Assembly (NCBI GenBank): GCA_965206595.1
Contig: OZ242214.1
Span: 2,208,001-2,272,000 of the forward strand
Reading direction: 5' to 3'
Origin: Candidatus Latescibacterota bacterium
GTDB lineage: Bacteria; Latescibacterota; UBA2968; UBA8231
Length of the DNA stretch: 64,000 bases
Under the pieces are notes generated by a model, which saw only the letters and a list, made by a program, of their open reading frames with translations, was not told the DNA's origin and ran no database searches. Position numbers and translations under genes: made by a program. The first letter of the stretch is position 1; the number at the start of each line of letters is the position of its first letter. This document shows positions 1 to 64,000 of this stretch, piece by piece.

Positions 1-65
1 ATACCGGACATGACGCTCGGAGTGCGCGCCTGCAGGTAGAGCAGGCGCTGGCGGGGTGCATTCAT
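1..65 (-). CDS. 5' end of a CDS running off the window (MNAPRQRLLYLQARTPSVMSG...)
   Basis: ATG at 65 on the minus strand, open to the window edge, AGGAG upstream, divergent from the Gfo/Idh/MocA gene. Confidence 0.35.
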   Translation of the reverse strand, partial: MNAPRQRLLYLQARTPSVMSG

Positions 66-211
66 CGAGGTTGAATCACTCCTGAAATGCGGGGAAGTAA
101 TAGCAGAAAAACCAATCGACTCAAGCCGAGGGACCGGGGATCCGGATGGGCTTGACCCCCGGGGGCGGGAAACTTCATATGCGAAACGTACACTCAGGAA
201 GCGGGAGCAGA

Positions 212-1219
212 ATGCCGAAACAGCGAATAGCGATTGCGGGAGCCGGGAACATGGCCCGTACCCGGGGCCGGGCGTTTCTGGAAACCGGCCGTGCGGAAAT
301 CTGCGGCGTCGCCGCCCGGCGCGCACAGCGTGCCGAAATCTGCGCTGCGGAGTTGGGGTGCGATGATTTCTTCGATGACTTTCGCCGCTTGGGGGAGACC
401 GGACCGGACGCGATCCTCATCGAGGTTCCGCATCGCGTTCAGGACGAGATCTCCATCTGGGCGCTGGATGCCGGTTACGACCTCCTCGTGGGCGGCTGTC
501 TGGCCTCGAGCGTGGAAAACGGGCGCCGGATCGCGGAAATGGCGGCCCGGAACAGGCGGATTGTGGAGGCCGGGTTCCAGCGCCGGTACGACCCTGCCTG
601 GGAGGAAATCCACCGCCTGGTGGCGGGAAGGGAACTGGGGGCGCCGGTGATGGCCGTGACCATGGCCCTGTGGAACCCGGACCCGGAGGGGTGGTACTGC
701 GACCAGGAGGAAAGCGGGGGGATGCCGCTTACCCACATGAGCTACTGCTACCTCAATGCCGTCCGCTGGATTCTGGGGAAGCCGGCCACCGTGTCGGCGA
801 TGGCCAACCGGATGCGGAACACCGCTCCCGGCCGCGTGGTGGAGGAGACCTGCGGGGCCCTGATCGGATTCGAAAACGGCGCCTTCGCTTCGGCCACCGC
901 CAGCTATATCGGCCCGGAGGGCATGCCCGACCCGCAGCCTCGTTTTGTCTGCTCGGAGGGAGGGATTCAGCCGAATGCCGACAACCCCCCCGGCAAGGAT
1001 TCCATCACCGTTTTTCGAGGGGGCGGTTCCGAGGTTCGCGCCTTTGAGACCGAGCCGTCTCCGCATGTCCGGCAGGCAGCCGCCTTTCTCGATGCCATGG
1101 AGAGCCGCCGCCAGGCCCGCAATCCTCCCGAAGATGCCCTGCTGGATGTCGAAATCGCTGAAGCCGTCTCGGTTTCGGCGAGGGAAGGAAGGACGGTTTC
1201 GCTGGATGAAATGCGGTAG
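212..1219 (+). CDS. Gfo/Idh/MocA family oxidoreductase (copy 1)
   Basis: Rossmann motif RIAIAGAGNMA and GFQRRYDP motif; close paralog of 8903..9910, which fixes the start at MPKQR. Confidence 0.9.
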   Translation: MPKQRIAIAGAGNMARTRGRAFLETGRAEICGVAARRAQRAEICAAELGCDDFFDDFRRLGETGPDAILIEVPHRVQDEISIWALDAGYDLLVGGCLASSVENGRRIAEMAARNRRIVEAGFQRRYDPAWEEIHRLVAGRELGAPVMAVTMALWNPDPEGWYCDQEESGGMPLTHMSYCYLNAVRWILGKPATVSAMANRMRNTAPGRVVEETCGALIGFENGAFASATASYIGPEGMPDPQPRFVCSEGGIQPNADNPPGKDSITVFRGGGSEVRAFETEPSPHVRQAAAFLDAMESRRQARNPPEDALLDVEIAEAVSVSAREGRTVSLDEMR

Positions 1220-1293
1220 CCGCTCGCCATGGGGCGCAAATGGATGAAGCACACCCATCCTGGTAGAGACATCGGAACGACCGCCGACCCGGT

Positions 1294-2050
1294 TCAGCCC
1301 CGGAAGCCCGCAGGCTGACCACCTGCCCAGTTCCGATACTCCTCCCATGCGTCTTCACGGCTCACGAACGTCTTGAAGACCGCACGGGCACTGAAGGTAT
1401 ACTGGGTCAACGGCTGGCAATCCTTTATGAGCATGGCAAAGTCCCACGCCGGATTCGTCAGTCCGCCCCCTGTCGGCTGAACCGCGAACCGCAGGGACTC
1501 GGTGCTCCGGAACATCAGTTGGAGCATCATGTTGCGCCAGCATCCGAAAAAGAACGGATGGACGTACCGGACAGGTCGGATGTTGTGGAACAATCCCCCC
1601 TTCGGATCCGGTTCACCCTTGACCAGCGCACCCGCTTCGCTCGCAAAGACACGCGCGTTCAGCGGCTGTTCCCCCAACGATTCAACCCATTGCTCGGAAC
1701 CGTTTTCGTCCGCACGGCCGAGGAAGCAGGTGGTCCTGTTTTCGGGGTTGTGGATGTAGCTTGCCCAGAACAGCCCCAGCCAATCCCCCTCGAAGGCGCC
1801 GGGATGGGCAACGCACGTGGTTTCCAGATCGATGTAGTGCGGCGGTACGAGGGTGAAGGTGGTGCTGACCTCGAGGCGGCGGGGTTCGGGGATAGCGGTA
1901 GTCAGTTGGACCGAATTGTCGTCGAGCCTGGTGAGTCGGCTCGGCGTTGGCGGGGTTCGAGCTTGCCAGCGAGCCAACGGGAATCAAACGATTTGCCTGA
2001 CCGGTCAAAGACGAACTTGGAGCTCAGGCTGCTCTCTTGTACCGTCCGCA
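1294..2050 (-). pseudogene. 5'-truncated, frameshifted copy of the hypothetical gene at 7820..8767
   Basis: The C-terminal ~220 aa align closely to 7820..8767; nucleotide similarity continues with indels to ~2050 and then stops. Confidence 0.8.
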
Positions 2051-2191
2051 GGGCCCTGGGCCGGCTGGGTCAGCGAATCCACATAGGGAGGGAGTAGTAC
2101 ATGGGGGGAGTTCCCGCCGATGGTTTGCCAGATGGAGTTCTGGAGACCATCGAAATGACTCAGCACAACCCCACCCTCTCCGGGAATTTCT

Positions 2192-3061
2192 CTATTCTCC
2201 AACTGGTTCTGATGTACCCAAATGAAAAGAGCCCTCCCGGTTAGAAATAAAGCACTGATTCTTACCGTCAGGCGACCAAGACAGCTGCCAGTCGTCTTGG
2301 TGTGCAGGATCGAACATCCTTACGTTCGTTCCATCCGAGGTCATAATAAAAATCAGGTTTCCCCCACCCCGGTCGGACGAAAAGGCGATCTCACCATTAG
2401 GAGACCAAGCCGGATTCCAATCCTTCCCTGGATGATCGGTCAGTCGGGTAATCACCCCGCTTCCGATGTCCACTACACAGACATCCAAATTACCAAAGCG
2501 TTCACTTTCGAAAGCTAGTTTTGTTCCGTCAGGCGACCAGGAAGATCGAGCGTCCATGCTCTCATGATTGGTCAAATTACGTAGGCTCCCGTCATGATCT
2601 GCAAGGTAAACTTCCAGATTCCCGTCCCGAAATGTAGTGAAGGCCAGCGATTTCCCGTCCGGAGACCAAGCTGGGTGGATACCATCAGCCATGATAAAAT
2701 TGATTTTCCCTTCGGAATCAAAGCGGTAAATGTCAAATGAGCTTTTACCCATTGCTGCGAAGGTCACTTCTCCATTGGGGTGCCAAGAAATACCTCCTGT
2801 AGATGTCAGCGGTGTTTCCAGCGGTATGGTCTTCAGCAGTTCTCCTGTAGTGGATCTAAAATAAAAATGGTTTCCTTCACCAGTATGGCGAAAATAGCAG
2901 ATCATTTCCCCGTTAGGGGACCAGATCGGAGTGACCGCACCAGAATCGGATAACCGCCGTATTATTCCATCCGTAGAGCAGTAAACGCTTCCACTTGGAT
3001 CGTGGGAATTGGCGTTAGAATAAAAAAGAAAAAGAAAACCTAAAGCCAACCAAGTATTCAT
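2192..3061 (-). CDS. TolB-like beta-propeller protein (PD40 repeats), secreted
   Basis: Repeated P(A/S)WSPDG motifs, N-terminal signal peptide, GGAGG before ATG 3061; lower GC than flanks. Confidence 0.85.
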   Translation of the reverse strand: MNTWLALGFLFLFYSNANSHDPSGSVYCSTDGIIRRLSDSGAVTPIWSPNGEMICYFRHTGEGNHFYFRSTTGELLKTIPLETPLTSTGGISWHPNGEVTFAAMGKSSFDIYRFDSEGKINFIMADGIHPAWSPDGKSLAFTTFRDGNLEVYLADHDGSLRNLTNHESMDARSSWSPDGTKLAFESERFGNLDVCVVDIGSGVITRLTDHPGKDWNPAWSPNGEIAFSSDRGGGNLIFIMTSDGTNVRMFDPAHQDDWQLSWSPDGKNQCFISNREGSFHLGTSEPVGE

Positions 3062-3385
3062 TAAACCTCCATTAGGCGTAATCAGGGAAATAGGAAACAA
3101 GATTTGTCTCCCCTTGAAAAAGAATGAAAGTTGCTTTTGAGGCTTCAGACCAGCGGTAAGGTAAGGGGCAATAAACAGGTATTTGGCATCTACGTAATCC
3201 GTAATCCGAAAAGATGATTCATTTTTGAGGTTCTACTTGGGGGTTATCCTAAAATTCCGGGGGCCCGGTGAAACCTTTGAAAAGCCTTGCTTGGTTGAGC
3301 TGCAGCATTTGAAACCTGCACACCCCCGCCCGGGAAACACTCGCCTGAAGTCCTCCTCGATCAGAGCAAGAATAGCACATAATTC

Positions 3386-4279
3386 TCATTCCAGGGAAGC
3401 TTTTATTTTCCCCCAGGTCATGAATTCTACGGCTGTTCCCAGAGCGGGAAGCAGTAGGCCATCAACCAGCATATCAGCCTCACCACCAGTGAGATATTCT
3501 CCCGCACCCGGATCCTCAATTAATCCTGGTTTCCACTGTGTAGGGGCAGTAGGGTTTTCAGATGGATCTACGTCATGAATAACGGGAGCGAACCCAATAA
3601 TCTGTCTGGGCAATAAATCGCTGAAAAGGGTTTCTTCCGGACTACTTCCCCACGCATCCTGGGGTGTGACATACATTTCAATAACCCATGTAACGGGGTT
3701 TTCTCCTACTACTTCTCCACCAGAATCCGCATAGGGAGGTAAAAAATGCCATGGTTGGTTTATCATAGTCGGACCTTCGGTCCCAATGGCTGGGCGGCTA
3801 ACTGTTTGAGAGATAACATCGTACATCTGGGTTTGACCAAAAATGATCGGATACTCCGCAATTGGCGTCTCATTCCGACCCCCTTTTCCCCCACTGTGAT
3901 CAGCGTCGATCAGAAGACAGATGCTATCGTTCAAAAAAATCCTGTTCTTCAAACCCGGGGCGGACCAATCATGGGTGTTTTTGTATTCATCATCTATCAT
4001 AAAAAAGGCTGCATAGATGCGGTTCGATTCATCATGCCAGGCAAGCCAGATACGAAAATCGAGATCCGATGGGTCGGGTTGTTCGAAGCCTCCTAGAACA
4101 TCAAAATCCAACAAAGTCATGGAAGGTTCCCCTATCTCATACCATTCATCAATAAGACCATCATGGATGTCAATTTTCTCCACCATTGCATCGGTAAGTT
4201 CATAAATTGGGAACAGACGGTCGCCGCTATGAGCTGACACTATGGCGGTACACAAAAATAATATGATAAAGGGTTTCAT
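3386..4279 (-). CDS. Secreted CBM9/DOMON-like protein with C-terminal TAVE..TWGKIK motif
   Basis: Signal peptide MKPFIILFLCTAIVSA; DG.IDEW and FRIWLAW..NRIY motifs; paralog of 58867..59814. Confidence 0.7.
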   Translation of the reverse strand: MKPFIILFLCTAIVSAHSGDRLFPIYELTDAMVEKIDIHDGLIDEWYEIGEPSMTLLDFDVLGGFEQPDPSDLDFRIWLAWHDESNRIYAAFFMIDDEYKNTHDWSAPGLKNRIFLNDSICLLIDADHSGGKGGRNETPIAEYPIIFGQTQMYDVISQTVSRPAIGTEGPTMINQPWHFLPPYADSGGEVVGENPVTWVIEMYVTPQDAWGSSPEETLFSDLLPRQIIGFAPVIHDVDPSENPTAPTQWKPGLIEDPGAGEYLTGGEADMLVDGLLLPALGTAVEFMTWGKIKASLE

Positions 4280-4329
4280 TCCCCTAAATTTCCTTTCTTT
4301 TTTTAACGAAATAAGTTTATCAGGATCTT

Positions 4330-4482
4330 TGTTGTTTCCTATGCTTGGTGCATTTAACAAACATTAGGAAACAACCTATGACCGCTATGAAGTTTCGTCT
4401 CCAGGCTGGAGACTTCAAGGGATTTCAAGCGGTGAGCGTGTGGTTCGAAGGACGCGGGGAAGGAGACGGCCGTCGTGGTTAC
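4330..4482 (+). pseudogene. Degenerate ISL3 5' fragment
   Basis: cctatgcttggtg...cctatgaccgctatgaagtt...ttcgaaggacgcgggga matches 18338-18500 with indels. Confidence 0.75.
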
Positions 4483-4586
4483 GATCGAGGATAGAGGGTA
4501 GCACGAAATTCGATGGAACTGGGTATTTTTGGTAGAACGAAGGCATCCCCCGCTTTCGTTTCCCCTGGCTATGAGAGAGGTTGTTC

Positions 4587-5300
4587 ATGCCAGGTATCGT
4601 TGATTTTCCCACGGTGGTTGAAGAAGCGGTGTCCCTTCGCCAACGCCCCGGAAGGAACCACGAAGGTATCGACGATCAACGCCGTTCCTCGAGACCACCG
4701 CGCCTGAACCGCTCACCCAGGGGATGGGACTGGGCCCCAGGACCGACCGCTATTGATCGCCATCACCAACCCTGGTCGGCACCGACTGGGCATTCCGCGC
4801 CATAGGATTGCCGACATCGCGGGACATCACATCCTAGGTTGAAGACTCTTCAGGAGCGAGCTGTTCAAAGAGCGATCGTTTTCCGAAGATCTCCTTACGC
4901 CAAGGGCACATCGTCATGACCGGCTACGTCTACGAGTTCAAGGGCCTCGATGCGCATCCGAGGAGGGGTCGGCAAGCGCAAACTGGTGATGCCCAAGCTC
5001 ACCGGGTTCGCCTGGTGATCCGCCACCAGGGAAGCCAAGTTTCTTATCGCGTACACTGGGAGATCACTGAAATGTCGCAAACGCTGGACGCCGAATCCTG
5101 AGAGCACCATCTATGGGTGACTGTCAGACGCAGCGAGGGGCGGCAGATGGCGAGTCTGCTCGAATGCGGCAGTTGATCTCATACCTCACGCGCAAGCCTG
5201 TCGAGGGTGTGGGCGTCGGCCATAACAAGAGCGGTCGTCGCACACCCTGCGGATCAAAAGTGTTACGATCAACCAACAATGGCGCTGTTGGATCAGTTGC
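4587..5300 (+). pseudogene. Heavily decayed IS701-like transposase remnant (a short ISL3-like patch lies near 4885-4940)
   Basis: Scattered peptide remnants MPGIVDFPTVVEEAV, FANAPE, HRVRLVI, RVHWEIT and MGDCQ across several frames; right boundary approximate. Confidence 0.5.
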
Positions 5301-5391
5301 ACCGATCATTGCGAGCCGACTGCGGAGACTCTGGGCGTCGACAAAATCTCCTAGACACGTACCCTGGTACGACCCTCGCTGAGGGGCTGTG

Positions 5392-5897
5392 ACTCATCGC
5401 AACAACGGCAAACACCGAACCGATTCTGTGCTTATTGTGACCGATGACAGAACACGTGTATGCACACATCCCGTCTGACTTCCTCAGACAGGGTGATAGC
5501 GGGCTCCAATTATCATCACAGAATACGGTCATGAGCATCTACGACCCTGCCAAGAAAACCCCTCTGGACCAACAACAAGGCGCCATATTTCTGAAATCCC
5601 GGTTGGTGGGACGCTGAGCACTTACTGGTCCCCGCTTTTACTCATCGCAACAACGGCAAACATTGAACTTATTGTGACCGATGACAGAACACAAGTATGC
5701 ACAATCCCGTCTGACTCAGAAGGGTGATAGTGGTGCCAATTATCATCACATGAATACGGTTTTCCAAAAGCATCTACAGATGTTCCACTGCCCAAGAAAA
5801 TCCCTCCAACTAGCAGAACAGCAACAACAAGATGCTTTAACTTAGTTGGCCTCCCTTGAACATCCCGGTTGGTTGGGAATCGCTGAAGCGACTTACC
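5392..5897. repeat. Imperfect tandem duplication (~5392-5626 and ~5640-5897)
   Basis: Both units start actcatcgcaacaacggcaaaca and share cttattgtgaccgatgacagaacac, ccaattatcatcaca and atcccggttggt; they differ by many indels. Confidence 0.85.
5622..5840 (-). CDS. Small putative secreted protein, possibly a fragment
   Basis: Signal-peptide-like KHLVVAVLLVGGIFLGSGTSVDA in the ORF-bearing repeat unit; start uncertain. Confidence 0.35.
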   Translation of the reverse strand, partial: LKHLVVAVLLVGGIFLGSGTSVDAFGKPYSCDDNWHHYHPSESDGIVHTCVLSSVTISSMFAVVAMSKSGDQ

Positions 5898-6039
5898 GGG
5901 CAAGAAAAGTCGCCCCGAAACATTGATAAACAAATTTGTTTTTTATACCTACACGACTTTCGGAAATTCTCCTGACAATGTGTCCGCGTTCGTGCTGCAC
6001 TTCCATTGGTACCCAAGATAAGGCATGATGTAATTCGAC

Positions 6040-6160
6040 CACAAGGTTTTTTCTTGCCCAATTCCCATATTTGGGAAAATCCTATTCCTGAATCTGGCCA
6101 TCAAGCTCTGATCCGTATCCGTGATTTGGTCCTTAAATCGACTCCGACGCCGATTCTCAT
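6040..6160 (-). pseudogene. Decayed partner gene of the AAA ATPase (DUF4276/TOPRIM-like start MRIGVGV)
   Basis: ATGA overlap with the ATPase stop; the frame closes after ~19 codons. Confidence 0.4.
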
Positions 6161-7368
6161 GGGACCGCTCCGACCGCACCCTGCGACCACAACTCACCAA
6201 GGGTGAAGTGCTCTCGGAACTGGTCGATGTCGACCACGTTCGATGCCCTCTGGAGTTTCGTGAATCCATCCTTTTTTTCACAGAGAATGACCTCCTGAGG
6301 TTCCAGGTGATCGAGCAGGGCCGGGCAGTGAGTGGTTACGATGATCTGACTCCGCTCCGAGGCGGACCTCAGAATCTCCACCAGGTATTCCGCCAGGTGA
6401 GGGTGCACCCCGTTTTCCGGCTCCTCGATCGTGATGAGGGGTGAGTCCTGCACGCTCCTGGTAGTGACGACGAGAAGAGCAAGCAACCGGACGGTACCGT
6501 CCGAGACTGATGCAGGATTGATTGCTGCCTTGAGCTTGTCCTCTACGATCTGAAAGGCCAGCGTGTCTTCAATCGGCAGCTTTGTTGTCCTTATTTCCCT
6601 GAGTCCCGGCACAATCGCACTCAGTTCCCGGGATATCGAAACTCGGTCCTCCTCGCTCATCCTGTGTAGAATCGCGGCGAGCTTCTCTCCTGCTGGGCCG
6701 AGGGTAGCGTCGGGTTCTTCTCGATATGGCTGTCTTGCAACACTCGGAATGAAGTTGTGGAATCTCCAACCCCTGATCTCTTCCCTGAGGATGGTGCCCG
6801 GCATTGAAAAGAATCCGACTCCTACGAGGGCGAGTCGGGTCGGTTCCTGCTCCGGAACGGCAAGTGTCCTTTTCGTGCCATACCCCGTTGTCGGATCCAT
6901 GACGACAAGCATTGTGCCAGACCTCTCCAAGCCAATGGCATGCGTCTTGCCGTTCCTCACGAGTTCTGCTTTGAGGAATTCTCCTTCGATGCTGGGAATC
7001 GCATCACTCCTCAGGTCGAGTTGCAGTTGGTATTCGAAGGATCGGACGACACTAAGGTCCTTCTTCTTGTCCGAATCTTGCGGCAGGGAGACTCCGAACT
7101 CCTTCTCGAGTTTCAGCGACAGCCGGACCGGTTTCGGTTCCCGGCGCTGGCGGAGGCGTTTGTTCCTGACTTCGGCATTGCCGCCCATCTCGCTCACGGC
7201 ATAGGACACGTCGTGAATTACAGCGTTCTGCAGAAATCTCAAGGCCGAGAGCAGGTTTGTCTTTCCAGATGCGTTGGCGCCAACCACGAAATTGAACGAC
7301 CCCAACTCGATCGTTTCTACTGGTGAGCCAAAGCTCTTGAAGCCTTCGATCCGGAGTTCAGTGATCAT
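6157..7368 (-). CDS. ABC-type/SMC-like AAA ATPase (AAA_21 family)
   Basis: Walker A GANASGKT, signature VSDGT, Walker B ITIEEPENGVHP, H-loop VTTH. Confidence 0.9.
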   Translation of the reverse strand: MITELRIEGFKSFGSPVETIELGSFNFVVGANASGKTNLLSALRFLQNAVIHDVSYAVSEMGGNAEVRNKRLRQRREPKPVRLSLKLEKEFGVSLPQDSDKKKDLSVVRSFEYQLQLDLRSDAIPSIEGEFLKAELVRNGKTHAIGLERSGTMLVVMDPTTGYGTKRTLAVPEQEPTRLALVGVGFFSMPGTILREEIRGWRFHNFIPSVARQPYREEPDATLGPAGEKLAAILHRMSEEDRVSISRELSAIVPGLREIRTTKLPIEDTLAFQIVEDKLKAAINPASVSDGTVRLLALLVVTTRSVQDSPLITIEEPENGVHPHLAEYLVEILRSASERSQIIVTTHCPALLDHLEPQEVILCEKKDGFTKLQRASNVVDIDQFREHFTLGELWSQGAVGAVP

Positions 7369-7819
7369 CGTGCTCTTGTCCTTCGGGGATGCCCGATCTT
7401 GCGGGCTCTCCCGGGCAAGCCCGTCTCACCCGAAACCACGTCGTGTCCGGATCGCAGCCAGGCAGCAACGGATTGCCGAGGAGTTCGGTGTGTGGAAGGT
7501 GGAAAAAAGCCTCCGAAAATACCTGCGTCTGCTCCCCCTGCCAGGCACCCTGGAGGCGACAGCACGGGCGCAGCCTGAACCGGAACCGGCGATGAATCAG
7601 GGAAAATAAGCACAGATTTCGGTACTGTGCAGTTCGCTGAAAACCTACGCAAGGGGCCTAACAGGGTCCCTGATGTATGGCGGCGCACAAGGTGAAAAGG
7701 CGATGACTTCCAAGCCACCGCCCCCAGCGGCGCAGGCGCTAACCCCGGGGGCAAAGACACCCGGCAAGCAGAACCGCACACCTCAGCACCGACGCGGTTC
7801 AGCGCCGGAAGCCCGCAGG

Positions 7820-8767
7820 CTAACCACCTTCCCAGTTCCGATACTCTTCCCAGGCGTCTTCACGGCTTGCGAACGGCTTGAAGACCGCGCGGGCACTGAA
7901 GGTATACTGGGTCAGCGGTTGGCAATTCTTAATGAGGATGGAAAAGTCCCACGCCGGATTCGTCAGTCCGCCCCCTGTGGGCTGAATCGCGAATCGCAGG
8001 GACTCGGCGCTCCGGAACATCAGTTGGAGTATCATGTTGCGCCAGCATCCGAAGAAGAACGGATGGACGTACCGGACGGGGCGGATGTTGTGGAACAAGC
8101 CGCCATCCGGATCCGGCTCACCCTGGACCAGCGCATCGGCTTCGTCCGCAAAGACACGCGGGTTCAGCGGCTGTTCCGCCAACGATTCAACCCATTGCTC
8201 GGGGCCGTCCTCGTCGGGGCGGCCGAGGAAGCAGGTGGTCTTGTTTTCGGGGCTGTGGATATAGCTCGCCCAGAACAGCCCAAGCCAATCCCCCTCGAAA
8301 GCGCCGGGATGGGCAACGCACGTGGTTTCCAGGTCGATGTAATGCGGCGGTACGAGGGTAAAGGTCGTTCTGACCTCGATGCGGCGGGGCTCGGGGATGG
8401 CGGTCGTCAGTTCCACCGAATTGTCGTCGAGCCGGGTGAGTCGGCTCGGCGTTGGCGGGGTTCCGAGCTTGCCGCCGAGCCAACGGGGAATCATCGATTT
8501 GCCGGACCGGTCGTAGATGAACTCGAAGTTCAGGCTGCTCCCCCATGCCGTCCGGAAGACGTTCTCCTGCGGGCCGCGCCGGCTGTAGAGCTGGCGCACA
8601 CCGTTGTACCCGTTCGCCCGTTCAAAAGGGAAAGCGACGTCGTCATAACGGCCTTCCTTGTTCGCCCGGGAGAGTTCATCGACCCGTTTTTGGGGGAAAC
8701 CTCCTCCGTCGTTGTTGTCTACCACCTCGACGAACAGGTCACCATCCATGAAAAATTGACTTGCCAT
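7820..8767 (-). CDS. Hypothetical protein, possibly galactose-mutarotase-like
   Basis: 315-aa intact ORF with GYNG, LFWASYI and PAWDF motifs; conserved paralog at 1294-2050. Confidence 0.75.
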   Translation of the reverse strand: MASQFFMDGDLFVEVVDNNDGGGFPQKRVDELSRANKEGRYDDVAFPFERANGYNGVRQLYSRRGPQENVFRTAWGSSLNFEFIYDRSGKSMIPRWLGGKLGTPPTPSRLTRLDDNSVELTTAIPEPRRIEVRTTFTLVPPHYIDLETTCVAHPGAFEGDWLGLFWASYIHSPENKTTCFLGRPDEDGPEQWVESLAEQPLNPRVFADEADALVQGEPDPDGGLFHNIRPVRYVHPFFFGCWRNMILQLMFRSAESLRFAIQPTGGGLTNPAWDFSILIKNCQPLTQYTFSARAVFKPFASREDAWEEYRNWEGG

Positions 8768-8902
8768 GGTAAAAGCCCTTCAACTATCGGTTGAGTTTTG
8801 CCTACTGTGTCTGTGGCAACTGAGGTTTGTAGTCGTGCGATTGGTTGGGCATGGATTCGCTGCTGCGGGAATTAAACTCGAAAAAGCGGGAGCGGTAGCA
8901 CA

Positions 8903-9910
8903 ATGCCGAAACAGCGAATAGCGATTGTGGGAGCGGGGAACATGGCCCGGACTCGGGGCCGGGCGTTTCTGGAGACCGGGCGTGCGGAAATCAGCGGTGT
9001 CGCCTCCCGGCGCGCGCAGCGCGCTGAGAGGTGCGGGGCCGAGCTTGGGTGCGGCGTTTTCTTCGATGACTTCCGCCGATTGGAGGAAGCCCGGCCGGAC
9101 GCGGTCCTGATCGAGGTTCCGCACCGCGTTCAGGACGAGGTCTCTCTATGGGCGCTGGATGCCGGTTACGACCTCCTGGTGGGCGGATGTCTGGCTTCGA
9201 GTTCGGAAAACGCGCGCAAGATCGTGGAAATGGCGGCCCGGAACAGTCGCATTGTGGAGGCCGGGTTCCAGCGCCGTTACGACCCCGCCTGGGAGGAGAT
9301 CCGGCGCCTGGTGGCGGGAAGGGAACTGGGGGCGCCGGTGATGGCCGTGACCATGGCCCTGTGGAACCCGGACCCGGACGGGTGGTACTGTGACCAGGAG
9401 GCGAGCGGGGGGATGCCGCTGACCCACATGAGTTACTGCTATCTCAATGCCGTCCGCTGGATTCTCGGCAGGCCGACCACCGTGTCCGCAATGGCCAATC
9501 GGATGCGAAATACGGCTCCCGGTCACGTAGTGGAAGAGACATGCGGGGCCCTGATCGGATTTGAAAACGGGGCCTTCGCTTCGGCCACCGCCAGTTATAT
9601 CGGGCCGGAGGGCATGCCCGACCCACAGCCGCGATTTGTCTGCGCCGAGGGTGGGATCCTGCCCAATGCCGACAGCCCGCCCGGCAAGGATTCCATTACC
9701 GTTTTCCAGAGGGGCCGTTCCGAGGTGCGCGCTTTTGAGAACTCGCCTTCTCCGCTTGTCCGGCAGGCAGCCGCCTTTCTGGATGCCATGGAAAGCCGTC
9801 GCGAAGCCCGCAATCCTCCGGAAGATGCCCTGCTGGATGTCGAAATTGCCGGAGCCGTCTCGGTTTCGGCCAGGGAACACAGGACGGTCTCGCTGGCGGA
9901 AATGCGGTAG
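8903..9910 (+). CDS. Gfo/Idh/MocA family oxidoreductase (copy 2)
   Basis: RIAIVGAGNMA Rossmann motif; paralog of 212..1219. Confidence 0.9.
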   Translation: MPKQRIAIVGAGNMARTRGRAFLETGRAEISGVASRRAQRAERCGAELGCGVFFDDFRRLEEARPDAVLIEVPHRVQDEVSLWALDAGYDLLVGGCLASSSENARKIVEMAARNSRIVEAGFQRRYDPAWEEIRRLVAGRELGAPVMAVTMALWNPDPDGWYCDQEASGGMPLTHMSYCYLNAVRWILGRPTTVSAMANRMRNTAPGHVVEETCGALIGFENGAFASATASYIGPEGMPDPQPRFVCAEGGILPNADSPPGKDSITVFQRGRSEVRAFENSPSPLVRQAAAFLDAMESRREARNPPEDALLDVEIAGAVSVSAREHRTVSLAEMR

Positions 9911-10046
9911 GTCCGGATGGATCCGGCAAAAATTGCCGAGCGATAGTTGCACAATGGTCGATGTGAGCCTGCGTGGATAAGAGGTATGATGTACGGACAG
10001 AACGGCCGGATCGGCTTATTTGTGCCTTCGGGTCAATACAGCAAGA

Positions 10047-10362
10047 CAGCTCCTTGAGGATCGTTTGCCAGTCCTTCGATCGAGCTCGCAGTACAGTTTG
10101 GTTGCCTGTCCGCCCGTATCCGCATCAATCCGGGGCCTGAGGGACCGTTGAGGGCACACCCAGCCATACACCCGGCGACGGCGACGGGTCGAGAAGGCAA
10201 GTCAGCGAACTCGAACGGCGGCTTCGGCGGGGCCCTGACAGGGGCCAACGCCGGGGCCGGGCCGGCAAACCAACCCCGGTCAAATAGCACCGGATCGAGG
10301 CCGGATCGGTCAGGGAACACCCGCGCCAGCAGGGTCGCCCACCGCAGCCGATGGCCGCAGGG
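10047..10362 (-). mobile_element. IS91/ISCR-like 3' fragment A (transposase C-terminus plus 3' region, terminal oriIS missing)
   Basis: CGHRLRWATLLARVF and DPASIRCYLTGVGLP peptides; DNA shared with the 13455, 22617 and 25892 copies. Confidence 0.75.
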
Positions 10363-10691
10363 TGGGGATTGAGGTTCAAGGTGGAACCGAACCGCTAGAC
10401 GAAGGTCACCGAGCCCCAACGCGCGTCATGGCCCATGGCCTGCGTCTCGTCGGCCTCCTCAGGCGACTTGAGATTCCCGTGGAGTTCCGCCTCAGCAGCC
10501 CAGAGGACGGTGATGTCGTCGCCGCTTATGGGTACGACAGTCTTGTTGTTCATGCCTCTATGCTGGTGGCGTTGAGGAGAATCGACGGCGAAATGCGCAA
10601 AGAACTCCTCATGGAGATGCGGCCGAGCTTGTACCGCCCGGCCGCATCCTCCACCATCTGCTTGGTCAGACTCTCTTTAGACGGTTTGCAA

Positions 10692-13367
10692 TCAAAATTC
10701 CGCAAACAGGCGCGTGTACCAGAAGGCACCGTTGTAATCCCAGGGTGTGCTCTCCGGGCGCAGATTGCCTTGGCCCGCAGTCTCCTCAGGTGCTGCTTCG
10801 GGCACCGAATCGAAAATATTCTGCGCCCCCACGCTCAGCTGATAGCGCTCGGCAAAGGCGTAGCCGACTTCGGCATCGACAATGACGCCCCCGTCAAAGG
10901 AATCGAGATCACCGCAACTGTTGTCCTGGAAGCGGCAGGCTTTCCAGGAGCTGAAGTAGCTGGGCCGCAGCATGGCATTCCAAGCGCCCATTTGGTGGCT
11001 GCCGGTGAGCACCAAGCGGTGCTCGGGGTTCATTGCCTCCAGTTCCACCTCGCGCCGGGGCGTCATCAGGGTGAAGTCGATCGGTTCGTCCAAGGGCTTA
11101 CCGAGGAATTCACTGACGGTCCGCACCTGCGAAAAGTCCTCGAGGACGTTCTGAGTCCAGTTGTAGGCGAAATCGACGTGGAACAGGGATTGGGTATCCC
11201 AAGTCCGCGTCCACGACAGCACCAAGTCAATACCTCGGGTGCGGGTGTCAAAGTCGTTGGAGAAGAACTTGACCTCCTGGAGGACGCTGACGCCTTGCAG
11301 GGCTTCCTCTTCGCGGATGATCGCGGCCATTTGATCGGTGATCTTGATATTCCCGGTCAGGGCGATGCGATCCTCGATGGCAATGTCGAAGTAGTCGAGG
11401 GTCAGATCGAAATCATCGGCGAGTTCCACCGCGGTGCCGACCGAAAATCCCACGGACTTTTCCTCGGTCAGTTCTACGCCCCCCAAGGCTGCGGCAATAG
11501 GATGAGTGGGCGGCACCTGCCCCTGCTCGGTCAGACCACCGGTGCCGGAGAAGCCGGTGGTCACGGCACGGAGATTGGCTTGGCCGGGCGACGGAGCGCG
11601 GAACCCAGTGCTGACCGTCGAGCGCAGGTTAACCCGATCGCTAGCCCGCAACAGGGCCGAGAGCTTGCCGTTGAGGGTATTGCCAAAATCGGCATAGAAA
11701 TCCTCGTAGCGCACGGCCGTGCCTAACTGGAGCTGCGGCACCACGTCCGCCTGCATGTCCAAATACAAGGCATAGTTGGGGCGATCCCACTTGCCGGCGT
11801 TATCCGGGTGCAGCCCCTGATAGCCGTTGGAACCGCTGCTGAAGCCTTGGGCGGCAAAGGGGCCCACCACGTAGGAGGCTTCGTCGCCGGCCACGGACTC
11901 GAACGTCTCTTGACGCCATTCCGCACCCCAAGCAATGCCGAGCGGCGAGGCCAAACCACCACCCACTTCCGCTGCATAGGAAAAGTCGAGGTTGGCCGCG
12001 ACTTCGGCCTGGATGTAGTCGCGCGGGCGGAACGACGTGGGCGTATCCGGCCCCAGCGAGGCGTTGATGGTATTGAAGATGAAGAATTCGATGTTGCTGC
12101 GGGCAGCACTGACGCTGGCGTCCCACTTGAGGCCACCGGAGCGGGCGCCGCGCAGGCCGGCTACCAAGCTCACATCGCGGATATCGGCTCCAAAGCGCGG
12201 CGTAAAACCACCGGGAAAGCGCTCGTTGAACAGGAAGAGATCGCCCTGGTACTCATCGACGAAAGCCTGGGCCTCGTCGAAGCTGGACTCCAGAGAGGGC
12301 ACTTCCAAATTCGCGGGATCAATGTCGTCGCTGAGATCGAGATCGACGACGGCCCGCTGATCGCCAATGCGAAATACGCTGCTGCGCGCCGAGGAAGTAC
12401 CTGGAGCACGGAAGAAAAAGCCTCCTTCGGCGCGGCGCTTGGCCCAGCCGCCAAAGCTATAGGCTTCAGCCCCATTGCCGAGGTCAACTCCGGCGTTGAA
12501 GAAGGTGTTCCACACGCCATCGAGGTCGGGGCTGCCCCAAATCTGCGCTGGCTCCTCGACGGGATAGCCCCTCGATCGCAGCGTCGCAGCATTGGCGCGT
12601 TGGCCGCTGCGGATGGTTGGATCGCTCTGGCGGTACTCGACGCTGACGTTGAAAAATCCGTCCTCGGTAAGCGGCAGGCCGACATTGGCGGCCACCTGGG
12701 ACAAGCGGCCGTCGCCCTCGAAATACTGGCCTCCCCGCGTTTCCACCAGCACCCCTTTGGAGGATTCGCGCAAGCGCAGGTTCAGCACCCCGGCGATAGC
12801 ATCGGAGCCGTACTGGGCCGCCGCGCCGTCGCGCAGCAGTTCCATTTGCGTCAAAGCAATGGCCGGGATCACGCTCAAATCCGGCCCTTGCGATCCCGTA
12901 TTGAGCGAACTGCCCAGCAGCGCGATCACGCCGGAGCGATGGCGGCGCTTGCCGTTGACAAGCACCAACAGGTTATCCGGCGGCAGACCCCGCAGCGTGG
13001 CCGGGCGCACCAAGGTTGCTTCGTCGTCAATACCGTGCCGCTGGATATTGTACGACGGGGTCAGGGTGCGCAGCATGTCATCCATATCGACCGCGGCTTG
13101 CGTGCGCAACTCGTCTGCATTCAGCACATCTACGGGCGCGGCCGAGTCCTTCCCCGAGCGCGGCGCATGGCGCGACCCCACGACGATGGCTTCTTCCATC
13201 AGATAGATGTCCTCGGAATAGACCCCCTCCTCGTCCTCTTCCTCCGTCTCAGCCTCCTCGGACCACGCGGCCTGCCCGACGACGAGCGAACCGACGAGGA
13301 CGAGACTCAGAGTCGCCATCCCCAATAGGCGCATTTGACCAGCAGAGTCCTCATATATGCTCCGCAT
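10692..13367 (-). CDS. TonB-dependent outer-membrane receptor
   Basis: Signal peptide, IVVGSR TonB box, plug LVLVNGKRR and LLRDGAAAQYGSDAIAGVLN, C-terminal Phe. Confidence 0.93.
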   Translation of the reverse strand: MRSIYEDSAGQMRLLGMATLSLVLVGSLVVGQAAWSEEAETEEEDEEGVYSEDIYLMEEAIVVGSRHAPRSGKDSAAPVDVLNADELRTQAAVDMDDMLRTLTPSYNIQRHGIDDEATLVRPATLRGLPPDNLLVLVNGKRRHRSGVIALLGSSLNTGSQGPDLSVIPAIALTQMELLRDGAAAQYGSDAIAGVLNLRLRESSKGVLVETRGGQYFEGDGRLSQVAANVGLPLTEDGFFNVSVEYRQSDPTIRSGQRANAATLRSRGYPVEEPAQIWGSPDLDGVWNTFFNAGVDLGNGAEAYSFGGWAKRRAEGGFFFRAPGTSSARSSVFRIGDQRAVVDLDLSDDIDPANLEVPSLESSFDEAQAFVDEYQGDLFLFNERFPGGFTPRFGADIRDVSLVAGLRGARSGGLKWDASVSAARSNIEFFIFNTINASLGPDTPTSFRPRDYIQAEVAANLDFSYAAEVGGGLASPLGIAWGAEWRQETFESVAGDEASYVVGPFAAQGFSSGSNGYQGLHPDNAGKWDRPNYALYLDMQADVVPQLQLGTAVRYEDFYADFGNTLNGKLSALLRASDRVNLRSTVSTGFRAPSPGQANLRAVTTGFSGTGGLTEQGQVPPTHPIAAALGGVELTEEKSVGFSVGTAVELADDFDLTLDYFDIAIEDRIALTGNIKITDQMAAIIREEEALQGVSVLQEVKFFSNDFDTRTRGIDLVLSWTRTWDTQSLFHVDFAYNWTQNVLEDFSQVRTVSEFLGKPLDEPIDFTLMTPRREVELEAMNPEHRLVLTGSHQMGAWNAMLRPSYFSSWKACRFQDNSCGDLDSFDGGVIVDAEVGYAFAERYQLSVGAQNIFDSVPEAAPEETAGQGNLRPESTPWDYNGAFWYTRLFAEF

Positions 13368-13454
13368 AATAAACCCTCCCGAGTTAAGTGCTTGGAGCTG
13401 TTAAACATAGAAAGCCAGGAAAACCCCTATATCATCCATCCTAATTATACAAAA

Positions 13455-13729
13455 GTATAGGTAAAATGAGGCACCTTTTTGGACTCTCGGGTCCAGGCGC
13501 TGAGCGCACCGCTAGGGTCGGGCAGCTCCCTGAGGATCGTTTGCCAGTCCTTCGACCGAGCTCGCAGTACAGTTTGGTTGCCTGTCCGCCCGTATCTGGA
13601 TCAATCCGGGGCCTGAGGGACCGTTGAGGGCACACCCAGCCGTACGCCCGGCGACGGCGACGGGTCGAGAAGGCAGGTCAGGCGGCAAACTCGAACGGCG
13701 GCTGCGAGAGGGGCCGCTCGCGCTCCGGG
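13455..13729 (-). mobile_element. IS91/ISCR-like 3' fragment B with oriIS-like end
   Basis: Minus strand reads ...PPFEFAA stop, then a ~220-bp 3' region ending GCCTCATTTTACCTATAC. Confidence 0.75.
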
Positions 13730-13996
13730 CTATTTGAGCAAGAGTAGCCGCCGCGTCTGCACGCCGCTGGGGTGGTGCAAGCGCACGAAGTAAACCCCCG
13801 TCGCTACTGCAATGCCTCGCTGGTCGCAGGCATTCCAGGGGACTTGATAGAAGCCGGCGGCCTGTACTTGGTTCACCAAGGTATGCACCTGTTGGCCCAA
13901 GACGTTGCAAACCTCCAGTCGCACCGGGCCGGGAGTGGCCAAGCGGTAGGAGATTTGGGTGGTGCTGTTGAAGGGATTGGGGTAATTGGGCTCCAA
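13730..13996 (-). pseudogene. Orphan FlgD-Ig / T9SS-type C-terminal domain fragment
   Basis: NYPNPFNSTTQISY...VRLEV.N.LGQ...GVYFVRL; no N-terminus, flanked by IS fragments. Confidence 0.75.
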
Positions 13997-14004
13997 GCGG
14001 CTGG

Positions 14005-14277
14005 TCCGAAGAGGCCATCGGCACGGCCTTGACCTACCTGCAAAAGCGACTGCACCAGGTCGATTTCGGCAGCCATCGCAAGGGGGGATATCCGATCGAA
14101 TCGGCGCATCGCTTCATCGGCCACGTTCGTCTGAAACGATCCGGCGCCTGGTGGTATAAGGAAAACAGCAACGCCATCCTCGCTCTGCGCTGCGCCCTGT
14201 ACAATGGAACGCTCGACCGGATCTTTCAGCAGTACCGCGAAAACCCTGAACAATCACCAACCGTAACAATCAGCTAA
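14005..14277 (+). pseudogene. ISKra4-like transposase C-terminal fragment
   Basis: IESAHRFIGHVRLKRSGAWW...NAILALRCA motif. Confidence 0.65.
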
Positions 14278-14307
14278 GACAAGACACCCACTCGAAGTCG
14301 CAGAACG

Positions 14308-14633
14308 AAATAGCATCGGATCGAGGCCGGATCGGTCAGGGCGGCGAGGATCCTCAGACGCCCGCCACAGGCCGCGCATTCGCTGAGGTCGGAGGAAAAC
14401 ACCCGCGCCAGCAGGGTCGCCCAGCGCAGCCGATGGCCGCAGGACGCAGCGCTCGCCGAGCCGTCCGCCGCCGCCGGCTCGGCAACCGGCTTGGCCGGCA
14501 CGATGCGGTCGCGGGCACGGGGCGCCAGGACCCCGTGATAGCGTAGGAGATGGAGCCGGGGCGGGGGGACCAGATCCGCGTAGCCGCATGCAGCGAAAAG
14601 CCGCGCGAAGCAAAGCACAAGGGCGCCGTACGC
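14308..14633 (-). mobile_element. IS91/ISCR-like fragment C (internally deleted transposase)
   Basis: GFSLHAATRI, LVPPPRLHLLRYHGVLAP and C..CGGRLRILAALTDP motifs of Y2 rolling-circle transposases. Confidence 0.8.
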
Positions 14634-14713
14634 ACCCCGGTGGCGCGGGCGCGGATCTGGTAGATCGCATCATCGGTCTCGCCGACGATTTCTGCAAAGG
14701 AATCAGTACTCAT
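14634..14713 (-). pseudogene. 5' stub of the gene following rfbB (MSTDSFAEIVGETDDAIYQIRARATG), truncated by the ISCR-like fragment
   Basis: GAGG RBS and ATG just downstream of the rfbB stop. Confidence 0.4.
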
Positions 14714-14795
14714 GTTACCTCGTTATTTTTTCGTTCAGTCCTACCAGCCCTCTTCGCGGACTTGGATCTGTTTTAGCAGGGGACGCCACCAAGCT

Positions 14796-16218
14796 GGCAT
14801 TGTCCCGATCTTAGTTGAAACAGCACAGGCTCCCCTCGCTACCTTGGTACGGGAAGTTTTTTTCCGGAAAACATCAGGTAACAGAAAGGAGCCTGCCATG
14901 AGCAAGCTATCAGGACCCCGGAAGCAGGTCAAACGCAGCCTGGAAATCGGCCCCGTGAATGCGGAGGCCGCCGCCCTTACCGGCGATCTGGATACGCGCA
15001 TCGAGGGGATCCAATGCCTGATTCCTTTGGGTCTGCAAGCCGTCGCCGAGGAACTGCAACGGGCGGTCGAGGAGTTGGCCGGGCCGCGCTATCAGCGCAA
15101 GGGGGCCGAGCAGCCGGTGCGCCGCTGGGGATCTCAGTCCGGATCGGTGTATCTGGGCGATCAGAAACTGAGGGTCGAAGTGCCGCGGGTGCGCAATGTG
15201 GCCAGCCGGACCGAGGTGCCGCTGGCGGCCTACCAGGCCCTGCAGAGGCCCCGGAACCAGGACGAGGGTCTGTTGCTGCGCGTGTTGAAAGGGATCGCCA
15301 CGCGCGACTACGAGGCCTGCGCCGAGGCCGTCCCGGCCGCCTTCGGCCGGTCCGGTTCCTCGGTGTCGCGCCGCTACGTGAAAGGCACGGCGCGAAAGCT
15401 GGCCGAATTCCAGGAGCGATCCCTGGAAGGATACGATCTGGTGGCGCTGTTTCTCGACGGCAAGAGCTTCGCCGACGAAGAAATCCTCATCGCGCTGGGG
15501 GTCACCCTGGACGGACACAAGATTCCGCTGGGCTTCGTGCAGGCGGCCACCGAGAACGAGCGCGTCTGCCGGCGCTTCCTGTCCGATCTGGTCGAACGGG
15601 GCTTGCAGTATGAAGCCGGACTGCTGGTCGTCCTCGACGGCGGCAAGGGACTGTACAAGGCGGTGCGGTCGGTGCTGAAAGGGCATGCCTGCGTGCAGCG
15701 CTGCCAGTATCACAAGCGCCAGAACGTCGTCTCGTATCTGCCCAAGAGCGAGCAGGCCCGGATCCGTTACAAAATGGAAGCGGCCTACGGGCAAGCGACG
15801 TACGAGGAGGCCAAGGCTGCCCTGGAGGCGCTCAAACCGGGCTTGGAGCTGACGAACCAGTCCGCCCTGCGCAGCCTCGAGGAAGGCCTGGAAGAGACCC
15901 TCACCCTGCACCGCTTGGGAGTGATGCCGATGTTGAAGAATTCCTTCCGTACCACCAACTGCATCGAGAACGTCAACGGTCTCCTGGAGCAGTTGACGCA
16001 TAACGTGCGGCGCTGGAGCAACTCATCGCAGCGTCACCGCTGGGTAGCCACGGCGCTGTTGGACATCGAACCGCGTCTGCGCCGGGTCAAGGGCTACCGT
16101 CACTTACCGACGATGCGGCACGCCCTGCAAGGCGAGCTCGGTATCAAACAGCTCGCTATGACGGGCTGATCTATTCAACCGAGCCTGTGCTTTGTTTCAA
16201 CTGAAAATGGGACTTGCC
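14796..16218 (+). mobile_element. IS256 family element
   Basis: Imperfect terminal IRs (gtccc..t..tagttgaaac.gcacaggctc) and 9-bp target duplication CACCAAGCT at 14787-14795 and 16219-16227. Confidence 0.92.
14898..16169 (+). CDS. IS256 family transposase
   Basis: LFLDG, VVLDGGKGL, QRCQYHK and RTTNCIE motifs; AAGGAG RBS. Confidence 0.92.
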   Translation: MSKLSGPRKQVKRSLEIGPVNAEAAALTGDLDTRIEGIQCLIPLGLQAVAEELQRAVEELAGPRYQRKGAEQPVRRWGSQSGSVYLGDQKLRVEVPRVRNVASRTEVPLAAYQALQRPRNQDEGLLLRVLKGIATRDYEACAEAVPAAFGRSGSSVSRRYVKGTARKLAEFQERSLEGYDLVALFLDGKSFADEEILIALGVTLDGHKIPLGFVQAATENERVCRRFLSDLVERGLQYEAGLLVVLDGGKGLYKAVRSVLKGHACVQRCQYHKRQNVVSYLPKSEQARIRYKMEAAYGQATYEEAKAALEALKPGLELTNQSALRSLEEGLEETLTLHRLGVMPMLKNSFRTTNCIENVNGLLEQLTHNVRRWSNSSQRHRWVATALLDIEPRLRRVKGYRHLPTMRHALQGELGIKQLAMTG

Positions 16219-18241
16219 CACCAAGCTTCGTTGTCGCGGTACCAGTGGACGGTATCGCGGAAGCTCTGGGCAAAATCAACTTGCGGTTCCCAACCCAATT
16301 GGATGCGGATTTTGCTTGAATCAAGTAGGTAGCGCCGGTCGTGGCCAGGCCGGTCATCGACATAGGTTTTGTGCCCGGCGTCCATCCCCAAGGCGTCGAG
16401 GATCAGGTCGGCGATGGTTTCGACGTCTTTTTCAATGCCGCTGCCAACGTTGTACGTATGGCCGATCTCGCCTTTTTTCAGCACTAGGTCGATGGCCCGG
16501 CAGTGGTCATCGACGTGGAGCCACTCGCGGCGGTTCTGGCTCGAGAATGTACAACGGCATCTTCTGGCCGGTGAGCAGGCGGACGACGAAGAAGGGGATG
16601 ACTTTTTCCGGGAATTGATAGGGGCCGAAGTTGTTGGAGCAATTCGACAGCGTCACGGGCAAGCCAAAGGTGTGGCCATAAGCGCGCACGGCCAAGTCGG
16701 CCGCAGCCTTGGCCGCGTTGTACGGAGTGCGCGGCCGATAGGGCGATTCCTCGGTGAAGGACTCATCGTAACCGTTCAGTTCCCTGGCAGATTGGGGCCG
16801 GGGGGCGGAATGGTTGCGGGCTGATATTAACGAATGGGGGAGTGGGTTGGAGGCAGCAGCGAGGGCGCCGGCTGCTGAGACACGGCCGCGTCACAGGCCA
16901 TCCTGAGATAGTCGAGGACGTTGCGCTGCTGCTGGCGCAGGGTATCGCGCACCGTGAGCAGGCGCTCTACAAAACGGCTGCCTTCGGCACTGTGGGTACC
17001 GAAGCTGGTGTGACGCCACAACACGCCATGGCGAAGGGCTCGTTCGGCTTCGTTGTTGGTCGGCTCGACGCCGGGCCGGCGTGCGAAGGTCCACAGGGCC
17101 GGCCCGAGGTCGAGGAGATTGGCGCAGGTGGCCGCCGTCTTGGCGTCGGCGAACCGCTGCCCATAGCACAAATGAAAACGAAAGCGCAGACACAAATCGT
17201 CGATATAGTCCTGGAAGCGGGCGCGGGACAGGGTGCCGTCGCGGACTTGATGCCACCAGGTAAACAGCTGCTCGCTGCGGTCCAACAGGTGGTGACCGAC
17301 GCGCCCGGCCTCTCCGCCCCGGGCCACGAACTCCTCGAAGGCGCGCCGCAGATGCGCCCAGCACACTTGCCGGCGTCGAAGCGGCAGATGCCCATAGGCC
17401 GAATAGCGATCGCAGCCGACCACCGCCGTGTTATCCGCACCCAGCATCTCATCGACCCCGTCGCGTCCCCGGCTGGGGCGAATGGAGAATACGGTGACGC
17501 CCTCGGTCACCGCGGTCCACAACCAGGCCTTGGCGCGGGCCCTGGCGCCAGCCGGTCTCGTCGACGTTGACGAGGCCCTGTCGGCGAACGAAGGCGCGCG
17601 CCTCCTCGACCGCACCCGCCAGGGCCGCGGCCACTTCCTGTTCCAGCCGGCTGACCGTACCCAGCGACACCTCGAGGCCGAAGGCGTCGGACAACAGCGC
17701 CCGGATGTTGCGCTTGCTCAGCCGGTAGGCCCCGGCCAGCAGGCCGACCCAGGCCTGCACGCTAGGACCGAAGGTGTGCCGCGATACGCCCTCGGGCCAA
17801 CCGGCTGCGGTCAGGCGGTCGCAGTGAGCGCAGCGCAGGGTGTGCAGCTGATACTCGATGACCTCGGCCCGCAGCGGCGGGAGGACGACTTCCTGGTGAC
17901 GCTGCGGATGAGGATCGTCTCCCGTCAACGGGTGCCCGCATCCGTGGCACTGGCTGGGCTTGACCGGGATCCGTTCGTCCACCTGCTCGACCGATACCCA
18001 CGAGCGGCCGTGTCCTTCGTGCCCGGGCTGTCCGCCCGGCGAGCGCCCCGAGGACCGGCGTCGGGAGGTGTCGGTGCGCGGCGAGGAGGAAGCGCCCGAT
18101 TGCGACGAGGCGGCCCGGGCACCGCGGCGGGATCGCCCCTTGCGGCGGGCCAATTCCTGCTCCAGCTCGGCGATGCGCGCCGTCTGTTGTTCCACGATTT
18201 GCTCGAGCTGGACAATGCGCTGGCGCAGGTCGCTTTCGGAA

Positions 18242-19705
18242 GGGTCTATCCGGGTTTTTCAACGCCGAAACGTAAGTACGGAAAGTACCTGAGCCCTTGC
18301 TGTTCATCTGAGTACATGACCAGGCCATAGGTCGTTCCCTATGCTTGGTGTATCCCCATCAAGCACTCCCCAGGAAAGGGAAGGGAAGGCGACCTATGAC
18401 CGCTATGAAGTTCGTCTCCAAGCTGTTCAAGTTCAAGGGGTTTGGCGCTGTCGACGTGTGCTTCGAAGGACGCGGGGAGGAAGCGGCCGTCGTGGTTGCG
18501 GTGCAGCCCCACAAGAATGGGTGCCGGTGTCCCCAGTGTGGGCGCCGGGGCAAGATCGTACGGATCATGGAGCCCCGCCGCTGGCGCGACGTCCGCGTTT
18601 GCGGCCGTACCGTCTGGTTGTACCACCGCCCTCGAGAGATCCGCTGTCCGACCCACGGCCGGCACGTCGAGGAGGTGCCCTGGGCAGCGCCCTCGGCCCG
18701 GGTCAGCTACCGCTTCGAATACCTGCTGCTGACCTACTGCCAGTGGATGCCGCAGGTCACCGCCGCGCGCTTGCTGGGCCTGGCTCCCTCGACCCTGTCC
18801 GACCAGGTGCACCGGCTCATCGAGCGCCGGCGTACAGGCCATCGCCTCCGCGGGCTGACGACCCTCGGCATCGACGAGATCTCCTACGCCAAGGGCCATA
18901 AATACGCCACCCTGGTCTACGACCTGGAGCGCTCCTGTGTCGTCTGGATCGGCAAGGGCAAGGCCCGCGAAACGATCGATACGTTCTTCCGGGACCATCT
19001 CAGCGCCTTCCGGAAGGCCCGTATCCGCTGGGCCTGCTGCGATATGAGCGAGACCTTCATCGGCGCCATCCGCCAGCACTGCCCCAACGCCCAGCTCGTC
19101 CTGGACCGATTCCACGTCGTCAAGGCCCTCAACGAAGCCGTCGACGAGGTGCGCAAGGAACAGTGGCGGCAAGCCTGCGGCGAGGACCGCAAGCTGCTCA
19201 AGGGCCTGCGCTGGGTGCTGCTGCATCACTCCGCCCGGCGCTCGCCAAAGGACCGGCGCACGCTCCAAACCCTGGAGAAGGCCAACCGCCGCATCTACCG
19301 CGCCTGGCGCCTGAAGGACGAGTTCGAGCACTTCTGGCGCTACAAGGCGCGCTGAGCCGCCGAACGCTTCCTCAAGAAGTGGACGACGGCGGCCCTGCGC
19401 AGCCGCCTGGAGCCCCTGCGCAGGTTCGTCAACACGGTGCGCAAGCATGCGGCCGGCATCACGGCCTTCGTCGACACGCACCTGACCAACGCCGCCGCCG
19501 AAGGGCTCAATCGAATCATCCGCATGGTCAAGAATCGAGCCAGTGGATTTAAATCTCTGGATGCCTTTGCCGACCTCATTTACCTGTGCGTCGGAGACCT
19601 CGATATCCCTGCGCAGATTCCGGCCCGATTCCGTACCGTGTGAATCACTCAATATCTCTCTCTGTACATGCTATAAAATGTCCTTTGAAAAACCCGGATA
19701 TAGCC
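18242..19705 (+). mobile_element. ISL3 family element nested in IS66
   Basis: 21-bp IRs GG(G/C)T(C/A)TATCCGGGTTTTTCAA and 8-bp duplication TTTCGGAA at 18234-18241 and 19706-19713. Confidence 0.92.
18396..19643 (+). pseudogene. ISL3 transposase with an in-frame TGA at 19353-19355
   Basis: CPQCG zinc finger, LGIDE, CCDM, LDRFHV and TNAAAEGLN motifs; the frame continues after the stop. Confidence 0.9.
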
Positions 19706-20427
19706 TTTCGGAAATCGCACTCTCAGGAGGTCTTTTCATGGGGGTCGCCGTATCCGGAGAATCTGCAACACACAACCAATCCCGAAAATACCGACGAACC
19801 CGAAAACTCGCTGGGTATTTCTTTAAATGCGCAAACTACTGCAGGGGGGACTGAACGGTTACGACTCATCTGCATCGAGGGCCAGATCGCCGTACACTTC
19901 GCAGGTGGAAATGTGGTGGAAGCGCGGCACTTGGACATCGGCCGCGGCCTGCAACAGCTTTTGCGTCCCCACTACATTGGTCTGGAAAAAGGCCGAGGGA
20001 TTGACAATGGCTAAGCTGTTGTGCGATTCCGCGGCAAAGTTGACCACGTAGTCGGGGCGGTGGACCTCGAAGAGATGACGGGTTAGATCGGCATTCTGAA
20101 TATCGCCGCGGACAAAGGTGTAACGGTCGCCGTAGCTTGCTTCCACGTCCTGCAGGCTGGCCAAGTTGCCGGCGTAGGTGAGCAGGTCGTAGTTGACAAT
20201 GCAGTCGTCGGGATAGGTCGATAGCCAGTAGCGAATGAAATTGGAGCCGATGAAGCCGGCGCCGCCGGTGACGAACAGGGTAGTCATGGATGCTCTTGGT
20301 TAGGGATTAGGTGCGTGGTCCGTTATTTAATCAATTGTCTAACATTTGGGCGACTCGCAGCCGGGATTTCAGTAAATACCCTTATTACTACCCTTATTCA
20401 AGCATTACTACCCTTTTGATGATACGT

Positions 20428-20848
20428 TCATGGCGAGCGCCGTTTGAACTGCCAGCGTTTTATATCCTCAAATCGGTCAAAGTCCTTATCAAATGTCGCC
20501 ACATGGTCGCCGGAGGCCGTAGCTAGGGCAGCCAAGTAGCAATCCAGAAAGTCGTATTTTGTCGTCGCAAAGCGATGCAAAGCATCGAGCATTTCATCTT
20601 GCTTCATACAGCGTACACCGGCACTAATGATGACCTTACTCAGCCCTTCTGCAATCTGTTCGCGCTCGGTTTCGTAGAAGGAATTGAGCACCCCACACCG
20701 CTTCGGCAACAGCCACTTCGGTTAATATCAGCACACATTTTCCATCGCAAGCGTCCGAAAATAGTGCCCGAGCGGCCGGGGAGTGCTGAGCATCGTCGCC
20801 GCGCAGAAAACGAAGGAGGACGTTGGCGTCTAAAAGATACTTGATCAT
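20428..20848 (-). CDS. PIN-domain (VapC-like) toxin with apparent +1 frameshift near 20694
   Basis: LLDANVLLRFL, VAEAVW, DFLDCYL and ATFDKDF motifs across two frames. Confidence 0.8.
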
Positions 20849-21087
20849 TCGTATCTGGCCGCTCTTGCTTTGCGTGCTGCTCCTCGTTCCTCGGATTTAG
20901 ACGCAGAGGGCTTGTCATCTGCAAGACAGCCATATAGATCCTTGAGCGTTTCGGGCTGGGGTTTCACCAAAACGGCACCGTCAGTCAACTCATAGATGAG
21001 CTGCTGCCGAGGCTTGAGGTGGAGTGCCTTGCGGACTTCGGCCGGGATGGTGGTTTGCCATTTATCGGTTAGAGTTGACTTGATCAC
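20845..21087 (-). CDS. AbrB/MazE-type antitoxin
   Basis: STLTDKWQTTIPAEVRKALHL motif; ATGA overlap with the PIN gene; start could be 21105. Confidence 0.85.
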   Translation of the reverse strand: MIKSTLTDKWQTTIPAEVRKALHLKPRQQLIYELTDGAVLVKPQPETLKDLYGCLADDKPSASKSEERGAARKARAARYE

Positions 21088-21170
21088 GGGTCCATTCCTT
21101 TTCATTGTTTTTATAAATCCATTGTTTTGAATATAACAATGCAAATCCAATCCGCATGGCGTCAACAAGC

Positions 21171-21440
21171 TCAACGATATACTTCACGCCTGTGGCCAAT
21201 CTTCACAATGAGGATGAGAAAGGCATCGTCCTTGATGTGGCTGATTACGCGATAAGCACCCACGCGGTATTTCCAGAATTCGCCTAACTTGGAACCCTTG
21301 AGGGCTTCGCCCATGCTCCGTGGGTCGTCCAGCGTGGCAACACGGTCATGCAAGAATCTTAGAATCCGCCTTGCCGCTTGTCGGTCTATTCTCCTCAATT
21401 CGCGCTCTGCATCCTTGGCAAGCTCAATCTGCCAAGCCAT
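21171..21440 (-). CDS. RelE/ParE family toxin
   Basis: WKYRVGAYRVI...IGHRREVYR motif. Confidence 0.9.
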   Translation of the reverse strand: MAWQIELAKDAERELRRIDRQAARRILRFLHDRVATLDDPRSMGEALKGSKLGEFWKYRVGAYRVISHIKDDAFLILIVKIGHRREVYR

Positions 21441-21654
21441 GCTCTTTCATGACTTTCTCAAGCGGCACGGTCTGAGATTTCCCCTCGTGAATATCCTTCA
21501 GTCGTTGTTCGGCAAGATGCAAGTCTTCGAGGTCGTCCAGATACTCCCGGATAGCCTCAATCATATATTCTGTTTCGCTGCGTCCCGTGCGGGCAGCCAG
21601 TTTTTGCAGCCGTTCAAAGACTGTATCGGGCAACTGAAAAGCTACTCGGCTCAT
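21424..21654 (-). CDS. RHH (RelB/CopG-like) antitoxin
   Basis: RLQKLAARTGRS...EAIREYLDDLED motif; overlaps the toxin start. Confidence 0.88.
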   Translation of the reverse strand: MSRVAFQLPDTVFERLQKLAARTGRSETEYMIEAIREYLDDLEDLHLAEQRLKDIHEGKSQTVPLEKVMKEHGLAD

Positions 21655-21714
21655 GTCGCTTCTCCCATGGGTTATCTACGAATCGTCTCGTATCAACTAC
21701 TCCCCTGATTCTTG

Positions 21715-22566
21715 GACCTATCTCAAAATTGAAATTGTTTAAGTAAAATCAAAATGGATGCAAGTTGGACGAAGCCAAGAAAATTCTCCGGATACAATTC
21801 CCAGCGAGTGATCACTCGACGCTGCCATTGAAGCCAAGCAAAGAATCTCTCAACCATCCAACGCCGCACATATCGCCGCAATCGCCGTCCATCCTGAGTC
21901 TTTTGCTTGCTCCGATTCTGGCGATGCGGGACGATCATCTCGATCCCGTCTTTCTTAAGCTCTTCATCCAACGAATCGCTGTCGTACGCTTTATCGCCGA
22001 TCAAGTTGTCAGGTTGGTCTTCGATCAAGTAAAAGTCAAAGGTCGACTGAACCAGCGTCACTTCATGATGGTTCGCTGCATGCGTGCTCACCGACAAGGG
22101 AAGCCCATTGCCGTCCACGATCCCCATGACCCGCACCCCCTTACCTCGCCTGGTGTGGCCGATATCGGCACCTCCACCCTTGGCCGCCGAGAACATGCCG
22201 TCGATGAAAGCCTCCGATTCGTCCAGGCCCCCTTGCTCGTGAAGGGTCTGGGCCAGGTCCATGAGAACTTCGCGCACCACCCCTTGACGACACCCGTTTT
22301 GAAAACGGCGATGCACGGTTTTGTAGTTCGGATAGCACGGCGGCAACATAGGCCATCGAGCCCCGGTGTTTAGAATCCAAAGAACGGCTGCAAAAACATC
22401 ACGCGTGCAAACCGGTTTGCGACCCGGATGGCTCTTGGGACGATTTTCTTCAGGAAAGTGATGGCGGATTCGTTGCCATTGCATGTCGGTCAGATTGACC
22501 ATACACCAATGGTACATCACTGTCATTTCGGAAACAAGTTTAAGTTTGCCTATTTTGAGATAGGTT
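21715..22566 (-). mobile_element. IS5 family element
   Basis: IRs (g/a)acctatctcaaaat; CTTG flanks both sides. Confidence 0.88.
21723..22502 (-). CDS. IS5 family transposase
   Basis: LTDMQW, TGARW..LP, FIDG, IGDKAYDS and RW.VERFFAW motifs. Confidence 0.9.
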   Translation of the reverse strand: MVNLTDMQWQRIRHHFPEENRPKSHPGRKPVCTRDVFAAVLWILNTGARWPMLPPCYPNYKTVHRRFQNGCRQGVVREVLMDLAQTLHEQGGLDESEAFIDGMFSAAKGGGADIGHTRRGKGVRVMGIVDGNGLPLSVSTHAANHHEVTLVQSTFDFYLIEDQPDNLIGDKAYDSDSLDEELKKDGIEMIVPHRQNRSKQKTQDGRRLRRYVRRWMVERFFAWLQWQRRVITRWELYPENFLGFVQLASILILLKQFQF

Positions 22567-22616
22567 CTTGCAAAAACGCCGACGAGCACCCTAGTCTCGG
22601 CTCCTGCAAGCTAAAA

Positions 22617-23030
22617 GTATAGGTAAAATGAGGCACCTTTTTGGACTCTTCGGTCAAGGCGCTGAGCGCACAGCGAGGATCGTTGCCAGTCCTTCGACCG
22701 AGCTCGCAGTACAGTTTGGTTGCCTGTCCGCCCGTATCCGGATCAATCCGGGGCCTGAGGGACCGTTGAGGGCACACCCAGCCGTACGCCCGGCGCCGGC
22801 CACGGGTCGAGAAGGCAGATCAGGCGGCGAACTCGAACGGCGGCTGCGGCGGGGCCCTGGCAGGGGCCAACGCCGGGGGCCGCGCCGGCAAACCGACCCC
22901 GGTCAAATAGCATCGGATCGAGGCCGGATCGGTCAGGGCGGTGAGGATCCTCAGGCGCCCGCCACAGGCCGCGCATTCGCTGAGGTCGGAGGAAAACACC
23001 CGCGCCAGCCACACGGAGGTCGCCATCGCC
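22617..23030 (-). mobile_element. IS91/ISCR-like 3' fragment D with oriIS-like end
   Basis: LARVFSSDLSECAACGGRLRIL...PPFEFAA stop, then a 3' region ending ATTTTACCTATAC. Confidence 0.8.
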
Positions 23031-23110
23031 GCTTGACCTCACAGATCTTGGTACTCCCGATGCGCAGGCGATGCACGGGATCCCGGAACACGGCGTTCCC
23101 GCAGGGTCAT

Positions 23111-24610
23111 TCAGACCGTGATCCGATCGGCCGTCCACGTGCCGGCATTCGCCAGGATGAAGTCGGGCTCCACGTACTGCTCGCGAAGAAGGTGCTCGTA
23201 TAGTCGGCCTTCGCTCACGCGATCGACCGGCGAGGTGTCGACGATACGGGTTGAAAGCGCTTCATCGAGCGCTTCGACAGTTCCGCTGCCCTCGTCGAAT
23301 TGCGCCTTCTTGCGCCACACAAGGTCCGCGGGCAGCAGGTCCTCGCAGGCCTTGCGCAGGATCCACTTCTCGGTCGTTTCGCTGGTTTGCTCGTCGACCA
23401 CGTTCATCTTCAACGATGCAGGGATCGACTGCGCAAAGTCGATGAGATCGCGATCGAGGAACGGCGTGCGCGCCTCCAGCCCCTGGGCCATGGTGATCCG
23501 GTCCACGCGCTGCAGATTGATGTTGTGCATGGCGCCGAGCGAGCGGGTGATCTCGTCCGCCAGGGCCCGCGGCCTGCGGGCATAGGCGTGGTGGTAGGTG
23601 TAGCCAGCGAAAAGCTCGTCCGCCCCTTCGCCCGTGAGCACCGCCTTGACATGACGGCGCGCCAAGGTGGTCGCGAAATGCGTCGGCATGGCGCTGCGCA
23701 CGAGATCGACGTCGGCGCTCTCGAGATGGTAGATCACGTGCGGCAGGGCTTCAGCGAGGTCGGCGGCGGTGAAGACGAGCTCGTGGTGGTCCGAGTCGAT
23801 ATGCGCGGCTACGGCGCGGGCGGCGGCGAGGTCGGGACTTTGCGCCGTGCCGACCGCGAAGGTCTTGAGCGGACGGTCGATGGCCCGCGCCGCCAGGGCT
23901 GCGATGACTGAGGAATCCAACCCGCCGGACAGGAAGGCACCGACCTCGACGTCGGCCACCATCCACTTGCGCACCGCCGCTTCGAGGACGAGCCGCAGCT
24001 CGCGCCAGATCGGTTCCGGATTCTCACCAGGCGCCAGCACGGCGGCGCCGTGCGGCATGCGGTACCACTCGCGAAAGCCATCGACGCTGTCGAACATGCC
24101 GCCGGGGTCGATGGTTTCGACCTCGTCCAGGCCAAGACCGTCGAACGCCTTCAACTCGGAAGCAAAGGCGAGGCCGTGGTCGATGCGCGCCATGAAGAGC
24201 GGCTTGATGCCGAGCGGGTCGCGCGCCGCAATGATCCGCTCCGGCGTGACCAGAACGAAGGCAAACATCCCGTCCAGCTTCGCGATCCACCGCAGTTCGT
24301 CGGACTGGAACAGATGCAGAATGGTCTCGCTGTCGCTTGACGTATGGAAGACGCTCTCGCCAAGGATCGCCCGCAAATCCGCGTGGTTGTAGATCTCTCC
24401 GTTGGCGACGAGCACGTTCTCGGCACTGTGGATTGGCTGGGCGCCGTCTTCGGGACCGATTATCGACAGCCGACAGTGGGCCATGACGGCCGGCACGTTC
24501 GGCGCATCGATCACACGCAGGTCGTCGGGCCCGCGGTGGGCGAGCTTCTCGATCATCCGACGCGCGAGCGAAGGATCATCGAGATTCCAAAGGCAGACAA
24601 AGCCACACAT
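23111..24610 (-). CDS. Asparagine synthetase B-like amidotransferase (glutamine-hydrolysing)
   Basis: MCG N-terminal Ntn cysteine, HRGPD, NGEIYN, RDPLGIKPL, LSGGLDSS and TGEGADELF motifs. Confidence 0.92.
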   Translation of the reverse strand: MCGFVCLWNLDDPSLARRMIEKLAHRGPDDLRVIDAPNVPAVMAHCRLSIIGPEDGAQPIHSAENVLVANGEIYNHADLRAILGESVFHTSSDSETILHLFQSDELRWIAKLDGMFAFVLVTPERIIAARDPLGIKPLFMARIDHGLAFASELKAFDGLGLDEVETIDPGGMFDSVDGFREWYRMPHGAAVLAPGENPEPIWRELRLVLEAAVRKWMVADVEVGAFLSGGLDSSVIAALAARAIDRPLKTFAVGTAQSPDLAAARAVAAHIDSDHHELVFTAADLAEALPHVIYHLESADVDLVRSAMPTHFATTLARRHVKAVLTGEGADELFAGYTYHHAYARRPRALADEITRSLGAMHNINLQRVDRITMAQGLEARTPFLDRDLIDFAQSIPASLKMNVVDEQTSETTEKWILRKACEDLLPADLVWRKKAQFDEGSGTVEALDEALSTRIVDTSPVDRVSEGRLYEHLLREQYVEPDFILANAGTWTADRITV

Positions 24611-24789
24611 TTCATTCCTCATCGGTTGCGTCGGAGTGCCTCGTCTCCGCCGACGGCGCACTTGTCCCCCGTGGACGGCATCGGGCGTAGCCGCACCCTG
24701 GATGGGGCCGGCATCCGACAGGGCGGGCTCGGGATTCACAGGTTCGGCGGCATCCGCCGCTCGGGATCGGTATCCGACGTCTGCCGGTG

Positions 24790-25659
24790 TCACCCTGCCA
24801 GCAGCGTGTCCAAGGAGACTTGCCGGGTATCGCCGGCTGGCCGCGACACGAAAAACTCCGCGTGTAGATGCCCCTCGGCTTCCTTGCCGGCTGGATCGAT
24901 GCCCCGCTCGCGAAGCCGCTGCAGCACCTGCTCGCGTTCGCGATCGCTGACGAAACGCCGCTGCTTGAATGTCTTGTCCTCCAGCTTCTCGGTGACATAT
25001 CCCCAATCGGACAGCGTTGCCTCAATGGGTTCGAACTCCCAGAGCCGAAGCACGAAGTTGGCCATCCAGGGCAGATCGCCCCTGGTCACGGTCGGCAGCA
25101 ACCGCTCGAAGGTCTTTTCCGTGACGTAGCCGATGCAGCCCGTCGAGGTCATCAGATCGATGTCAGCCAGCTCCGGCATTGCCGAATCGAGGAGCGGGCC
25201 AGCCTCCAGATTCGCGACCACTCCCTCGTCAATCAACCCGGTCTCCTCGGCAAAAGCGACCGCGCGTTCCGCCCGATCGAGGCCGATGACTTCGAAGCCG
25301 TGCGATTCTTCCCGATCGGCGAAGAATTGTCGGTCATGCTCCATGACCTCCTCCGGGCTCGCATCCTGCAGCCGGTCCTGGCCCCAGTGATCGTAGAGCT
25401 GGGGCATCGTCATGTCGTGCTTGAGAAGGGCTCCGTTCACGCCATACGAGCAGCCGAGATCCAGCACGCGTATGGACTTCTCACGCAAACGCTGCAGACG
25501 GGAAATCAGTTTGAGGAATAGGGGCTTGCTGGCGCTGGGGGTCGCGTAGTCGAGCTTGCGCAGCTCGGAATAGTAGGCCCTGGGGTCCGGCTGATTGTAG
25601 ATGTGGTCCAAGTTGGCTTTGGCACCATGGTGCTTATTTTCAGAATCGTCTACCGGCAT
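24790..25659 (-). CDS. Class I SAM-dependent methyltransferase-like protein
   Basis: VLDLGCSYG motif I, VIGLD, STGCIGY; AGGAG RBS. Confidence 0.75.
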   Translation of the reverse strand: MPVDDSENKHHGAKANLDHIYNQPDPRAYYSELRKLDYATPSASKPLFLKLISRLQRLREKSIRVLDLGCSYGVNGALLKHDMTMPQLYDHWGQDRLQDASPEEVMEHDRQFFADREESHGFEVIGLDRAERAVAFAEETGLIDEGVVANLEAGPLLDSAMPELADIDLMTSTGCIGYVTEKTFERLLPTVTRGDLPWMANFVLRLWEFEPIEATLSDWGYVTEKLEDKTFKQRRFVSDREREQVLQRLRERGIDPAGKEAEGHLHAEFFVSRPAGDTRQVSLDTLLAG

Positions 25660-25891
25660 CGTTTTCTCCTTTGCTGGTGGTCGGAGCGGGTGCAGACAGC
25701 CGGTGCCCGAGGAGGGACGCCTTCAGGACTAGCGGCATATCTGACCCACTATACCGATGCACCGTAACACACGGCCTCGACCGGATATCGGGAATCTTCG
25801 CAGTCGTCCCCGGTACCGGAAGGGCACCTGGAAGCGGCTCGGCATCCATTCTCTGATCGTTTCCGTCAGAAGACCGTGACGAGAGTATAGA

Positions 25892-26475
25892 GTATAGGTA
25901 AAATGAGGCACCTTTTTTGGACTCTCGGGTCAAGGCGCTGAGCGCACCGCTAGGGTCAGGCAGCTCCCTGAGGATCGTTTGCCAGTCCTTCGGCCGAGCT
26001 CGCAGTACAGTTTGGTTGCCTGTAGGCCCGTATCCGGGCGACGGCGACGGGTCGAGAAGGCAGGTCAGGCGGCGAACTCGAACAGCGGCTCAGGCGGGGC
26101 CCTCTGCGGGGGCATCGCCGGCAGCCCTACCCCCTCCAGATAGGTCCGGATCGAGGCCGGACCGGTCAGGGCGGCGAGGATTCTCAGGCGACCGCCACAG
26201 GCCGCGCATTCGCTGAGGTCGGAGGAAAACACCCGCGCCAGCAGGGTCGCCCAGCGCAGTCGATGGCCGCAGGACGCAGCGCTCGCCGAGCCGTCCGCCG
26301 CCGCCGGCTCGGCAACCGGCAGGGCCGGCACGATGCGGTCGCGGGCCCGGGCCCGGGGCGCCAGGACCCCGTGGTAGCGCAGGAGATGAAACCGGGGCGG
26401 GGGGACCAGAGCCGCCCGCTTCTCCAGCAGGTCCATCGGAGACAGCAGGAGATGGCGGGTCCCATCCGAGCCTGA
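25892..26475 (-). mobile_element. IS91/ISCR-like 3' fragment E (longest) with oriIS-like end
   Basis: SDGTRHLLLSPMDLLEK.AALVPPPRFHLLRYHGVLAP...FEFAA stop; ends ATTTTACCTATAC. Confidence 0.82.
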
Positions 26476-26842
26476 CCACCAGTTCGGCCAGCCGATCATA
26501 GTCGAGGTCGAACAGAGCAAAGAAGCGTTGGATGCGACGATAGTTTGATTTTCTATCGGCGTTTCCATTCAAGCCGTTGGCGATGCGAACCAGGTTTACC
26601 TTGGTCACCTGGATTAAGGCTAACACCCAGGCGGCGAGGAACTTGACCCGGGCTTTGTGCCATGGCAGGTGCCATTGCATCGCCGTGTATAAATCTGTAG
26701 TTTGAGGTGATATAGACCTGCTCTTGGTGATCGGGGAAACATGGACTTCGGCACGCCAAACTTAATCTCTTGTCAATTCAGGGGGGGGGTCTTTCTCGTT
26801 TTGTCGCGTAGCATGGGCAAAGACTGAAATTGTCGCGAGCTG
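26476..26842 (-). pseudogene. IS4 family transposase 5' fragment with possible left end
   Basis: WHKARVKFLAA..LAL...VNL..IA...SNYRRIQRFF; truncated by the ISCR-like fragment. Confidence 0.7.
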
Positions 26843-26851
26843 CGCTATCAA

Positions 26852-28711
26852 CCCTTGTTATTCATGGAATTTTAGTGGAGAGGGCTGTACTGGGTGCCTC
26901 CCATGCTTAGATTTCAGAGGGAAACACAAGGCAGTATCGCCCTTTGAACCCATCACACAGTAGGACACCCAATGGGTGAATTACCGTCACACACCGAGTC
27001 CGAGCAAGCCGGGCCGATTCAGCCGTCTTTCAACCGCTCCATCCACATCGAAGCCCGCCCCACCCACCTTGGCAGCGACACCGGTGCGCTGATGTTGCGT
27101 CAACTGCTCGAACACAGCCGGGTTCTGGATTGGGTCGACGCCCACTTCGAGGATCTCCGTACCCAAGACCAGATCACGCACCCGCTGCCGGAGCTGCTGC
27201 GCACACAGATCGTGCTGCTGGCACAGGGCTGGACCCACGCCGCCGACGCCGACGCGTTGCGCCAAGATCCGATCCTGCGTCTGGCGGTCAGCGATCGCAA
27301 AGGGCAGGCGCCGTTGCGCAGCGGCGACGAAGACCGGCCGCAGGGACTGGCCAGTCAGCCGACGCTGTCGCGCCTGCTCGAGCAAGCCTCGACTGCCTAT
27401 AACCGCGAGGTGTTGGAGGAAGCCGTCCTGCGCAGCGCCCGGTCTCGTTGCCGGCTGCTGGAAGGACGGATGAAATACGAGGAGTTGGCCGTCGACATGG
27501 ATGCCCTGCCGATGCCGGCGCACGGGCACCAGGCGGGGGTCGAATACAACGGCTACTTCCACGCCTCGGGGTACCATCCCCTGCTCCTCGGCTCGGCGCA
27601 GACGGGCGATTTCTTCGGTGCCGTGCTGCGGCCGGGCAACGTGCACGCCCATGAGGGCGCCTCAGAGGCTCTCGGCAAGCGCTTGGACTGGATTCAGTCG
27701 CATCTGGCCCGGCGCCTCATCCTGCGCTTCGACGCGGCCTCGGTGAGCGGGTCTTTCCTGAGTGAGCTGGAAGCGCGGGCCGACACCTCGTACGTGGCGC
27801 GCATCAAGAAGAATGCGCGCCTGGAGGAGCTGGCTCGTGCCTGGGTGGAAGGCTATCAGCAGGAGCTGGCGCAGCACCCGGAAGAGCTGCGGGAAGAGGG
27901 TTTTCGCTGTCGCGAGCTGCGCTATCAAGCCAGGTCCTGGGCGCAGCCCCGGCGGGTGGTGTTGGTCCTGGTCCCTTCCGAGACGGAAGAGCTGCCCATC
28001 GCCCGCCACTTCTTCCTGATCACCGACCAGAGTCCCCAGACGATGAGCGGCCGCGACCTGGTCGCCTTTTATCGTCAGCGCGGCCTTTTCGAGCGCATGC
28101 TCGGCGAGTTGAGCTCCACCCTCCAGCCTCAGCTCTCCTCTACCACCCGTCGCAAGCAACACTACCGGGGTCGAGAGCCGCGTCAGCGCACCCCGTCCCG
28201 GGATGCCTTCGCTGCCAACCAGGCGCTTCTGACCTTGAACCTGCTGGCCTACAACCTGCTTCACCTGGGCCGCCAGGCCGCCGAACGCGCCGAGGCCCGA
28301 CGCGGGCGGCCCCGCACATACGGACGCTCGACGACGGCCCTGAGCCTGGACAGTTTTCGACGGCGCTACCTGCGCCTGCCGTCCCGCGTCACCTTGCATG
28401 GGCGCAGGGTGGGCGTCATCCTGACCCAAGGGACGGCGGCTGCCTGGGATCGTCTGTGGAGATTTCTGGCCACGCTCAAACCGGTGGACGCGGCGATGGC
28501 GTAAGCGCAGGCCGGGTCGGTCGGGATGATGGGCTCGCAAAGGCAAGCGTCTTCGAGAAGGCGCGTACAATTTCAACAAGGTCGGTAGAGATAAGGAGAC
28601 GGCTCTACCCAAAAAGCCGACTATAGAAGGGACGCAAGCCTCTGAGGCTAAGCAAAGGGGTCTCGGAAGCGCCTATGTCCGCTTATGCGCGGGTTGAATG
28701 AATAACAAAGG
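26852..28711 (+). mobile_element. IS1380 family element
   Basis: IRs CC(C/T)TTGTTATTCAT at both ends; no clear target duplication. Confidence 0.8.
26972..28504 (+). CDS. IS1380 family transposase
   Basis: SDTGALML, LASQPTLSRL, VDMD, HGHQ.G..YNGYF...YHPL, LRPGN and FYRQRG..E motifs. Confidence 0.9.
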   Translation: MGELPSHTESEQAGPIQPSFNRSIHIEARPTHLGSDTGALMLRQLLEHSRVLDWVDAHFEDLRTQDQITHPLPELLRTQIVLLAQGWTHAADADALRQDPILRLAVSDRKGQAPLRSGDEDRPQGLASQPTLSRLLEQASTAYNREVLEEAVLRSARSRCRLLEGRMKYEELAVDMDALPMPAHGHQAGVEYNGYFHASGYHPLLLGSAQTGDFFGAVLRPGNVHAHEGASEALGKRLDWIQSHLARRLILRFDAASVSGSFLSELEARADTSYVARIKKNARLEELARAWVEGYQQELAQHPEELREEGFRCRELRYQARSWAQPRRVVLVLVPSETEELPIARHFFLITDQSPQTMSGRDLVAFYRQRGLFERMLGELSSTLQPQLSSTTRRKQHYRGREPRQRTPSRDAFAANQALLTLNLLAYNLLHLGRQAAERAEARRGRPRTYGRSTTALSLDSFRRRYLRLPSRVTLHGRRVGVILTQGTAAAWDRLWRFLATLKPVDAAMA

Positions 28712-28853
28712 TTGACAACAACCTCCGGTAGTCGTCGATCATTCCTTCCTTCCCCCCTGGCGGTTCCCCGATTCAAGGCACGCACTTCGGAGTTGGCAGG
28801 GTACGGTAAACTGATCGAGTGCTTCCCGCTGCTACCCCGCGAACCTGCCAAGG

Positions 28854-30974
28854 CTATTTCCGAAAGCCAATCTTTGGTCGGTGGTCCGGTTTGGCCCTGG
28901 ACTCGGCTTCCAGCAATTGTGCGAGTACCTTCGGGTCCTGCAGATGGCCGAGAATCTCCGCTTTTCGTCGAACCACTGCGAAATCCCCCGGGGTGAGGTT
29001 GGTCAGGGTTTCGACTTCAGCCGGAGCCTCGGACTCGAAGTAGTTACGAAACCCCGCCATGGACTGACTTGGGGTGAGATAGTCCAGGGCGATCTTGAAA
29101 GTGAATCGCCGCAGGGTTGCCGGGTCTAGGGTTTCCCCGAAGTTGGTTGTACACGCAAACGGCAGGGGATGGCTCTCCATCCAGGTCAGCATTTCGTTGA
29201 CCTGGCTGACCTCCCAGGAGCGCACGGCGCCGCGGCGGTCGGCGAGCAGGGAGTCGGCCTCGTCGAAGACGAGGATGGAGCCTTCGGCGCGCGCCTCTGC
29301 GAAGATGTCGGCGATATGCCGTTCGGTTTCTCCGACCCACATCGACATCAGGTCGGAAGCCCGCTTCTGGGTGACTTGGAGGCCGAGCCGCTCGGCAAGG
29401 TAGCGGACGAAGGCGCTCTTTCCTGATCCGGGCGGACCTTGCAGGCAGAGGGAGAATTGCTTTCCCCCGGTTTTTTCCAGGCGTTCGGCAAACCCGACAG
29501 GGTCGACATCGGCCCGGATCAGGGCGAGGTCGAACCTCTCTGGCGCCCCCTGATTTATGGCCGGCTTCTCTCCAGAAATCACCCGGGAAAGGCTTTGCAC
29601 GCCAAGGCGTACTGCAGTGAGGTCTCCACCGCAGAGGCTCGCCGCAGCAATGGCCCCGGAAGCAACGCCAGGTGCAACTTCGAACTCCTTTGCAAGAGAT
29701 TGACCATCCTCCTCGGTCGCTTCGATGCCGTGGCGCTCCAGCTCCCGGCTCCATATTCGCGCCCGGGTCCAGCGCGTGGGTCGCCGCAGCTCCAGGGCGA
29801 AAGTCATGCGCCGTAGAACCGTGGGACAGGTCTCCCTGGCCGAGTTCGTTGTCCAGAGCGTCGGCACCGGGGCGCGTTCGAGCAGCCTGTTCAGGTACAC
29901 CTTGGAGCCGCCCGACCGAAGCGGGGAAAAGCCGTGGGAGGAGAAGGGAATCCAACCATAACCCGGATTCGAGAGCAGGTCCTCCATCTCGTCGAAAAGC
30001 AGGATCGACCCACGGCCAGGTGCCAGCAAGTTCTGGGCGACCTGAAGCTCCTGGAGCCGTTCCCGCCGGCTTGGTTCCTCGCCCTCCCCGTCCGCTTCGC
30101 CCACACTGTAGAGGTTCGCCTGAACCCGGGCGGCAAGGGTTTTGCAGAACTCTGTCTTTCCGGTACCCGGCGGTCCGTACACCAGAACGTTAACCCCCTC
30201 GGCGCGGGAATTCAGGGCTCCCTTCAGCACCTTTTGGATGTGGTCCCGCTGCTCCGCGACATGGTCGAAGTCTTCCCACGCCAGCTCCTCCGGGGTTGCC
30301 CTATTGAGCAGCAGGTGGCGCACGTCGAGCCCGGCATCCGTGACGGTGACCAGCCGGTACAGCCGCTTGACGATTTCGATGTCTCCGTCGTCGTCTACCG
30401 ACACTAATCCGGACCTTACCAGAGGAGCATCGGGCGCCAATCGGGCGCGGAGAAAGCCAACCGATACGCCAAGGACCCGGGACAAAAAGGGAGTCGTAAC
30501 GTTGAAAAATCTTCTTCGGAGATGGCCTGAGCAGGATTCGTAAACAGACTCGACTAAATTTTCTATGACCGCCTGCGTACGACTTCGGATCCAAATCTCC
30601 AGAATCGCGACATCCTCGGGCTCGAAGTCCATCTCCCGGCCGAGCTGTCGAAGCCGCCTAGCCGCGAGGTCTTCCTGAACACCCTCGCCGGAAGACATCT
30701 TCGAATACAGGGTCTCAAGGGTCTTCAAAAGACGGTGCCAATCCTTCCTGGGGAGCTCTTTCTCGAGGTACTTCCCTGCCCGGATCTTGTACAGTTCCAG
30801 CTCTAACTCTTCATTATTCTCGCATTCCAGCCCCAGCAACTCGAGGTTTTCCATAACCCACTGAGTCAGGTTCCTTGCTTCCGGACTGGCGCGATGAATA
30901 CGTGAGGCAAGATTGCGAAGATAGAAAAGGAGACGCTTTTTTTCGTAGGCGTTGGGAGGTTCGTATACGAGCAT
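28854..30974 (-). CDS. Double-domain AAA+ ATPase
   Basis: Two P-loops (GPPGTGKT, GPPGSGKS), each with Walker B (LLFDE, LVFDE) and TTN sensor; ends in IGF. Confidence 0.92.
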   Translation of the reverse strand: MLVYEPPNAYEKKRLLFYLRNLASRIHRASPEARNLTQWVMENLELLGLECENNEELELELYKIRAGKYLEKELPRKDWHRLLKTLETLYSKMSSGEGVQEDLAARRLRQLGREMDFEPEDVAILEIWIRSRTQAVIENLVESVYESCSGHLRRRFFNVTTPFLSRVLGVSVGFLRARLAPDAPLVRSGLVSVDDDGDIEIVKRLYRLVTVTDAGLDVRHLLLNRATPEELAWEDFDHVAEQRDHIQKVLKGALNSRAEGVNVLVYGPPGTGKTEFCKTLAARVQANLYSVGEADGEGEEPSRRERLQELQVAQNLLAPGRGSILLFDEMEDLLSNPGYGWIPFSSHGFSPLRSGGSKVYLNRLLERAPVPTLWTTNSARETCPTVLRRMTFALELRRPTRWTRARIWSRELERHGIEATEEDGQSLAKEFEVAPGVASGAIAAASLCGGDLTAVRLGVQSLSRVISGEKPAINQGAPERFDLALIRADVDPVGFAERLEKTGGKQFSLCLQGPPGSGKSAFVRYLAERLGLQVTQKRASDLMSMWVGETERHIADIFAEARAEGSILVFDEADSLLADRRGAVRSWEVSQVNEMLTWMESHPLPFACTTNFGETLDPATLRRFTFKIALDYLTPSQSMAGFRNYFESEAPAEVETLTNLTPGDFAVVRRKAEILGHLQDPKVLAQLLEAESRAKPDHRPKIGFRK

Positions 30975-31027
30975 GATTTCTCCGGATTTTGCGTGTTGGG
31001 GTTACCCCACGAAACCCTCACCTGAGG

Positions 31028-31432
31028 TTACGGTTGGTAGGGTTTTTCGTCGATAGTGAAGGAGGCTTCGGGCAGGTGAACAGCCAGGCGTTGGTGTAGT
31101 TCTTCTATCACTTTTCTTGTGAGACCGAACCCCACCGGGTTGCCCAAGGTAGAGGTGATTTCGACCGCTATGCCGGCGGGCACATCTCTTACGAACAGCG
31201 TAATGTTCAGGTTCACATCGTGGGATGCGGTAGCCTTTTTGGCCGCGATCAGGCCGGTGTTTTTGTCGGTGTTGATTACTTCGAGATCCGTTTCAACGAC
31301 CGCTTGCAGAACCCGGTCGAAGACGGTGTCGGAAGCTCCGCCGGCGATGAGGGCTTGTCCCTTCGTGGTAACCGACGTGCAACCGTAGAGTAGAATGGGC
31401 AGCAGAATGATGATGTAGTTGATTTTTTTCAC
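31028..31432 (-). CDS. Lipoprotein of unknown function
   Basis: MKK, hydrophobic stretch and lipobox LYGC; GGAGG RBS before GTG. Confidence 0.85.
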   Translation of the reverse strand: MKKINYIIILLPILLYGCTSVTTKGQALIAGGASDTVFDRVLQAVVETDLEVINTDKNTGLIAAKKATASHDVNLNITLFVRDVPAGIAVEITSTLGNPVGFGLTRKVIEELHQRLAVHLPEASFTIDEKPYQP

Positions 31433-31511
31433 GAGGCCTCCTGTGGTTTGTGATATGCCGGACGGTCCTGTCCTGCGAGCCTCCGCTATCGGAGACGGAT
31501 ACGCATTGATA

Positions 31512-31545
31512 AACCTACCACGGGGGTGCGACAGATCATGTCGCG
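31512..31545 (-). promoter_or_regulatory. WYL-box promoter 1 (CGAC-N7-GTCG palindrome plus TAGGTT -10)
   Basis: aacctaccacgggggTGCGACAGATCATGTCGCg; 80 nt upstream of the lipoprotein start. Confidence 0.75.
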
Positions 31546-31745
31546 GGACTGAACTTTTTTGAGCAGCCTTCTAAGCCGAAACGGCGGGGGGAAGGAGGAT
31601 GCCCGTCGTCGAGGCTACGGCGCTGAGGGCTTTACTGGTGGGGGGGTTGCCCGGGGGCTGGGTTCCTTGCCCACGGGCAACGTGAGCAAGCCCTTGAGCA
31701 TAATGAGAAAGCAATGTCTCCCGTTCTCTTTGAACCCCCGGGCCC

Positions 31746-32523
31746 TCAGCCTCGGCTATTCACCTGGTCGCGCCAGGACACTGGTACGCGCATGCGGTCC
31801 CCGTTCTTGCTGTCGAAGAGCAGGAACCCTTTGTCGTGGCCGTGGCGGAATAGATCGCGAGTGAGCTGGACATCCTGCCGGCAGTACTCCTCGATGAGGT
31901 CGAGACGGCCCTGTTTCCACCAGTGCAGGGGCCTGAAGACCGTCGCCCGTTTTCACAGCGTTGAAGGTCGCTGCTGCCAGGCTGTCGAGGCTGACGCGGT
32001 AGTTCAGGTACGCGTGCACTTCGCGCAGGATGTCGAGGGTTTTCAGTTTGCGGAAGTCGTAGCGCGAGTAACCGCGCAACACCCTGTAGTCGAAGCCGAT
32101 GACGTTGAAACCGACTACGAGGTCGGCTCTCCGCAGCAAGCCGATCAGCTCATCTATCTGATCTTCGAAATAGGTGATGAAACGGGCCTCGCGGCTGTCC
32201 CAGGCGACACCGCAGGACACGCGCATAAGGCTCACATTGTTCCAGCCGCCCACCTCGTCGGCGCTGAGCTGGGTTTCGAGATCGAAGACCACCACGTGCG
32301 CACCCTCAACTGCCTCGAAGCGTCTCTCTCCTCGCCGGTGTCCATTCCGGAACTGCCAGTCCGGTAAGAAGGGAGGATCTTCTTCGATACCGCTCGCCGC
32401 GAGCCATTCGTTTTCGAGGGTGGGGGGCTCGGTAGGTATCTCGAGCAGGTGGATGTGGCCGCCCTTATCGTGGGGGCGATTACCGAGGCTGTGGCGTTGG
32501 GTGGGTTCCTTCTTGGTGGGCAT
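31746..32523 (-). CDS. RNase H-like 3'-5' exonuclease (RNase_H_2/YprB-like) with apparent +1 frameshift near 31930
   Basis: VFDLETQ, VGFNVIGFD, K.GDGLQA and EYCRQDV motifs. Confidence 0.82.
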
Positions 32524-32562
32524 GTCGCGCCTCCGGGGGATGGGTCGTGTGTGCAACCGGTG

Positions 32563-32596
32563 AACCTACCCCGGGGGTGCGACGGATCATGTCGCA
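32563..32596 (-). promoter_or_regulatory. WYL-box promoter 2
   Basis: aacctaccccgggggTGCGACGGATCATGTCGCA; 40 nt upstream of the exonuclease ATG; contains the upstream gene's TGA. Confidence 0.75.
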
Positions 32597-33450
32597 GGTG
32601 TCACATTAGTGCTCGGCGTCCTCTTCCGGGCCGGAAATCTCCCGGCCAGCGCTTTGCGGAAGTCGGCCACGAACCAGCGAACTTGCTCGGCTTTCACTCC
32701 ATCTTCTGCCCGCCTCAGCCAACCATTAGCCCATTCTCGGACCGATGCGTTGGCGAGCTGGCCTTTCTCCGCAAGCTCCTTGCGTTCCTCGCATGGAATA
32801 CTGTTCGGGGCAGGGTCTGTTGCATACGGGGTGAGGTAGATGAGCATGAAGTCCTCGCCATACCTCTCATGAAGCTCTTTGGCGTAAGCGCTGACCTGGT
32901 TGTCCAGGTCAGACGCGCCCATGGCCTTGCTCTCAATCCCAATCCCCACCGGCTCCGCCTTTCCCTCGACACGCATGGAGATCACGATATCGATCCTTTT
33001 CGAGGGGTCGATGTGAGTAGTCCGCGCTTCCCAGTAGACTTGCACATGTGACCAAGTAGAACCGTCCGGAAGAATCCGCTTCATTGCCGACTGCGTCTTT
33101 TGGTTCTCTCGCAAGTGGTTCAGAAAAGCGGTCAGAAACAGATCCTGTTGCCCGTGAGGTCCATCGGGATCGAGGAGGTAGGCGAATACATAGGACATCC
33201 GTTCCTCGGCTTTGATAGATTTGAAAAGGGCGATGGCGTAAAAATAGTTGAACTTCCTGGCCAAGTGGCGGTCAAGCTCAATTACGACTGGCCTTAGAAT
33301 GTCAAGACCTTGCCTAGCCCCATAGAAGAACCTCGGAGTCTCTCGTTTTAGCTTGGTAAGGCGGGGTTCCTGCAAACCTTTCAAAACTCTTTGGGCACCT
33401 TCGAAAAATCGTGGGATCTCTTGGTCGAAACTCGTGCCGCCCACTTTCAC
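32587..33450 (-). CDS. PD-(D/E)XK nuclease family protein (PDDEXK_4-like)
   Basis: E..MS...AYLLDP.G.HG, RIDIVI, IGIESK...D..NQ..AY and IYLTP motifs; GTGA overlap with the upstream gene. Confidence 0.85.
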   Translation of the reverse strand: MKVGGTSFDQEIPRFFEGAQRVLKGLQEPRLTKLKRETPRFFYGARQGLDILRPVVIELDRHLARKFNYFYAIALFKSIKAEERMSYVFAYLLDPDGPHGQQDLFLTAFLNHLRENQKTQSAMKRILPDGSTWSHVQVYWEARTTHIDPSKRIDIVISMRVEGKAEPVGIGIESKAMGASDLDNQVSAYAKELHERYGEDFMLIYLTPYATDPAPNSIPCEERKELAEKGQLANASVREWANGWLRRAEDGVKAEQVRWFVADFRKALAGRFPARKRTPSTNVTPAT

Positions 33451-34031
33451 TTCTCCAATCCCTTCGAAATGATCTCCGTGGAAAGGATCAATAACCTTGC
33501 AAATTCGTCGATCTTCTCGTTGTCGTGATGCAGCGTGCTTATGTCTCCCTTGTATCCCTTGGGATAGAACCACCAGAGCCATTCATAATACTTCTTAGGA
33601 TCGCTTTCTAGTTTCACGCCCTCAACCAGGAAACAAGAATCGAGAAGATCTTTATGTGGACATTCTGTGTTTGCTGAAGGTATTCCTACCCAAAAATCAT
33701 ATTTCTCATCCTTCTCACCACATTTCTGGAAAGCACAGACAAGGTGAATTTGGATCTCTCGCTTCTCCATGTTCATTTTGTAGATCGGTTTCTCTATACC
33801 CGACGACCCTTTTTCGAGAGAGACCTTTTGAACGTCTGATTTCCAAGGACGGTCGCTCTCCTTAAGTTTTTTCTCGACACTCTCTTTTAATTTCTTTACA
33901 AACGAAAGCAAGATTTTTTCCCGTAGTTCAATTTGCAACTGACCGATTGCAAGCGCGATTTCGGTATTGTCTTTGGTCTCTATGCAGTAACACACCAGCC
34001 AGTTTTTCTCTTCATCTGTAAATTCTTTCAT
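33447..34031 (-). CDS. Hypothetical protein coupled to the PD-(D/E)XK gene
   Basis: 194-aa low-GC ORF whose stop overlaps the next start. Confidence 0.7.
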   Translation of the reverse strand: MKEFTDEEKNWLVCYCIETKDNTEIALAIGQLQIELREKILLSFVKKLKESVEKKLKESDRPWKSDVQKVSLEKGSSGIEKPIYKMNMEKREIQIHLVCAFQKCGEKDEKYDFWVGIPSANTECPHKDLLDSCFLVEGVKLESDPKKYYEWLWWFYPKGYKGDISTLHHDNEKIDEFARLLILSTEIISKGLEK

Positions 34032-34077
34032 CTCTCTGTCCTTGTGTGAACCCCGTGGGGTAAGTGGCTACTCTACG

Positions 34078-34208
34078 GTAACCGTTCAGTTCCCTGGCAG
34101 CTTGGGGCCCGGGGGGCGGAATGGTTGCGGGCTGATATTAGCGAATGGCGGAGTGGGTTGAAGGCAGCAGCGAGGGCTCTGGCTGCTGAGACACGGCAGC
34201 CTGACAGG
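34078..34208 (-). mobile_element. IS66 end remnant of the same family as 16768..19862
   Basis: gtaaccgttcagttccctggcag... closely matches 16768-16898. Confidence 0.88.
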
Positions 34209-34705
34209 GCGACGGCGTTCACCAACTGTTCATGACGTTCGAACCGGATTTGCTCCGAAGCTACGGGTACGGTGTCCGTGTCCCTTCGCTGCAGGCATCG
34301 CCCGTCACTGGTAAGATGGATGTATCGAGTTCCTTTTTGCACGTCGAAGACCAGAACGGTCTCGTCCCTTACCGGTACCAGACGGGTTCTGACTCCGGGC
34401 AACGGAGTGTCCGCGTGGACATGGGTTTGGGGGGCGTTCCGTAGCACTTCCAGTTTGTCGTCCGCGTATTCGACCCCGGATACTGTCCCGTCGTCCTCGG
34501 CCCCGACGATCAACGTCCCTCCATCCGCATTGGCGAATGACACGAGAGTCTCGCCGATGTCTCTGGCTACCAGGCTCACCTGCCGCCGGCGCTTCCGTTC
34601 AGGTCCTTCGAGAGCGCTCTTGAACTCCCGGAAGTGACTTTCGCCAAGTGTGAGGTCATTCTCCAGGCGTTCCTGAACCAACAGTATCCGTGGGTCGCTG
34701 CTCAT
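34209..34705 (-). pseudogene. Schlafen/AlbA_2 domain protein, 3'-truncated by the IS66 remnant
   Basis: GESHFREFKS and SFANADGGTLIVGAEDDG motifs. Confidence 0.82.
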
Positions 34706-34819
34706 GTTCCGGGTCTTTCACTACCTGTATCGGCAGGATTTCCTGAGAAATGGCCAGGATTCTTCACTTGTTTGTTGACCACAGGGTCTTTGGTAGAGGC
34801 GTCTGGATCACCTTTATCA

Positions 34820-35752
34820 TCATGCCTCGGGCCCGGGTGAGCCCTTTGAAAAGATGTAGCCACCGAAACGGTTCTTCGCCTCGTCGACTTTGTGAATCCC
34901 TTGGTCGTACAGACCGTATCCGAAGAAGCTCGCCGTTGCGATGCGCAGGTCGGCCTTAGGACTGTCGGGGAGGGTGTCGAGCAAATCACGAAGTTTCGAA
35001 CTTTCAGGATCGTGGTTTGCTAACACCAGTAGAAGAATCGGCCTCTCTTCGCTGAAGCTACATAGATCCCTTTTACATTCGATGAGTTCCAAGCCTTGTT
35101 TCTGGTTGAAGACATTTACCATGTCCTCCTTCAAGTTCTCCACTTTGTCAGGATCTTCAAGATATTTGTTCACATCCCTAATGTGATTGTGGAGCCCCGC
35201 GGTGCCGGTCAGCGCGCCATCTCCGTGTTTCATCTCAACAAGAACGAGTCGCCGACCGTTTTCTTTCATACGCTCCGCCGTCGTCGATGGCCAGTGCACC
35301 GCAATCATGTCGAACCGCCCATTCTCGCTGGTGTATTCAATGTCGCAGATGTAGTAGTCCGTGGAATTTGCAATGCTCCCGAAGTTGTTGTCCCGCACGA
35401 TGAGTTGCTGGAACTCGCGTTCGTCCACTCGATGCTTTCCGAAATAGCGATCCATCGCCTGCTTGAGCATGGGCGACACCTTCAGCCATTTTTCGACGTC
35501 ATCCTTCTTTCGAATATCGCCGGCTGGGAGGCATTTAACCTTTCCGTATTCCTGATCGAAGAAGACGGTGTACTCCTTTGGGGATTTCTTCCCGACCTTC
35601 ATCAGACTACCACCCCGGTAGTAGATGTTGATTGACTTCCCCCTCAATTCAAGACAGAGGCTTGTGTCTGATCGAACCATCTTCGTCAGGTCAGCCAACA
35701 CTCCATCTTCGTCCTTCAGATCATTCAGAAAATCGCAATCAAGCCTGCGCAT
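34820..35752 (-). CDS. Hypothetical protein with PD-(D/E)XK-like motifs
   Basis: EREFQQ...DIEY...RFDMIAV...LVEMK pattern; N-terminal LELRG..INIYYRGG. Confidence 0.65.
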   Translation of the reverse strand: MRRLDCDFLNDLKDEDGVLADLTKMVRSDTSLCLELRGKSINIYYRGGSLMKVGKKSPKEYTVFFDQEYGKVKCLPAGDIRKKDDVEKWLKVSPMLKQAMDRYFGKHRVDEREFQQLIVRDNNFGSIANSTDYYICDIEYTSENGRFDMIAVHWPSTTAERMKENGRRLVLVEMKHGDGALTGTAGLHNHIRDVNKYLEDPDKVENLKEDMVNVFNQKQGLELIECKRDLCSFSEERPILLLVLANHDPESSKLRDLLDTLPDSPKADLRIATASFFGYGLYDQGIHKVDEAKNRFGGYIFSKGSPGPEA

Positions 35753-35779
35753 CTTTCCCTCCGTATTTGGTTTTAAGTT

Positions 35780-37027
35780 TTAGACATCCCACCAGACGCC
35801 GTCCTCCTGCAGAACGACATTGTCGAAAAACTCCGCGAACCGCCCCGTTTCGAACGAGTGGATGGGCACCAGCCGCCGCGGGGCGAGGGCGGCGGCGAAG
35901 CGTGCCAGGTCGGTCACCGAAGCATGCCCGGAGGTGTGAACGACCTGCCAGGGAATTCCTTTGTCTTCGAGCCAATTCGTGACTATCTGCGTGCTTCTCT
36001 CCTTCAAATAACCCTCCCACATTGAATAGGTGAGCCCGGCGCCGTCGAGCACTCCCCGAACGCCGTGATCCCTCATCATCATGGGGCGGAAGAGCATGAC
36101 GGCTCGTCCGCCCAGGCCGCGCAGGTCCTGCGGGAATATCCGGTTCGCTTTGTGCCGTCCGAGATCGTCGAACCGCTTTTCGTTCTTGATCAACACCCGC
36201 TGCCTGTACGGGATATAGAGATGCACCCCATCCCAATGAGACTGCGGGATGGTGTCCCTTCCCGTCCCTTCGAGGACCAAGGCGGCATAGAGATCGATGA
36301 GCAAGGCGCGGCCCGTCTGCCTGGCGGCGCGAAAGATCGTCACCATCCGGTCGATGTTCTGCGGTGAGGTCCAGACGAAGTGAAGGCCCTTCGTCTCCTT
36401 GAAAACCTTGACGAACTCCTTCTCAAGGTCGGTCTCGGTGGGGAACCCCTCGCTCCTCCCCGTCCTTCCGATCGTCGTTCCTTCCATCAGGAGAACGTCG
36501 ATCTCCCCGGGCGGACGTTCGATCACCGCCCCGATCAGCGATGCCTTGCGGCCGTGCGCGCGGAAGTCCCCGGAGTAGTAGACCCGCCTGCCGCCGGCCT
36601 CGACGAGCAGGGCGTAGGCGTCGAAGGCGCTGTGATCGACGAGATGGGGCGTGATGCGAAACGGGCCGATCTCCACCGGCGTCTCGTGAGAGATGAAACG
36701 AGGATTGTCGAAATCGTGGCCGTTCCGTACGAAGGGGCTTGCGGCCTTGAGAATGTTGTGTGCTGCCTCTCCGATGTAGACCGGGACCTCCGGGCGGATG
36801 TTTCGCGCCAGACCGTAGTGGTCCTGATGGGGATGCGAGATTACGACCCCCAGCAGGCTGTCGTCCGGTTCCCGGAAACCGGAAACCTGGGGAAGCAGAA
36901 TTTTGTGTTCTTCCTCGGGCGCGTCCAGGGGCAGGCCGACGTCGAGCACGACGCGCTTTCCTTGCACCTCGATCTCGATACAGGTGCCGCCGATCTCCTT
37001 GGTCCCCCGATGGATGCAAATTCTCAA
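35780..37027 (-). CDS. MBL-fold, RNase J-like (beta-CASP) hydrolase
   Basis: EIGGTCIE, SHPHQDH, VDHS, SGDFR.HG, HTSGHA and PIHS motifs. Confidence 0.9.
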   Translation of the reverse strand: MRICIHRGTKEIGGTCIEIEVQGKRVVLDVGLPLDAPEEEHKILLPQVSGFREPDDSLLGVVISHPHQDHYGLARNIRPEVPVYIGEAAHNILKAASPFVRNGHDFDNPRFISHETPVEIGPFRITPHLVDHSAFDAYALLVEAGGRRVYYSGDFRAHGRKASLIGAVIERPPGEIDVLLMEGTTIGRTGRSEGFPTETDLEKEFVKVFKETKGLHFVWTSPQNIDRMVTIFRAARQTGRALLIDLYAALVLEGTGRDTIPQSHWDGVHLYIPYRQRVLIKNEKRFDDLGRHKANRIFPQDLRGLGGRAVMLFRPMMMRDHGVRGVLDGAGLTYSMWEGYLKERSTQIVTNWLEDKGIPWQVVHTSGHASVTDLARFAAALAPRRLVPIHSFETGRFAEFFDNVVLQEDGVWWDV

Positions 37028-37151
37028 AATTAGTTTTCTCGCATGGATGAATGAATGAAATCAGGACTCCATCACGGGATCGATTTATGAGGAAATACGC
37101 CCCGAGTGACCTCCCCTTAGGAAGAGAAATCCGCTATGTCGGAGTTTCAAA

Positions 37152-37610
37152 TCAGCTTGATGATTCATGATCTTCCCGTTCATGCAGCGGCAACCGACCG
37201 ATCTCCCGTGGCCACGCCAAATTGGCGAGAAATTCCGGATCCTCGAAAAAAAATTCTCGCACCGTTGCTAGGAGTTCCTTATCGGCGTCTGCGACTTCGA
37301 GCTTACCCTCGGAGACGGCGAAAGTCTGTGAGTCTACCCAAAACAGAGTGTCGAGCGGAAAGTATCCAACTCTTCGGTCAATCAGGCCTATTAAAAGGTA
37401 CAGGGCTTCGTAAGTTGATGGGGTGATCCGGACATCTTCCAAGACGATATTGCCGTCCTCACCATAGGAGGAATCGGACAATTTAAACACAATGAGGGCC
37501 TCATCTACCGCCGGTTCGACTTCCGCTCTCTGCTCTTGTTGGCCCCTCGGCTCCTCTGGATCTTCGCAGACTACATGGCAAGCTACGGTAAAATAAATGC
37601 TGGTACACAT
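37152..37610 (-). CDS. Hypothetical acidic protein
   Basis: 152-aa ORF with AAGGAG RBS directly downstream of WYL-box 3. Confidence 0.6.
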   Translation of the reverse strand: MCTSIYFTVACHVVCEDPEEPRGQQEQRAEVEPAVDEALIVFKLSDSSYGEDGNIVLEDVRITPSTYEALYLLIGLIDRRVGYFPLDTLFWVDSQTFAVSEGKLEVADADKELLATVREFFFEDPEFLANLAWPREIGRLPLHEREDHESSS

Positions 37611-37637
37611 CTGATAGCTCCTTTATGGTAGGAGAGG

Positions 37638-37671
37638 AACCTATCAAATTGATGCGACAGATCATGTCGCA
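37638..37671 (-). promoter_or_regulatory. WYL-box promoter 3
   Basis: aacctatcaaattgaTGCGACAGATCATGTCGCA; perfect 7-bp arms; contains the WYL gene's TGA. Confidence 0.78.
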
Positions 37672-38636
37672 CCCCCGGCATCCAGCCCCAGAGCCGCCCG
37701 CATCTCCGCCCGGACCGCCTCCCGCAGCTCTTCCGGCCCCAGCACCTCGGCCGCGGCCCCGAAGCTCAGCACCCAACTCCTGATCTCGTAGAACCCGCCT
37801 GCCCGCAGCCGCAGCACCACCCGCCCGTCCGGCAGCTCCTCCAGCTCCTGGCTGGGGTGCCAGATCCTTTCCCTTATATATGGGGCCTGTTCCTCCGTAA
37901 ACCGGACCGCCACCTCCATCGGCTCCTCGTACGAAACCCCGAAAGCATCGCTCACCCGCTCGTCGATCGGCAGGTGGTCCGGCGGCTCGAACGTCTCCCC
38001 CGTTTCCTCTACCGCCTCGAAGCGCTCCACTGCCTGTGTGATCAGGCTGTCGTAGTAAGGCACCCGGGAGATCACGTACAGCCCGCCCCGGTAGTGCAGG
38101 AGGCGCAGCGGTTCGATCTCGTACTTCCTTGCGTTCTCCGCCGCGGGGGAGCGGTAACTCACCCGGCAGACGCGGCGCTCGAGAATGGCATCGTGCAGTT
38201 TCTCGAGCAGTTCCCGGGCCTCCTCGTACGGCTTGTGCCCGCGTGCCAGCGGCACGTAGGCCTCGGCGGCCCGCTCGAAGAATCGCCGCCCCTCTTGGGG
38301 CATCGTCTCGGTCAGCCTGCGAACGGCCGAGCGCAGATGCTCTCCGAACGGGGTTCCCACCAGCCCCAGGCCGGCTCGCTCGGCGAAGATCATGGCCGCG
38401 ACCTCCATGACCGGAAAGTTCAGCGGCATCCCGGTCTCCTTCAGCAACTGGTAGTAGACGCGACTGTTGCGGCGTTTTTCCCCCAGTATGAACCCAGCCT
38501 CGCGCAGGTCATTCAGGTCTCGTTGCACGGTGCGCACAGTTACATCGTATTCATCCGCAAGCTGGTGTACGGTCATACCGTAGCGCCGGGCCTGCAGAGT
38601 CCGCAGGATGTCGAGCTGCCTAACAATCTGTCTCAT
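37662..38636 (-). CDS. HTH-WYL-WCX transcriptional regulator (PafB/DriD-like)
   Basis: wHTH LADEYDVTVRTVQRDLNDL; WYL region IEPLRLLHYRGGLYV; WCX region WHPSQ...WVLSFGAAAEVLGPEELR. Confidence 0.93.
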   Translation of the reverse strand: MRQIVRQLDILRTLQARRYGMTVHQLADEYDVTVRTVQRDLNDLREAGFILGEKRRNSRVYYQLLKETGMPLNFPVMEVAAMIFAERAGLGLVGTPFGEHLRSAVRRLTETMPQEGRRFFERAAEAYVPLARGHKPYEEARELLEKLHDAILERRVCRVSYRSPAAENARKYEIEPLRLLHYRGGLYVISRVPYYDSLITQAVERFEAVEETGETFEPPDHLPIDERVSDAFGVSYEEPMEVAVRFTEEQAPYIRERIWHPSQELEELPDGRVVLRLRAGGFYEIRSWVLSFGAAAEVLGPEELREAVRAEMRAALGLDAGGAT

Positions 38637-38831
38637 CGGGTCAACCAGTTTCTGTCAGGGGAGCCGAAGCCATGCGGCGATGGTCTGCGAAGCCCGGTGG
38701 GAGGCGGGCTTTGGTTGGAAGGGGGTTACCCGCGGTTACTCGGTGTTCCCCTCGATTGGATCAGCGGGTCCGTCCAACCGTGAACCGCCGGCTCTCTGAC
38801 CAGCCGCAGGGCACGGGGTCGCTGAATCCGC

Positions 38832-39713
38832 TCAGGAGCCCGCCCGGTGCTTCTGCGCCATCGCCATGTAGTCGGGCCGCACCGGCCAGAACACGTCCAC
38901 CACGTCGACGCCCCCGGGGCTTATGCTGGCGGCGTGCACCATCCCTCCCGGCTGCAGGATCACGTCGAGGTCCTTCATCGGCAGCCAGTCGTCGATGATC
39001 CCCTCCTCCATCTCCCCCTGCAGGACCATCATCAGCTGGTCCTCCGGGTGAAAGTGGTGGGGGAAGGAGGAGCCGCCGTCCATGCGGATGAAGCTGAGCA
39101 TGAAGTTGCGGCTCCACATCAGGGTGGTATGGGCGGTGGGGGGCTGCGATTCCCGCCCCGGCATGATCACCGGCTGCCGCGGGATATCCTCGAACCGGTA
39201 GACCACTCCGGCCTGCAGCGACGGCTCCACACCCTGGTCGGGAAAACCGACGTTGGCCTCATCCGGCAATCTGGTGCCGGCCAGGGCGAGGTGGTCGGCG
39301 AGCACGGGGGAAAACACCTCCATGGCGACGAAGCCGTCGGTGCCGGCGCGCAGGGTCCGGCGCATTCCCTCTGTCAGGTACAGGAACGACCTGCCGCTCA
39401 GCTCGACTTGCCTTCCGCCGATCTCACAGGTGGCCGAGCCGCCCTGCACCGCGGTGATGAGCTCTCCGGGCAGGGTCTGTTCCGGGTAGACGGCGCCGGG
39501 CTCCATCTCGAGCCATTCCAGCAGGGTGCCGCGTCCCCAGGAGACGGATGCCCTCACCCCGTCGGCGATGGCGATGGCCGGCAGATCGGCGGTGGCGTAC
39601 ACCTTGCCCGCCTCCATGGCGACCGCAACTTCCGGCTCCGGAACCTGGCGTTCGCGGCTGGCCAATCCATTTTCGGCGATGTAGCGGGCATTGCGGCCGG
39701 CCCATGCTTCCAT
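38832..39713 (-). CDS. Bicupin domain protein
   Basis: FPHHFHPEDQ...PGGMVHA...DVFWPVRPDY in the C-terminal cupin; degenerate N-terminal cupin. Confidence 0.8.
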   Translation of the reverse strand: MEAWAGRNARYIAENGLASRERQVPEPEVAVAMEAGKVYATADLPAIAIADGVRASVSWGRGTLLEWLEMEPGAVYPEQTLPGELITAVQGGSATCEIGGRQVELSGRSFLYLTEGMRRTLRAGTDGFVAMEVFSPVLADHLALAGTRLPDEANVGFPDQGVEPSLQAGVVYRFEDIPRQPVIMPGRESQPPTAHTTLMWSRNFMLSFIRMDGGSSFPHHFHPEDQLMMVLQGEMEEGIIDDWLPMKDLDVILQPGGMVHAASISPGGVDVVDVFWPVRPDYMAMAQKHRAGS

Positions 39714-39899
39714 GTCCCGCTCCTTCTTTGGTTTGGTATTTGTGTCGCGTCCCAGGGATCCCTTGCAAATTCCGGCGCCGATTCCAGGGCCGGATCTTTC
39801 AAGTTCCGTAGGACGCGACCCTGGTGATGTCCCGGATCAGCGAAACCGAGGCCACGGCATCTTCCCGGACCTCCCGGATTCAACGGCCCCCTGCAGCAT

Positions 39900-40664
39900 T
39901 CACTGAAGGTCCTCCAGAGCCTTGGCGTAGCGCGGCCGGAAATGCATGCGGCGGAAGCCGAGGCGCCGGTAGATCCTCTCGGCGGGGCTTTCGCATTCGA
40001 CCTCGAGGGTGGTCCAGCGGTTTCCCAGGGCCTTTGAATCGGCGACGGCGCGCGCGACCGTTGCAGAGGCTACGCCGCAACGGCGGTGCTCCGGCAGGGT
40101 GCCGACGGCGTCTATGTAGCCGATGCCGTTGCGCGAATACATCAGCGCGGTGCCGGCCGGTTTCCCCTTTCTCAGGGCGAGGTAGAAGAGGACCTCCGGA
40201 ACGTCGAGCACCCAACGGCCTGCCTCCCCGGCTTCCGGGGGATTGCCGAAACAGGTGCACATGATCTCCGCCCAGGTGTCGTAATCCACGGCGCCGGCAA
40301 CCTCCACCTCGACCTCCTCTGCGGCAACAGGCCCGGCCGGCTGGTCGCAGAGCATCGCCACCGGCAGCAGCGCCAGCTCGAACCCCCTTTGCCGCAGCCG
40401 TTCCGCCATGTCGGCAGGCCGGTCCAGCGGTGAGAGGGTGAAGAGGCAGTCGTACACCTTCTCCCGGAAAAACTCGAGGGCGTCGTCGATCAGCCGGTCC
40501 ACTCTCTCGGCAGGCACGTCGACCTGGACGACGCGGTGGAACATGACCGCCTTCACCTCGTCGTGGCTGTAGGCGCAGGCGCCGCCGAGGTCGGTGCTGT
40601 CGCACCAGCGGGCGCGGAAGTCGTTCCAGTGGTTCTCGAAGATCCTAGTGAATTCGTCGGTCAA
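39900..40664 (-). CDS. GNAT family N-acetyltransferase
   Basis: VGTLPEHRRCGVA and IYRRLGF motifs; GGGAG before TTG 40664. Confidence 0.85.
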   Translation of the reverse strand: MTDEFTRIFENHWNDFRARWCDSTDLGGACAYSHDEVKAVMFHRVVQVDVPAERVDRLIDDALEFFREKVYDCLFTLSPLDRPADMAERLRQRGFELALLPVAMLCDQPAGPVAAEEVEVEVAGAVDYDTWAEIMCTCFGNPPEAGEAGRWVLDVPEVLFYLALRKGKPAGTALMYSRNGIGYIDAVGTLPEHRRCGVASATVARAVADSKALGNRWTTLEVECESPAERIYRRLGFRRMHFRPRYAKALEDLQ

Positions 40665-40799
40665 CCGATATCTCCCATAACAGTCCGGATGGACTTTTTC
40701 GAGGTGCTGACAGGTTGCGTTGTCCAAGGACTGCCGGCCAAGTACCGTATCGGCAACGATAGCCTTTCCCGCGACTCGCAGAAACCTGGACGCATTCTC

Positions 40800-41090
40800 A
40801 TGAGAGAAACTACAGCGCTGACAGGACCTCTTCTGCTTCTGTCCATCGCCCTCGCACTCACGGTACGGGACGCTCCCGGTGCGGTCATCTTCTGGCCGTC
40901 GCGTCAAACAGCTCTACGATGGGGTGGATTTCCTCGGGGAATACGAGCACTCCTGGGACAGACGCGGCGACTCCGGCAGGCTGGTTCCCCCCGGCTCTAC
41001 CTGTAGCGGACCAAGGCAGTCGTGCAGTCGCAGCGGGAAATCAACAGCGGCATCCTGCCGGTAGCCTACTGATCCTTCCTCTGGAAAGCA
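40800..41090 (+). pseudogene. Internally deleted secreted protein (signal peptide joined to an FlgD-Ig remnant)
   Basis: MRETTALTGPLLLLSIALA followed, with frameshifts, by SGRRVKQLYDG...SWD...SGRLVPPG. Confidence 0.5.
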
Positions 41091-41172
41091 GCGCCGTAGC
41101 GGCGAATCTGTCCCGGCCGCAGTTCCATCGGCGAGAGGCGGAGCTTCGCGAGCACACCGGCGATGGCGGGAT

Positions 41173-41853
41173 TCAGCTGTGGTTGCCCTCGGAAGAGAGG
41201 ACGACCTCCTCGGCCAGGTGCGGAGGGATGAAAAGCACCCCGGTCGCAGTGCCCAGGACGACGTCTCCGGGGATGCAGGTCGCCTCGCCGATGCGGGTGA
41301 TGCCGTTGATGTCCGGCATGGTGACCCCCGGTATCGCCTCCGGGTGGATGCGCTTCACGAAGGTGCAGAAGTCGGGGATTTTCAGGATGCGCTGCAGGTC
41401 GCGGATGCCGCCGTCGATCACCATGCCGCGGCCCCCGTTCGCCTTGATGGCGGTGGTCAGGTTGTCTCCCACGAGATTCACCTTTCCGAACAGGTCGGCC
41501 ACGAGGACGTCGCCGTCCACCATCTCGTCGATCACCCACGAGTTGAGGAAACCGACGCGGCCCTCGGTTTCCCCGAGGCGCAGCAGGGCATCGTGAAGCT
41601 CGGGCCGCATCGGCACCCAGCGGCAGGTGATGGCGCGGCCGACCAGCACCTTGTCGGGAAACAGCACCGTCCAGCCGCCGGCGAAGTTGTGCTCCCAACC
41701 GTGCTTCTTCAGCACCGTCCAGGCATCTTCGCTGGTGACCGATTTCATGCGCTCGAGGATGTCGTCGGGTACCATGGGGCGGCCGGCGGCGTCCCGCTCC
41801 CCCTCCCAGCGGCTGGTCACCTCGGCGATCATGTCGGGGTAGGTCAGTTTCAT
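41173..41853 (-). CDS. RraA / HMG-aldolase-like protein (C-terminus may be frameshifted to ~41066)
   Basis: LVGRAIT, GDNLTTAI, VIDGGIRD and PGDVVLG...GVLFIP motifs. Confidence 0.85.
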   Translation of the reverse strand: MKLTYPDMIAEVTSRWEGERDAAGRPMVPDDILERMKSVTSEDAWTVLKKHGWEHNFAGGWTVLFPDKVLVGRAITCRWVPMRPELHDALLRLGETEGRVGFLNSWVIDEMVDGDVLVADLFGKVNLVGDNLTTAIKANGGRGMVIDGGIRDLQRILKIPDFCTFVKRIHPEAIPGVTMPDINGITRIGEATCIPGDVVLGTATGVLFIPPHLAEEVVLSSEGNHS

Positions 41854-41945
41854 TTCGGCAGCCTTTTCTTTTTTCAGGTCAGAAATCGCCATCGGCCCCG
41901 GACCGCAGGTGCCGGCGAGCCGTGCGGCCGCGGGACAGCGGAGCC

Positions 41946-43076
41946 CTACCCCTCGATCCCCAGCACCCGCGCGGCGCACCCGCCCATGATCATCGCCAGC
42001 CCGGCATCATCCAGCCCGGCGGCCGGGGCGAAGTGGCGCTCGATCCAGTGGCGGGACTGGCGGTAGGTGCAGAAGCGGTTCTGGAACGGCATGTCGGTTC
42101 CGTACATCAGCCTCTCCGGCCCTATGCGCTCTACCATCGCCTCGAGCGCCGGCCAGACCTCGCGGTACGGGTAGTCGAAGAGGTCGCCGATGCGGACCGG
42201 GAAGCAGACCTCGAGGCTGAGATTCGGGTTGGCGAACGGTTCCCAGATTTCCTCCGGCAACGAGATGCCGCCGCCGCCGAGGAAGACGCGCCAGGGAAAG
42301 CCGTGGGTGATGCTGCACACCAGGGACGGGTACTTCTCCATCAGCCGTCCCAGGATGCGCAGCTCGCCGAGATACCCCTGCTGCTGCGCCGTGTCCGGGG
42401 CGCTTTCCAGGCCGCGTCCGGGCCCGGTGCTGAGGGTGAAGAAGACCGGCACCCCGAGAACCGACACCGTCTCCCAGAACGGCTCGTACGCCCCTGCGTC
42501 CCACGGCTCCGGGCTGACGTCGTAGCCGTAGCTGCCGAACTTGATCGCCTGCAGTCCCAGATCGCGGATCGCGGCGGCGATCCCGGCTGTCGCAGCGTCG
42601 GGGTCGCTGTGGATCCGGCGCTCGTCGAGGCCGGCCATCGACAGGATTCGCCCGGGGAACCTGCGCACGCACTGGGCCTGGTAGCCGTTGTCGCGGCCGA
42701 GCATAAGGTTGGTGTGCAGCAGGACCCGCTGCACCCCGGCGTAATCCATCTCGCCGATGAGGCTCTCCGGAGTGAACTCGAGATTGCGCAGGTTCGGCGG
42801 GTAGAAGTGCTTGGTCCAGGTTTCCCCTTCGTAGTCCCACAGGACGCGGCCGAATTCCTTGTCGATGCGGAAGCCGACGTCCGGCAGGTCGTCGAGCGCG
42901 CCGCTCGCCGAGTCGAGGACGTGCGACGGCCCCCCGGCGCCGTCGCGAATCCGGAAGGCGGGCTGGTGGTGGCGCGCCTGGGACTGCTGCACGATGGCGA
43001 GGTGCTCGCCGGCGCTGGCGTACCCCTTTGGACTGTCGGCGGGCTCAAAGCAGTAGGCGTGGGAATCGATGATCAT
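41946..43076 (-). CDS. Amidohydrolase_2 family protein
   Basis: IIDSHAY N-terminus and RLMYGTDMP motif. Confidence 0.88.
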   Translation of the reverse strand: MIIDSHAYCFEPADSPKGYASAGEHLAIVQQSQARHHQPAFRIRDGAGGPSHVLDSASGALDDLPDVGFRIDKEFGRVLWDYEGETWTKHFYPPNLRNLEFTPESLIGEMDYAGVQRVLLHTNLMLGRDNGYQAQCVRRFPGRILSMAGLDERRIHSDPDAATAGIAAAIRDLGLQAIKFGSYGYDVSPEPWDAGAYEPFWETVSVLGVPVFFTLSTGPGRGLESAPDTAQQQGYLGELRILGRLMEKYPSLVCSITHGFPWRVFLGGGGISLPEEIWEPFANPNLSLEVCFPVRIGDLFDYPYREVWPALEAMVERIGPERLMYGTDMPFQNRFCTYRQSRHWIERHFAPAAGLDDAGLAMIMGGCAARVLGIEG

Positions 43077-43174
43077 GGTCGGTCTCCGCTGCTTTCGCAG
43101 GTGAATCCGCGTACGAACAAGGCCCCCTGGGGATCCCGGCTCGCGAGGCCCTGGCGGAACTGGGCGCCCCGGCC

Positions 43175-43957
43175 CTACAGGCTGGTCCAGCCGCCGTCGA
43201 CCATCAGCGAGGTGCCGGTGACGTACTCCGAGGCGTCGGAGGCGAGGAACACCACCGCGCCCTTGATGTCGTCGTTGTGCAGCATGCGCCCGACCGGGGC
43301 GCGTTTTTCGTAGCTCTCGACGAACGGCCCCGGCTGATTGTTGAAGTACCCTCCCGGGCAGATGCAGTTGGCCCGCACCCCCTGCTTGCCGTAGTAGTTG
43401 GCGACGTAGCGGGTGAAGTTGATCATGCCGGCTTTGACGAAGTTGTAGTCCGGCGGCTGCTTCATTTCCGTGCCCTCGTACAGGGTCGGATCGTTGCCGA
43501 CGACCCCGTATATGCTCGAGATGTTGACGATCGAGCCGCGGCCCTGCTCGACCATGGCCGGGACGAAGGCCTTGCACATGGCGAAAAGCCCGGACATGTT
43601 GCCGCTCGCACTGTACTGCCAGTACTCGTAGGTCTGGTCCTCGAAGCCGCCGCCGCGTCCCACGACGGCGCTGTTGACCAGCACGTCGATGCGCCCGAAG
43701 CGGTCGAGCACCTCGCCGCCGAGCGCGGAGATCGAAGCCGGGTCGGTGATGTCGAGCTGCATGGCGTGGGCGTCGTACCCCTCGCCGCGCAGGCGCTCGG
43801 CGAACTCCTGGTTGCGTTCCAGTGAGCGCGACGCCGAGATGACCGTGGCGCCCGCCTCGGCGAGTCCCTCGCTGAGGCTGCTGCCGAACTGGGGGCCCGA
43901 GCCCCCGGACACCAGGGCGACGCGCCCCTGCAGTGAAAACCTGTCGAGAATCCCCAT
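43175..43957 (-). CDS. SDR family oxidoreductase
   Basis: VALVSGG, VLVNSA, NISSIYG, YNFVK and VDGGW motifs. Confidence 0.92.
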   Translation of the reverse strand: MGILDRFSLQGRVALVSGGSGPQFGSSLSEGLAEAGATVISASRSLERNQEFAERLRGEGYDAHAMQLDITDPASISALGGEVLDRFGRIDVLVNSAVVGRGGGFEDQTYEYWQYSASGNMSGLFAMCKAFVPAMVEQGRGSIVNISSIYGVVGNDPTLYEGTEMKQPPDYNFVKAGMINFTRYVANYYGKQGVRANCICPGGYFNNQPGPFVESYEKRAPVGRMLHNDDIKGAVVFLASDASEYVTGTSLMVDGGWTSL

Positions 43958-44157
43958 TTCGAATGCTCCTGTAGTCGCGGTTTCTGGACGGCCGCATCGC
44001 GGCCGCATCGAGCCGCCCGGTCCCTGCACAGCCGGCCGCGGACGAAATAACGGGATTTGGACCCCGAGTAGACAGGTGCGATCTTCTCGCCGCTACGGAA
44101 CCGGCATTCAACAGGATGCGCGGGGTTTTTCGAGCGCGTCTCTGAGGAAGACCACCC

Positions 44158-46779
44158 ATGACCTGCTCTCTCCATCCGGCCTCGCTCCGGCAGGGGATCC
44201 TTCTCGCCGCTGCGGCCTTCCTGCTCCCCCATGCAGCTTTCTCCCAAGAGGGATACACGGTAACGGCGACCGAAATCCGCGCCGACCGCGCCTCCCACTG
44301 GCGCGCCTGGGGCGTCGTCGGCGGAACCATCGAGATATCGCCCGGCGGCTCGGTGAGCCCCCGGTTCCTGCGCAAGGACATCAACGCCGCGCTCGACGCG
44401 CTGGAGTTCTCCACCGAGGACACCCGGGGCGGAGTGCTCGTCGGCTCCAACCCCGCCGACGCCGACCTCGTCGTCGACGGCGACCTGAGCACGAGCTGGG
44501 GACCGGACCTCGACGACCCGCTGGACCAATGGTGGATCGAGCTGCACCTCGGGCGCATCGTCGTAGTGCAGAAGATCGTGCTGCGTTTCGCCGGCGAGGG
44601 GGACGGCGAGCCGTTCCTGCAGTTCAAGGTGCGGGCGTGGCGCACGCCGACCTCTAGACTGGCGAGCGTCGGGTACCTCGACGGCACAGACGTGCCGAAG
44701 TTCTGGGAGCTGGGGCGGACGTTCAAGCCGAACAAGGTGCAGCGGGAGTTCGAGTTTTTTCCCGACCCCGAGTTGCAGAACGCCTTCCTGGGATGGGAGT
44801 CGCAAATCTCCGCCAACAACGACTTCGTCGGCGATCCCCTCGACCGTATCCAGATCATCATCACCGACTCCGACTTCGACCACGGCGCCGAGCTGCCCTC
44901 GGAAGCGGCCTGGGCGGCGCTCCCAGAGGAGCAGAGGGGGGCCGTCGACTATTACCGCAGCGAGCCATCCGGCAGGGAATCGCTGGTGAGCGAGGAGGAG
45001 TACTTCGATATCGCCGAAGAGCGCCGCGGCTCCATCCGCTACTACCGCAAGGAACGGCCGCGCCTCGCCGAGATCGAGGTCTGGACCGCGGGGGACAACA
45101 TCATCCTCGGGGTCGTGGAACGGGGGGGATTCGTCAGCGTGGAGGCGAACGCCGGCGACGCCAAGGACATCGGCTCCACCGCCTCGGACGGCCGCTACTC
45201 CACCGGTTTCACCGGAACGATCTTCGGCGGGCTGATATACGACATCTTCATCGACCTGGGGACCATCTACTGGCTCGACACCCTCCACTTCCTCAACGAC
45301 GGCAAGAGCGGATTCGAGCACATGGCGGTCGACGTCTCCACCGGGGTGAGGGCTCCCGACGGCAGCATCAAGTGGACGAGGGTGGCCGGCGGCGTCGACG
45401 ACGTGCGCCTGATCCAGCAGGGGCGCGCGTCCTACAAGTTCCGCGAGTACCGGATCGATCCGGTACTCGCCCGCTACATCAGGGCCCCGTTCGGCATGCC
45501 GGTGTACACGGGCACGCAGTCGACGACGGGAGCCCGCTTCATCTCGCTGACGGAGCTGCTGCTCTACGGCGAGGGCTACGTCCCCGAAGTCCTTCTCACC
45601 TCCGACCTGGTGACGCTGGGGGGAACCAGGAATCTCGTCTCCATCGAGTGGGACGCCGACACTCCCCCCGGCACCGCCGTTCAGCTGCAGACCCGGTCCG
45701 GCAACAGCCTGGATGAGATCTTCACCTACTACGACGACAACGGCAACGTGGTCACCGAGTCCCGGTACAACAAGCTGCCGAAGTCGAAGAAGGGAGAGAT
45801 CACGAGCTTCTTCAAACCGGGAGGAGACTGGAGCCCCTGGAGCACGCCCTACCTGGAGCAGGGGGCGCAGATAAAGTCGCCGAGCCCCCGCCAGTACATG
45901 CAGATCAGGACGGCGCTGCAGTCCGGGGATCCGTACGCGGCGGCGACCCTGCATGCGGTCACCGTCGACGTCACCGATCCGCTGGCGAGCCGGCTGATCG
46001 GCGAAATCTGGCCGGTTGCCATCGACTCCCTCGGGCGGCCCCGGGAGCTTTCGTTCTTCATCCGCCCGTCGTTCACCGAGAGGGGCCAGGGGTTCGACGA
46101 GGTGCGCATCGAGGCGACCGGGGAAACCTCGCTCGAGCTGATCGGGGCTCTCACCGGCAGCGACGGCGACTTCCGGGACGGGGCCGCGTCCCTCCTTCCC
46201 GCCGCCGAGCTGGAGGTCATGGATTCGGAGCCGGGCACCCTGTGGTTCCGCCTGCCTGAGGCGGTCGCCAGCGGCGTCGACCTCGTCGAGGTCCGCTTCC
46301 GCGCCACGCCCTACAACACCAGCACCTCGTTCCAGGCCCTCGGACAGGATTCCGCCACCCCGGGCCTCTGGCAGCGCGTCGACGTCGGCGACGCCACCGA
46401 TCTCGTCGACAGCCAGTCGACGACGGTGCTGGCCGTCTCCGGCAACCGGGTACTGCAGGATCTCGTCGCCTCCTCGTCGGTGCTGACGCCGAACGGAGAC
46501 GGTGTCAACGACGAGACCACCTTCGAGTTCGGCATCGCCCGCATAAGCTCCGGGGAGGCGGTGTCGCTGAGGATCTACGACCTGTCCGGCGGTCTCGTGG
46601 GTGAATTCTCCGAGGAACGCCAGGATCCCCGGGGCAGCTGGGAAATGGCCTGGGGCGGCCATGACGGCAGCGGCAACCTGGTGCCCCCCGGGATCTACAT
46701 CGCCTCGGTGGAGGTGGCGGCGCAGTCCGCCACGGCCACCGCCACCACGGCGCAACTGCTCCTCTACGTCGCCTACTGA
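44158..46779 (+). CDS. Large secreted protein with C-terminal FlgD-Ig domain
   Basis: Signal peptide; C-terminal TPNGDGVND...IYDLSG...W.G.D..G.LVPPGIY. Confidence 0.85.
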   Translation: MTCSLHPASLRQGILLAAAAFLLPHAAFSQEGYTVTATEIRADRASHWRAWGVVGGTIEISPGGSVSPRFLRKDINAALDALEFSTEDTRGGVLVGSNPADADLVVDGDLSTSWGPDLDDPLDQWWIELHLGRIVVVQKIVLRFAGEGDGEPFLQFKVRAWRTPTSRLASVGYLDGTDVPKFWELGRTFKPNKVQREFEFFPDPELQNAFLGWESQISANNDFVGDPLDRIQIIITDSDFDHGAELPSEAAWAALPEEQRGAVDYYRSEPSGRESLVSEEEYFDIAEERRGSIRYYRKERPRLAEIEVWTAGDNIILGVVERGGFVSVEANAGDAKDIGSTASDGRYSTGFTGTIFGGLIYDIFIDLGTIYWLDTLHFLNDGKSGFEHMAVDVSTGVRAPDGSIKWTRVAGGVDDVRLIQQGRASYKFREYRIDPVLARYIRAPFGMPVYTGTQSTTGARFISLTELLLYGEGYVPEVLLTSDLVTLGGTRNLVSIEWDADTPPGTAVQLQTRSGNSLDEIFTYYDDNGNVVTESRYNKLPKSKKGEITSFFKPGGDWSPWSTPYLEQGAQIKSPSPRQYMQIRTALQSGDPYAAATLHAVTVDVTDPLASRLIGEIWPVAIDSLGRPRELSFFIRPSFTERGQGFDEVRIEATGETSLELIGALTGSDGDFRDGAASLLPAAELEVMDSEPGTLWFRLPEAVASGVDLVEVRFRATPYNTSTSFQALGQDSATPGLWQRVDVGDATDLVDSQSTTVLAVSGNRVLQDLVASSSVLTPNGDGVNDETTFEFGIARISSGEAVSLRIYDLSGGLVGEFSEERQDPRGSWEMAWGGHDGSGNLVPPGIYIASVEVAAQSATATATTAQLLLYVAY

Positions 46780-46798
46780 CCGGCCGATCCCCGGGACA

Positions 46799-48481
46799 TT
46801 GCGTTTGACGACGGTCCCCGGCTCCGCTCGTTCCCTGCCCCGCGGGGCACTGGCGGCGGTGCTGGCTGTTTTGGCATGCTCACCCGACGGGCCGGCTCCT
46901 CCTGAAGTCGACCCCCCCCTCCTCGCGGAAATCACCGCGGAAGCCGGGCTCCCCGCGGCGCCGGCTCCGGTCGCGGAGGGCACCTGGTTCCTTCCCGAGA
47001 TCATGGGGGGCGGCGTCGCCCTCTTCGACGCCGACGGCGACGGCGACCTCGATCTGCTGCACGTCCGCTCTCCCGCCCCCGGCCGTCCCGAGGACCCGGC
47101 CCCGAACCGCTTCTACCGGCAGGAGGAGGACTGCCGCTTCACGGAGGCGGGGGCCGCCGCGGGCATCGACGATCCGGGATACGGCCAGGGGACCGCGGCC
47201 GGCGACGTCGACAACGACGGCCGTCCCGACCTGTTCGCCGCCAACTACGGCCCCGACGCCCTCTACCGGAACCGCGGCAACGGCACTTTCGCCCCCACCG
47301 ATTCCGCCGCCTTCTCCAACAGCTGGAGCACTTCGGCCGCCTTCGTCGACTACGACCGCGACGGCGACCTCGATCTCTACGCCGTGCACTACGTCGACTA
47401 CTACCCCGGCGTGGTCTGCCGCTCCCCGAACGGCGTCGACTACTGCCCGCCCGGCAAGTTCCCCGGTGTGCGCGACGCCCTGTACCGGAACGAAGGGGGG
47501 AGCTTCGCCGACGTCTCCGCGGCAGCCGGCATGGACGCCCCTGCCCGGGGGTTGGGGGTGGCCTGCGCCGATCTGACGGGGGACGGCTGGGTCGACATCT
47601 ACGTCGCCAATGACGGCGAGGCCAACCAGCTCTGGATCGGCCAGGGGGACGGCACCTTCCTCGACGAAGCGGTGATGCGGGGAGCCGGGTTCAACGGCAA
47701 CGGCAAGCCGGAAGGGAGCATGGGAGTGACGATCGCCGATGCCGACGGGGACGGCCGCTTCGACCTGGCCATGACCAACCTCTGGAACGAGAGCAACACC
47801 CTGTTGGCCGGCAGCGGCGGCGGGCTCTTCAGCGACGTGTCCGGGCGCTCCGGGATGGCCGCGGTCGACCTGCCCCTCACCGGCTTCGGCTGCGGTTTCT
47901 TCGACTACGATCACGACGGCGACCTCGACTTCGCCGTCGTCAACGGTCGCGTGCAGGGCTGGCCGCCGCTGCCGGCGGCGCGTCCCGGAGATTTCTGGAG
48001 CAGCTACGCCGAGCCCAACCTGCTCTTCGAGAACGGCGGGGGCGGCGGTTTCGCCAACGTCGGCGAACAGGCGGGCGGCTTCTCCTCCCTGCCTGAGATC
48101 GACCGCGGCCTCGCCTTCGGCGATCTCGACGGCGACGGCGACCTCGACCTCGCGGTCGGCGGCCTCTGGCAGGTGAGGCTGTTCCGCAACGACGCCCCCC
48201 CGGCCGGCAACCGCTGGCTCTCGGTGCGCGCCCTGACCGGAGACAGGGACGCCATCGGCGCCGAGGTCGTTGTCTCCGCAGGCGGCAGGCAGCAGCGGGG
48301 CCTCGTGGCAGCCGGGTACAGCTACGCGAGCAGCAGCTCGCCGCGGGCCCATTTCGGCCTCGGCGGGAGCGAGTGCGACTCCGTCGAGGTCCTGTGGCCG
48401 GACGGCAGCCGGGAGCGCTTCGCCATTGCGGGTGTAAACCGCGCAGTGACCGTGCGGCAGGGAGAAGGGGTGACCCTGTGA
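46799..48481 (+). CDS. CRTAC1-like FG-GAP repeat / ASPIC-UnbV lipoprotein
   Basis: Many DxDxDGxxD repeats, C-terminal AHFGLG...V.WPDG, lipobox VLAC; start approximate. Confidence 0.88.
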   Translation: MRLTTVPGSARSLPRGALAAVLAVLACSPDGPAPPEVDPPLLAEITAEAGLPAAPAPVAEGTWFLPEIMGGGVALFDADGDGDLDLLHVRSPAPGRPEDPAPNRFYRQEEDCRFTEAGAAAGIDDPGYGQGTAAGDVDNDGRPDLFAANYGPDALYRNRGNGTFAPTDSAAFSNSWSTSAAFVDYDRDGDLDLYAVHYVDYYPGVVCRSPNGVDYCPPGKFPGVRDALYRNEGGSFADVSAAAGMDAPARGLGVACADLTGDGWVDIYVANDGEANQLWIGQGDGTFLDEAVMRGAGFNGNGKPEGSMGVTIADADGDGRFDLAMTNLWNESNTLLAGSGGGLFSDVSGRSGMAAVDLPLTGFGCGFFDYDHDGDLDFAVVNGRVQGWPPLPAARPGDFWSSYAEPNLLFENGGGGGFANVGEQAGGFSSLPEIDRGLAFGDLDGDGDLDLAVGGLWQVRLFRNDAPPAGNRWLSVRALTGDRDAIGAEVVVSAGGRQQRGLVAAGYSYASSSSPRAHFGLGGSECDSVEVLWPDGSRERFAIAGVNRAVTVRQGEGVTL

Positions 48482-49728
48482 GGTTCGCGGTCCTGGCCGC
48501 TGCGGTCCTGGCTGGCCTCGGGTGCGGCGACGACCGGAGCCCGGAGGCCGTTCCCCTGCCCGACCTGACCCAGGTTGCAGACGAGCGTCTGCTGTCGGCC
48601 GTACGGGAGGCGCGGGCGGCGGTCGTGGAGGATCCCGACTCGGCGCCGGCCTGGGGTCGGCTCGGCCACCTCTACTTCGCCCACGGCTGGCCGCAGAAAG
48701 CGTCGCAATGTTACCAGGAGGCCGGCGAACGGCAGCCGGGCGCATCGAGGTGGCTCTACTTCCTGGGGCGGGCACTCTACCAGGTCGACGCCGCCGGCGC
48801 AGCCGGGGCTTTTGCCGAGGCGGTCTCCCTCGACGCCGGCAGCGCCCCGGTCCCGTACTACGTCCACGGCGCCCGCGTCCACCGGGATCTCGGCCGCACC
48901 GACGAAGCCCTGGCCCTGCTCGAAAGCGCCCGGGAACGGCATCCGCGCAGCTCGTCGGTCGAGCTGGCCCTCGGGCAGGTGCACCTGGCGGCGCGCCGCT
49001 ACAACGAGGCGCGGGAGCACCTCGAAAGCGCGCTCGCCCTCGACCCCGAGCGGGGCGAGACCCATACCGCCCTGTCGCAGGTGCACATGGCCGCGGGGAA
49101 CCGCGGCGAAGCCGCCCGCCACGCCCGGCTCGGGGTGCGCTACTTCGAGCAGGGAAGCATTCCGGATCCCCTGTTCGCCGAGGTGGCCCGGGCAGGGGTC
49201 AGCTCCTTCTGGCTGCATCGGCGCGGGAAAAAACGGCTGCAGGAAGGGGATTACGCCGGCGCCCTCGAGGAGTACTCGCAGGCCGTCGCCGCGGGGGAAA
49301 GCGATCCGATGGTCTGGAACGGGTACGGCAGCGCCCTGCTCGGGGTCGGACGCCACGAGGAAGGGGTCGCCGCCCTGGAGCGCGCCTTCGAGGCGGCGCA
49401 GAGCGGCTCGAGCCCTGGCGGCCTTTCCCCGGACAACATGCGCCTCATCCACACCAACCTCGGCCACGCCTTGGCGGCCAGCGGCGACCTAGACCGCGCC
49501 GGGCATCACCTGCGCGCGGCCCTGAAGCTCGACCCGGCCGCGGTCACGGCGGCCTACAACCTCGCCCTCCTGCACTACCGCCGCGGGCAACCTGAGCTTG
49601 GGCTCGAGGTGCTTTCGGGGGTGCCGGACCTCGAAAGCCATCCCGAGGCGGTGCGGCTGCGCGACAGATTGCGCGCCGCCGCTGGCCTGGCGGATCAGCC
49701 CCGCGGCGACCGCAGGGAAAACCGGTAG
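48478..49728 (+). CDS. TPR-repeat lipoprotein
   Basis: Lipobox LGC, multiple TPR helical repeats, GTGA overlap with the upstream gene. Confidence 0.85.
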   Translation: MRFAVLAAAVLAGLGCGDDRSPEAVPLPDLTQVADERLLSAVREARAAVVEDPDSAPAWGRLGHLYFAHGWPQKASQCYQEAGERQPGASRWLYFLGRALYQVDAAGAAGAFAEAVSLDAGSAPVPYYVHGARVHRDLGRTDEALALLESARERHPRSSSVELALGQVHLAARRYNEAREHLESALALDPERGETHTALSQVHMAAGNRGEAARHARLGVRYFEQGSIPDPLFAEVARAGVSSFWLHRRGKKRLQEGDYAGALEEYSQAVAAGESDPMVWNGYGSALLGVGRHEEGVAALERAFEAAQSGSSPGGLSPDNMRLIHTNLGHALAASGDLDRAGHHLRAALKLDPAAVTAAYNLALLHYRRGQPELGLEVLSGVPDLESHPEAVRLRDRLRAAAGLADQPRGDRRENR

Positions 49729-51404
49729 ACGCGGACCTCCCCCGTCTCGAACAGCAGCTCGAGGGTTCCCTTCCTCCGCAGCAGACCGCGCAGGGCAGGA
49801 GAGGCGCGCTCGACATCCAGCAGCAGGTAGCGGGCGCCGCGCGCCTGCAGATCATCGATGTCCGCCGAAGTCGGCTTCCGCAGGCGGCGGCGGAACTCGC
49901 GGTGGTGATCGGGGAAATACCCGGAGAAGCCGTTCAGGAGCGGCTTCTCGAACTCCAGTCCCTGCAGCATGGCCACCACCACCGGCTCGAAATGGACGGC
50001 GCGGCCGCTCGCAGAGGGGGGCAGGAAGGCGACCGGCCCCGGCGGCAGCTCCCGCAGCCGCTCCACCCAGGGTCGGGAGTACACGTCGTCCCTCTCCGGA
50101 CTGAATCGCTGCTGGGGGGGCAGCACCTCGGCCACGGCGAGCGCCGCCAATGCGAGGGCAATGCCGCGTCCGCCGCGACCCCACCGGTTCCAGAGGAGAT
50201 CGAGCCCGATGGCGGCCAGGGCCAACATGCCGACCTGCATGAAGGCGGCGAGGCGGAAGGAGCTGCGCATCTGGGAAAACCCCGGATAGACCTGGCGCAG
50301 CGACTCGTAGGGGGAGAACCCGAACAGGCTCACCCGCGGCCCGAAGCTCAGCAGGAAGGCCAGCGCCGCGAAAGCCGCGAAGCAGAGCACGAGCCGGCGC
50401 CGCCGGCCGGTTTTAAGGGAAAGCGCGGCCCCGGCGAGCGCCAGCAGCGACAGCGCCGTCCCCGGGTAGAGCCGCTGCGGGGCCGCGGAGAGATCGCGGA
50501 ACTCGTCGTCACCGAGCCAGGGAACCAGGCCCGCGGCGCTGGCCCGGGAGCGCAGCTTCAGGAAGTGCTCCGGCACGGCGCTGCCGATGGCGAGCGCCGC
50601 CTCGTTGCGGCTGAACTCCCGGGTCGACTCCAGCTGACCCGGAAGCACCGGGGCCAGCAGCAGCAGACAGGTCGCCGCGGCCGCGGCGACTCTTTTCGCA
50701 TTCGCCGCAGTGAGGTGTTCCCTCCTGACCAGCAGGGCCCCCGCCAGGAGCAGGAACAGGGACAGGTAAACCCCGAAGTAGGTCGACGTGAGGTAGGCGA
50801 CGGCCGCCCACAGACCCAGGCGCGCGGCGCCGCCGTAGTCCGGCGCCTGCAGGAACCGGACCAGGGCGGCGACGGCGAACAGCACGGGAAACAGCACCGT
50901 CATCTGGATCACGCCGAGCTCGTTGGATACCCAGGGCAGCCCGACCGCGAGCAGGCCGGCCAGCAACGCCGGAGCGCGGCCGGCTCCGAGGACTGCGGCC
51001 AGGTGCGCCGCGGCGGCGCCGTTGAGCACGAGGATGGCGAGCAGACAGAGGTTGTAGGACAGGAACGGGTCCGAGGTCGCCAGGCGCAGGGCCGCGAACA
51101 GCAGGCCGGTGGCCGGCATCGGATCCGACAGCCCGAAGGCGCCGGCCTGCGGGTGGAAGATCGGCGCCTCCCAGTAGCCGGAGAACAGGTGGGCGGCGCG
51201 GTCGGCGTTCCAGCTCAGGGTCCAGAGGTTGAACAGCGGCAGCGTCGCCGAAGACTCGCTGCCCAGCGGCAGGCGCGACCCGAGTTCGAGCAGGAGCGGC
51301 CAGGTGAACAGGAGGGCGAGCCCGAAATAGAGAACGGGCCCCGCCAGGAGGGGCGCGGTCCGGCCCCCAGCCCTCCTGATCCTCCCTGCGAGGCCGGGCC
51401 CCAC
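49695..51404 (-). CDS. Polytopic membrane protein, GT-C/YfhO-like
   Basis: Many hydrophobic segments; W.L.W...W.APIF.P, R...R and NGFSGYFP motifs. Confidence 0.7.
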   Translation of the reverse strand: MGPGLAGRIRRAGGRTAPLLAGPVLYFGLALLFTWPLLLELGSRLPLGSESSATLPLFNLWTLSWNADRAAHLFSGYWEAPIFHPQAGAFGLSDPMPATGLLFAALRLATSDPFLSYNLCLLAILVLNGAAAAHLAAVLGAGRAPALLAGLLAVGLPWVSNELGVIQMTVLFPVLFAVAALVRFLQAPDYGGAARLGLWAAVAYLTSTYFGVYLSLFLLLAGALLVRREHLTAANAKRVAAAAATCLLLLAPVLPGQLESTREFSRNEAALAIGSAVPEHFLKLRSRASAAGLVPWLGDDEFRDLSAAPQRLYPGTALSLLALAGAALSLKTGRRRRLVLCFAAFAALAFLLSFGPRVSLFGFSPYESLRQVYPGFSQMRSSFRLAAFMQVGMLALAAIGLDLLWNRWGRGGRGIALALAALAVAEVLPPQQRFSPERDDVYSRPWVERLRELPPGPVAFLPPSASGRAVHFEPVVVAMLQGLEFEKPLLNGFSGYFPDHHREFRRRLRKPTSADIDDLQARGARYLLLDVERASPALRGLLRRKGTLELLFETGEVRVYRFSLRSPRG

Positions 51405-51408
51405 CGCG

Positions 51409-52350
51409 TTACCGCCGCGGCCGCGACCGGTACCAGTCGATGGTCCTGCGCAGGCCCTCCTCGAGATCGACGGAGGCGCGAAAACCGAAAGCCCGGGCCG
51501 CTCTCGAGGTGTCGACCCTTCGCCGCTCCTGTCCGTTCGGGCGGCTGGTGTCCCAGAGGACCTCGCCGCGGTACCCGATCATCTCGCACAACAGCCCGGC
51601 CAGCCCGGCGATGGAGATCTCCCGTCCGCTGCCGAGGTTCACCGGCTCGGCCCCGTCGAACTTTTCCGCGGCGAGGAGGATTCCCTCCGCGGCGTCCTCG
51701 ACGAACAGGAATTCCCGGGTCGGGGTGCCGTCTCCCCAGAAGACGACCCTGTCCTCCCCGGATTCCTGCGCTTCGGTGATCTTCCGGATCATCGCCGGGA
51801 TCACGTGCGAGGAGGCGAGGTCGAAGTTGTCCCCAGGTCCGTAGAGATTGGTCGGCAGCAGGTAGATGGCGTTGGTGCCGAACTCCTGCCGGTAGGCCTG
51901 CGCCTGCACGAGGAGCATCTTCTTCGCCAGGCCGTACGGGGCGTTGGTCTCCTCGGGGTAGCCGTTCCAGAGATCGGCCTCGGCAAACGGCACCGGCGTG
52001 TGCGCGGGGTAGGCGCAGATCGTGCCGACGGCGACGAACTTCGCGATCTCGAAGCGCCGCGCCTGTTCCATCAGCTGCACCCCCATCATCAGATTGTCGT
52101 AGAAGAAGGAGCCGGGGCTCGCCTGGTTTGCCCCTATGCCCCCCACGGTCGCCGCGAGGTGGATTACCATGTCGGCCTGGGCCTGCTCGCAGAGGCGCAC
52201 GACCGCGTCCTCCCGCCGCAGGTCGAAATCCCGCGAGCGCGGCACGATGATTTCGCCGCAGTTCCGCCCGGCGAGCCGGGAGACGACGCGCGATCCGAGG
52301 AAACCGGCCCCCCCGGTTACGATCACCCGTCGCGATTGCCAGAAACTCAC
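51409..52350 (-). CDS. fcl: GDP-L-fucose synthase
   Basis: [36 protein letters not shown]...SHVIPA and [10 protein letters not shown] motifs. Confidence 0.92.
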
Positions 52351-52363
52351 GCTGCCTCCTCGC

Positions 52364-53995
52364 CTACCGCGGCGGCTGTTTGCCGGCCACGTGGTATATC
52401 GTCAACTCGGGCCCGGGGCGGACCACCGCGTCGAAGCCCGCCACCGGGATGTAGAACGCATCGGCGGCGTCGAACACCGCTTCCTGCGACCTGCCCTCGA
52501 CGAAGGGGCTGAACCTCTTGACCACGGTGCCTTCCTTTTCGAGGAGATCGCCGACCGCCGGGGGCGGCTGCGGCGAATAGGCGGAAATGGGGTGGCTGTC
52601 GACGACGAACCAGGCGGAGCGGAAGCGCCGCGGGTTCCGCGCCCTCGCGTCCCGGTAGCCGGTGAAACTGACGTACGCATCCGGACCGGGCAATTGGGGT
52701 CGGGCGTACCTCAGGCGGCCCCGGGCGACGAGGACATCCCCTTCCGGGACGTTGGCCTCGATCCATTGGCGGGCGAGCTGTCTCGTGTCGACCCGGGCGG
52801 CGATGCGGTTGAAGGAGACGGTGCGCCAGGCCGGCTCGGCCGCAGCCAGCAGGACGACCGCGGCGGCCGCGGCCAAGCTCCAGCGGCTGCCGAAAAACCT
52901 CCGGCAGGCAACGAGAGCCGCATTGGCGGCCAGCAGGCAGAGCACCGGCATCGGCAGGGCCATGTAGCGAAAGAACAGCACCACCGTGAGCGAGCACGCC
53001 GCCAGCACCGCCCCGGAAAAAGCCAGCAGCAGGAGCGCCGCATCCCCTCCGGGCTGGCGGCGAACCGCCTGGTACAGCGCGTACCCGGCGCCGGCGACCG
53101 CCAGGGCCGCGAGGAGATACCCGGCGCCGTAGCGGAGCCCGAAGCCGAAGATCCAGGGCAGGCCGGCGCTCAGCTCTCCTGCCGGCAGGCCCTCGCCGCG
53201 CAGCAGCTCCCCGGTGATGAAGGTCGACACGTCCTCCCGGAACCGGCCGCTCTCGAGAAGAACGAAAGGCGAGGTGCAGGCAAAGGCGGCGACCGCGGCT
53301 GCCAGCGCCGCCAGGGGCCGGTCGAGGAGCAGCGGGCGGGACAGCTCGCCGCGGCGGGCGCGCAGGGCCAGGAGGTGGGCGGCGAAGCAGGGGACCGCCA
53401 GCAGCGCGGCGGTGTATTTCGTCGACACCGCGAGGCCGGCGAGCCCCCCGGCGAGGAGGTAGTCGGCCATGCCGGCGCGGCGCGCCAGGCCCAGGAGGCG
53501 CCACAGGACCAGGGTGGCCAGCAGCGCCGCGGGCACGTCCGTGGTGGCGAAATGGGATTCCCTGGCGTGCGAGAAGTTGAGGGCGAGCAGCACGGCGCCG
53601 AGAAGTCCGGTGCCGCGGCCGAAGGCATCCCGCCCCAGCAGAAAGGTTGCGAAGACGCCGGCGACCCCGAGGGCCGCGGTGGTGAGCCGCGCCGACAGGT
53701 AGACGGGGACCGCCTCCCGCGCCGCAACGAAGGCGGCGAAGGTCTCCCCGCCGAAGGCGCCGAACAGCTCCCCCAGGGTCTTCACGGCGCCGAGGACGAG
53801 GGCGGTCGCGTATATGTAGAGGGACGGGTAGACGTAGAACCCGGGGTCTACCTGCCCCTGCAGGACGCGGAACGCCTTGAGCGCGATGTAGCCTTCGTCC
53901 GGCCGGTAGCGGCCCGGGAAACCGAAGTCGATCGACCACAGCCTCAGGGCCGCGGCGGCCACGAGCACCGCGGCGAGGATCCAGCGCTCCCGCAT
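52364..53995 (-). CDS. GT-C glycosyltransferase (GT39/PMT_2/ArnT-like)
   Basis: PDE motif after the first TM segment, F..YP.LY, SHFATTD and GLAVSTKY motifs. Confidence 0.82.
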
Positions 53996-54783
53996 CAGCC
54001 GGCTTCGACCCGCAGGAGGCGGATGCGGACGAACATCGCGGTGGCCCCGGCAGCGAACGATAGCCCCCGTTCGACGCCCCTCCAGAAGCCGAAGCTCCAT
54101 CCCGGCATGAGCGGACGCAGCGACAGCCCCCCGGACAGCAGGTAGCGGAACGGCATGTACGGTTCGACCCTGTCGAGCCGCCACTCGGGGAAGCCGCTTT
54201 CGAAGAGCGCCCTGTCCCTTGCGAAGACGATCCAGGGGAGGGCGGAGTTGGCTCCCGTCATCGGGCCGGTTCCGGGAGCTTCCCACTCCCGTGCCTGCAC
54301 GTCGATCTCCTCGTGGTGGAGGTTGCCGTAGAGGAACCGCGACCAGGATGTGCACCAGGGCTCGATCATGACCACGGCCCCCCCGGGCCTGACGCAGCGC
54401 GCCGCTTCGGCGAGGAAGCGGCGCGGTTCGGTGAGGTGGTGGAAGACGTTGGTCATGGCGACCCCCCGCAGGGCGCCGCCGGCGAACGGCAGGCGCTGCC
54501 CGTCGAGCACGAGGTCGAGGCTGTCCGAGAACACCAGGTCGGAGCTGAAGCAGCCGCGGGTGCGGTCCTCGAGTAACCCACCGGCCCCGGCCCCCAGCTC
54601 GAGCACGGCCCCCGGCCCTTCCGGGATCGAGGCGCTCAGCCACTCCCCCCACTCGGCGTACACGCGCCGCAGGAAGGGCTTGCCCTCGATCAGCTTCCGG
54701 TGCGCCTCGGCGCGGCCGGGAGCGTCGAGGTCGAGTTCGCGCACCGCAGGTTCGGCGAGCAGTCTGCGCAGGGCGGGGATCAC
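53995..54783 (-). CDS. Class I SAM-dependent methyltransferase
   Basis: VLELGAGAG, NVFHHL and PGG..VMIEP motifs. Confidence 0.85.
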   Translation of the reverse strand: MIPALRRLLAEPAVRELDLDAPGRAEAHRKLIEGKPFLRRVYAEWGEWLSASIPEGPGAVLELGAGAGGLLEDRTRGCFSSDLVFSDSLDLVLDGQRLPFAGGALRGVAMTNVFHHLTEPRRFLAEAARCVRPGGAVVMIEPWCTSWSRFLYGNLHHEEIDVQAREWEAPGTGPMTGANSALPWIVFARDRALFESGFPEWRLDRVEPYMPFRYLLSGGLSLRPLMPGWSFGFWRGVERGLSFAAGATAMFVRIRLLRVEAG

Positions 54784-56234
54784 GCGAACTTGAGCTTGCG
54801 CATGGCGATGGCCGTCATCTTCAGCAGCAGCCAGCCGTGGCGGAAGCGCTGGATCTGGGTGCTCCCGTAGCGTCTCTCGCGGTAGCGCACCGGGACCTCG
54901 ACGATGCGCAGCTGCAGCTTGGCGGCGCCGAAGAGGAGGTCGAAGTCCCCGAAGGGATCGAGGTCGCCGAAGTAGCCGCGCCCCGCGGCGATGCGCGCGT
55001 AGTCCCTGGCGTACAGAACCTTGGTGCCGCACAGGGTATCGCGGATGCGCTGCTCCAGCAGGTAGGTGAAGGCGATGCTGAAGAGCTTGTTGCCCAGCAG
55101 GTTGAGAAGCCGCATCGCCTGGCGTTCCATCGGGTAGACGAGGCGGGTGCCGTTGATCAGCTCCCCCCGGCCCTCGACGAGGGCGTCGAAGAACCTCGGC
55201 AGGTCCTCCGGGGCCACCGTGAGGTCGCCGTCGAGGATCATCAGCACCTCCCCGCCGGCGCGGGCGAAGCCGCGGCGGACCGCGTCCCCCTTGCCGCTGC
55301 CGTTCTCCTGGCGGACGAGCTTGATGTCGCGCTGGGGATAGGCGGCGATGACGCGCTCGATCTCCTCGGCGGTGCCGTCCTCGGAGCCGCCTTCCACGAA
55401 GATCAGCTCGGTGTGAGAGCCGATGTCGGGGGTGCGCAGGACCGCCTGCTCGACGTTCCCCTTCTCGTTGCGGCAGGGTATGACGACCGAGCAGGCCGGC
55501 GGCTCGGGGCGCGCCTCCGGGACCGCGGGGCGGGCGACGGCGAACTGCGACAGGCAGAGCCTGCGGATGCCGGGAAGCCTGGCGAGGAAGCGGTTGACGA
55601 AAGCGGACAGCAGCGGCAGCCGCCGCGGTGCCAGGAAGCGGTACCCCGTGTTGACCGTCTCGAACCCGGTCAGGTAGAGCAGGTTCCCGATGTCCTCGGA
55701 GGAGAGCCAGTTCTGCAGCGGCACCTTCATCTTCAGCCGCAGGACCTCCCCGAGCTTGAGCAGCGGCTCCCACAGGTAGTTGAAGCTGGTGACGATTATG
55801 CGCGTATGCGGCGCCGACACCTTGTGCAGCTGAGCGAAGGCGCGCTGGACGTCGAACAGGTGGCCGACGACGTCGGAGAGGATGACGTAGTCGAAGGTCT
55901 CGTCGACCTCGAGGTTCTCGGCGTCGCCGGCGCGGAACTCCAGGCAGGGGTGCTTGGCCGCGGCCAGCTCGACCATCTTCGGGCTGAGGTCGATGCCGAG
56001 CCCGCGGCCGGGAGAGACCGCGGCGAGGAGGCCGCCGGTGCCGCAGCCGATCTCGAGGACACTCGACCCGGGCGGAATCACGAAGCGGCAGAGGTCGGCT
56101 ACCTGCCGGTAGTAGTAGCGGTTGCGGCGCAGCCAGCGCTCGCGCTCCGGGGCCAGGGCGTCGAAGAGCGGGGCCATGCTCTCCGGGCGCAGGGCGGGGC
56201 CGCGTCGGCTTGCGTAGGGGAGCCAGCCGGTCAC
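54780..56234 (-). CDS. Methyltransferase-GT2 glycosyltransferase fusion
   Basis: VLEIGCGTG; SVVIPCRNE, ILDGD and DTLCGTK motifs of polyprenyl-phosphate GT2 enzymes; alternative start at 56178. Confidence 0.88.
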   Translation of the reverse strand: MTGWLPYASRRGPALRPESMAPLFDALAPERERWLRRNRYYYRQVADLCRFVIPPGSSVLEIGCGTGGLLAAVSPGRGLGIDLSPKMVELAAAKHPCLEFRAGDAENLEVDETFDYVILSDVVGHLFDVQRAFAQLHKVSAPHTRIIVTSFNYLWEPLLKLGEVLRLKMKVPLQNWLSSEDIGNLLYLTGFETVNTGYRFLAPRRLPLLSAFVNRFLARLPGIRRLCLSQFAVARPAVPEARPEPPACSVVIPCRNEKGNVEQAVLRTPDIGSHTELIFVEGGSEDGTAEEIERVIAAYPQRDIKLVRQENGSGKGDAVRRGFARAGGEVLMILDGDLTVAPEDLPRFFDALVEGRGELINGTRLVYPMERQAMRLLNLLGNKLFSIAFTYLLEQRIRDTLCGTKVLYARDYARIAAGRGYFGDLDPFGDFDLLFGAAKLQLRIVEVPVRYRERRYGSTQIQRFRHGWLLLKMTAIAMRKLKFA

Positions 56235-56572
56235 GGGGCTGCGTCTCGCGTCCTCTCGCGGGGGCGGCGTTCTTCCATGCCGGGGAACATAACGATCCCG
56301 GAGCCTGCCCGGGAACAGGAACCGCCCCGCACCGGCGCCGGCAGGCTGGTTGCCGCCCCGGGGGTGCTTGTCCGCCTTGTCTCCAAACCGGTTTCCGGTT
56401 CGTCACGTTCCGCGCCTGTCTGCGGCCGCATTGCTCGCCCTCGTCTGCAGACCAACCTTATCCGGGCTGTCGGGATGACCTGCCGCGGATGATTTGAAAT
56501 CCTTGGCGATTTCCCCAACCGGATTTGCGCAGGCGGGATATGGGCGAGACGGGAACCAGGTTGACGACAACC

Positions 56573-58810
56573 ATGAAGCGGATACGACGATCCCCCTTCC
56601 GGATACGGCTCTGCCTTTGCTTCGCCGCGGCTCTGGGATGCTCGCAGAACCCCGACGTGGAGGCCGGGGCCGGGGGCACCCGCAGCATGGCCGAGCGCCT
56701 CGAAGCGATCGCCGCCGGAGTCGACCCGGAGGCGAACCCCTACGCCAACGGGATCCGGGTCGAGCATTTCCGCCGCCGGCTGGACAGCCTGCGGACCTCC
56801 GCGGCCGCGGGGAAACCGCGCCGCGACCCGATCCTGCGCGCCCGCTTCGGCCTCGCCAACGAGCTGCTCCTGAACGGACAGTCGGCCGAGGCCGCCCGGG
56901 AGTTCGAAGCCCTGCTCGAGGAAGTGGACCAGCCCGGCACCCGCCATCGCATCCGCATCCTGCTCGGCCTCGCCTACCTGCGCCTCGGGGAGCAGGAGAA
57001 CTGCGTGATGCGGCACACCATCGACTCCTGCCTGATGCCGGTAGGCGGCGCCGGAGTGCACCTAATCGAGCGCGGCTCGCGCGGCGCCGTGCGCGAGTTC
57101 GAGAAGGTGCTGGAAACAAACCCCGGAGACCTGTCCGCCCGCTGGCTGCTCAACATCGCCTGCATGACCCTCGGGGAGCACCCCGGAAAGGTGCCGCCCC
57201 GACACCTGATTCCCCCGGAGGTCTTCGCATCGGACTACGACATCGGCCGCTTCCGCGACGTCGCCCCCGTCCTCGGCCTCGACCTGGTGGGCCTGTCCGG
57301 GGGCGGCATCATGGAGGATTTCGACGGGGACGGCCACCTCGACATCGTCGCCACCTCGTGGGGCCTGCGCGACCAGGTGCATTACTTCCGCAACGGCGGC
57401 GACGGCTCCTTCTCCGACCGCACCGGGGCAGCCGGTCTGCTCGGCATCGTCGGCGGCCTCAACGCCCTGCAGACCGACTACGACAACGACGGCTGGGCGG
57501 ACCTGCTGGTGCTGCGCGGGGCCTGGCTCAACCGCCCTCCGGCGACGGACGGGGGCTGCCATCCCAACTCCCTGCTGCGCAACCTGGGCGGGGTGGAGTT
57601 CGCCGACGTCACCGGGGAAGCGGGGCTGCTGAGCTTTCACCCGACGCAGACCGCGGCATGGGGGGACTGCGACAACGACGGCTGGCTCGACCTCTACATC
57701 GGCAACGAGAGTCTGGGAGCCGCCAGGCACCCGAACGAGCTCTACCGCAACGCCAGGGACGGTTCCTTCCGCGACCTGGCCGCGGCCAGCGGAGCCGCCG
57801 TCGAGGGGTACGTGAAAGGGGTGGTCTGGGGAGACTACGACAACGACGGGCGGCTCGACCTCTACGTGTCGCGGCTGCACGAGGAGGAGCCGAACATACT
57901 CTTCCGCAACCGCTCAGGGGATTCCGGGCACCCCCGCTTCGACGACGTCACCGCCGCCGCCGGCGTCCCGGGTCCGGCGCACAGCTTCCCCACCTGGTTC
58001 TGGGACTACGACAACGACGGCTGGCTCGACCTGTTCGTCTCCGGGTACCGGGCCGGCGCTTCCGAGGTGGCCGCCGACCACCTCGGGCTGGCGCACGACG
58101 GGGAGCTGCCGCGCCTCTACCGCAACAACCGCGACGGCAGCTTCGCCGACGTCACCCGGGATGCCCGCCTCGACAAGCCCCTGCTGACCATGGGCAGCAA
58201 CTTCGGCGATCTCGACAACGACGGCTGGCTCGACTGCTACGCCGGCACCGGATCGCCGGGGCTGGCGTCGCTGATGCCGAACCGGATGTTCCGCAACGTC
58301 GGCGGCCGCTTTTTCCAGGACGTGACCACGTCGGGGGGATTCGGCCACATACAGAAGGGACACGGGGTCGCCTTCGGGGACGCCGACCACGACGGCGACC
58401 AGGACGTGTACGCGACCATGGGGGGCGCCTACGCCGGCGACGTCTACCAGAACATCCTGTTCGAGAACCCCGGGCACGGGAACCACTGGCTCAAGCTGAA
58501 GCTCGTAGGGGTGCGCTCCAACCGGGCGGGGATCGGGGCGCGCATCAAGGTGACCGTCGTCACCGGGGAGGGTGAGCGGGCGATCCACGCCACCGTGGGC
58601 AGCGGCGGCAGCTTCGGGGCCTCGAGCTTCCGCAAGGAGATCGGCCTCGGGCAGGCGACGGCGATCCGGTCGCTGGAGGTCTACTGGCCGGCCAGCGGCG
58701 AGCGGCAGCTCTTCGAGGGGGTGGAGATGGACCGGGTGCTGCAGATCACCGAGGGAGATCCGGCCCTGCAGACGCTGCACTACGAGCCCTTCCGCCTGGG
58801 AGCCGGCTGA
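56573..58810 (+). CDS. CRTAC1-like FG-GAP / ASPIC-UnbV lipoprotein
   Basis: Lipobox LGC, DYDNDGW.D repeats, C-terminal IGLG...V.WP.SG. Confidence 0.9.
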   Translation: MKRIRRSPFRIRLCLCFAAALGCSQNPDVEAGAGGTRSMAERLEAIAAGVDPEANPYANGIRVEHFRRRLDSLRTSAAAGKPRRDPILRARFGLANELLLNGQSAEAAREFEALLEEVDQPGTRHRIRILLGLAYLRLGEQENCVMRHTIDSCLMPVGGAGVHLIERGSRGAVREFEKVLETNPGDLSARWLLNIACMTLGEHPGKVPPRHLIPPEVFASDYDIGRFRDVAPVLGLDLVGLSGGGIMEDFDGDGHLDIVATSWGLRDQVHYFRNGGDGSFSDRTGAAGLLGIVGGLNALQTDYDNDGWADLLVLRGAWLNRPPATDGGCHPNSLLRNLGGVEFADVTGEAGLLSFHPTQTAAWGDCDNDGWLDLYIGNESLGAARHPNELYRNARDGSFRDLAAASGAAVEGYVKGVVWGDYDNDGRLDLYVSRLHEEEPNILFRNRSGDSGHPRFDDVTAAAGVPGPAHSFPTWFWDYDNDGWLDLFVSGYRAGASEVAADHLGLAHDGELPRLYRNNRDGSFADVTRDARLDKPLLTMGSNFGDLDNDGWLDCYAGTGSPGLASLMPNRMFRNVGGRFFQDVTTSGGFGHIQKGHGVAFGDADHDGDQDVYATMGGAYAGDVYQNILFENPGHGNHWLKLKLVGVRSNRAGIGARIKVTVVTGEGERAIHATVGSGGSFGASSFRKEIGLGQATAIRSLEVYWPASGERQLFEGVEMDRVLQITEGDPALQTLHYEPFRLGAG

Positions 58811-58866
58811 AGCGGAGCTGGCGAGGTTTGCCGGGGTTGAGGGCGGCCGGGGTGGTGGAGCGCCGG

Positions 58867-59814
58867 CTACTTCATCTCCAGGGAGGCCTTGATTCGCCCC
58901 CAGGAAACGGACTCGACCGCGGTTCGTTCTTCAGAATCGGTTGGCTGGGCAGGCAGCAGCAGCCCGTCGAGAAAGACATCCGCTCGAAGGTCCGTTATGT
59001 CTACGTAGGAATCTTCAGTCTGTATCGATGTAAAGTATTCCCACGAGCCGGGTTTCTCGTCCCAATCATAAACCATCATCGCAAAACCGATCCCCTTTCC
59101 CGCCGCAAGATCGCTGAACGCGGTCTCCTGCGGCCCGCTGTCCCATCCCTCCCAGTGGTCGTAAGGCGTAACGTACAGCTCGATCACGCTGATGGTCGGG
59201 TTTTCCCCGGCGACCCCTCCTCCTCCGTCCCCGTAGGGAGGGAAGACCGTCCAGGAAAAACCTCCCGTCTGGCGCAGAATATCCGGGGCATTCAAGGTCG
59301 GGACGCCGGTCACAGTACGGGCAACCGCTTCGTATAGTTGGGCTTCCCCGTGAAAATCCCCCCAGTCCTCCGCCGATGTTGTAATGTCGACACCTCCGTG
59401 CCCGCCCCGGTGATCTCCGTCGACTACGAGAGCGATGCTGTCATGCTCCAGGAGTCGGAAACTGGCATCAAAGTCATGGGAGTTTGAATACTCATCGTCG
59501 CTGGACACGAAGGCGACGTACAGCCGATCCGGGTCGTCGTGCCAGGCCAGCCAGATGCGAAAATCCAGGTTGGAGGGGTCCGGCAGACGGTTGGCGTAGG
59601 GGTCGTGGAAATCCAGCAGGGTCATGGTCGGCTCGCCGACCAGGTCGTACCACTCGTCTACTGATCCGTCGTCGAGCCGGATCTCCTCCAGCATTTCATC
59701 GGTAAGCTCGGGAATGGGGAAGACGCGGTCGCCGCTGTGGGCTTCGACGGAGATCGCCAGCCCCATGAGCAGGACCAGAATCGCCTTCAATGCCTGGCTG
59801 TTGGTACGTATCAT
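58867..59814 (-). CDS. Secreted CBM9/DOMON-like protein with C-terminal TAVESVSWGRIK motif
   Basis: Signal peptide; paralog of 3386..4279. Confidence 0.75.
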   Translation of the reverse strand: MIRTNSQALKAILVLLMGLAISVEAHSGDRVFPIPELTDEMLEEIRLDDGSVDEWYDLVGEPTMTLLDFHDPYANRLPDPSNLDFRIWLAWHDDPDRLYVAFVSSDDEYSNSHDFDASFRLLEHDSIALVVDGDHRGGHGGVDITTSAEDWGDFHGEAQLYEAVARTVTGVPTLNAPDILRQTGGFSWTVFPPYGDGGGGVAGENPTISVIELYVTPYDHWEGWDSGPQETAFSDLAAGKGIGFAMMVYDWDEKPGSWEYFTSIQTEDSYVDITDLRADVFLDGLLLPAQPTDSEERTAVESVSWGRIKASLEMK

Positions 59815-59907
59815 GGGAGCCCTCCTGTCAGCTCACTTCTCGCACTTGCAGTTCACTTTGGATTTTTCCAGTCAGCTCCAACCGAGCCCTGGGCGTCCCG
59901 GCAGATG

Positions 59908-60873
59908 TCATCTCGAGGCCGGTGCTCCGGATGTCCCGCTGCGGTCGATCCGCGCCTTGATCGCGCCCCAGGCCGCGGCCCGGATGGCGCTGGCCGCCTC
60001 CGCGGAGATCCAGGCCGGGTAGATCGCGTCCGTCGCGGTCCGGGTCAGGTTGACCGGGTTCGACCCGTCCGCATCCATCACGTGGATGTCGTAGTCGCCG
60101 TCCCGGTTCGAGGCGAAGGCGATCCGCGTCCCGTCCGGGGACCAGGCGGGCCAGTAGTCGGCGAACGCCCGGTTGCGGGTGATGTCGACCGGTTCGGAGC
60201 CGTCCGCTTTCATCGTGAAGATGTCGATGTCCCCCCCGTTGCGGCGGGAGCTGAAGGCGATCGCGCTGCCGTCGGGGGACCACGCGGGGCGCGAGTCCGC
60301 GGCGGGATCGTTGGTCAGGTTGACGAGGTTGGAGCCGTCCGCGTCCATCGCGTAGACCTCGAGATTGCCGTCGCGCAGGGAGTGGAAGGCGATGCGGCTG
60401 CCGTCGGGGGACCAGGCGGGATAGGCGTCCTCCTCGGGATGGTGGGTGAGGTTTACCAGGTTCGTGCCCTCGGCATCGATCGTGAAGATGTTCAGGGGGC
60501 CGTCGAAGTCGGAGGTGACGGCGATGCGGCTGCCGTCGGGCGACCAGGACGGCAGCCCGAAGCGATGGTGGGTATCGGTGAGGTTGATCAGTTCCGAGCC
60601 GTCGACGGCCATGACCCAGAGGTTCTGGAAGCCGCTGCGGTCGGAGGCGAAAACGAACCGCGAGCCGTCGGAGGTTATCGCCGGCTCCCAGTCCCGGGCA
60701 GGGTTGTTGGTGAGGTTGACCGGGTTGGAACCGTCCTCCTCCATCACGTAGATCTCGACGTTGCCGTCGTCGCGGTTGGTGGCGAAGGCGATCTTGCAGT
60801 CGCAGCCGGCGTCGCTCCGTTGCGCCGGCAGGGTTGCCGCCAGCGCGGCGATCAGCAGGACCGATCTGCCCAT
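59908..60873 (-). CDS. TolB-like PD40-repeat protein with C-terminal SAI...WGAIK motif
   Basis: Repeated PAWSPDG.RIAF.S.RDG motifs; signal peptide. Confidence 0.88.
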   Translation of the reverse strand: MGRSVLLIAALAATLPAQRSDAGCDCKIAFATNRDDGNVEIYVMEEDGSNPVNLTNNPARDWEPAITSDGSRFVFASDRSGFQNLWVMAVDGSELINLTDTHHRFGLPSWSPDGSRIAVTSDFDGPLNIFTIDAEGTNLVNLTHHPEEDAYPAWSPDGSRIAFHSLRDGNLEVYAMDADGSNLVNLTNDPAADSRPAWSPDGSAIAFSSRRNGGDIDIFTMKADGSEPVDITRNRAFADYWPAWSPDGTRIAFASNRDGDYDIHVMDADGSNPVNLTRTATDAIYPAWISAEAASAIRAAAWGAIKARIDRSGTSGAPASR

Positions 60874-60929
60874 GGCGAGCTCCTCCGGAAAAACCGGCGC
60901 CCGCGAGAGGCCGCGGGTGCCGGGGGCGG

Positions 60930-62057
60930 TCAGACGCGGTTGTCCTCGATGTAGTCCCAGTCGATCTCGAAGCCGAGCCCGGGTTTCTGCGACACCATGA
61001 CGTTCCCCTCGCCGTCGAAGGGATCGCAGATCTCCTTCATGTACGGTGGCGGCACCTCGTAGGCCTCGTCGTGTCCGGGGGCGAACAGCCCGCGCTCGAA
61101 GTACTCGATGGTGTCGGCGTTGGTCGACGCATAGATGTGCAGGTTGCCCCAGCCGCCGCCGTGGATGGTCGCCCGCATGCCGAACGATTCGTACAGGGCC
61201 ACCGATTTCCTGCAGCCGGTGATGCCGTTGAAGTTGACCTCGGTGCGCCCCATGTCGGACGCCTTCCTCACGATCCACTCGGTGCGGCTGTAGGGCAGGT
61301 TGCCGAGCTGCTCGGGAGCGCAGACCGGCACCTCGAGGTTCTCCGTCAGGCGGATGTAGGGCTCGATGTTGTTCTCCGGCATCGGGCTCTCGAACCAGAA
61401 GAAATCGAGCTTGGCGATCTCCCTGCCGACGTAGAGGGCCTGCTCGTAGTTGTAGATGCCGGCCTGGTCGAGCATCAGGACGATGTCTCCGCCGACGCGC
61501 TCGCGGATCGCCTCGCAGACCTCGACGTCGTGCCGGGGAAAGGCCGGGCTGCGCGGCGCCGGCTCCATCCTGACCGGGTCGTACCACATGTAGGCGTGAA
61601 TCTTGTAGGCGGTGTATCCCTTCTTCACGCACTCCTCGGCGTGGTCGGCGAACACCTCCGGGGGCCCCATGTTCGGGTAGGAGCTGGCGTAGCACTTCAG
61701 CTTGTCGCGGAAGCCGCCGAGCAGCTTGTGCACCGGCTGCTCGAGGTAGCGGCCGGCGAAGTCCCACAGCAGCATGTCGAGCGGCATGTTTCCGCCGCTC
61801 AGCTGCCAGAACTGCTCGCGGTCCATCGGGTCGCGGCCGATGGCGAGGGCTTCGATCCAGGGGGTGAGGCGGCCGCCCCCGCGGGGGAACCAGTAGCCGC
61901 TGACCCCGGTGTCGGTCTCCAGCTCGAGGAGCGTCGTCGTGGTCTCCCCGGGCTCGGTGCGCAGCAGCTCCAGCGGGTAGATCGAGTACCCGTACTTCCC
62001 CTGGTAGCGGCGCGACATGGTTTTGAAGCGGTGCTGCTTGACTGCGGTGATTTTCAT
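60930..62057 (-). CDS. Mandelate racemase / muconate lactonizing enzyme (enolase superfamily)
   Basis: PVHKLLGG, GYTAYKIH, LMLD, WFESP and PGLGFEIDW motifs; GGAGG RBS. Confidence 0.9.
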   Translation of the reverse strand: MKITAVKQHRFKTMSRRYQGKYGYSIYPLELLRTEPGETTTTLLELETDTGVSGYWFPRGGGRLTPWIEALAIGRDPMDREQFWQLSGGNMPLDMLLWDFAGRYLEQPVHKLLGGFRDKLKCYASSYPNMGPPEVFADHAEECVKKGYTAYKIHAYMWYDPVRMEPAPRSPAFPRHDVEVCEAIRERVGGDIVLMLDQAGIYNYEQALYVGREIAKLDFFWFESPMPENNIEPYIRLTENLEVPVCAPEQLGNLPYSRTEWIVRKASDMGRTEVNFNGITGCRKSVALYESFGMRATIHGGGWGNLHIYASTNADTIEYFERGLFAPGHDEAYEVPPPYMKEICDPFDGEGNVMVSQKPGLGFEIDWDYIEDNRV

Positions 62058-62071
62058 TTTTCTCCCCCTCC

Positions 62072-64000
62072 TTACCAGTAGTGCACGCGGTGGCCCTCGG
62101 CGGGGAACCAGATCGCGTCGGTGATTCCGGATAGAACCACACCGGCGACGTAGCCGACTCCGAACCCGTAGAAGAAGGGCTTGCCCGCCTGATAGGCGCT
62201 GCCGCCTCCGTAGCGCAGCAGCGTCAGCTTGACGATCCAGACCAGCAGCAGGCTGAACCAGTAGTGCACGAGGCCGGGGGCGTACTGGAAGGCGAGCCCG
62301 ACCGGGTGCAGGGCGAACCAGTGAAAACGGCCTCGAAGGTAGGCGAGTCCGGCCGCTTCGAGAAACCCCGTCAGCCAGACCCCCCACTTGCCGAGGTCGA
62401 AGGCCCGCGGGTGGTTGAGCAGCGTCGCGATCTGCGGATAGACGTTGAAGGCGTAGGGCAGGTGCACGGCCCCGCCCTGGTCGTAGGCCACGGTGATGCT
62501 GGCCAGCGAGGCGACCAGGCAGCCGGTGGGGAAGGCGATCAGCACCACCGCGCAGACGCGGCCGGGCTGCGCGCGCAGGGAGAAAATCCGCAGGTGATGG
62601 GGCAGAGCCGGCCAGGCCGGCAGGCGGATGTTGCCGAAGAAGGCCTGGCTGACGAACAGCTTGAAGGCGACGACGTTCTTCGCCGACAGGTTGGCCGAGC
62701 CGACGAGGTCGGTGATGAACAGCCCCCCCTTGGCGTTGGCCCAGGTCGGCATCAGGTAGGGAAACCCGGTCGCCGCGATCAGCTTGATGGTGACGAAGAA
62801 GGACATCGCCATCAGCGCGAAGGTCGCCGCGGCCAGCGGCAGGCTCGCCCCCAGGCTGACGCCGAAGGCGATGACGCAGGCCGCCGAGACCGCCATGCCC
62901 GCGGCGGCGATCCGGTACATGCGGACGTCCGCGGGGTCGCCCTCGCCGCGCGCGATGCTCCCCCAGACGTCGCGCAAGTGGCGCCGCGCCAGCCACAGCG
63001 ACCATAGTGCGATGCAGACGATGGCGCCGTAGCTCTCCATGTCGAGGATGTCCCCGCTGCCGAGCTGCTGTCCCGACGAGCCGACGCTGACCCCGATCTG
63101 GTCCATCGCCCCGATCTTGGCGACCGCCAGGAGGTAGAAAAGCACCAGGCTGCCGAGGATGTCGAGCGGACAGAGGTAGACCAGGGCGAGCACCAGTGGC
63201 AGCACGCGCAGCATCGGAGCGGGCCAGGGGCGCGGCAGCGTGACCTGGAAGCGCTCGAGGTAGAACTCCGCCACCGGCAGCCCGGGGGTGAACCAGGTGC
63301 CGATGTTGTAGAACAGGGGCAGGAAGACCACCCCGAAACCGATCCAGAAGAGGCGCGAATGGAACAGGTCCGGCAGCCGCCGCGGTCCGTCGAAACCGCG
63401 GGTCAGCTCCAGCGGCATCTGCGCCAGGGGGAAGGTCAGCCTCTCCGCTTCGATCCACTGGCGCCGGAACAGGATCACCAGGCAGAGGCCGAAGACGACC
63501 ATCGCCAGCGACGCCCCGAGCCAGCGGGCGATGGCCCCTGCCCAGGCGTCCCAGGGCAGGGGCATCCCTTCCGGAAGGCCGAGCCAGAAGGTGTGGATGA
63601 CGCGTTCGCTCGGTTCGGGGAAGGCGTTCCAGGGCATCCAGGGAAGAATCAGGGTGTCCCACTGGTTCTCCGCGGTGGCCATGAAGTACGGGGCACCCAT
63701 GATGGCGGCCCAGTAGTCGCTCCACCCCCACATCGGCAGGGCGCCGACGATCCACGTCATCGAGAAGATGGTGAGCAGCTCCCCCCGGGTAAGCGCCGCG
63801 CGGGGCGAGATCGACTTGAGCAGGACGTTGAGGAAGATCCAGAGCACGAAGGGGATGACGGCCACCATCGGGTACTGGGAGAGCACGAAGGTGCTCGAGG
63901 CGAGGTTGATGCCGACGAGGATGATCAGGCAGTAGAACCAGGCGGCGATGGTGAGGGCGCCGACCAGCACCCCGCGCCAGGTGATCCTCAGCCCTTCACC
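62072..64000 (-). CDS. Polytopic membrane protein (DUF6785/DUF6784-like), 5' end outside the window
   Basis: RRQW...ERLTFPL, W..HPVG and K...LRYGG...Y....PFF.G motifs; many TM segments. Confidence 0.75.
   Translation of the reverse strand, partial: GEGLRITWRGVLVGALTIAAWFYCLIILVGINLASSTFVLSQYPMVAVIPFVLWIFLNVLLKSISPRAALTRGELLTIFSMTWIVGALPMWGWSDYWAAIMGAPYFMATAENQWDTLILPWMPWNAFPEPSERVIHTFWLGLPEGMPLPWDAWAGAIARWLGASLAMVVFGLCLVILFRRQWIEAERLTFPLAQMPLELTRGFDGPRRLPDLFHSRLFWIGFGVVFLPLFYNIGTWFTPGLPVAEFYLERFQVTLPRPWPAPMLRVLPLVLALVYLCPLDILGSLVLFYLLAVAKIGAMDQIGVSVGSSGQQLGSGDILDMESYGAIVCIALWSLWLARRHLRDVWGSIARGEGDPADVRMYRIAAAGMAVSAACVIAFGVSLGASLPLAAATFALMAMSFFVTIKLIAATGFPYLMPTWANAKGGLFITDLVGSANLSAKNVVAFKLFVSQAFFGNIRLPAWPALPHHLRIFSLRAQPGRVCAVVLIAFPTGCLVASLASITVAYDQGGAVHLPYAFNVYPQIATLLNHPRAFDLGKWGVWLTGFLEAAGLAYLRGRFHWFALHPVGLAFQYAPGLVHYWFSLLLVWIVKLTLLRYGGGSAYQAGKPFFYGFGVGYVAGVVLSGITDAIWFPAEGHRVHYW

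Follow-up and report, generated by a model that had tools for sequence, protein, structure and literature searches.

A putative WYL-dependent promoter element repeated within a variable gene island of Candidatus Latescibacterota

In the window, by which we mean the whole 64-kb stretch of Candidatus Latescibacterota DNA under analysis, every island gene lies on the minus strand. Foremost among these is a 324-aa wHTH-WYL-WCX regulator (37662..38636; Pfam HTH_11/WYL/WCX), in agreement with an earlier note on this DNA, which had named such a protein as the first gene of the island. Behind it is a 152-aa protein (37152..37610) with no Pfam match, which by alignment is a diverged member (36-43% identity) of a family of lipoproteins with short collagen-like repeats; in relatives, this family (F0) is the commonest first gene behind the promoter motif described below, being the gene called behind 17 of 83 motif copies. 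Next are a 415-aa RNase J-like metallo-beta-lactamase (MBL) hydrolase with an intact HxHxDH motif (35780..37027) and a 310-aa protein belonging to no Pfam family (34820..35752); homologs of the two are neighbours in 48 of 80 metagenome loci. The model of the 310-aa protein (pLDDT 94) suggests a probable YjbR/frataxin-like N-terminal domain joined to a PD-(D/E)XK nuclease domain, the residues D148 and E173-x-K175 of the latter being invariant; the structural matches of this model are modest and all below Z 8 (NucS, Z 7.0; YdhG, Z 6.6; YjbR, Z 6.3).

Further along, a Schlafen AlbA_2 gene (34209..34705; Pfam PF04326) turns out to be cut off by a 134-bp repeat (34076..34208) that has about 20 further copies in the genome and resembles one terminus of an insertion sequence, which we take to be IS66-like. 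There follow a 194-aa protein (33447..34031) with a weak match (E 2e-4) to the C-terminal part of PADLOC PDC-S26, whose gene in relatives is usually the first behind the WYL-end copy of the motif, and a PDDEXK_4 nuclease resembling the N-terminal part of PDC-S26 (32587..33453, start uncertain). What had been called an exonuclease proves to be a frameshifted clpP/RNase_H_2 chimera (31756..32523), in which about 14 clpP-like codons run into 718 bp from the 3' end of a host-gene homolog. Its 3' part is homologous (81% at the nucleotide level) to a 1103-aa host gene that reads as DEAD-box helicase-like, its acquired part has an RNase_H_2-like domain with a below-cut-off E of 0.003, and its one extra base near 31928 is present in the contigs of run X1 and absent from one contig of run X4. 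The last two genes encode a probable lipoprotein of 134 aa (31028..31432), with a signal-like N-terminus ending in LYGC as read from the sequence and no family match found, and a 706-aa double-AAA ATPase (28854..30974; phrog_10401) that recurs in these islands and has a paralog at G000 4745352-4743367 (84%). At the island boundary is a plus-strand IS1380-family element (26848..28713), which has many near-identical copies in the genome and is outside the regulon.

The gene calls for the MBL hydrolase, the PDDEXK_4 nuclease, and the double-AAA ATPase are thus the same as those made earlier. For the ten island proteins submitted to PADLOC (library dated 2023), the only matches were the partial ones to PDC-S26 and generic AAA ones (IetA), with none for the MBL or 310-aa proteins. 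IS elements are plentiful in the genome, and a number of the island's genes are broken; since target genes in the window are among these, part of the regulon may be decaying. Rather than the one coherent system that the earlier note had taken it for, the gene set is a draw from a module pool, reshuffled and in part decayed.

Our re-reading of the sequence recovered the 34-bp element in three minus-strand copies (37638-37671, 32563-32596, and 31512-31545), co-oriented with all island genes and with the coding-strand consensus (T/C)GCGACATGATC(T/C)GTCGCA-N9-TAGGTT. In copy 1 (37638..37671), the 19-bp operator (37653-37671) is separated by N9 from the -10 box TAGGTT (37638-37643), and transcription is predicted to start near 37631. 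The corresponding operator and -10 box are at 32578-32596 and 32563-32568 in copy 2 (32563..32596), and at 31527-31545 and 31512-31517 in copy 3 (31512..31545). An A-tract is located 5' of copy 3. From the -10 box to the start codon there are 27, 39, and 79 nt for the three copies. The palindrome was earlier described as having 7-bp arms, and this holds for copy 1 (7/7 bp), but not for copies 2 and 3 (6/7). The reading frame of the PDDEXK_4 gene enters copy 2 and terminates at a TGA within the operator; the usual role of this copy is as promoter of a clpP-like/WHD-AAA gene pair, and it is 88% identical over 123 nt to a clpP module of another genome (G012). Every copy has its operator over the -35 position, with constant spacing to the -10 box; the -35 hexamer is absent from its expected place, and a consensus scan found no ordinary promoter.

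GCGAC-N7-GTCGC-N10-TAnnnT has three matches in the 7.05-Mb genome, all in this island, against about 0.16 expected from word frequencies, and the operator 19-mer has five matches at 0-1 mismatch and six at up to two, against about 0.0003 expected. The bare core GCGAC-N7-GTCGC is not enriched genome-wide (44 strand-hits versus about 61 expected), and its 10 matches at up to one mismatch in the window were equalled in 12 of 100 shuffles. Elsewhere, at distances of 1.7 and 2.5 Mb from the window island, the genome has three further motif copies, of which two belong to a detached piece of the same island; the motif is therefore confined to the island within the window, as had been claimed, but not within the genome, and the regulon is not self-contained. 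One of these copies (G000 4740865) has an in-register -10 and lies 5' of a DnaB gene, and the others (G000 4742427 and 3945323) lie 5' of clpP remnants with a -10-like hexamer displaced 3 nt further off. When arms and -10 were scanned together, only four strong sites were obtained genome-wide, and the regions upstream of recA and lexA, which were both checked, contained no in-register site; LexA is encoded in this genome. On these grounds, a global damage regulon in the style of DdaA or PafBC was rejected.

The WYL protein is presumed to be the cognate activator of the motif, the only other WYL-domain match in the genome being 0.73 Mb away with a different palindrome of its own upstream. Its best PDB matches are to full-length DriD (E 2e-11), and its R35, T36, and R39, which align with R37, T38, and R41 of DriD, are invariant in 16 of 16 homologs. 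Also invariant among the homologs are Y161, Y187, and R205, and the two tyrosines correspond to those that DdaA uses in damage sensing. As compared with the DriD pocket for single-stranded DNA (ssDNA), Y161, R170, and Y187 are retained, while Y, I, Q, and A stand at the positions of R178, R204, W206, and R207; the Arg-to-Ala change is common to DdaA. Because four pocket residues differ, and the R204A-R207A mutant of SiwR is reported to lose activation, with both pocket arginines needed (PMC10693628), the ligand here may be a different one. The sensing of ssDNA, which had been written as a property of the system, can accordingly be offered only as an inference.

At the 3' end of the regulator gene, the last codons and stop (GGT GCG ACA TGA) are the left half of the operator of copy 1, and in total 14 loci have an operator overlapping the WYL stop codon. 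In 12 of the 14 ends the Gly codon is GGT, as it is in 2 of 91 Gly codons elsewhere; GCG is used in all 14, versus 82 of 138, and an Ala-Thr C-terminus is present in 48 of 61 close WYL homologs. Judging by this codon usage, synonymous-site constraint is acting on the operator within the gene end. Upstream of the WYL gene, no operator was found, and in several relatives the gene starts 13 nt past the stop codon of a host gene, so its expression is probably constitutive. Copy 1 itself looks like a chimera, its left flank resembling the WYL-end type and its right flank the lipoprotein type; homology with G001 (3028 bp, 94%) stops at 37653, the last operator base.

In related Candidatus Latescibacterota genomes, which are kin and share many copies by descent such that counts are not independent, A(-11) and T(-7) are kept at N9 in 67 of 83 distinct copies despite differing spacers, with TAnnnT in register in 50 and an in-register -10 missing in 16. 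Of 49 copies, 39 have an nAnnnT at N9, as do 28 of the 37 distinct right flanks; among the eleven other spacings, N10 and N12 each give 10 of 49 and the remaining nine 0-2 of 49, and N9 read on the reverse side gives 1 of 48. The central RYGATCY is conserved in nearly all copies, beyond what DriD needs, though partly by construction, as the copy finder demanded GATC with at most one mismatch. The scan of related genomes that the earlier note had proposed, counted by hand, found the motif in 26 of 168 phylum genomes and a close WYL, at roughly 70% identity or above, in 25 (partial or broken in three), with both in 23 and no close WYL match in three of the 26; the motif thereby tracks the WYL subfamily. 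Genomes with distant WYL matches alone gave 0 of 30, and a reversed-pattern control gave 0. In each of the 23 genomes with motif and WYL, at least one copy lies elsewhere than at the end of the WYL gene, and within one genus of 31 genomes, 15 have both, 13 neither, and three are discordant. In a second clade, with WYL genes at 44-51% identity, a different palindrome is found 7 nt past the stop; N9-TAnnnT follows it in 8 of 11 parsed loci (two further ones were unparsed), and it is duplicated in clusters in two of five genomes searched. The modules headed by motif copies vary from genome to genome, and the cargo in relatives is defence-like (PDDEXK_4, type III R-M, TIR, AbiE, and TA genes).

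The comparison with known WYL regulators is as follows. DriD of Caulobacter crescentus, whose core CGAC-N7-GTCG fits copies 1, 2, and 3, has promoters that by our alignment run half-site, N9, then CAATCT or CAAGGT, the site-to--10 distance being fixed and the -35 position overlapped (PMC13004042). This register is equal to that of the island copies, and the counterparts of R37 and R41 are retained, but DriD is only a distant homolog, prefers an AT-rich spacer (PMC9186387, PMC10853764, PMC13004042) that the island lacks, has its operator in its own upstream divergent promoter rather than in its 3' end, and targets didA, recJ, dnaG, and recA rather than cargo. Closest among published motifs is that of DdaA from Moraxellaceae (CGWCA-N5-TGWCG; PMC12392091), exact in copies 1 and 3 and with one mismatch in copy 2. 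DdaA likewise activates defence genes and shares the pocket Arg-to-Ala change (PMC12392091, PMC13010146), but it took over from SOS, with recA, ssb, and uvrA under its control; before turning global, it putatively governed the genes around it (PMC12392091). SiwR of Mycobacterium smegmatis is, as we read the island WYL to be, a homodimeric activator of adjacent genes that acts through an imperfect palindrome of 19 bp preceding the -10, though it serves one operon of DinB-like genes, and the available text describes no repeated promoter copies (PMC10693628). By sequence, the island WYL protein and motif appear to fall in this DriD/DdaA/SiwR class.

For PafBC, the promoter consensus is TGTCGG, and a fit to both it and DriD had been claimed; the DriD part stands. 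PafBC is a Class A WYL with an element near -26, both of which are like the island, and is ssDNA-activated, as the island WYL may be, but it is a heterodimer with a non-palindromic site, RNA polymerase-dependent binding, and a global regulon (PMC6789036, PMC11804915). A PafBC type was rejected for the island, which has a single WYL gene and a palindrome.

The whole is probably best explained by an activator promoter, local island control, a WYL-end operator, and repeat-driven reshuffling. The element would be a DriD/DdaA-type sigma-70 promoter that depends on an activator, as the earlier note had proposed, and the register, -10 conservation, co-occurrence, and recognition-helix residues bear this out. 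A WYL dimer would bind the 19-bp palindrome in place of a -35 box and bring RNA polymerase to the -10 box, which lies 9 nt downstream. The constitutive protein would be switched by a ligand, by analogy most likely ssDNA from damage or incoming DNA, and its regulon would be a local set of defence-island modules, excluding core SOS genes. Facing outward from the regulator's own 3' end, the operator would place genes landing behind it under WYL control, with promoter duplicates standing ahead of other modules. Ordinary recombination between such short direct repeats may aid the reshuffling, deletion, and scattering seen here. A likeness is found in the PeSL cassettes of T4-like phages, in which repeated promoters head variable modules and recombination shuffles genes, though these are strong constitutive phage promoters with terminator stem-loops, while the island copies are chromosomal and putatively activator-dependent (PMC2839356).

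A bolder reading, which we offer tentatively, is of an integrase-less, integron-like WYL platform with promoter copies as both switches and crossover points, the MBL/YjbR-PD-(D/E)XK pair perhaps being an undescribed two-gene defence system. The WYL gene would insert behind host genes with an outward stress-inducible promoter in its last codons, defence modules would be swapped between Latescibacterota genomes at promoter copies, and acquired genes would come immediately under nucleic-acid-triggered control. We consider it unlikely that the palindrome doubles as a target of site-specific recombination in an integron-like cassette array served by a recombinase in trans. Inverted arms around an asymmetric 7-bp RYGATCY core (partly built into the search), co-orientation within clusters, the G001 break at the last operator base, and two WYL-end/internal chimeras (window and L189) that preserve spacing would all suit such a site. 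Measured from the operator, long intergenome alignments mostly finish between 14 and 40 and begin between -21 and +3; the breakpoints cluster around the promoter, but are spread across about 60 bp with no single position. Neighbours differ in 95% of comparisons over 44 motif junctions versus 62% over 39 motif-free ones, a confounded comparison in that any operon boundary breaks oftener than a within-operon junction. Moreover, a recombination site leaves the conserved fixed-spacing -10 unexplained, the sister clade has a different core, and a contig of run X6 fuses the WYL end to AlbA without an operator. The recombinase search, made for the tyrosine type, gave none in the window and one weak 54-aa match in 35 island loci.

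Rather improbable, in our view, is that the WYL protein is a repressor like BrxR or CapW, which a signal from phage or damage would release. Other WYL proteins are reported to repress defence systems, the cargo is defence-like in relatives, and an operator over the -35 position could block polymerase; but a repressor would have little to act on where the copies lack both a -35 hexamer and a consensus promoter, the spacing is DriD's activating register, the best structural relative of this full-length wHTH-WYL-WCX protein is DriD, and the operator expected upstream of the WYL gene in a BrxR/CapW layout is absent. Least credible, and very improbable, is that the copies are non-functional duplication relics or are read by another regulator, since, for all the IS-richness, broken genes, displaced -10 in two of six genome copies, and three motif genomes with no close WYL found, the arms and A(-11)/T(-7) persist while spacers and flanks diverge completely, the WYL gene end shows synonymous-site constraint, and motif and WYL subfamily track each other in the genus noted above.

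The core activation mechanism is already published, and on the preferred reading of an activator promoter under local control, the island would extend DriD/DdaA-type activation to an uncultured phylum. These islands would show the local, island-bound state from which, as proposed for DdaA, global WYL regulons arose. In practice, the motif can serve to mark the variable-island family in the 26 genomes, and the putative direct targets it names (lipoproteins, double-AAA ATPase, DnaB, ClpP/WHD-AAA, and PDDEXK_4) are candidates for defence screens. If promoter copies do drive the shuffling, this would be a simple route to defence-island genes that are pre-wired to a danger sensor.

The three minus-strand elements reported in the earlier note were read from the window at 37638-37671, 32563-32596, and 31512-31545 (copies 1 to 3). 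In the 7.05-Mb genome, the full pattern with its -10 box occurs three times against about 0.16 expected, always within the island, and the 19-bp consensus of the operator palindrome gave five genome matches at 0-1 mismatch and six at up to two. The remark in the earlier note that the element was not seen outside the island holds for the window only, as the 19-mer has three more copies in the genome scan (4740865, 4742427, and 3945323). The bare core, GCGAC-N7-GTCGC, lacks enrichment in the genome (44 strand-hits versus ~61 expected), and significance is therefore confined to the long element; many matches to this DriD core fall within genes, and it was set aside as a search pattern that is uninformative at 64% G+C. 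The extra copies at 4740865 and 4742427 are located within a DnaB-clpP-remnant block; over 2.5 kb, this block is 92.8% identical to a portion of the only island in the sister genome G001, and the copy at 3945323 lies inside an 84% copy of part of this block. Because these copies sit in pieces that match the one G001 island, the island has been broken up in the IS-rich genome studied here. In the window, positions 14000-28700 are crowded with IS remnants, including IS1380 (many near-identical genome copies), Y2-transposase fragments, and others, and toxin-antitoxin pairs are found at 20400-21700.

The register of half-site, 9-nt spacer (N9), and -10 box is common to the island element and DriD promoters. 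The DriD binding site is ATACGAC-N7-GTCGTAT (PMC10853764); it overlaps the -35 position and stands at a constant distance from the -10 (PMC13004042), with the methods of the latter paper, by our reading, giving a half-site, 9 nt, and then CAATCT or CAAGGT. Among 49 copies from the island loci of relatives, gathered with a finder requiring both arms plus GATC at no more than one mismatch (which biases the core, not the -10), the conserved -10 positions A(-11) and T(-7) stand at N9 in 39, or in 28 of 37 when only distinct right flanks are counted. N10 and N12 each gave 10, the remaining nine spacings gave 0-2, and N9 on the reverse side gave 1 of 48. A larger locus set from 24 genomes has an in-register -10 in 67 of 83 distinct copies, with 16 lacking it. 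Since WYL-end copies and internal ones have unrelated N9 spacers, the -10 is not merely carried along. Moreover, the DdaA motif CGWCA-N5-TGWCG (PMC12392091) fits copies 1 and 3 exactly. At the sequence level, the element has the features of a DriD/DdaA/SiwR-type promoter, and we consider this predicted function highly probable; the original label of "DriD/PafBC-like" is retained for the DriD-type register and core and dropped for PafBC. Dam methylation was rejected as an explanation of the central GATC, with just two weak D12 matches (E ~3e-4) in long frames, and the genomic observed/expected ratio for GATC of 0.97 counts against it. No structured RNA was matched in the whole window by Rfam at gathering thresholds.

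The island WYL protein (324 aa; 37662..38636, minus strand) has the Pfam domains wHTH-WYL-WCX, and its closest solved structure is DriD, aligned at full length. Here, R35, T36, and R39 are the counterparts of DriD R37, T38, and R41, and are invariant in 16 of 16 homologs. Counted by hand in 168 phylum genomes, which are kin and hence not independent, the exact motif is present in 26 and a close WYL homolog in 25 (three partial or broken), with both together in 23, each of which has a copy outside the WYL gene (23/23); the motif is in none of 30 genomes with distant WYL homologs only, and no close WYL match was found in three motif genomes. Judged from these sequences, the island WYL protein is likely the reader of the element, with binding predicted. 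In the ssDNA pocket, Y161, R170, Y187, and R205 are kept and DriD R178, R204, W206, and R207 are replaced. DdaA shares this Arg-to-Ala change, and both of its tyrosines were tested for damage sensing, whereas both pocket arginines are needed in SiwR (PMC10693628). By analogy, ssDNA would thus be the best guess for the ligand. Looking for closely related WYL proteins in cultured organisms gave plasmid matches of just 25-33% identity, and a representative-set search added no further context. Contig G000:C1 also carries, at 2643825-2644019 and inside another defence-like cluster, a short remnant belonging to this WYL family (82 aa at 53%).

Copy 1 overlaps the stop codon of the WYL gene, which the earlier note missed; this overlap was observed in 14 loci. 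The codon preceding the final Ala is GGT in 12 of 14 WYL ends versus 2 of 91 other Gly codons, the Ala codon is GCG in all 14 versus 82 of 138 elsewhere, and a C-terminal Ala-Thr is found in 48 of 61 close WYL homologs. The overlap is absent from certain genomes, G020 and G151 among them. Varying host genes precede the WYL gene, several times with just 13 nt beyond their stop, and no operator was found upstream of it in the examined loci. One island has the WYL gene twice, together with some of the sequence before it (L069, 10001-10978 and 18804-19781), and locus L074 has a second copy of the WYL 3′ end alone, with operator. A sister WYL clade (44-51% identity; L010-L021, L167-L176) carries its own palindrome 7 nt past the stop, followed by N9 and TAnnnT in 8 of 11 parsed loci. 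In two of five genomes searched (G044 and G037), gene clusters are headed by duplicates of this palindrome whose upstream flanks are similar to the WYL 3′ end. In genus g19 (L027, L029, L030, L032, L033, L039, L040), a perfect palindrome, conserved and sharing the arms of the island element but with a different core, is located ~150 nt upstream of a ~456-aa membrane-protein-like gene, with a -10-like hexamer one base nearer.

The WYL regulon is local. A whole-genome scan for arms plus -10 gave four strong sites, none upstream of recA or lexA; on these results and the presence of LexA in the genome, a global SOS replacement was rejected. Upstream of recA (~3624850) and lexA (~164960), both on G000:C1, TTGACA adjoins GAAC-N4-RTTC palindromes, which we take to be SOS-box-like and of Gram-positive type; no such palindrome was found in the stretch read for the second recA copy. 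The other WYL gene of the genome (L002, G000:C1:2975609-2976695) has two upstream GGACA-N5-TGTCC palindromes unlike the island motif, and similar sites occur at 3036173, 3458638, 6324615, and 6326409; these sequences suggest a second, separate WYL regulon. For the island system, identity as PafBC or as a global damage regulon was rejected, and its WYL protein probably does not act as a repressor of the BrxR/CapW type. The DdaA paper (PMC12392091) has already put forward local regulons close to ddaA homologs. In mainly open-access main texts, we found no account of a WYL promoter encoded in the gene tail, of a Latescibacterota WYL regulon, or of the pairing of MBL and nuclease described below, and all term matches in PMC10853773 and PMC12839542 were false.

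We infer that a single promoter drives every gene as far as the next copy. Behind copy 1 are a diverged lipoprotein, an RNase J-like MBL hydrolase (35780..37027, minus strand), a 310-aa protein (34820..35752, minus strand), a Schlafen AlbA_2 gene truncated by a 134-bp repeat, a 194-aa protein, and PDDEXK_4. The "exonuclease" first assigned behind copy 2 proved not to be an intact gene but ~14 clpP-like codons joined to the 3′ end of a 1103-aa host-gene homolog, frameshifted. This frameshift (31928) is found in read run X1 and missing from one X4 contig; sequencing error was rejected, as X1 contigs do not differ from the window there, though X1 may be the source sample. Behind copy 3 are a probable lipoprotein and a double-AAA ATPase. 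The islands of relatives further carry DnaB, ClpP with WHD-AAA, type III R-M, TIR, AbiE, REase-ARP, ADP-ribosylglycohydrolase, and TA genes, and these gene sets identify them as defence islands. The ClpP/WHD-AAA protease-ATPase module recurs in them mostly as remnants, and an intact pair under the motif is seen at L054:11446-14168.

The 310-aa protein is predicted from its model to be YjbR-like plus PD-(D/E)XK (structural Z ≤ 7.0); Foldseek gave no match at E ≤ 0.001, the Atlas only unnamed clusters, and plasmids no homolog. The MBL gene adjoins the 310-aa gene, in either order, at 48 of 80 metagenome loci and at 38 of the 59 that leave room on both sides, and one match is a fusion (P0080). 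The MBL gene directly upstream as a rule was rejected (just 3 of 68 loci with room), the partner being mostly downstream. PADLOC had no match for either gene (window 34820-37027). Widespread and conserved, the pair is a candidate defence system of two genes that is not tied to the WYL motif.

Modules downstream of the WYL gene vary from genome to genome. Homology to G001 stops at the final operator base of copy 1, and since the lipoprotein family behind it normally trails internal copies, copy 1 resembles the product of crossing over between two copies; a second chimera of WYL-end and internal copy is seen at L189. Neighbours change at 0.95 of motif junctions versus 0.62 of motif-free ones, a difference confounded with operon boundaries, and in one contig the WYL end is joined to AlbA without an operator. 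A prophage or satellite remnant was rejected, with no integrase in the window and generic PHROGs matches (ATPase, hydrolase, ClpP, DnaB, collagen-repeat); the second locus has an integrase 10 kb away, with IS elements in between. Site-specific recombination at the promoter copies fits less well, as between-genome alignment ends, clustered at the promoter, spread over ~60 bp and the window has no tyrosine recombinase, with one weak partial match in 35 loci. By analogy with phage PeSLs, for which homologous exchange between repeated promoters is described (PMC2839356), such exchange would fit better. In the same-genus genome G002, locus L197 has a DUF4377-type lipoprotein and then a TonB-receptor-like gene immediately behind the flanking cupin gene, with neither WYL nor motif, and is by its sequence an empty or reduced site. 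In a bolder and more doubtful reading, the WYL gene and its promoter may act as a promoter-carrying capture platform.
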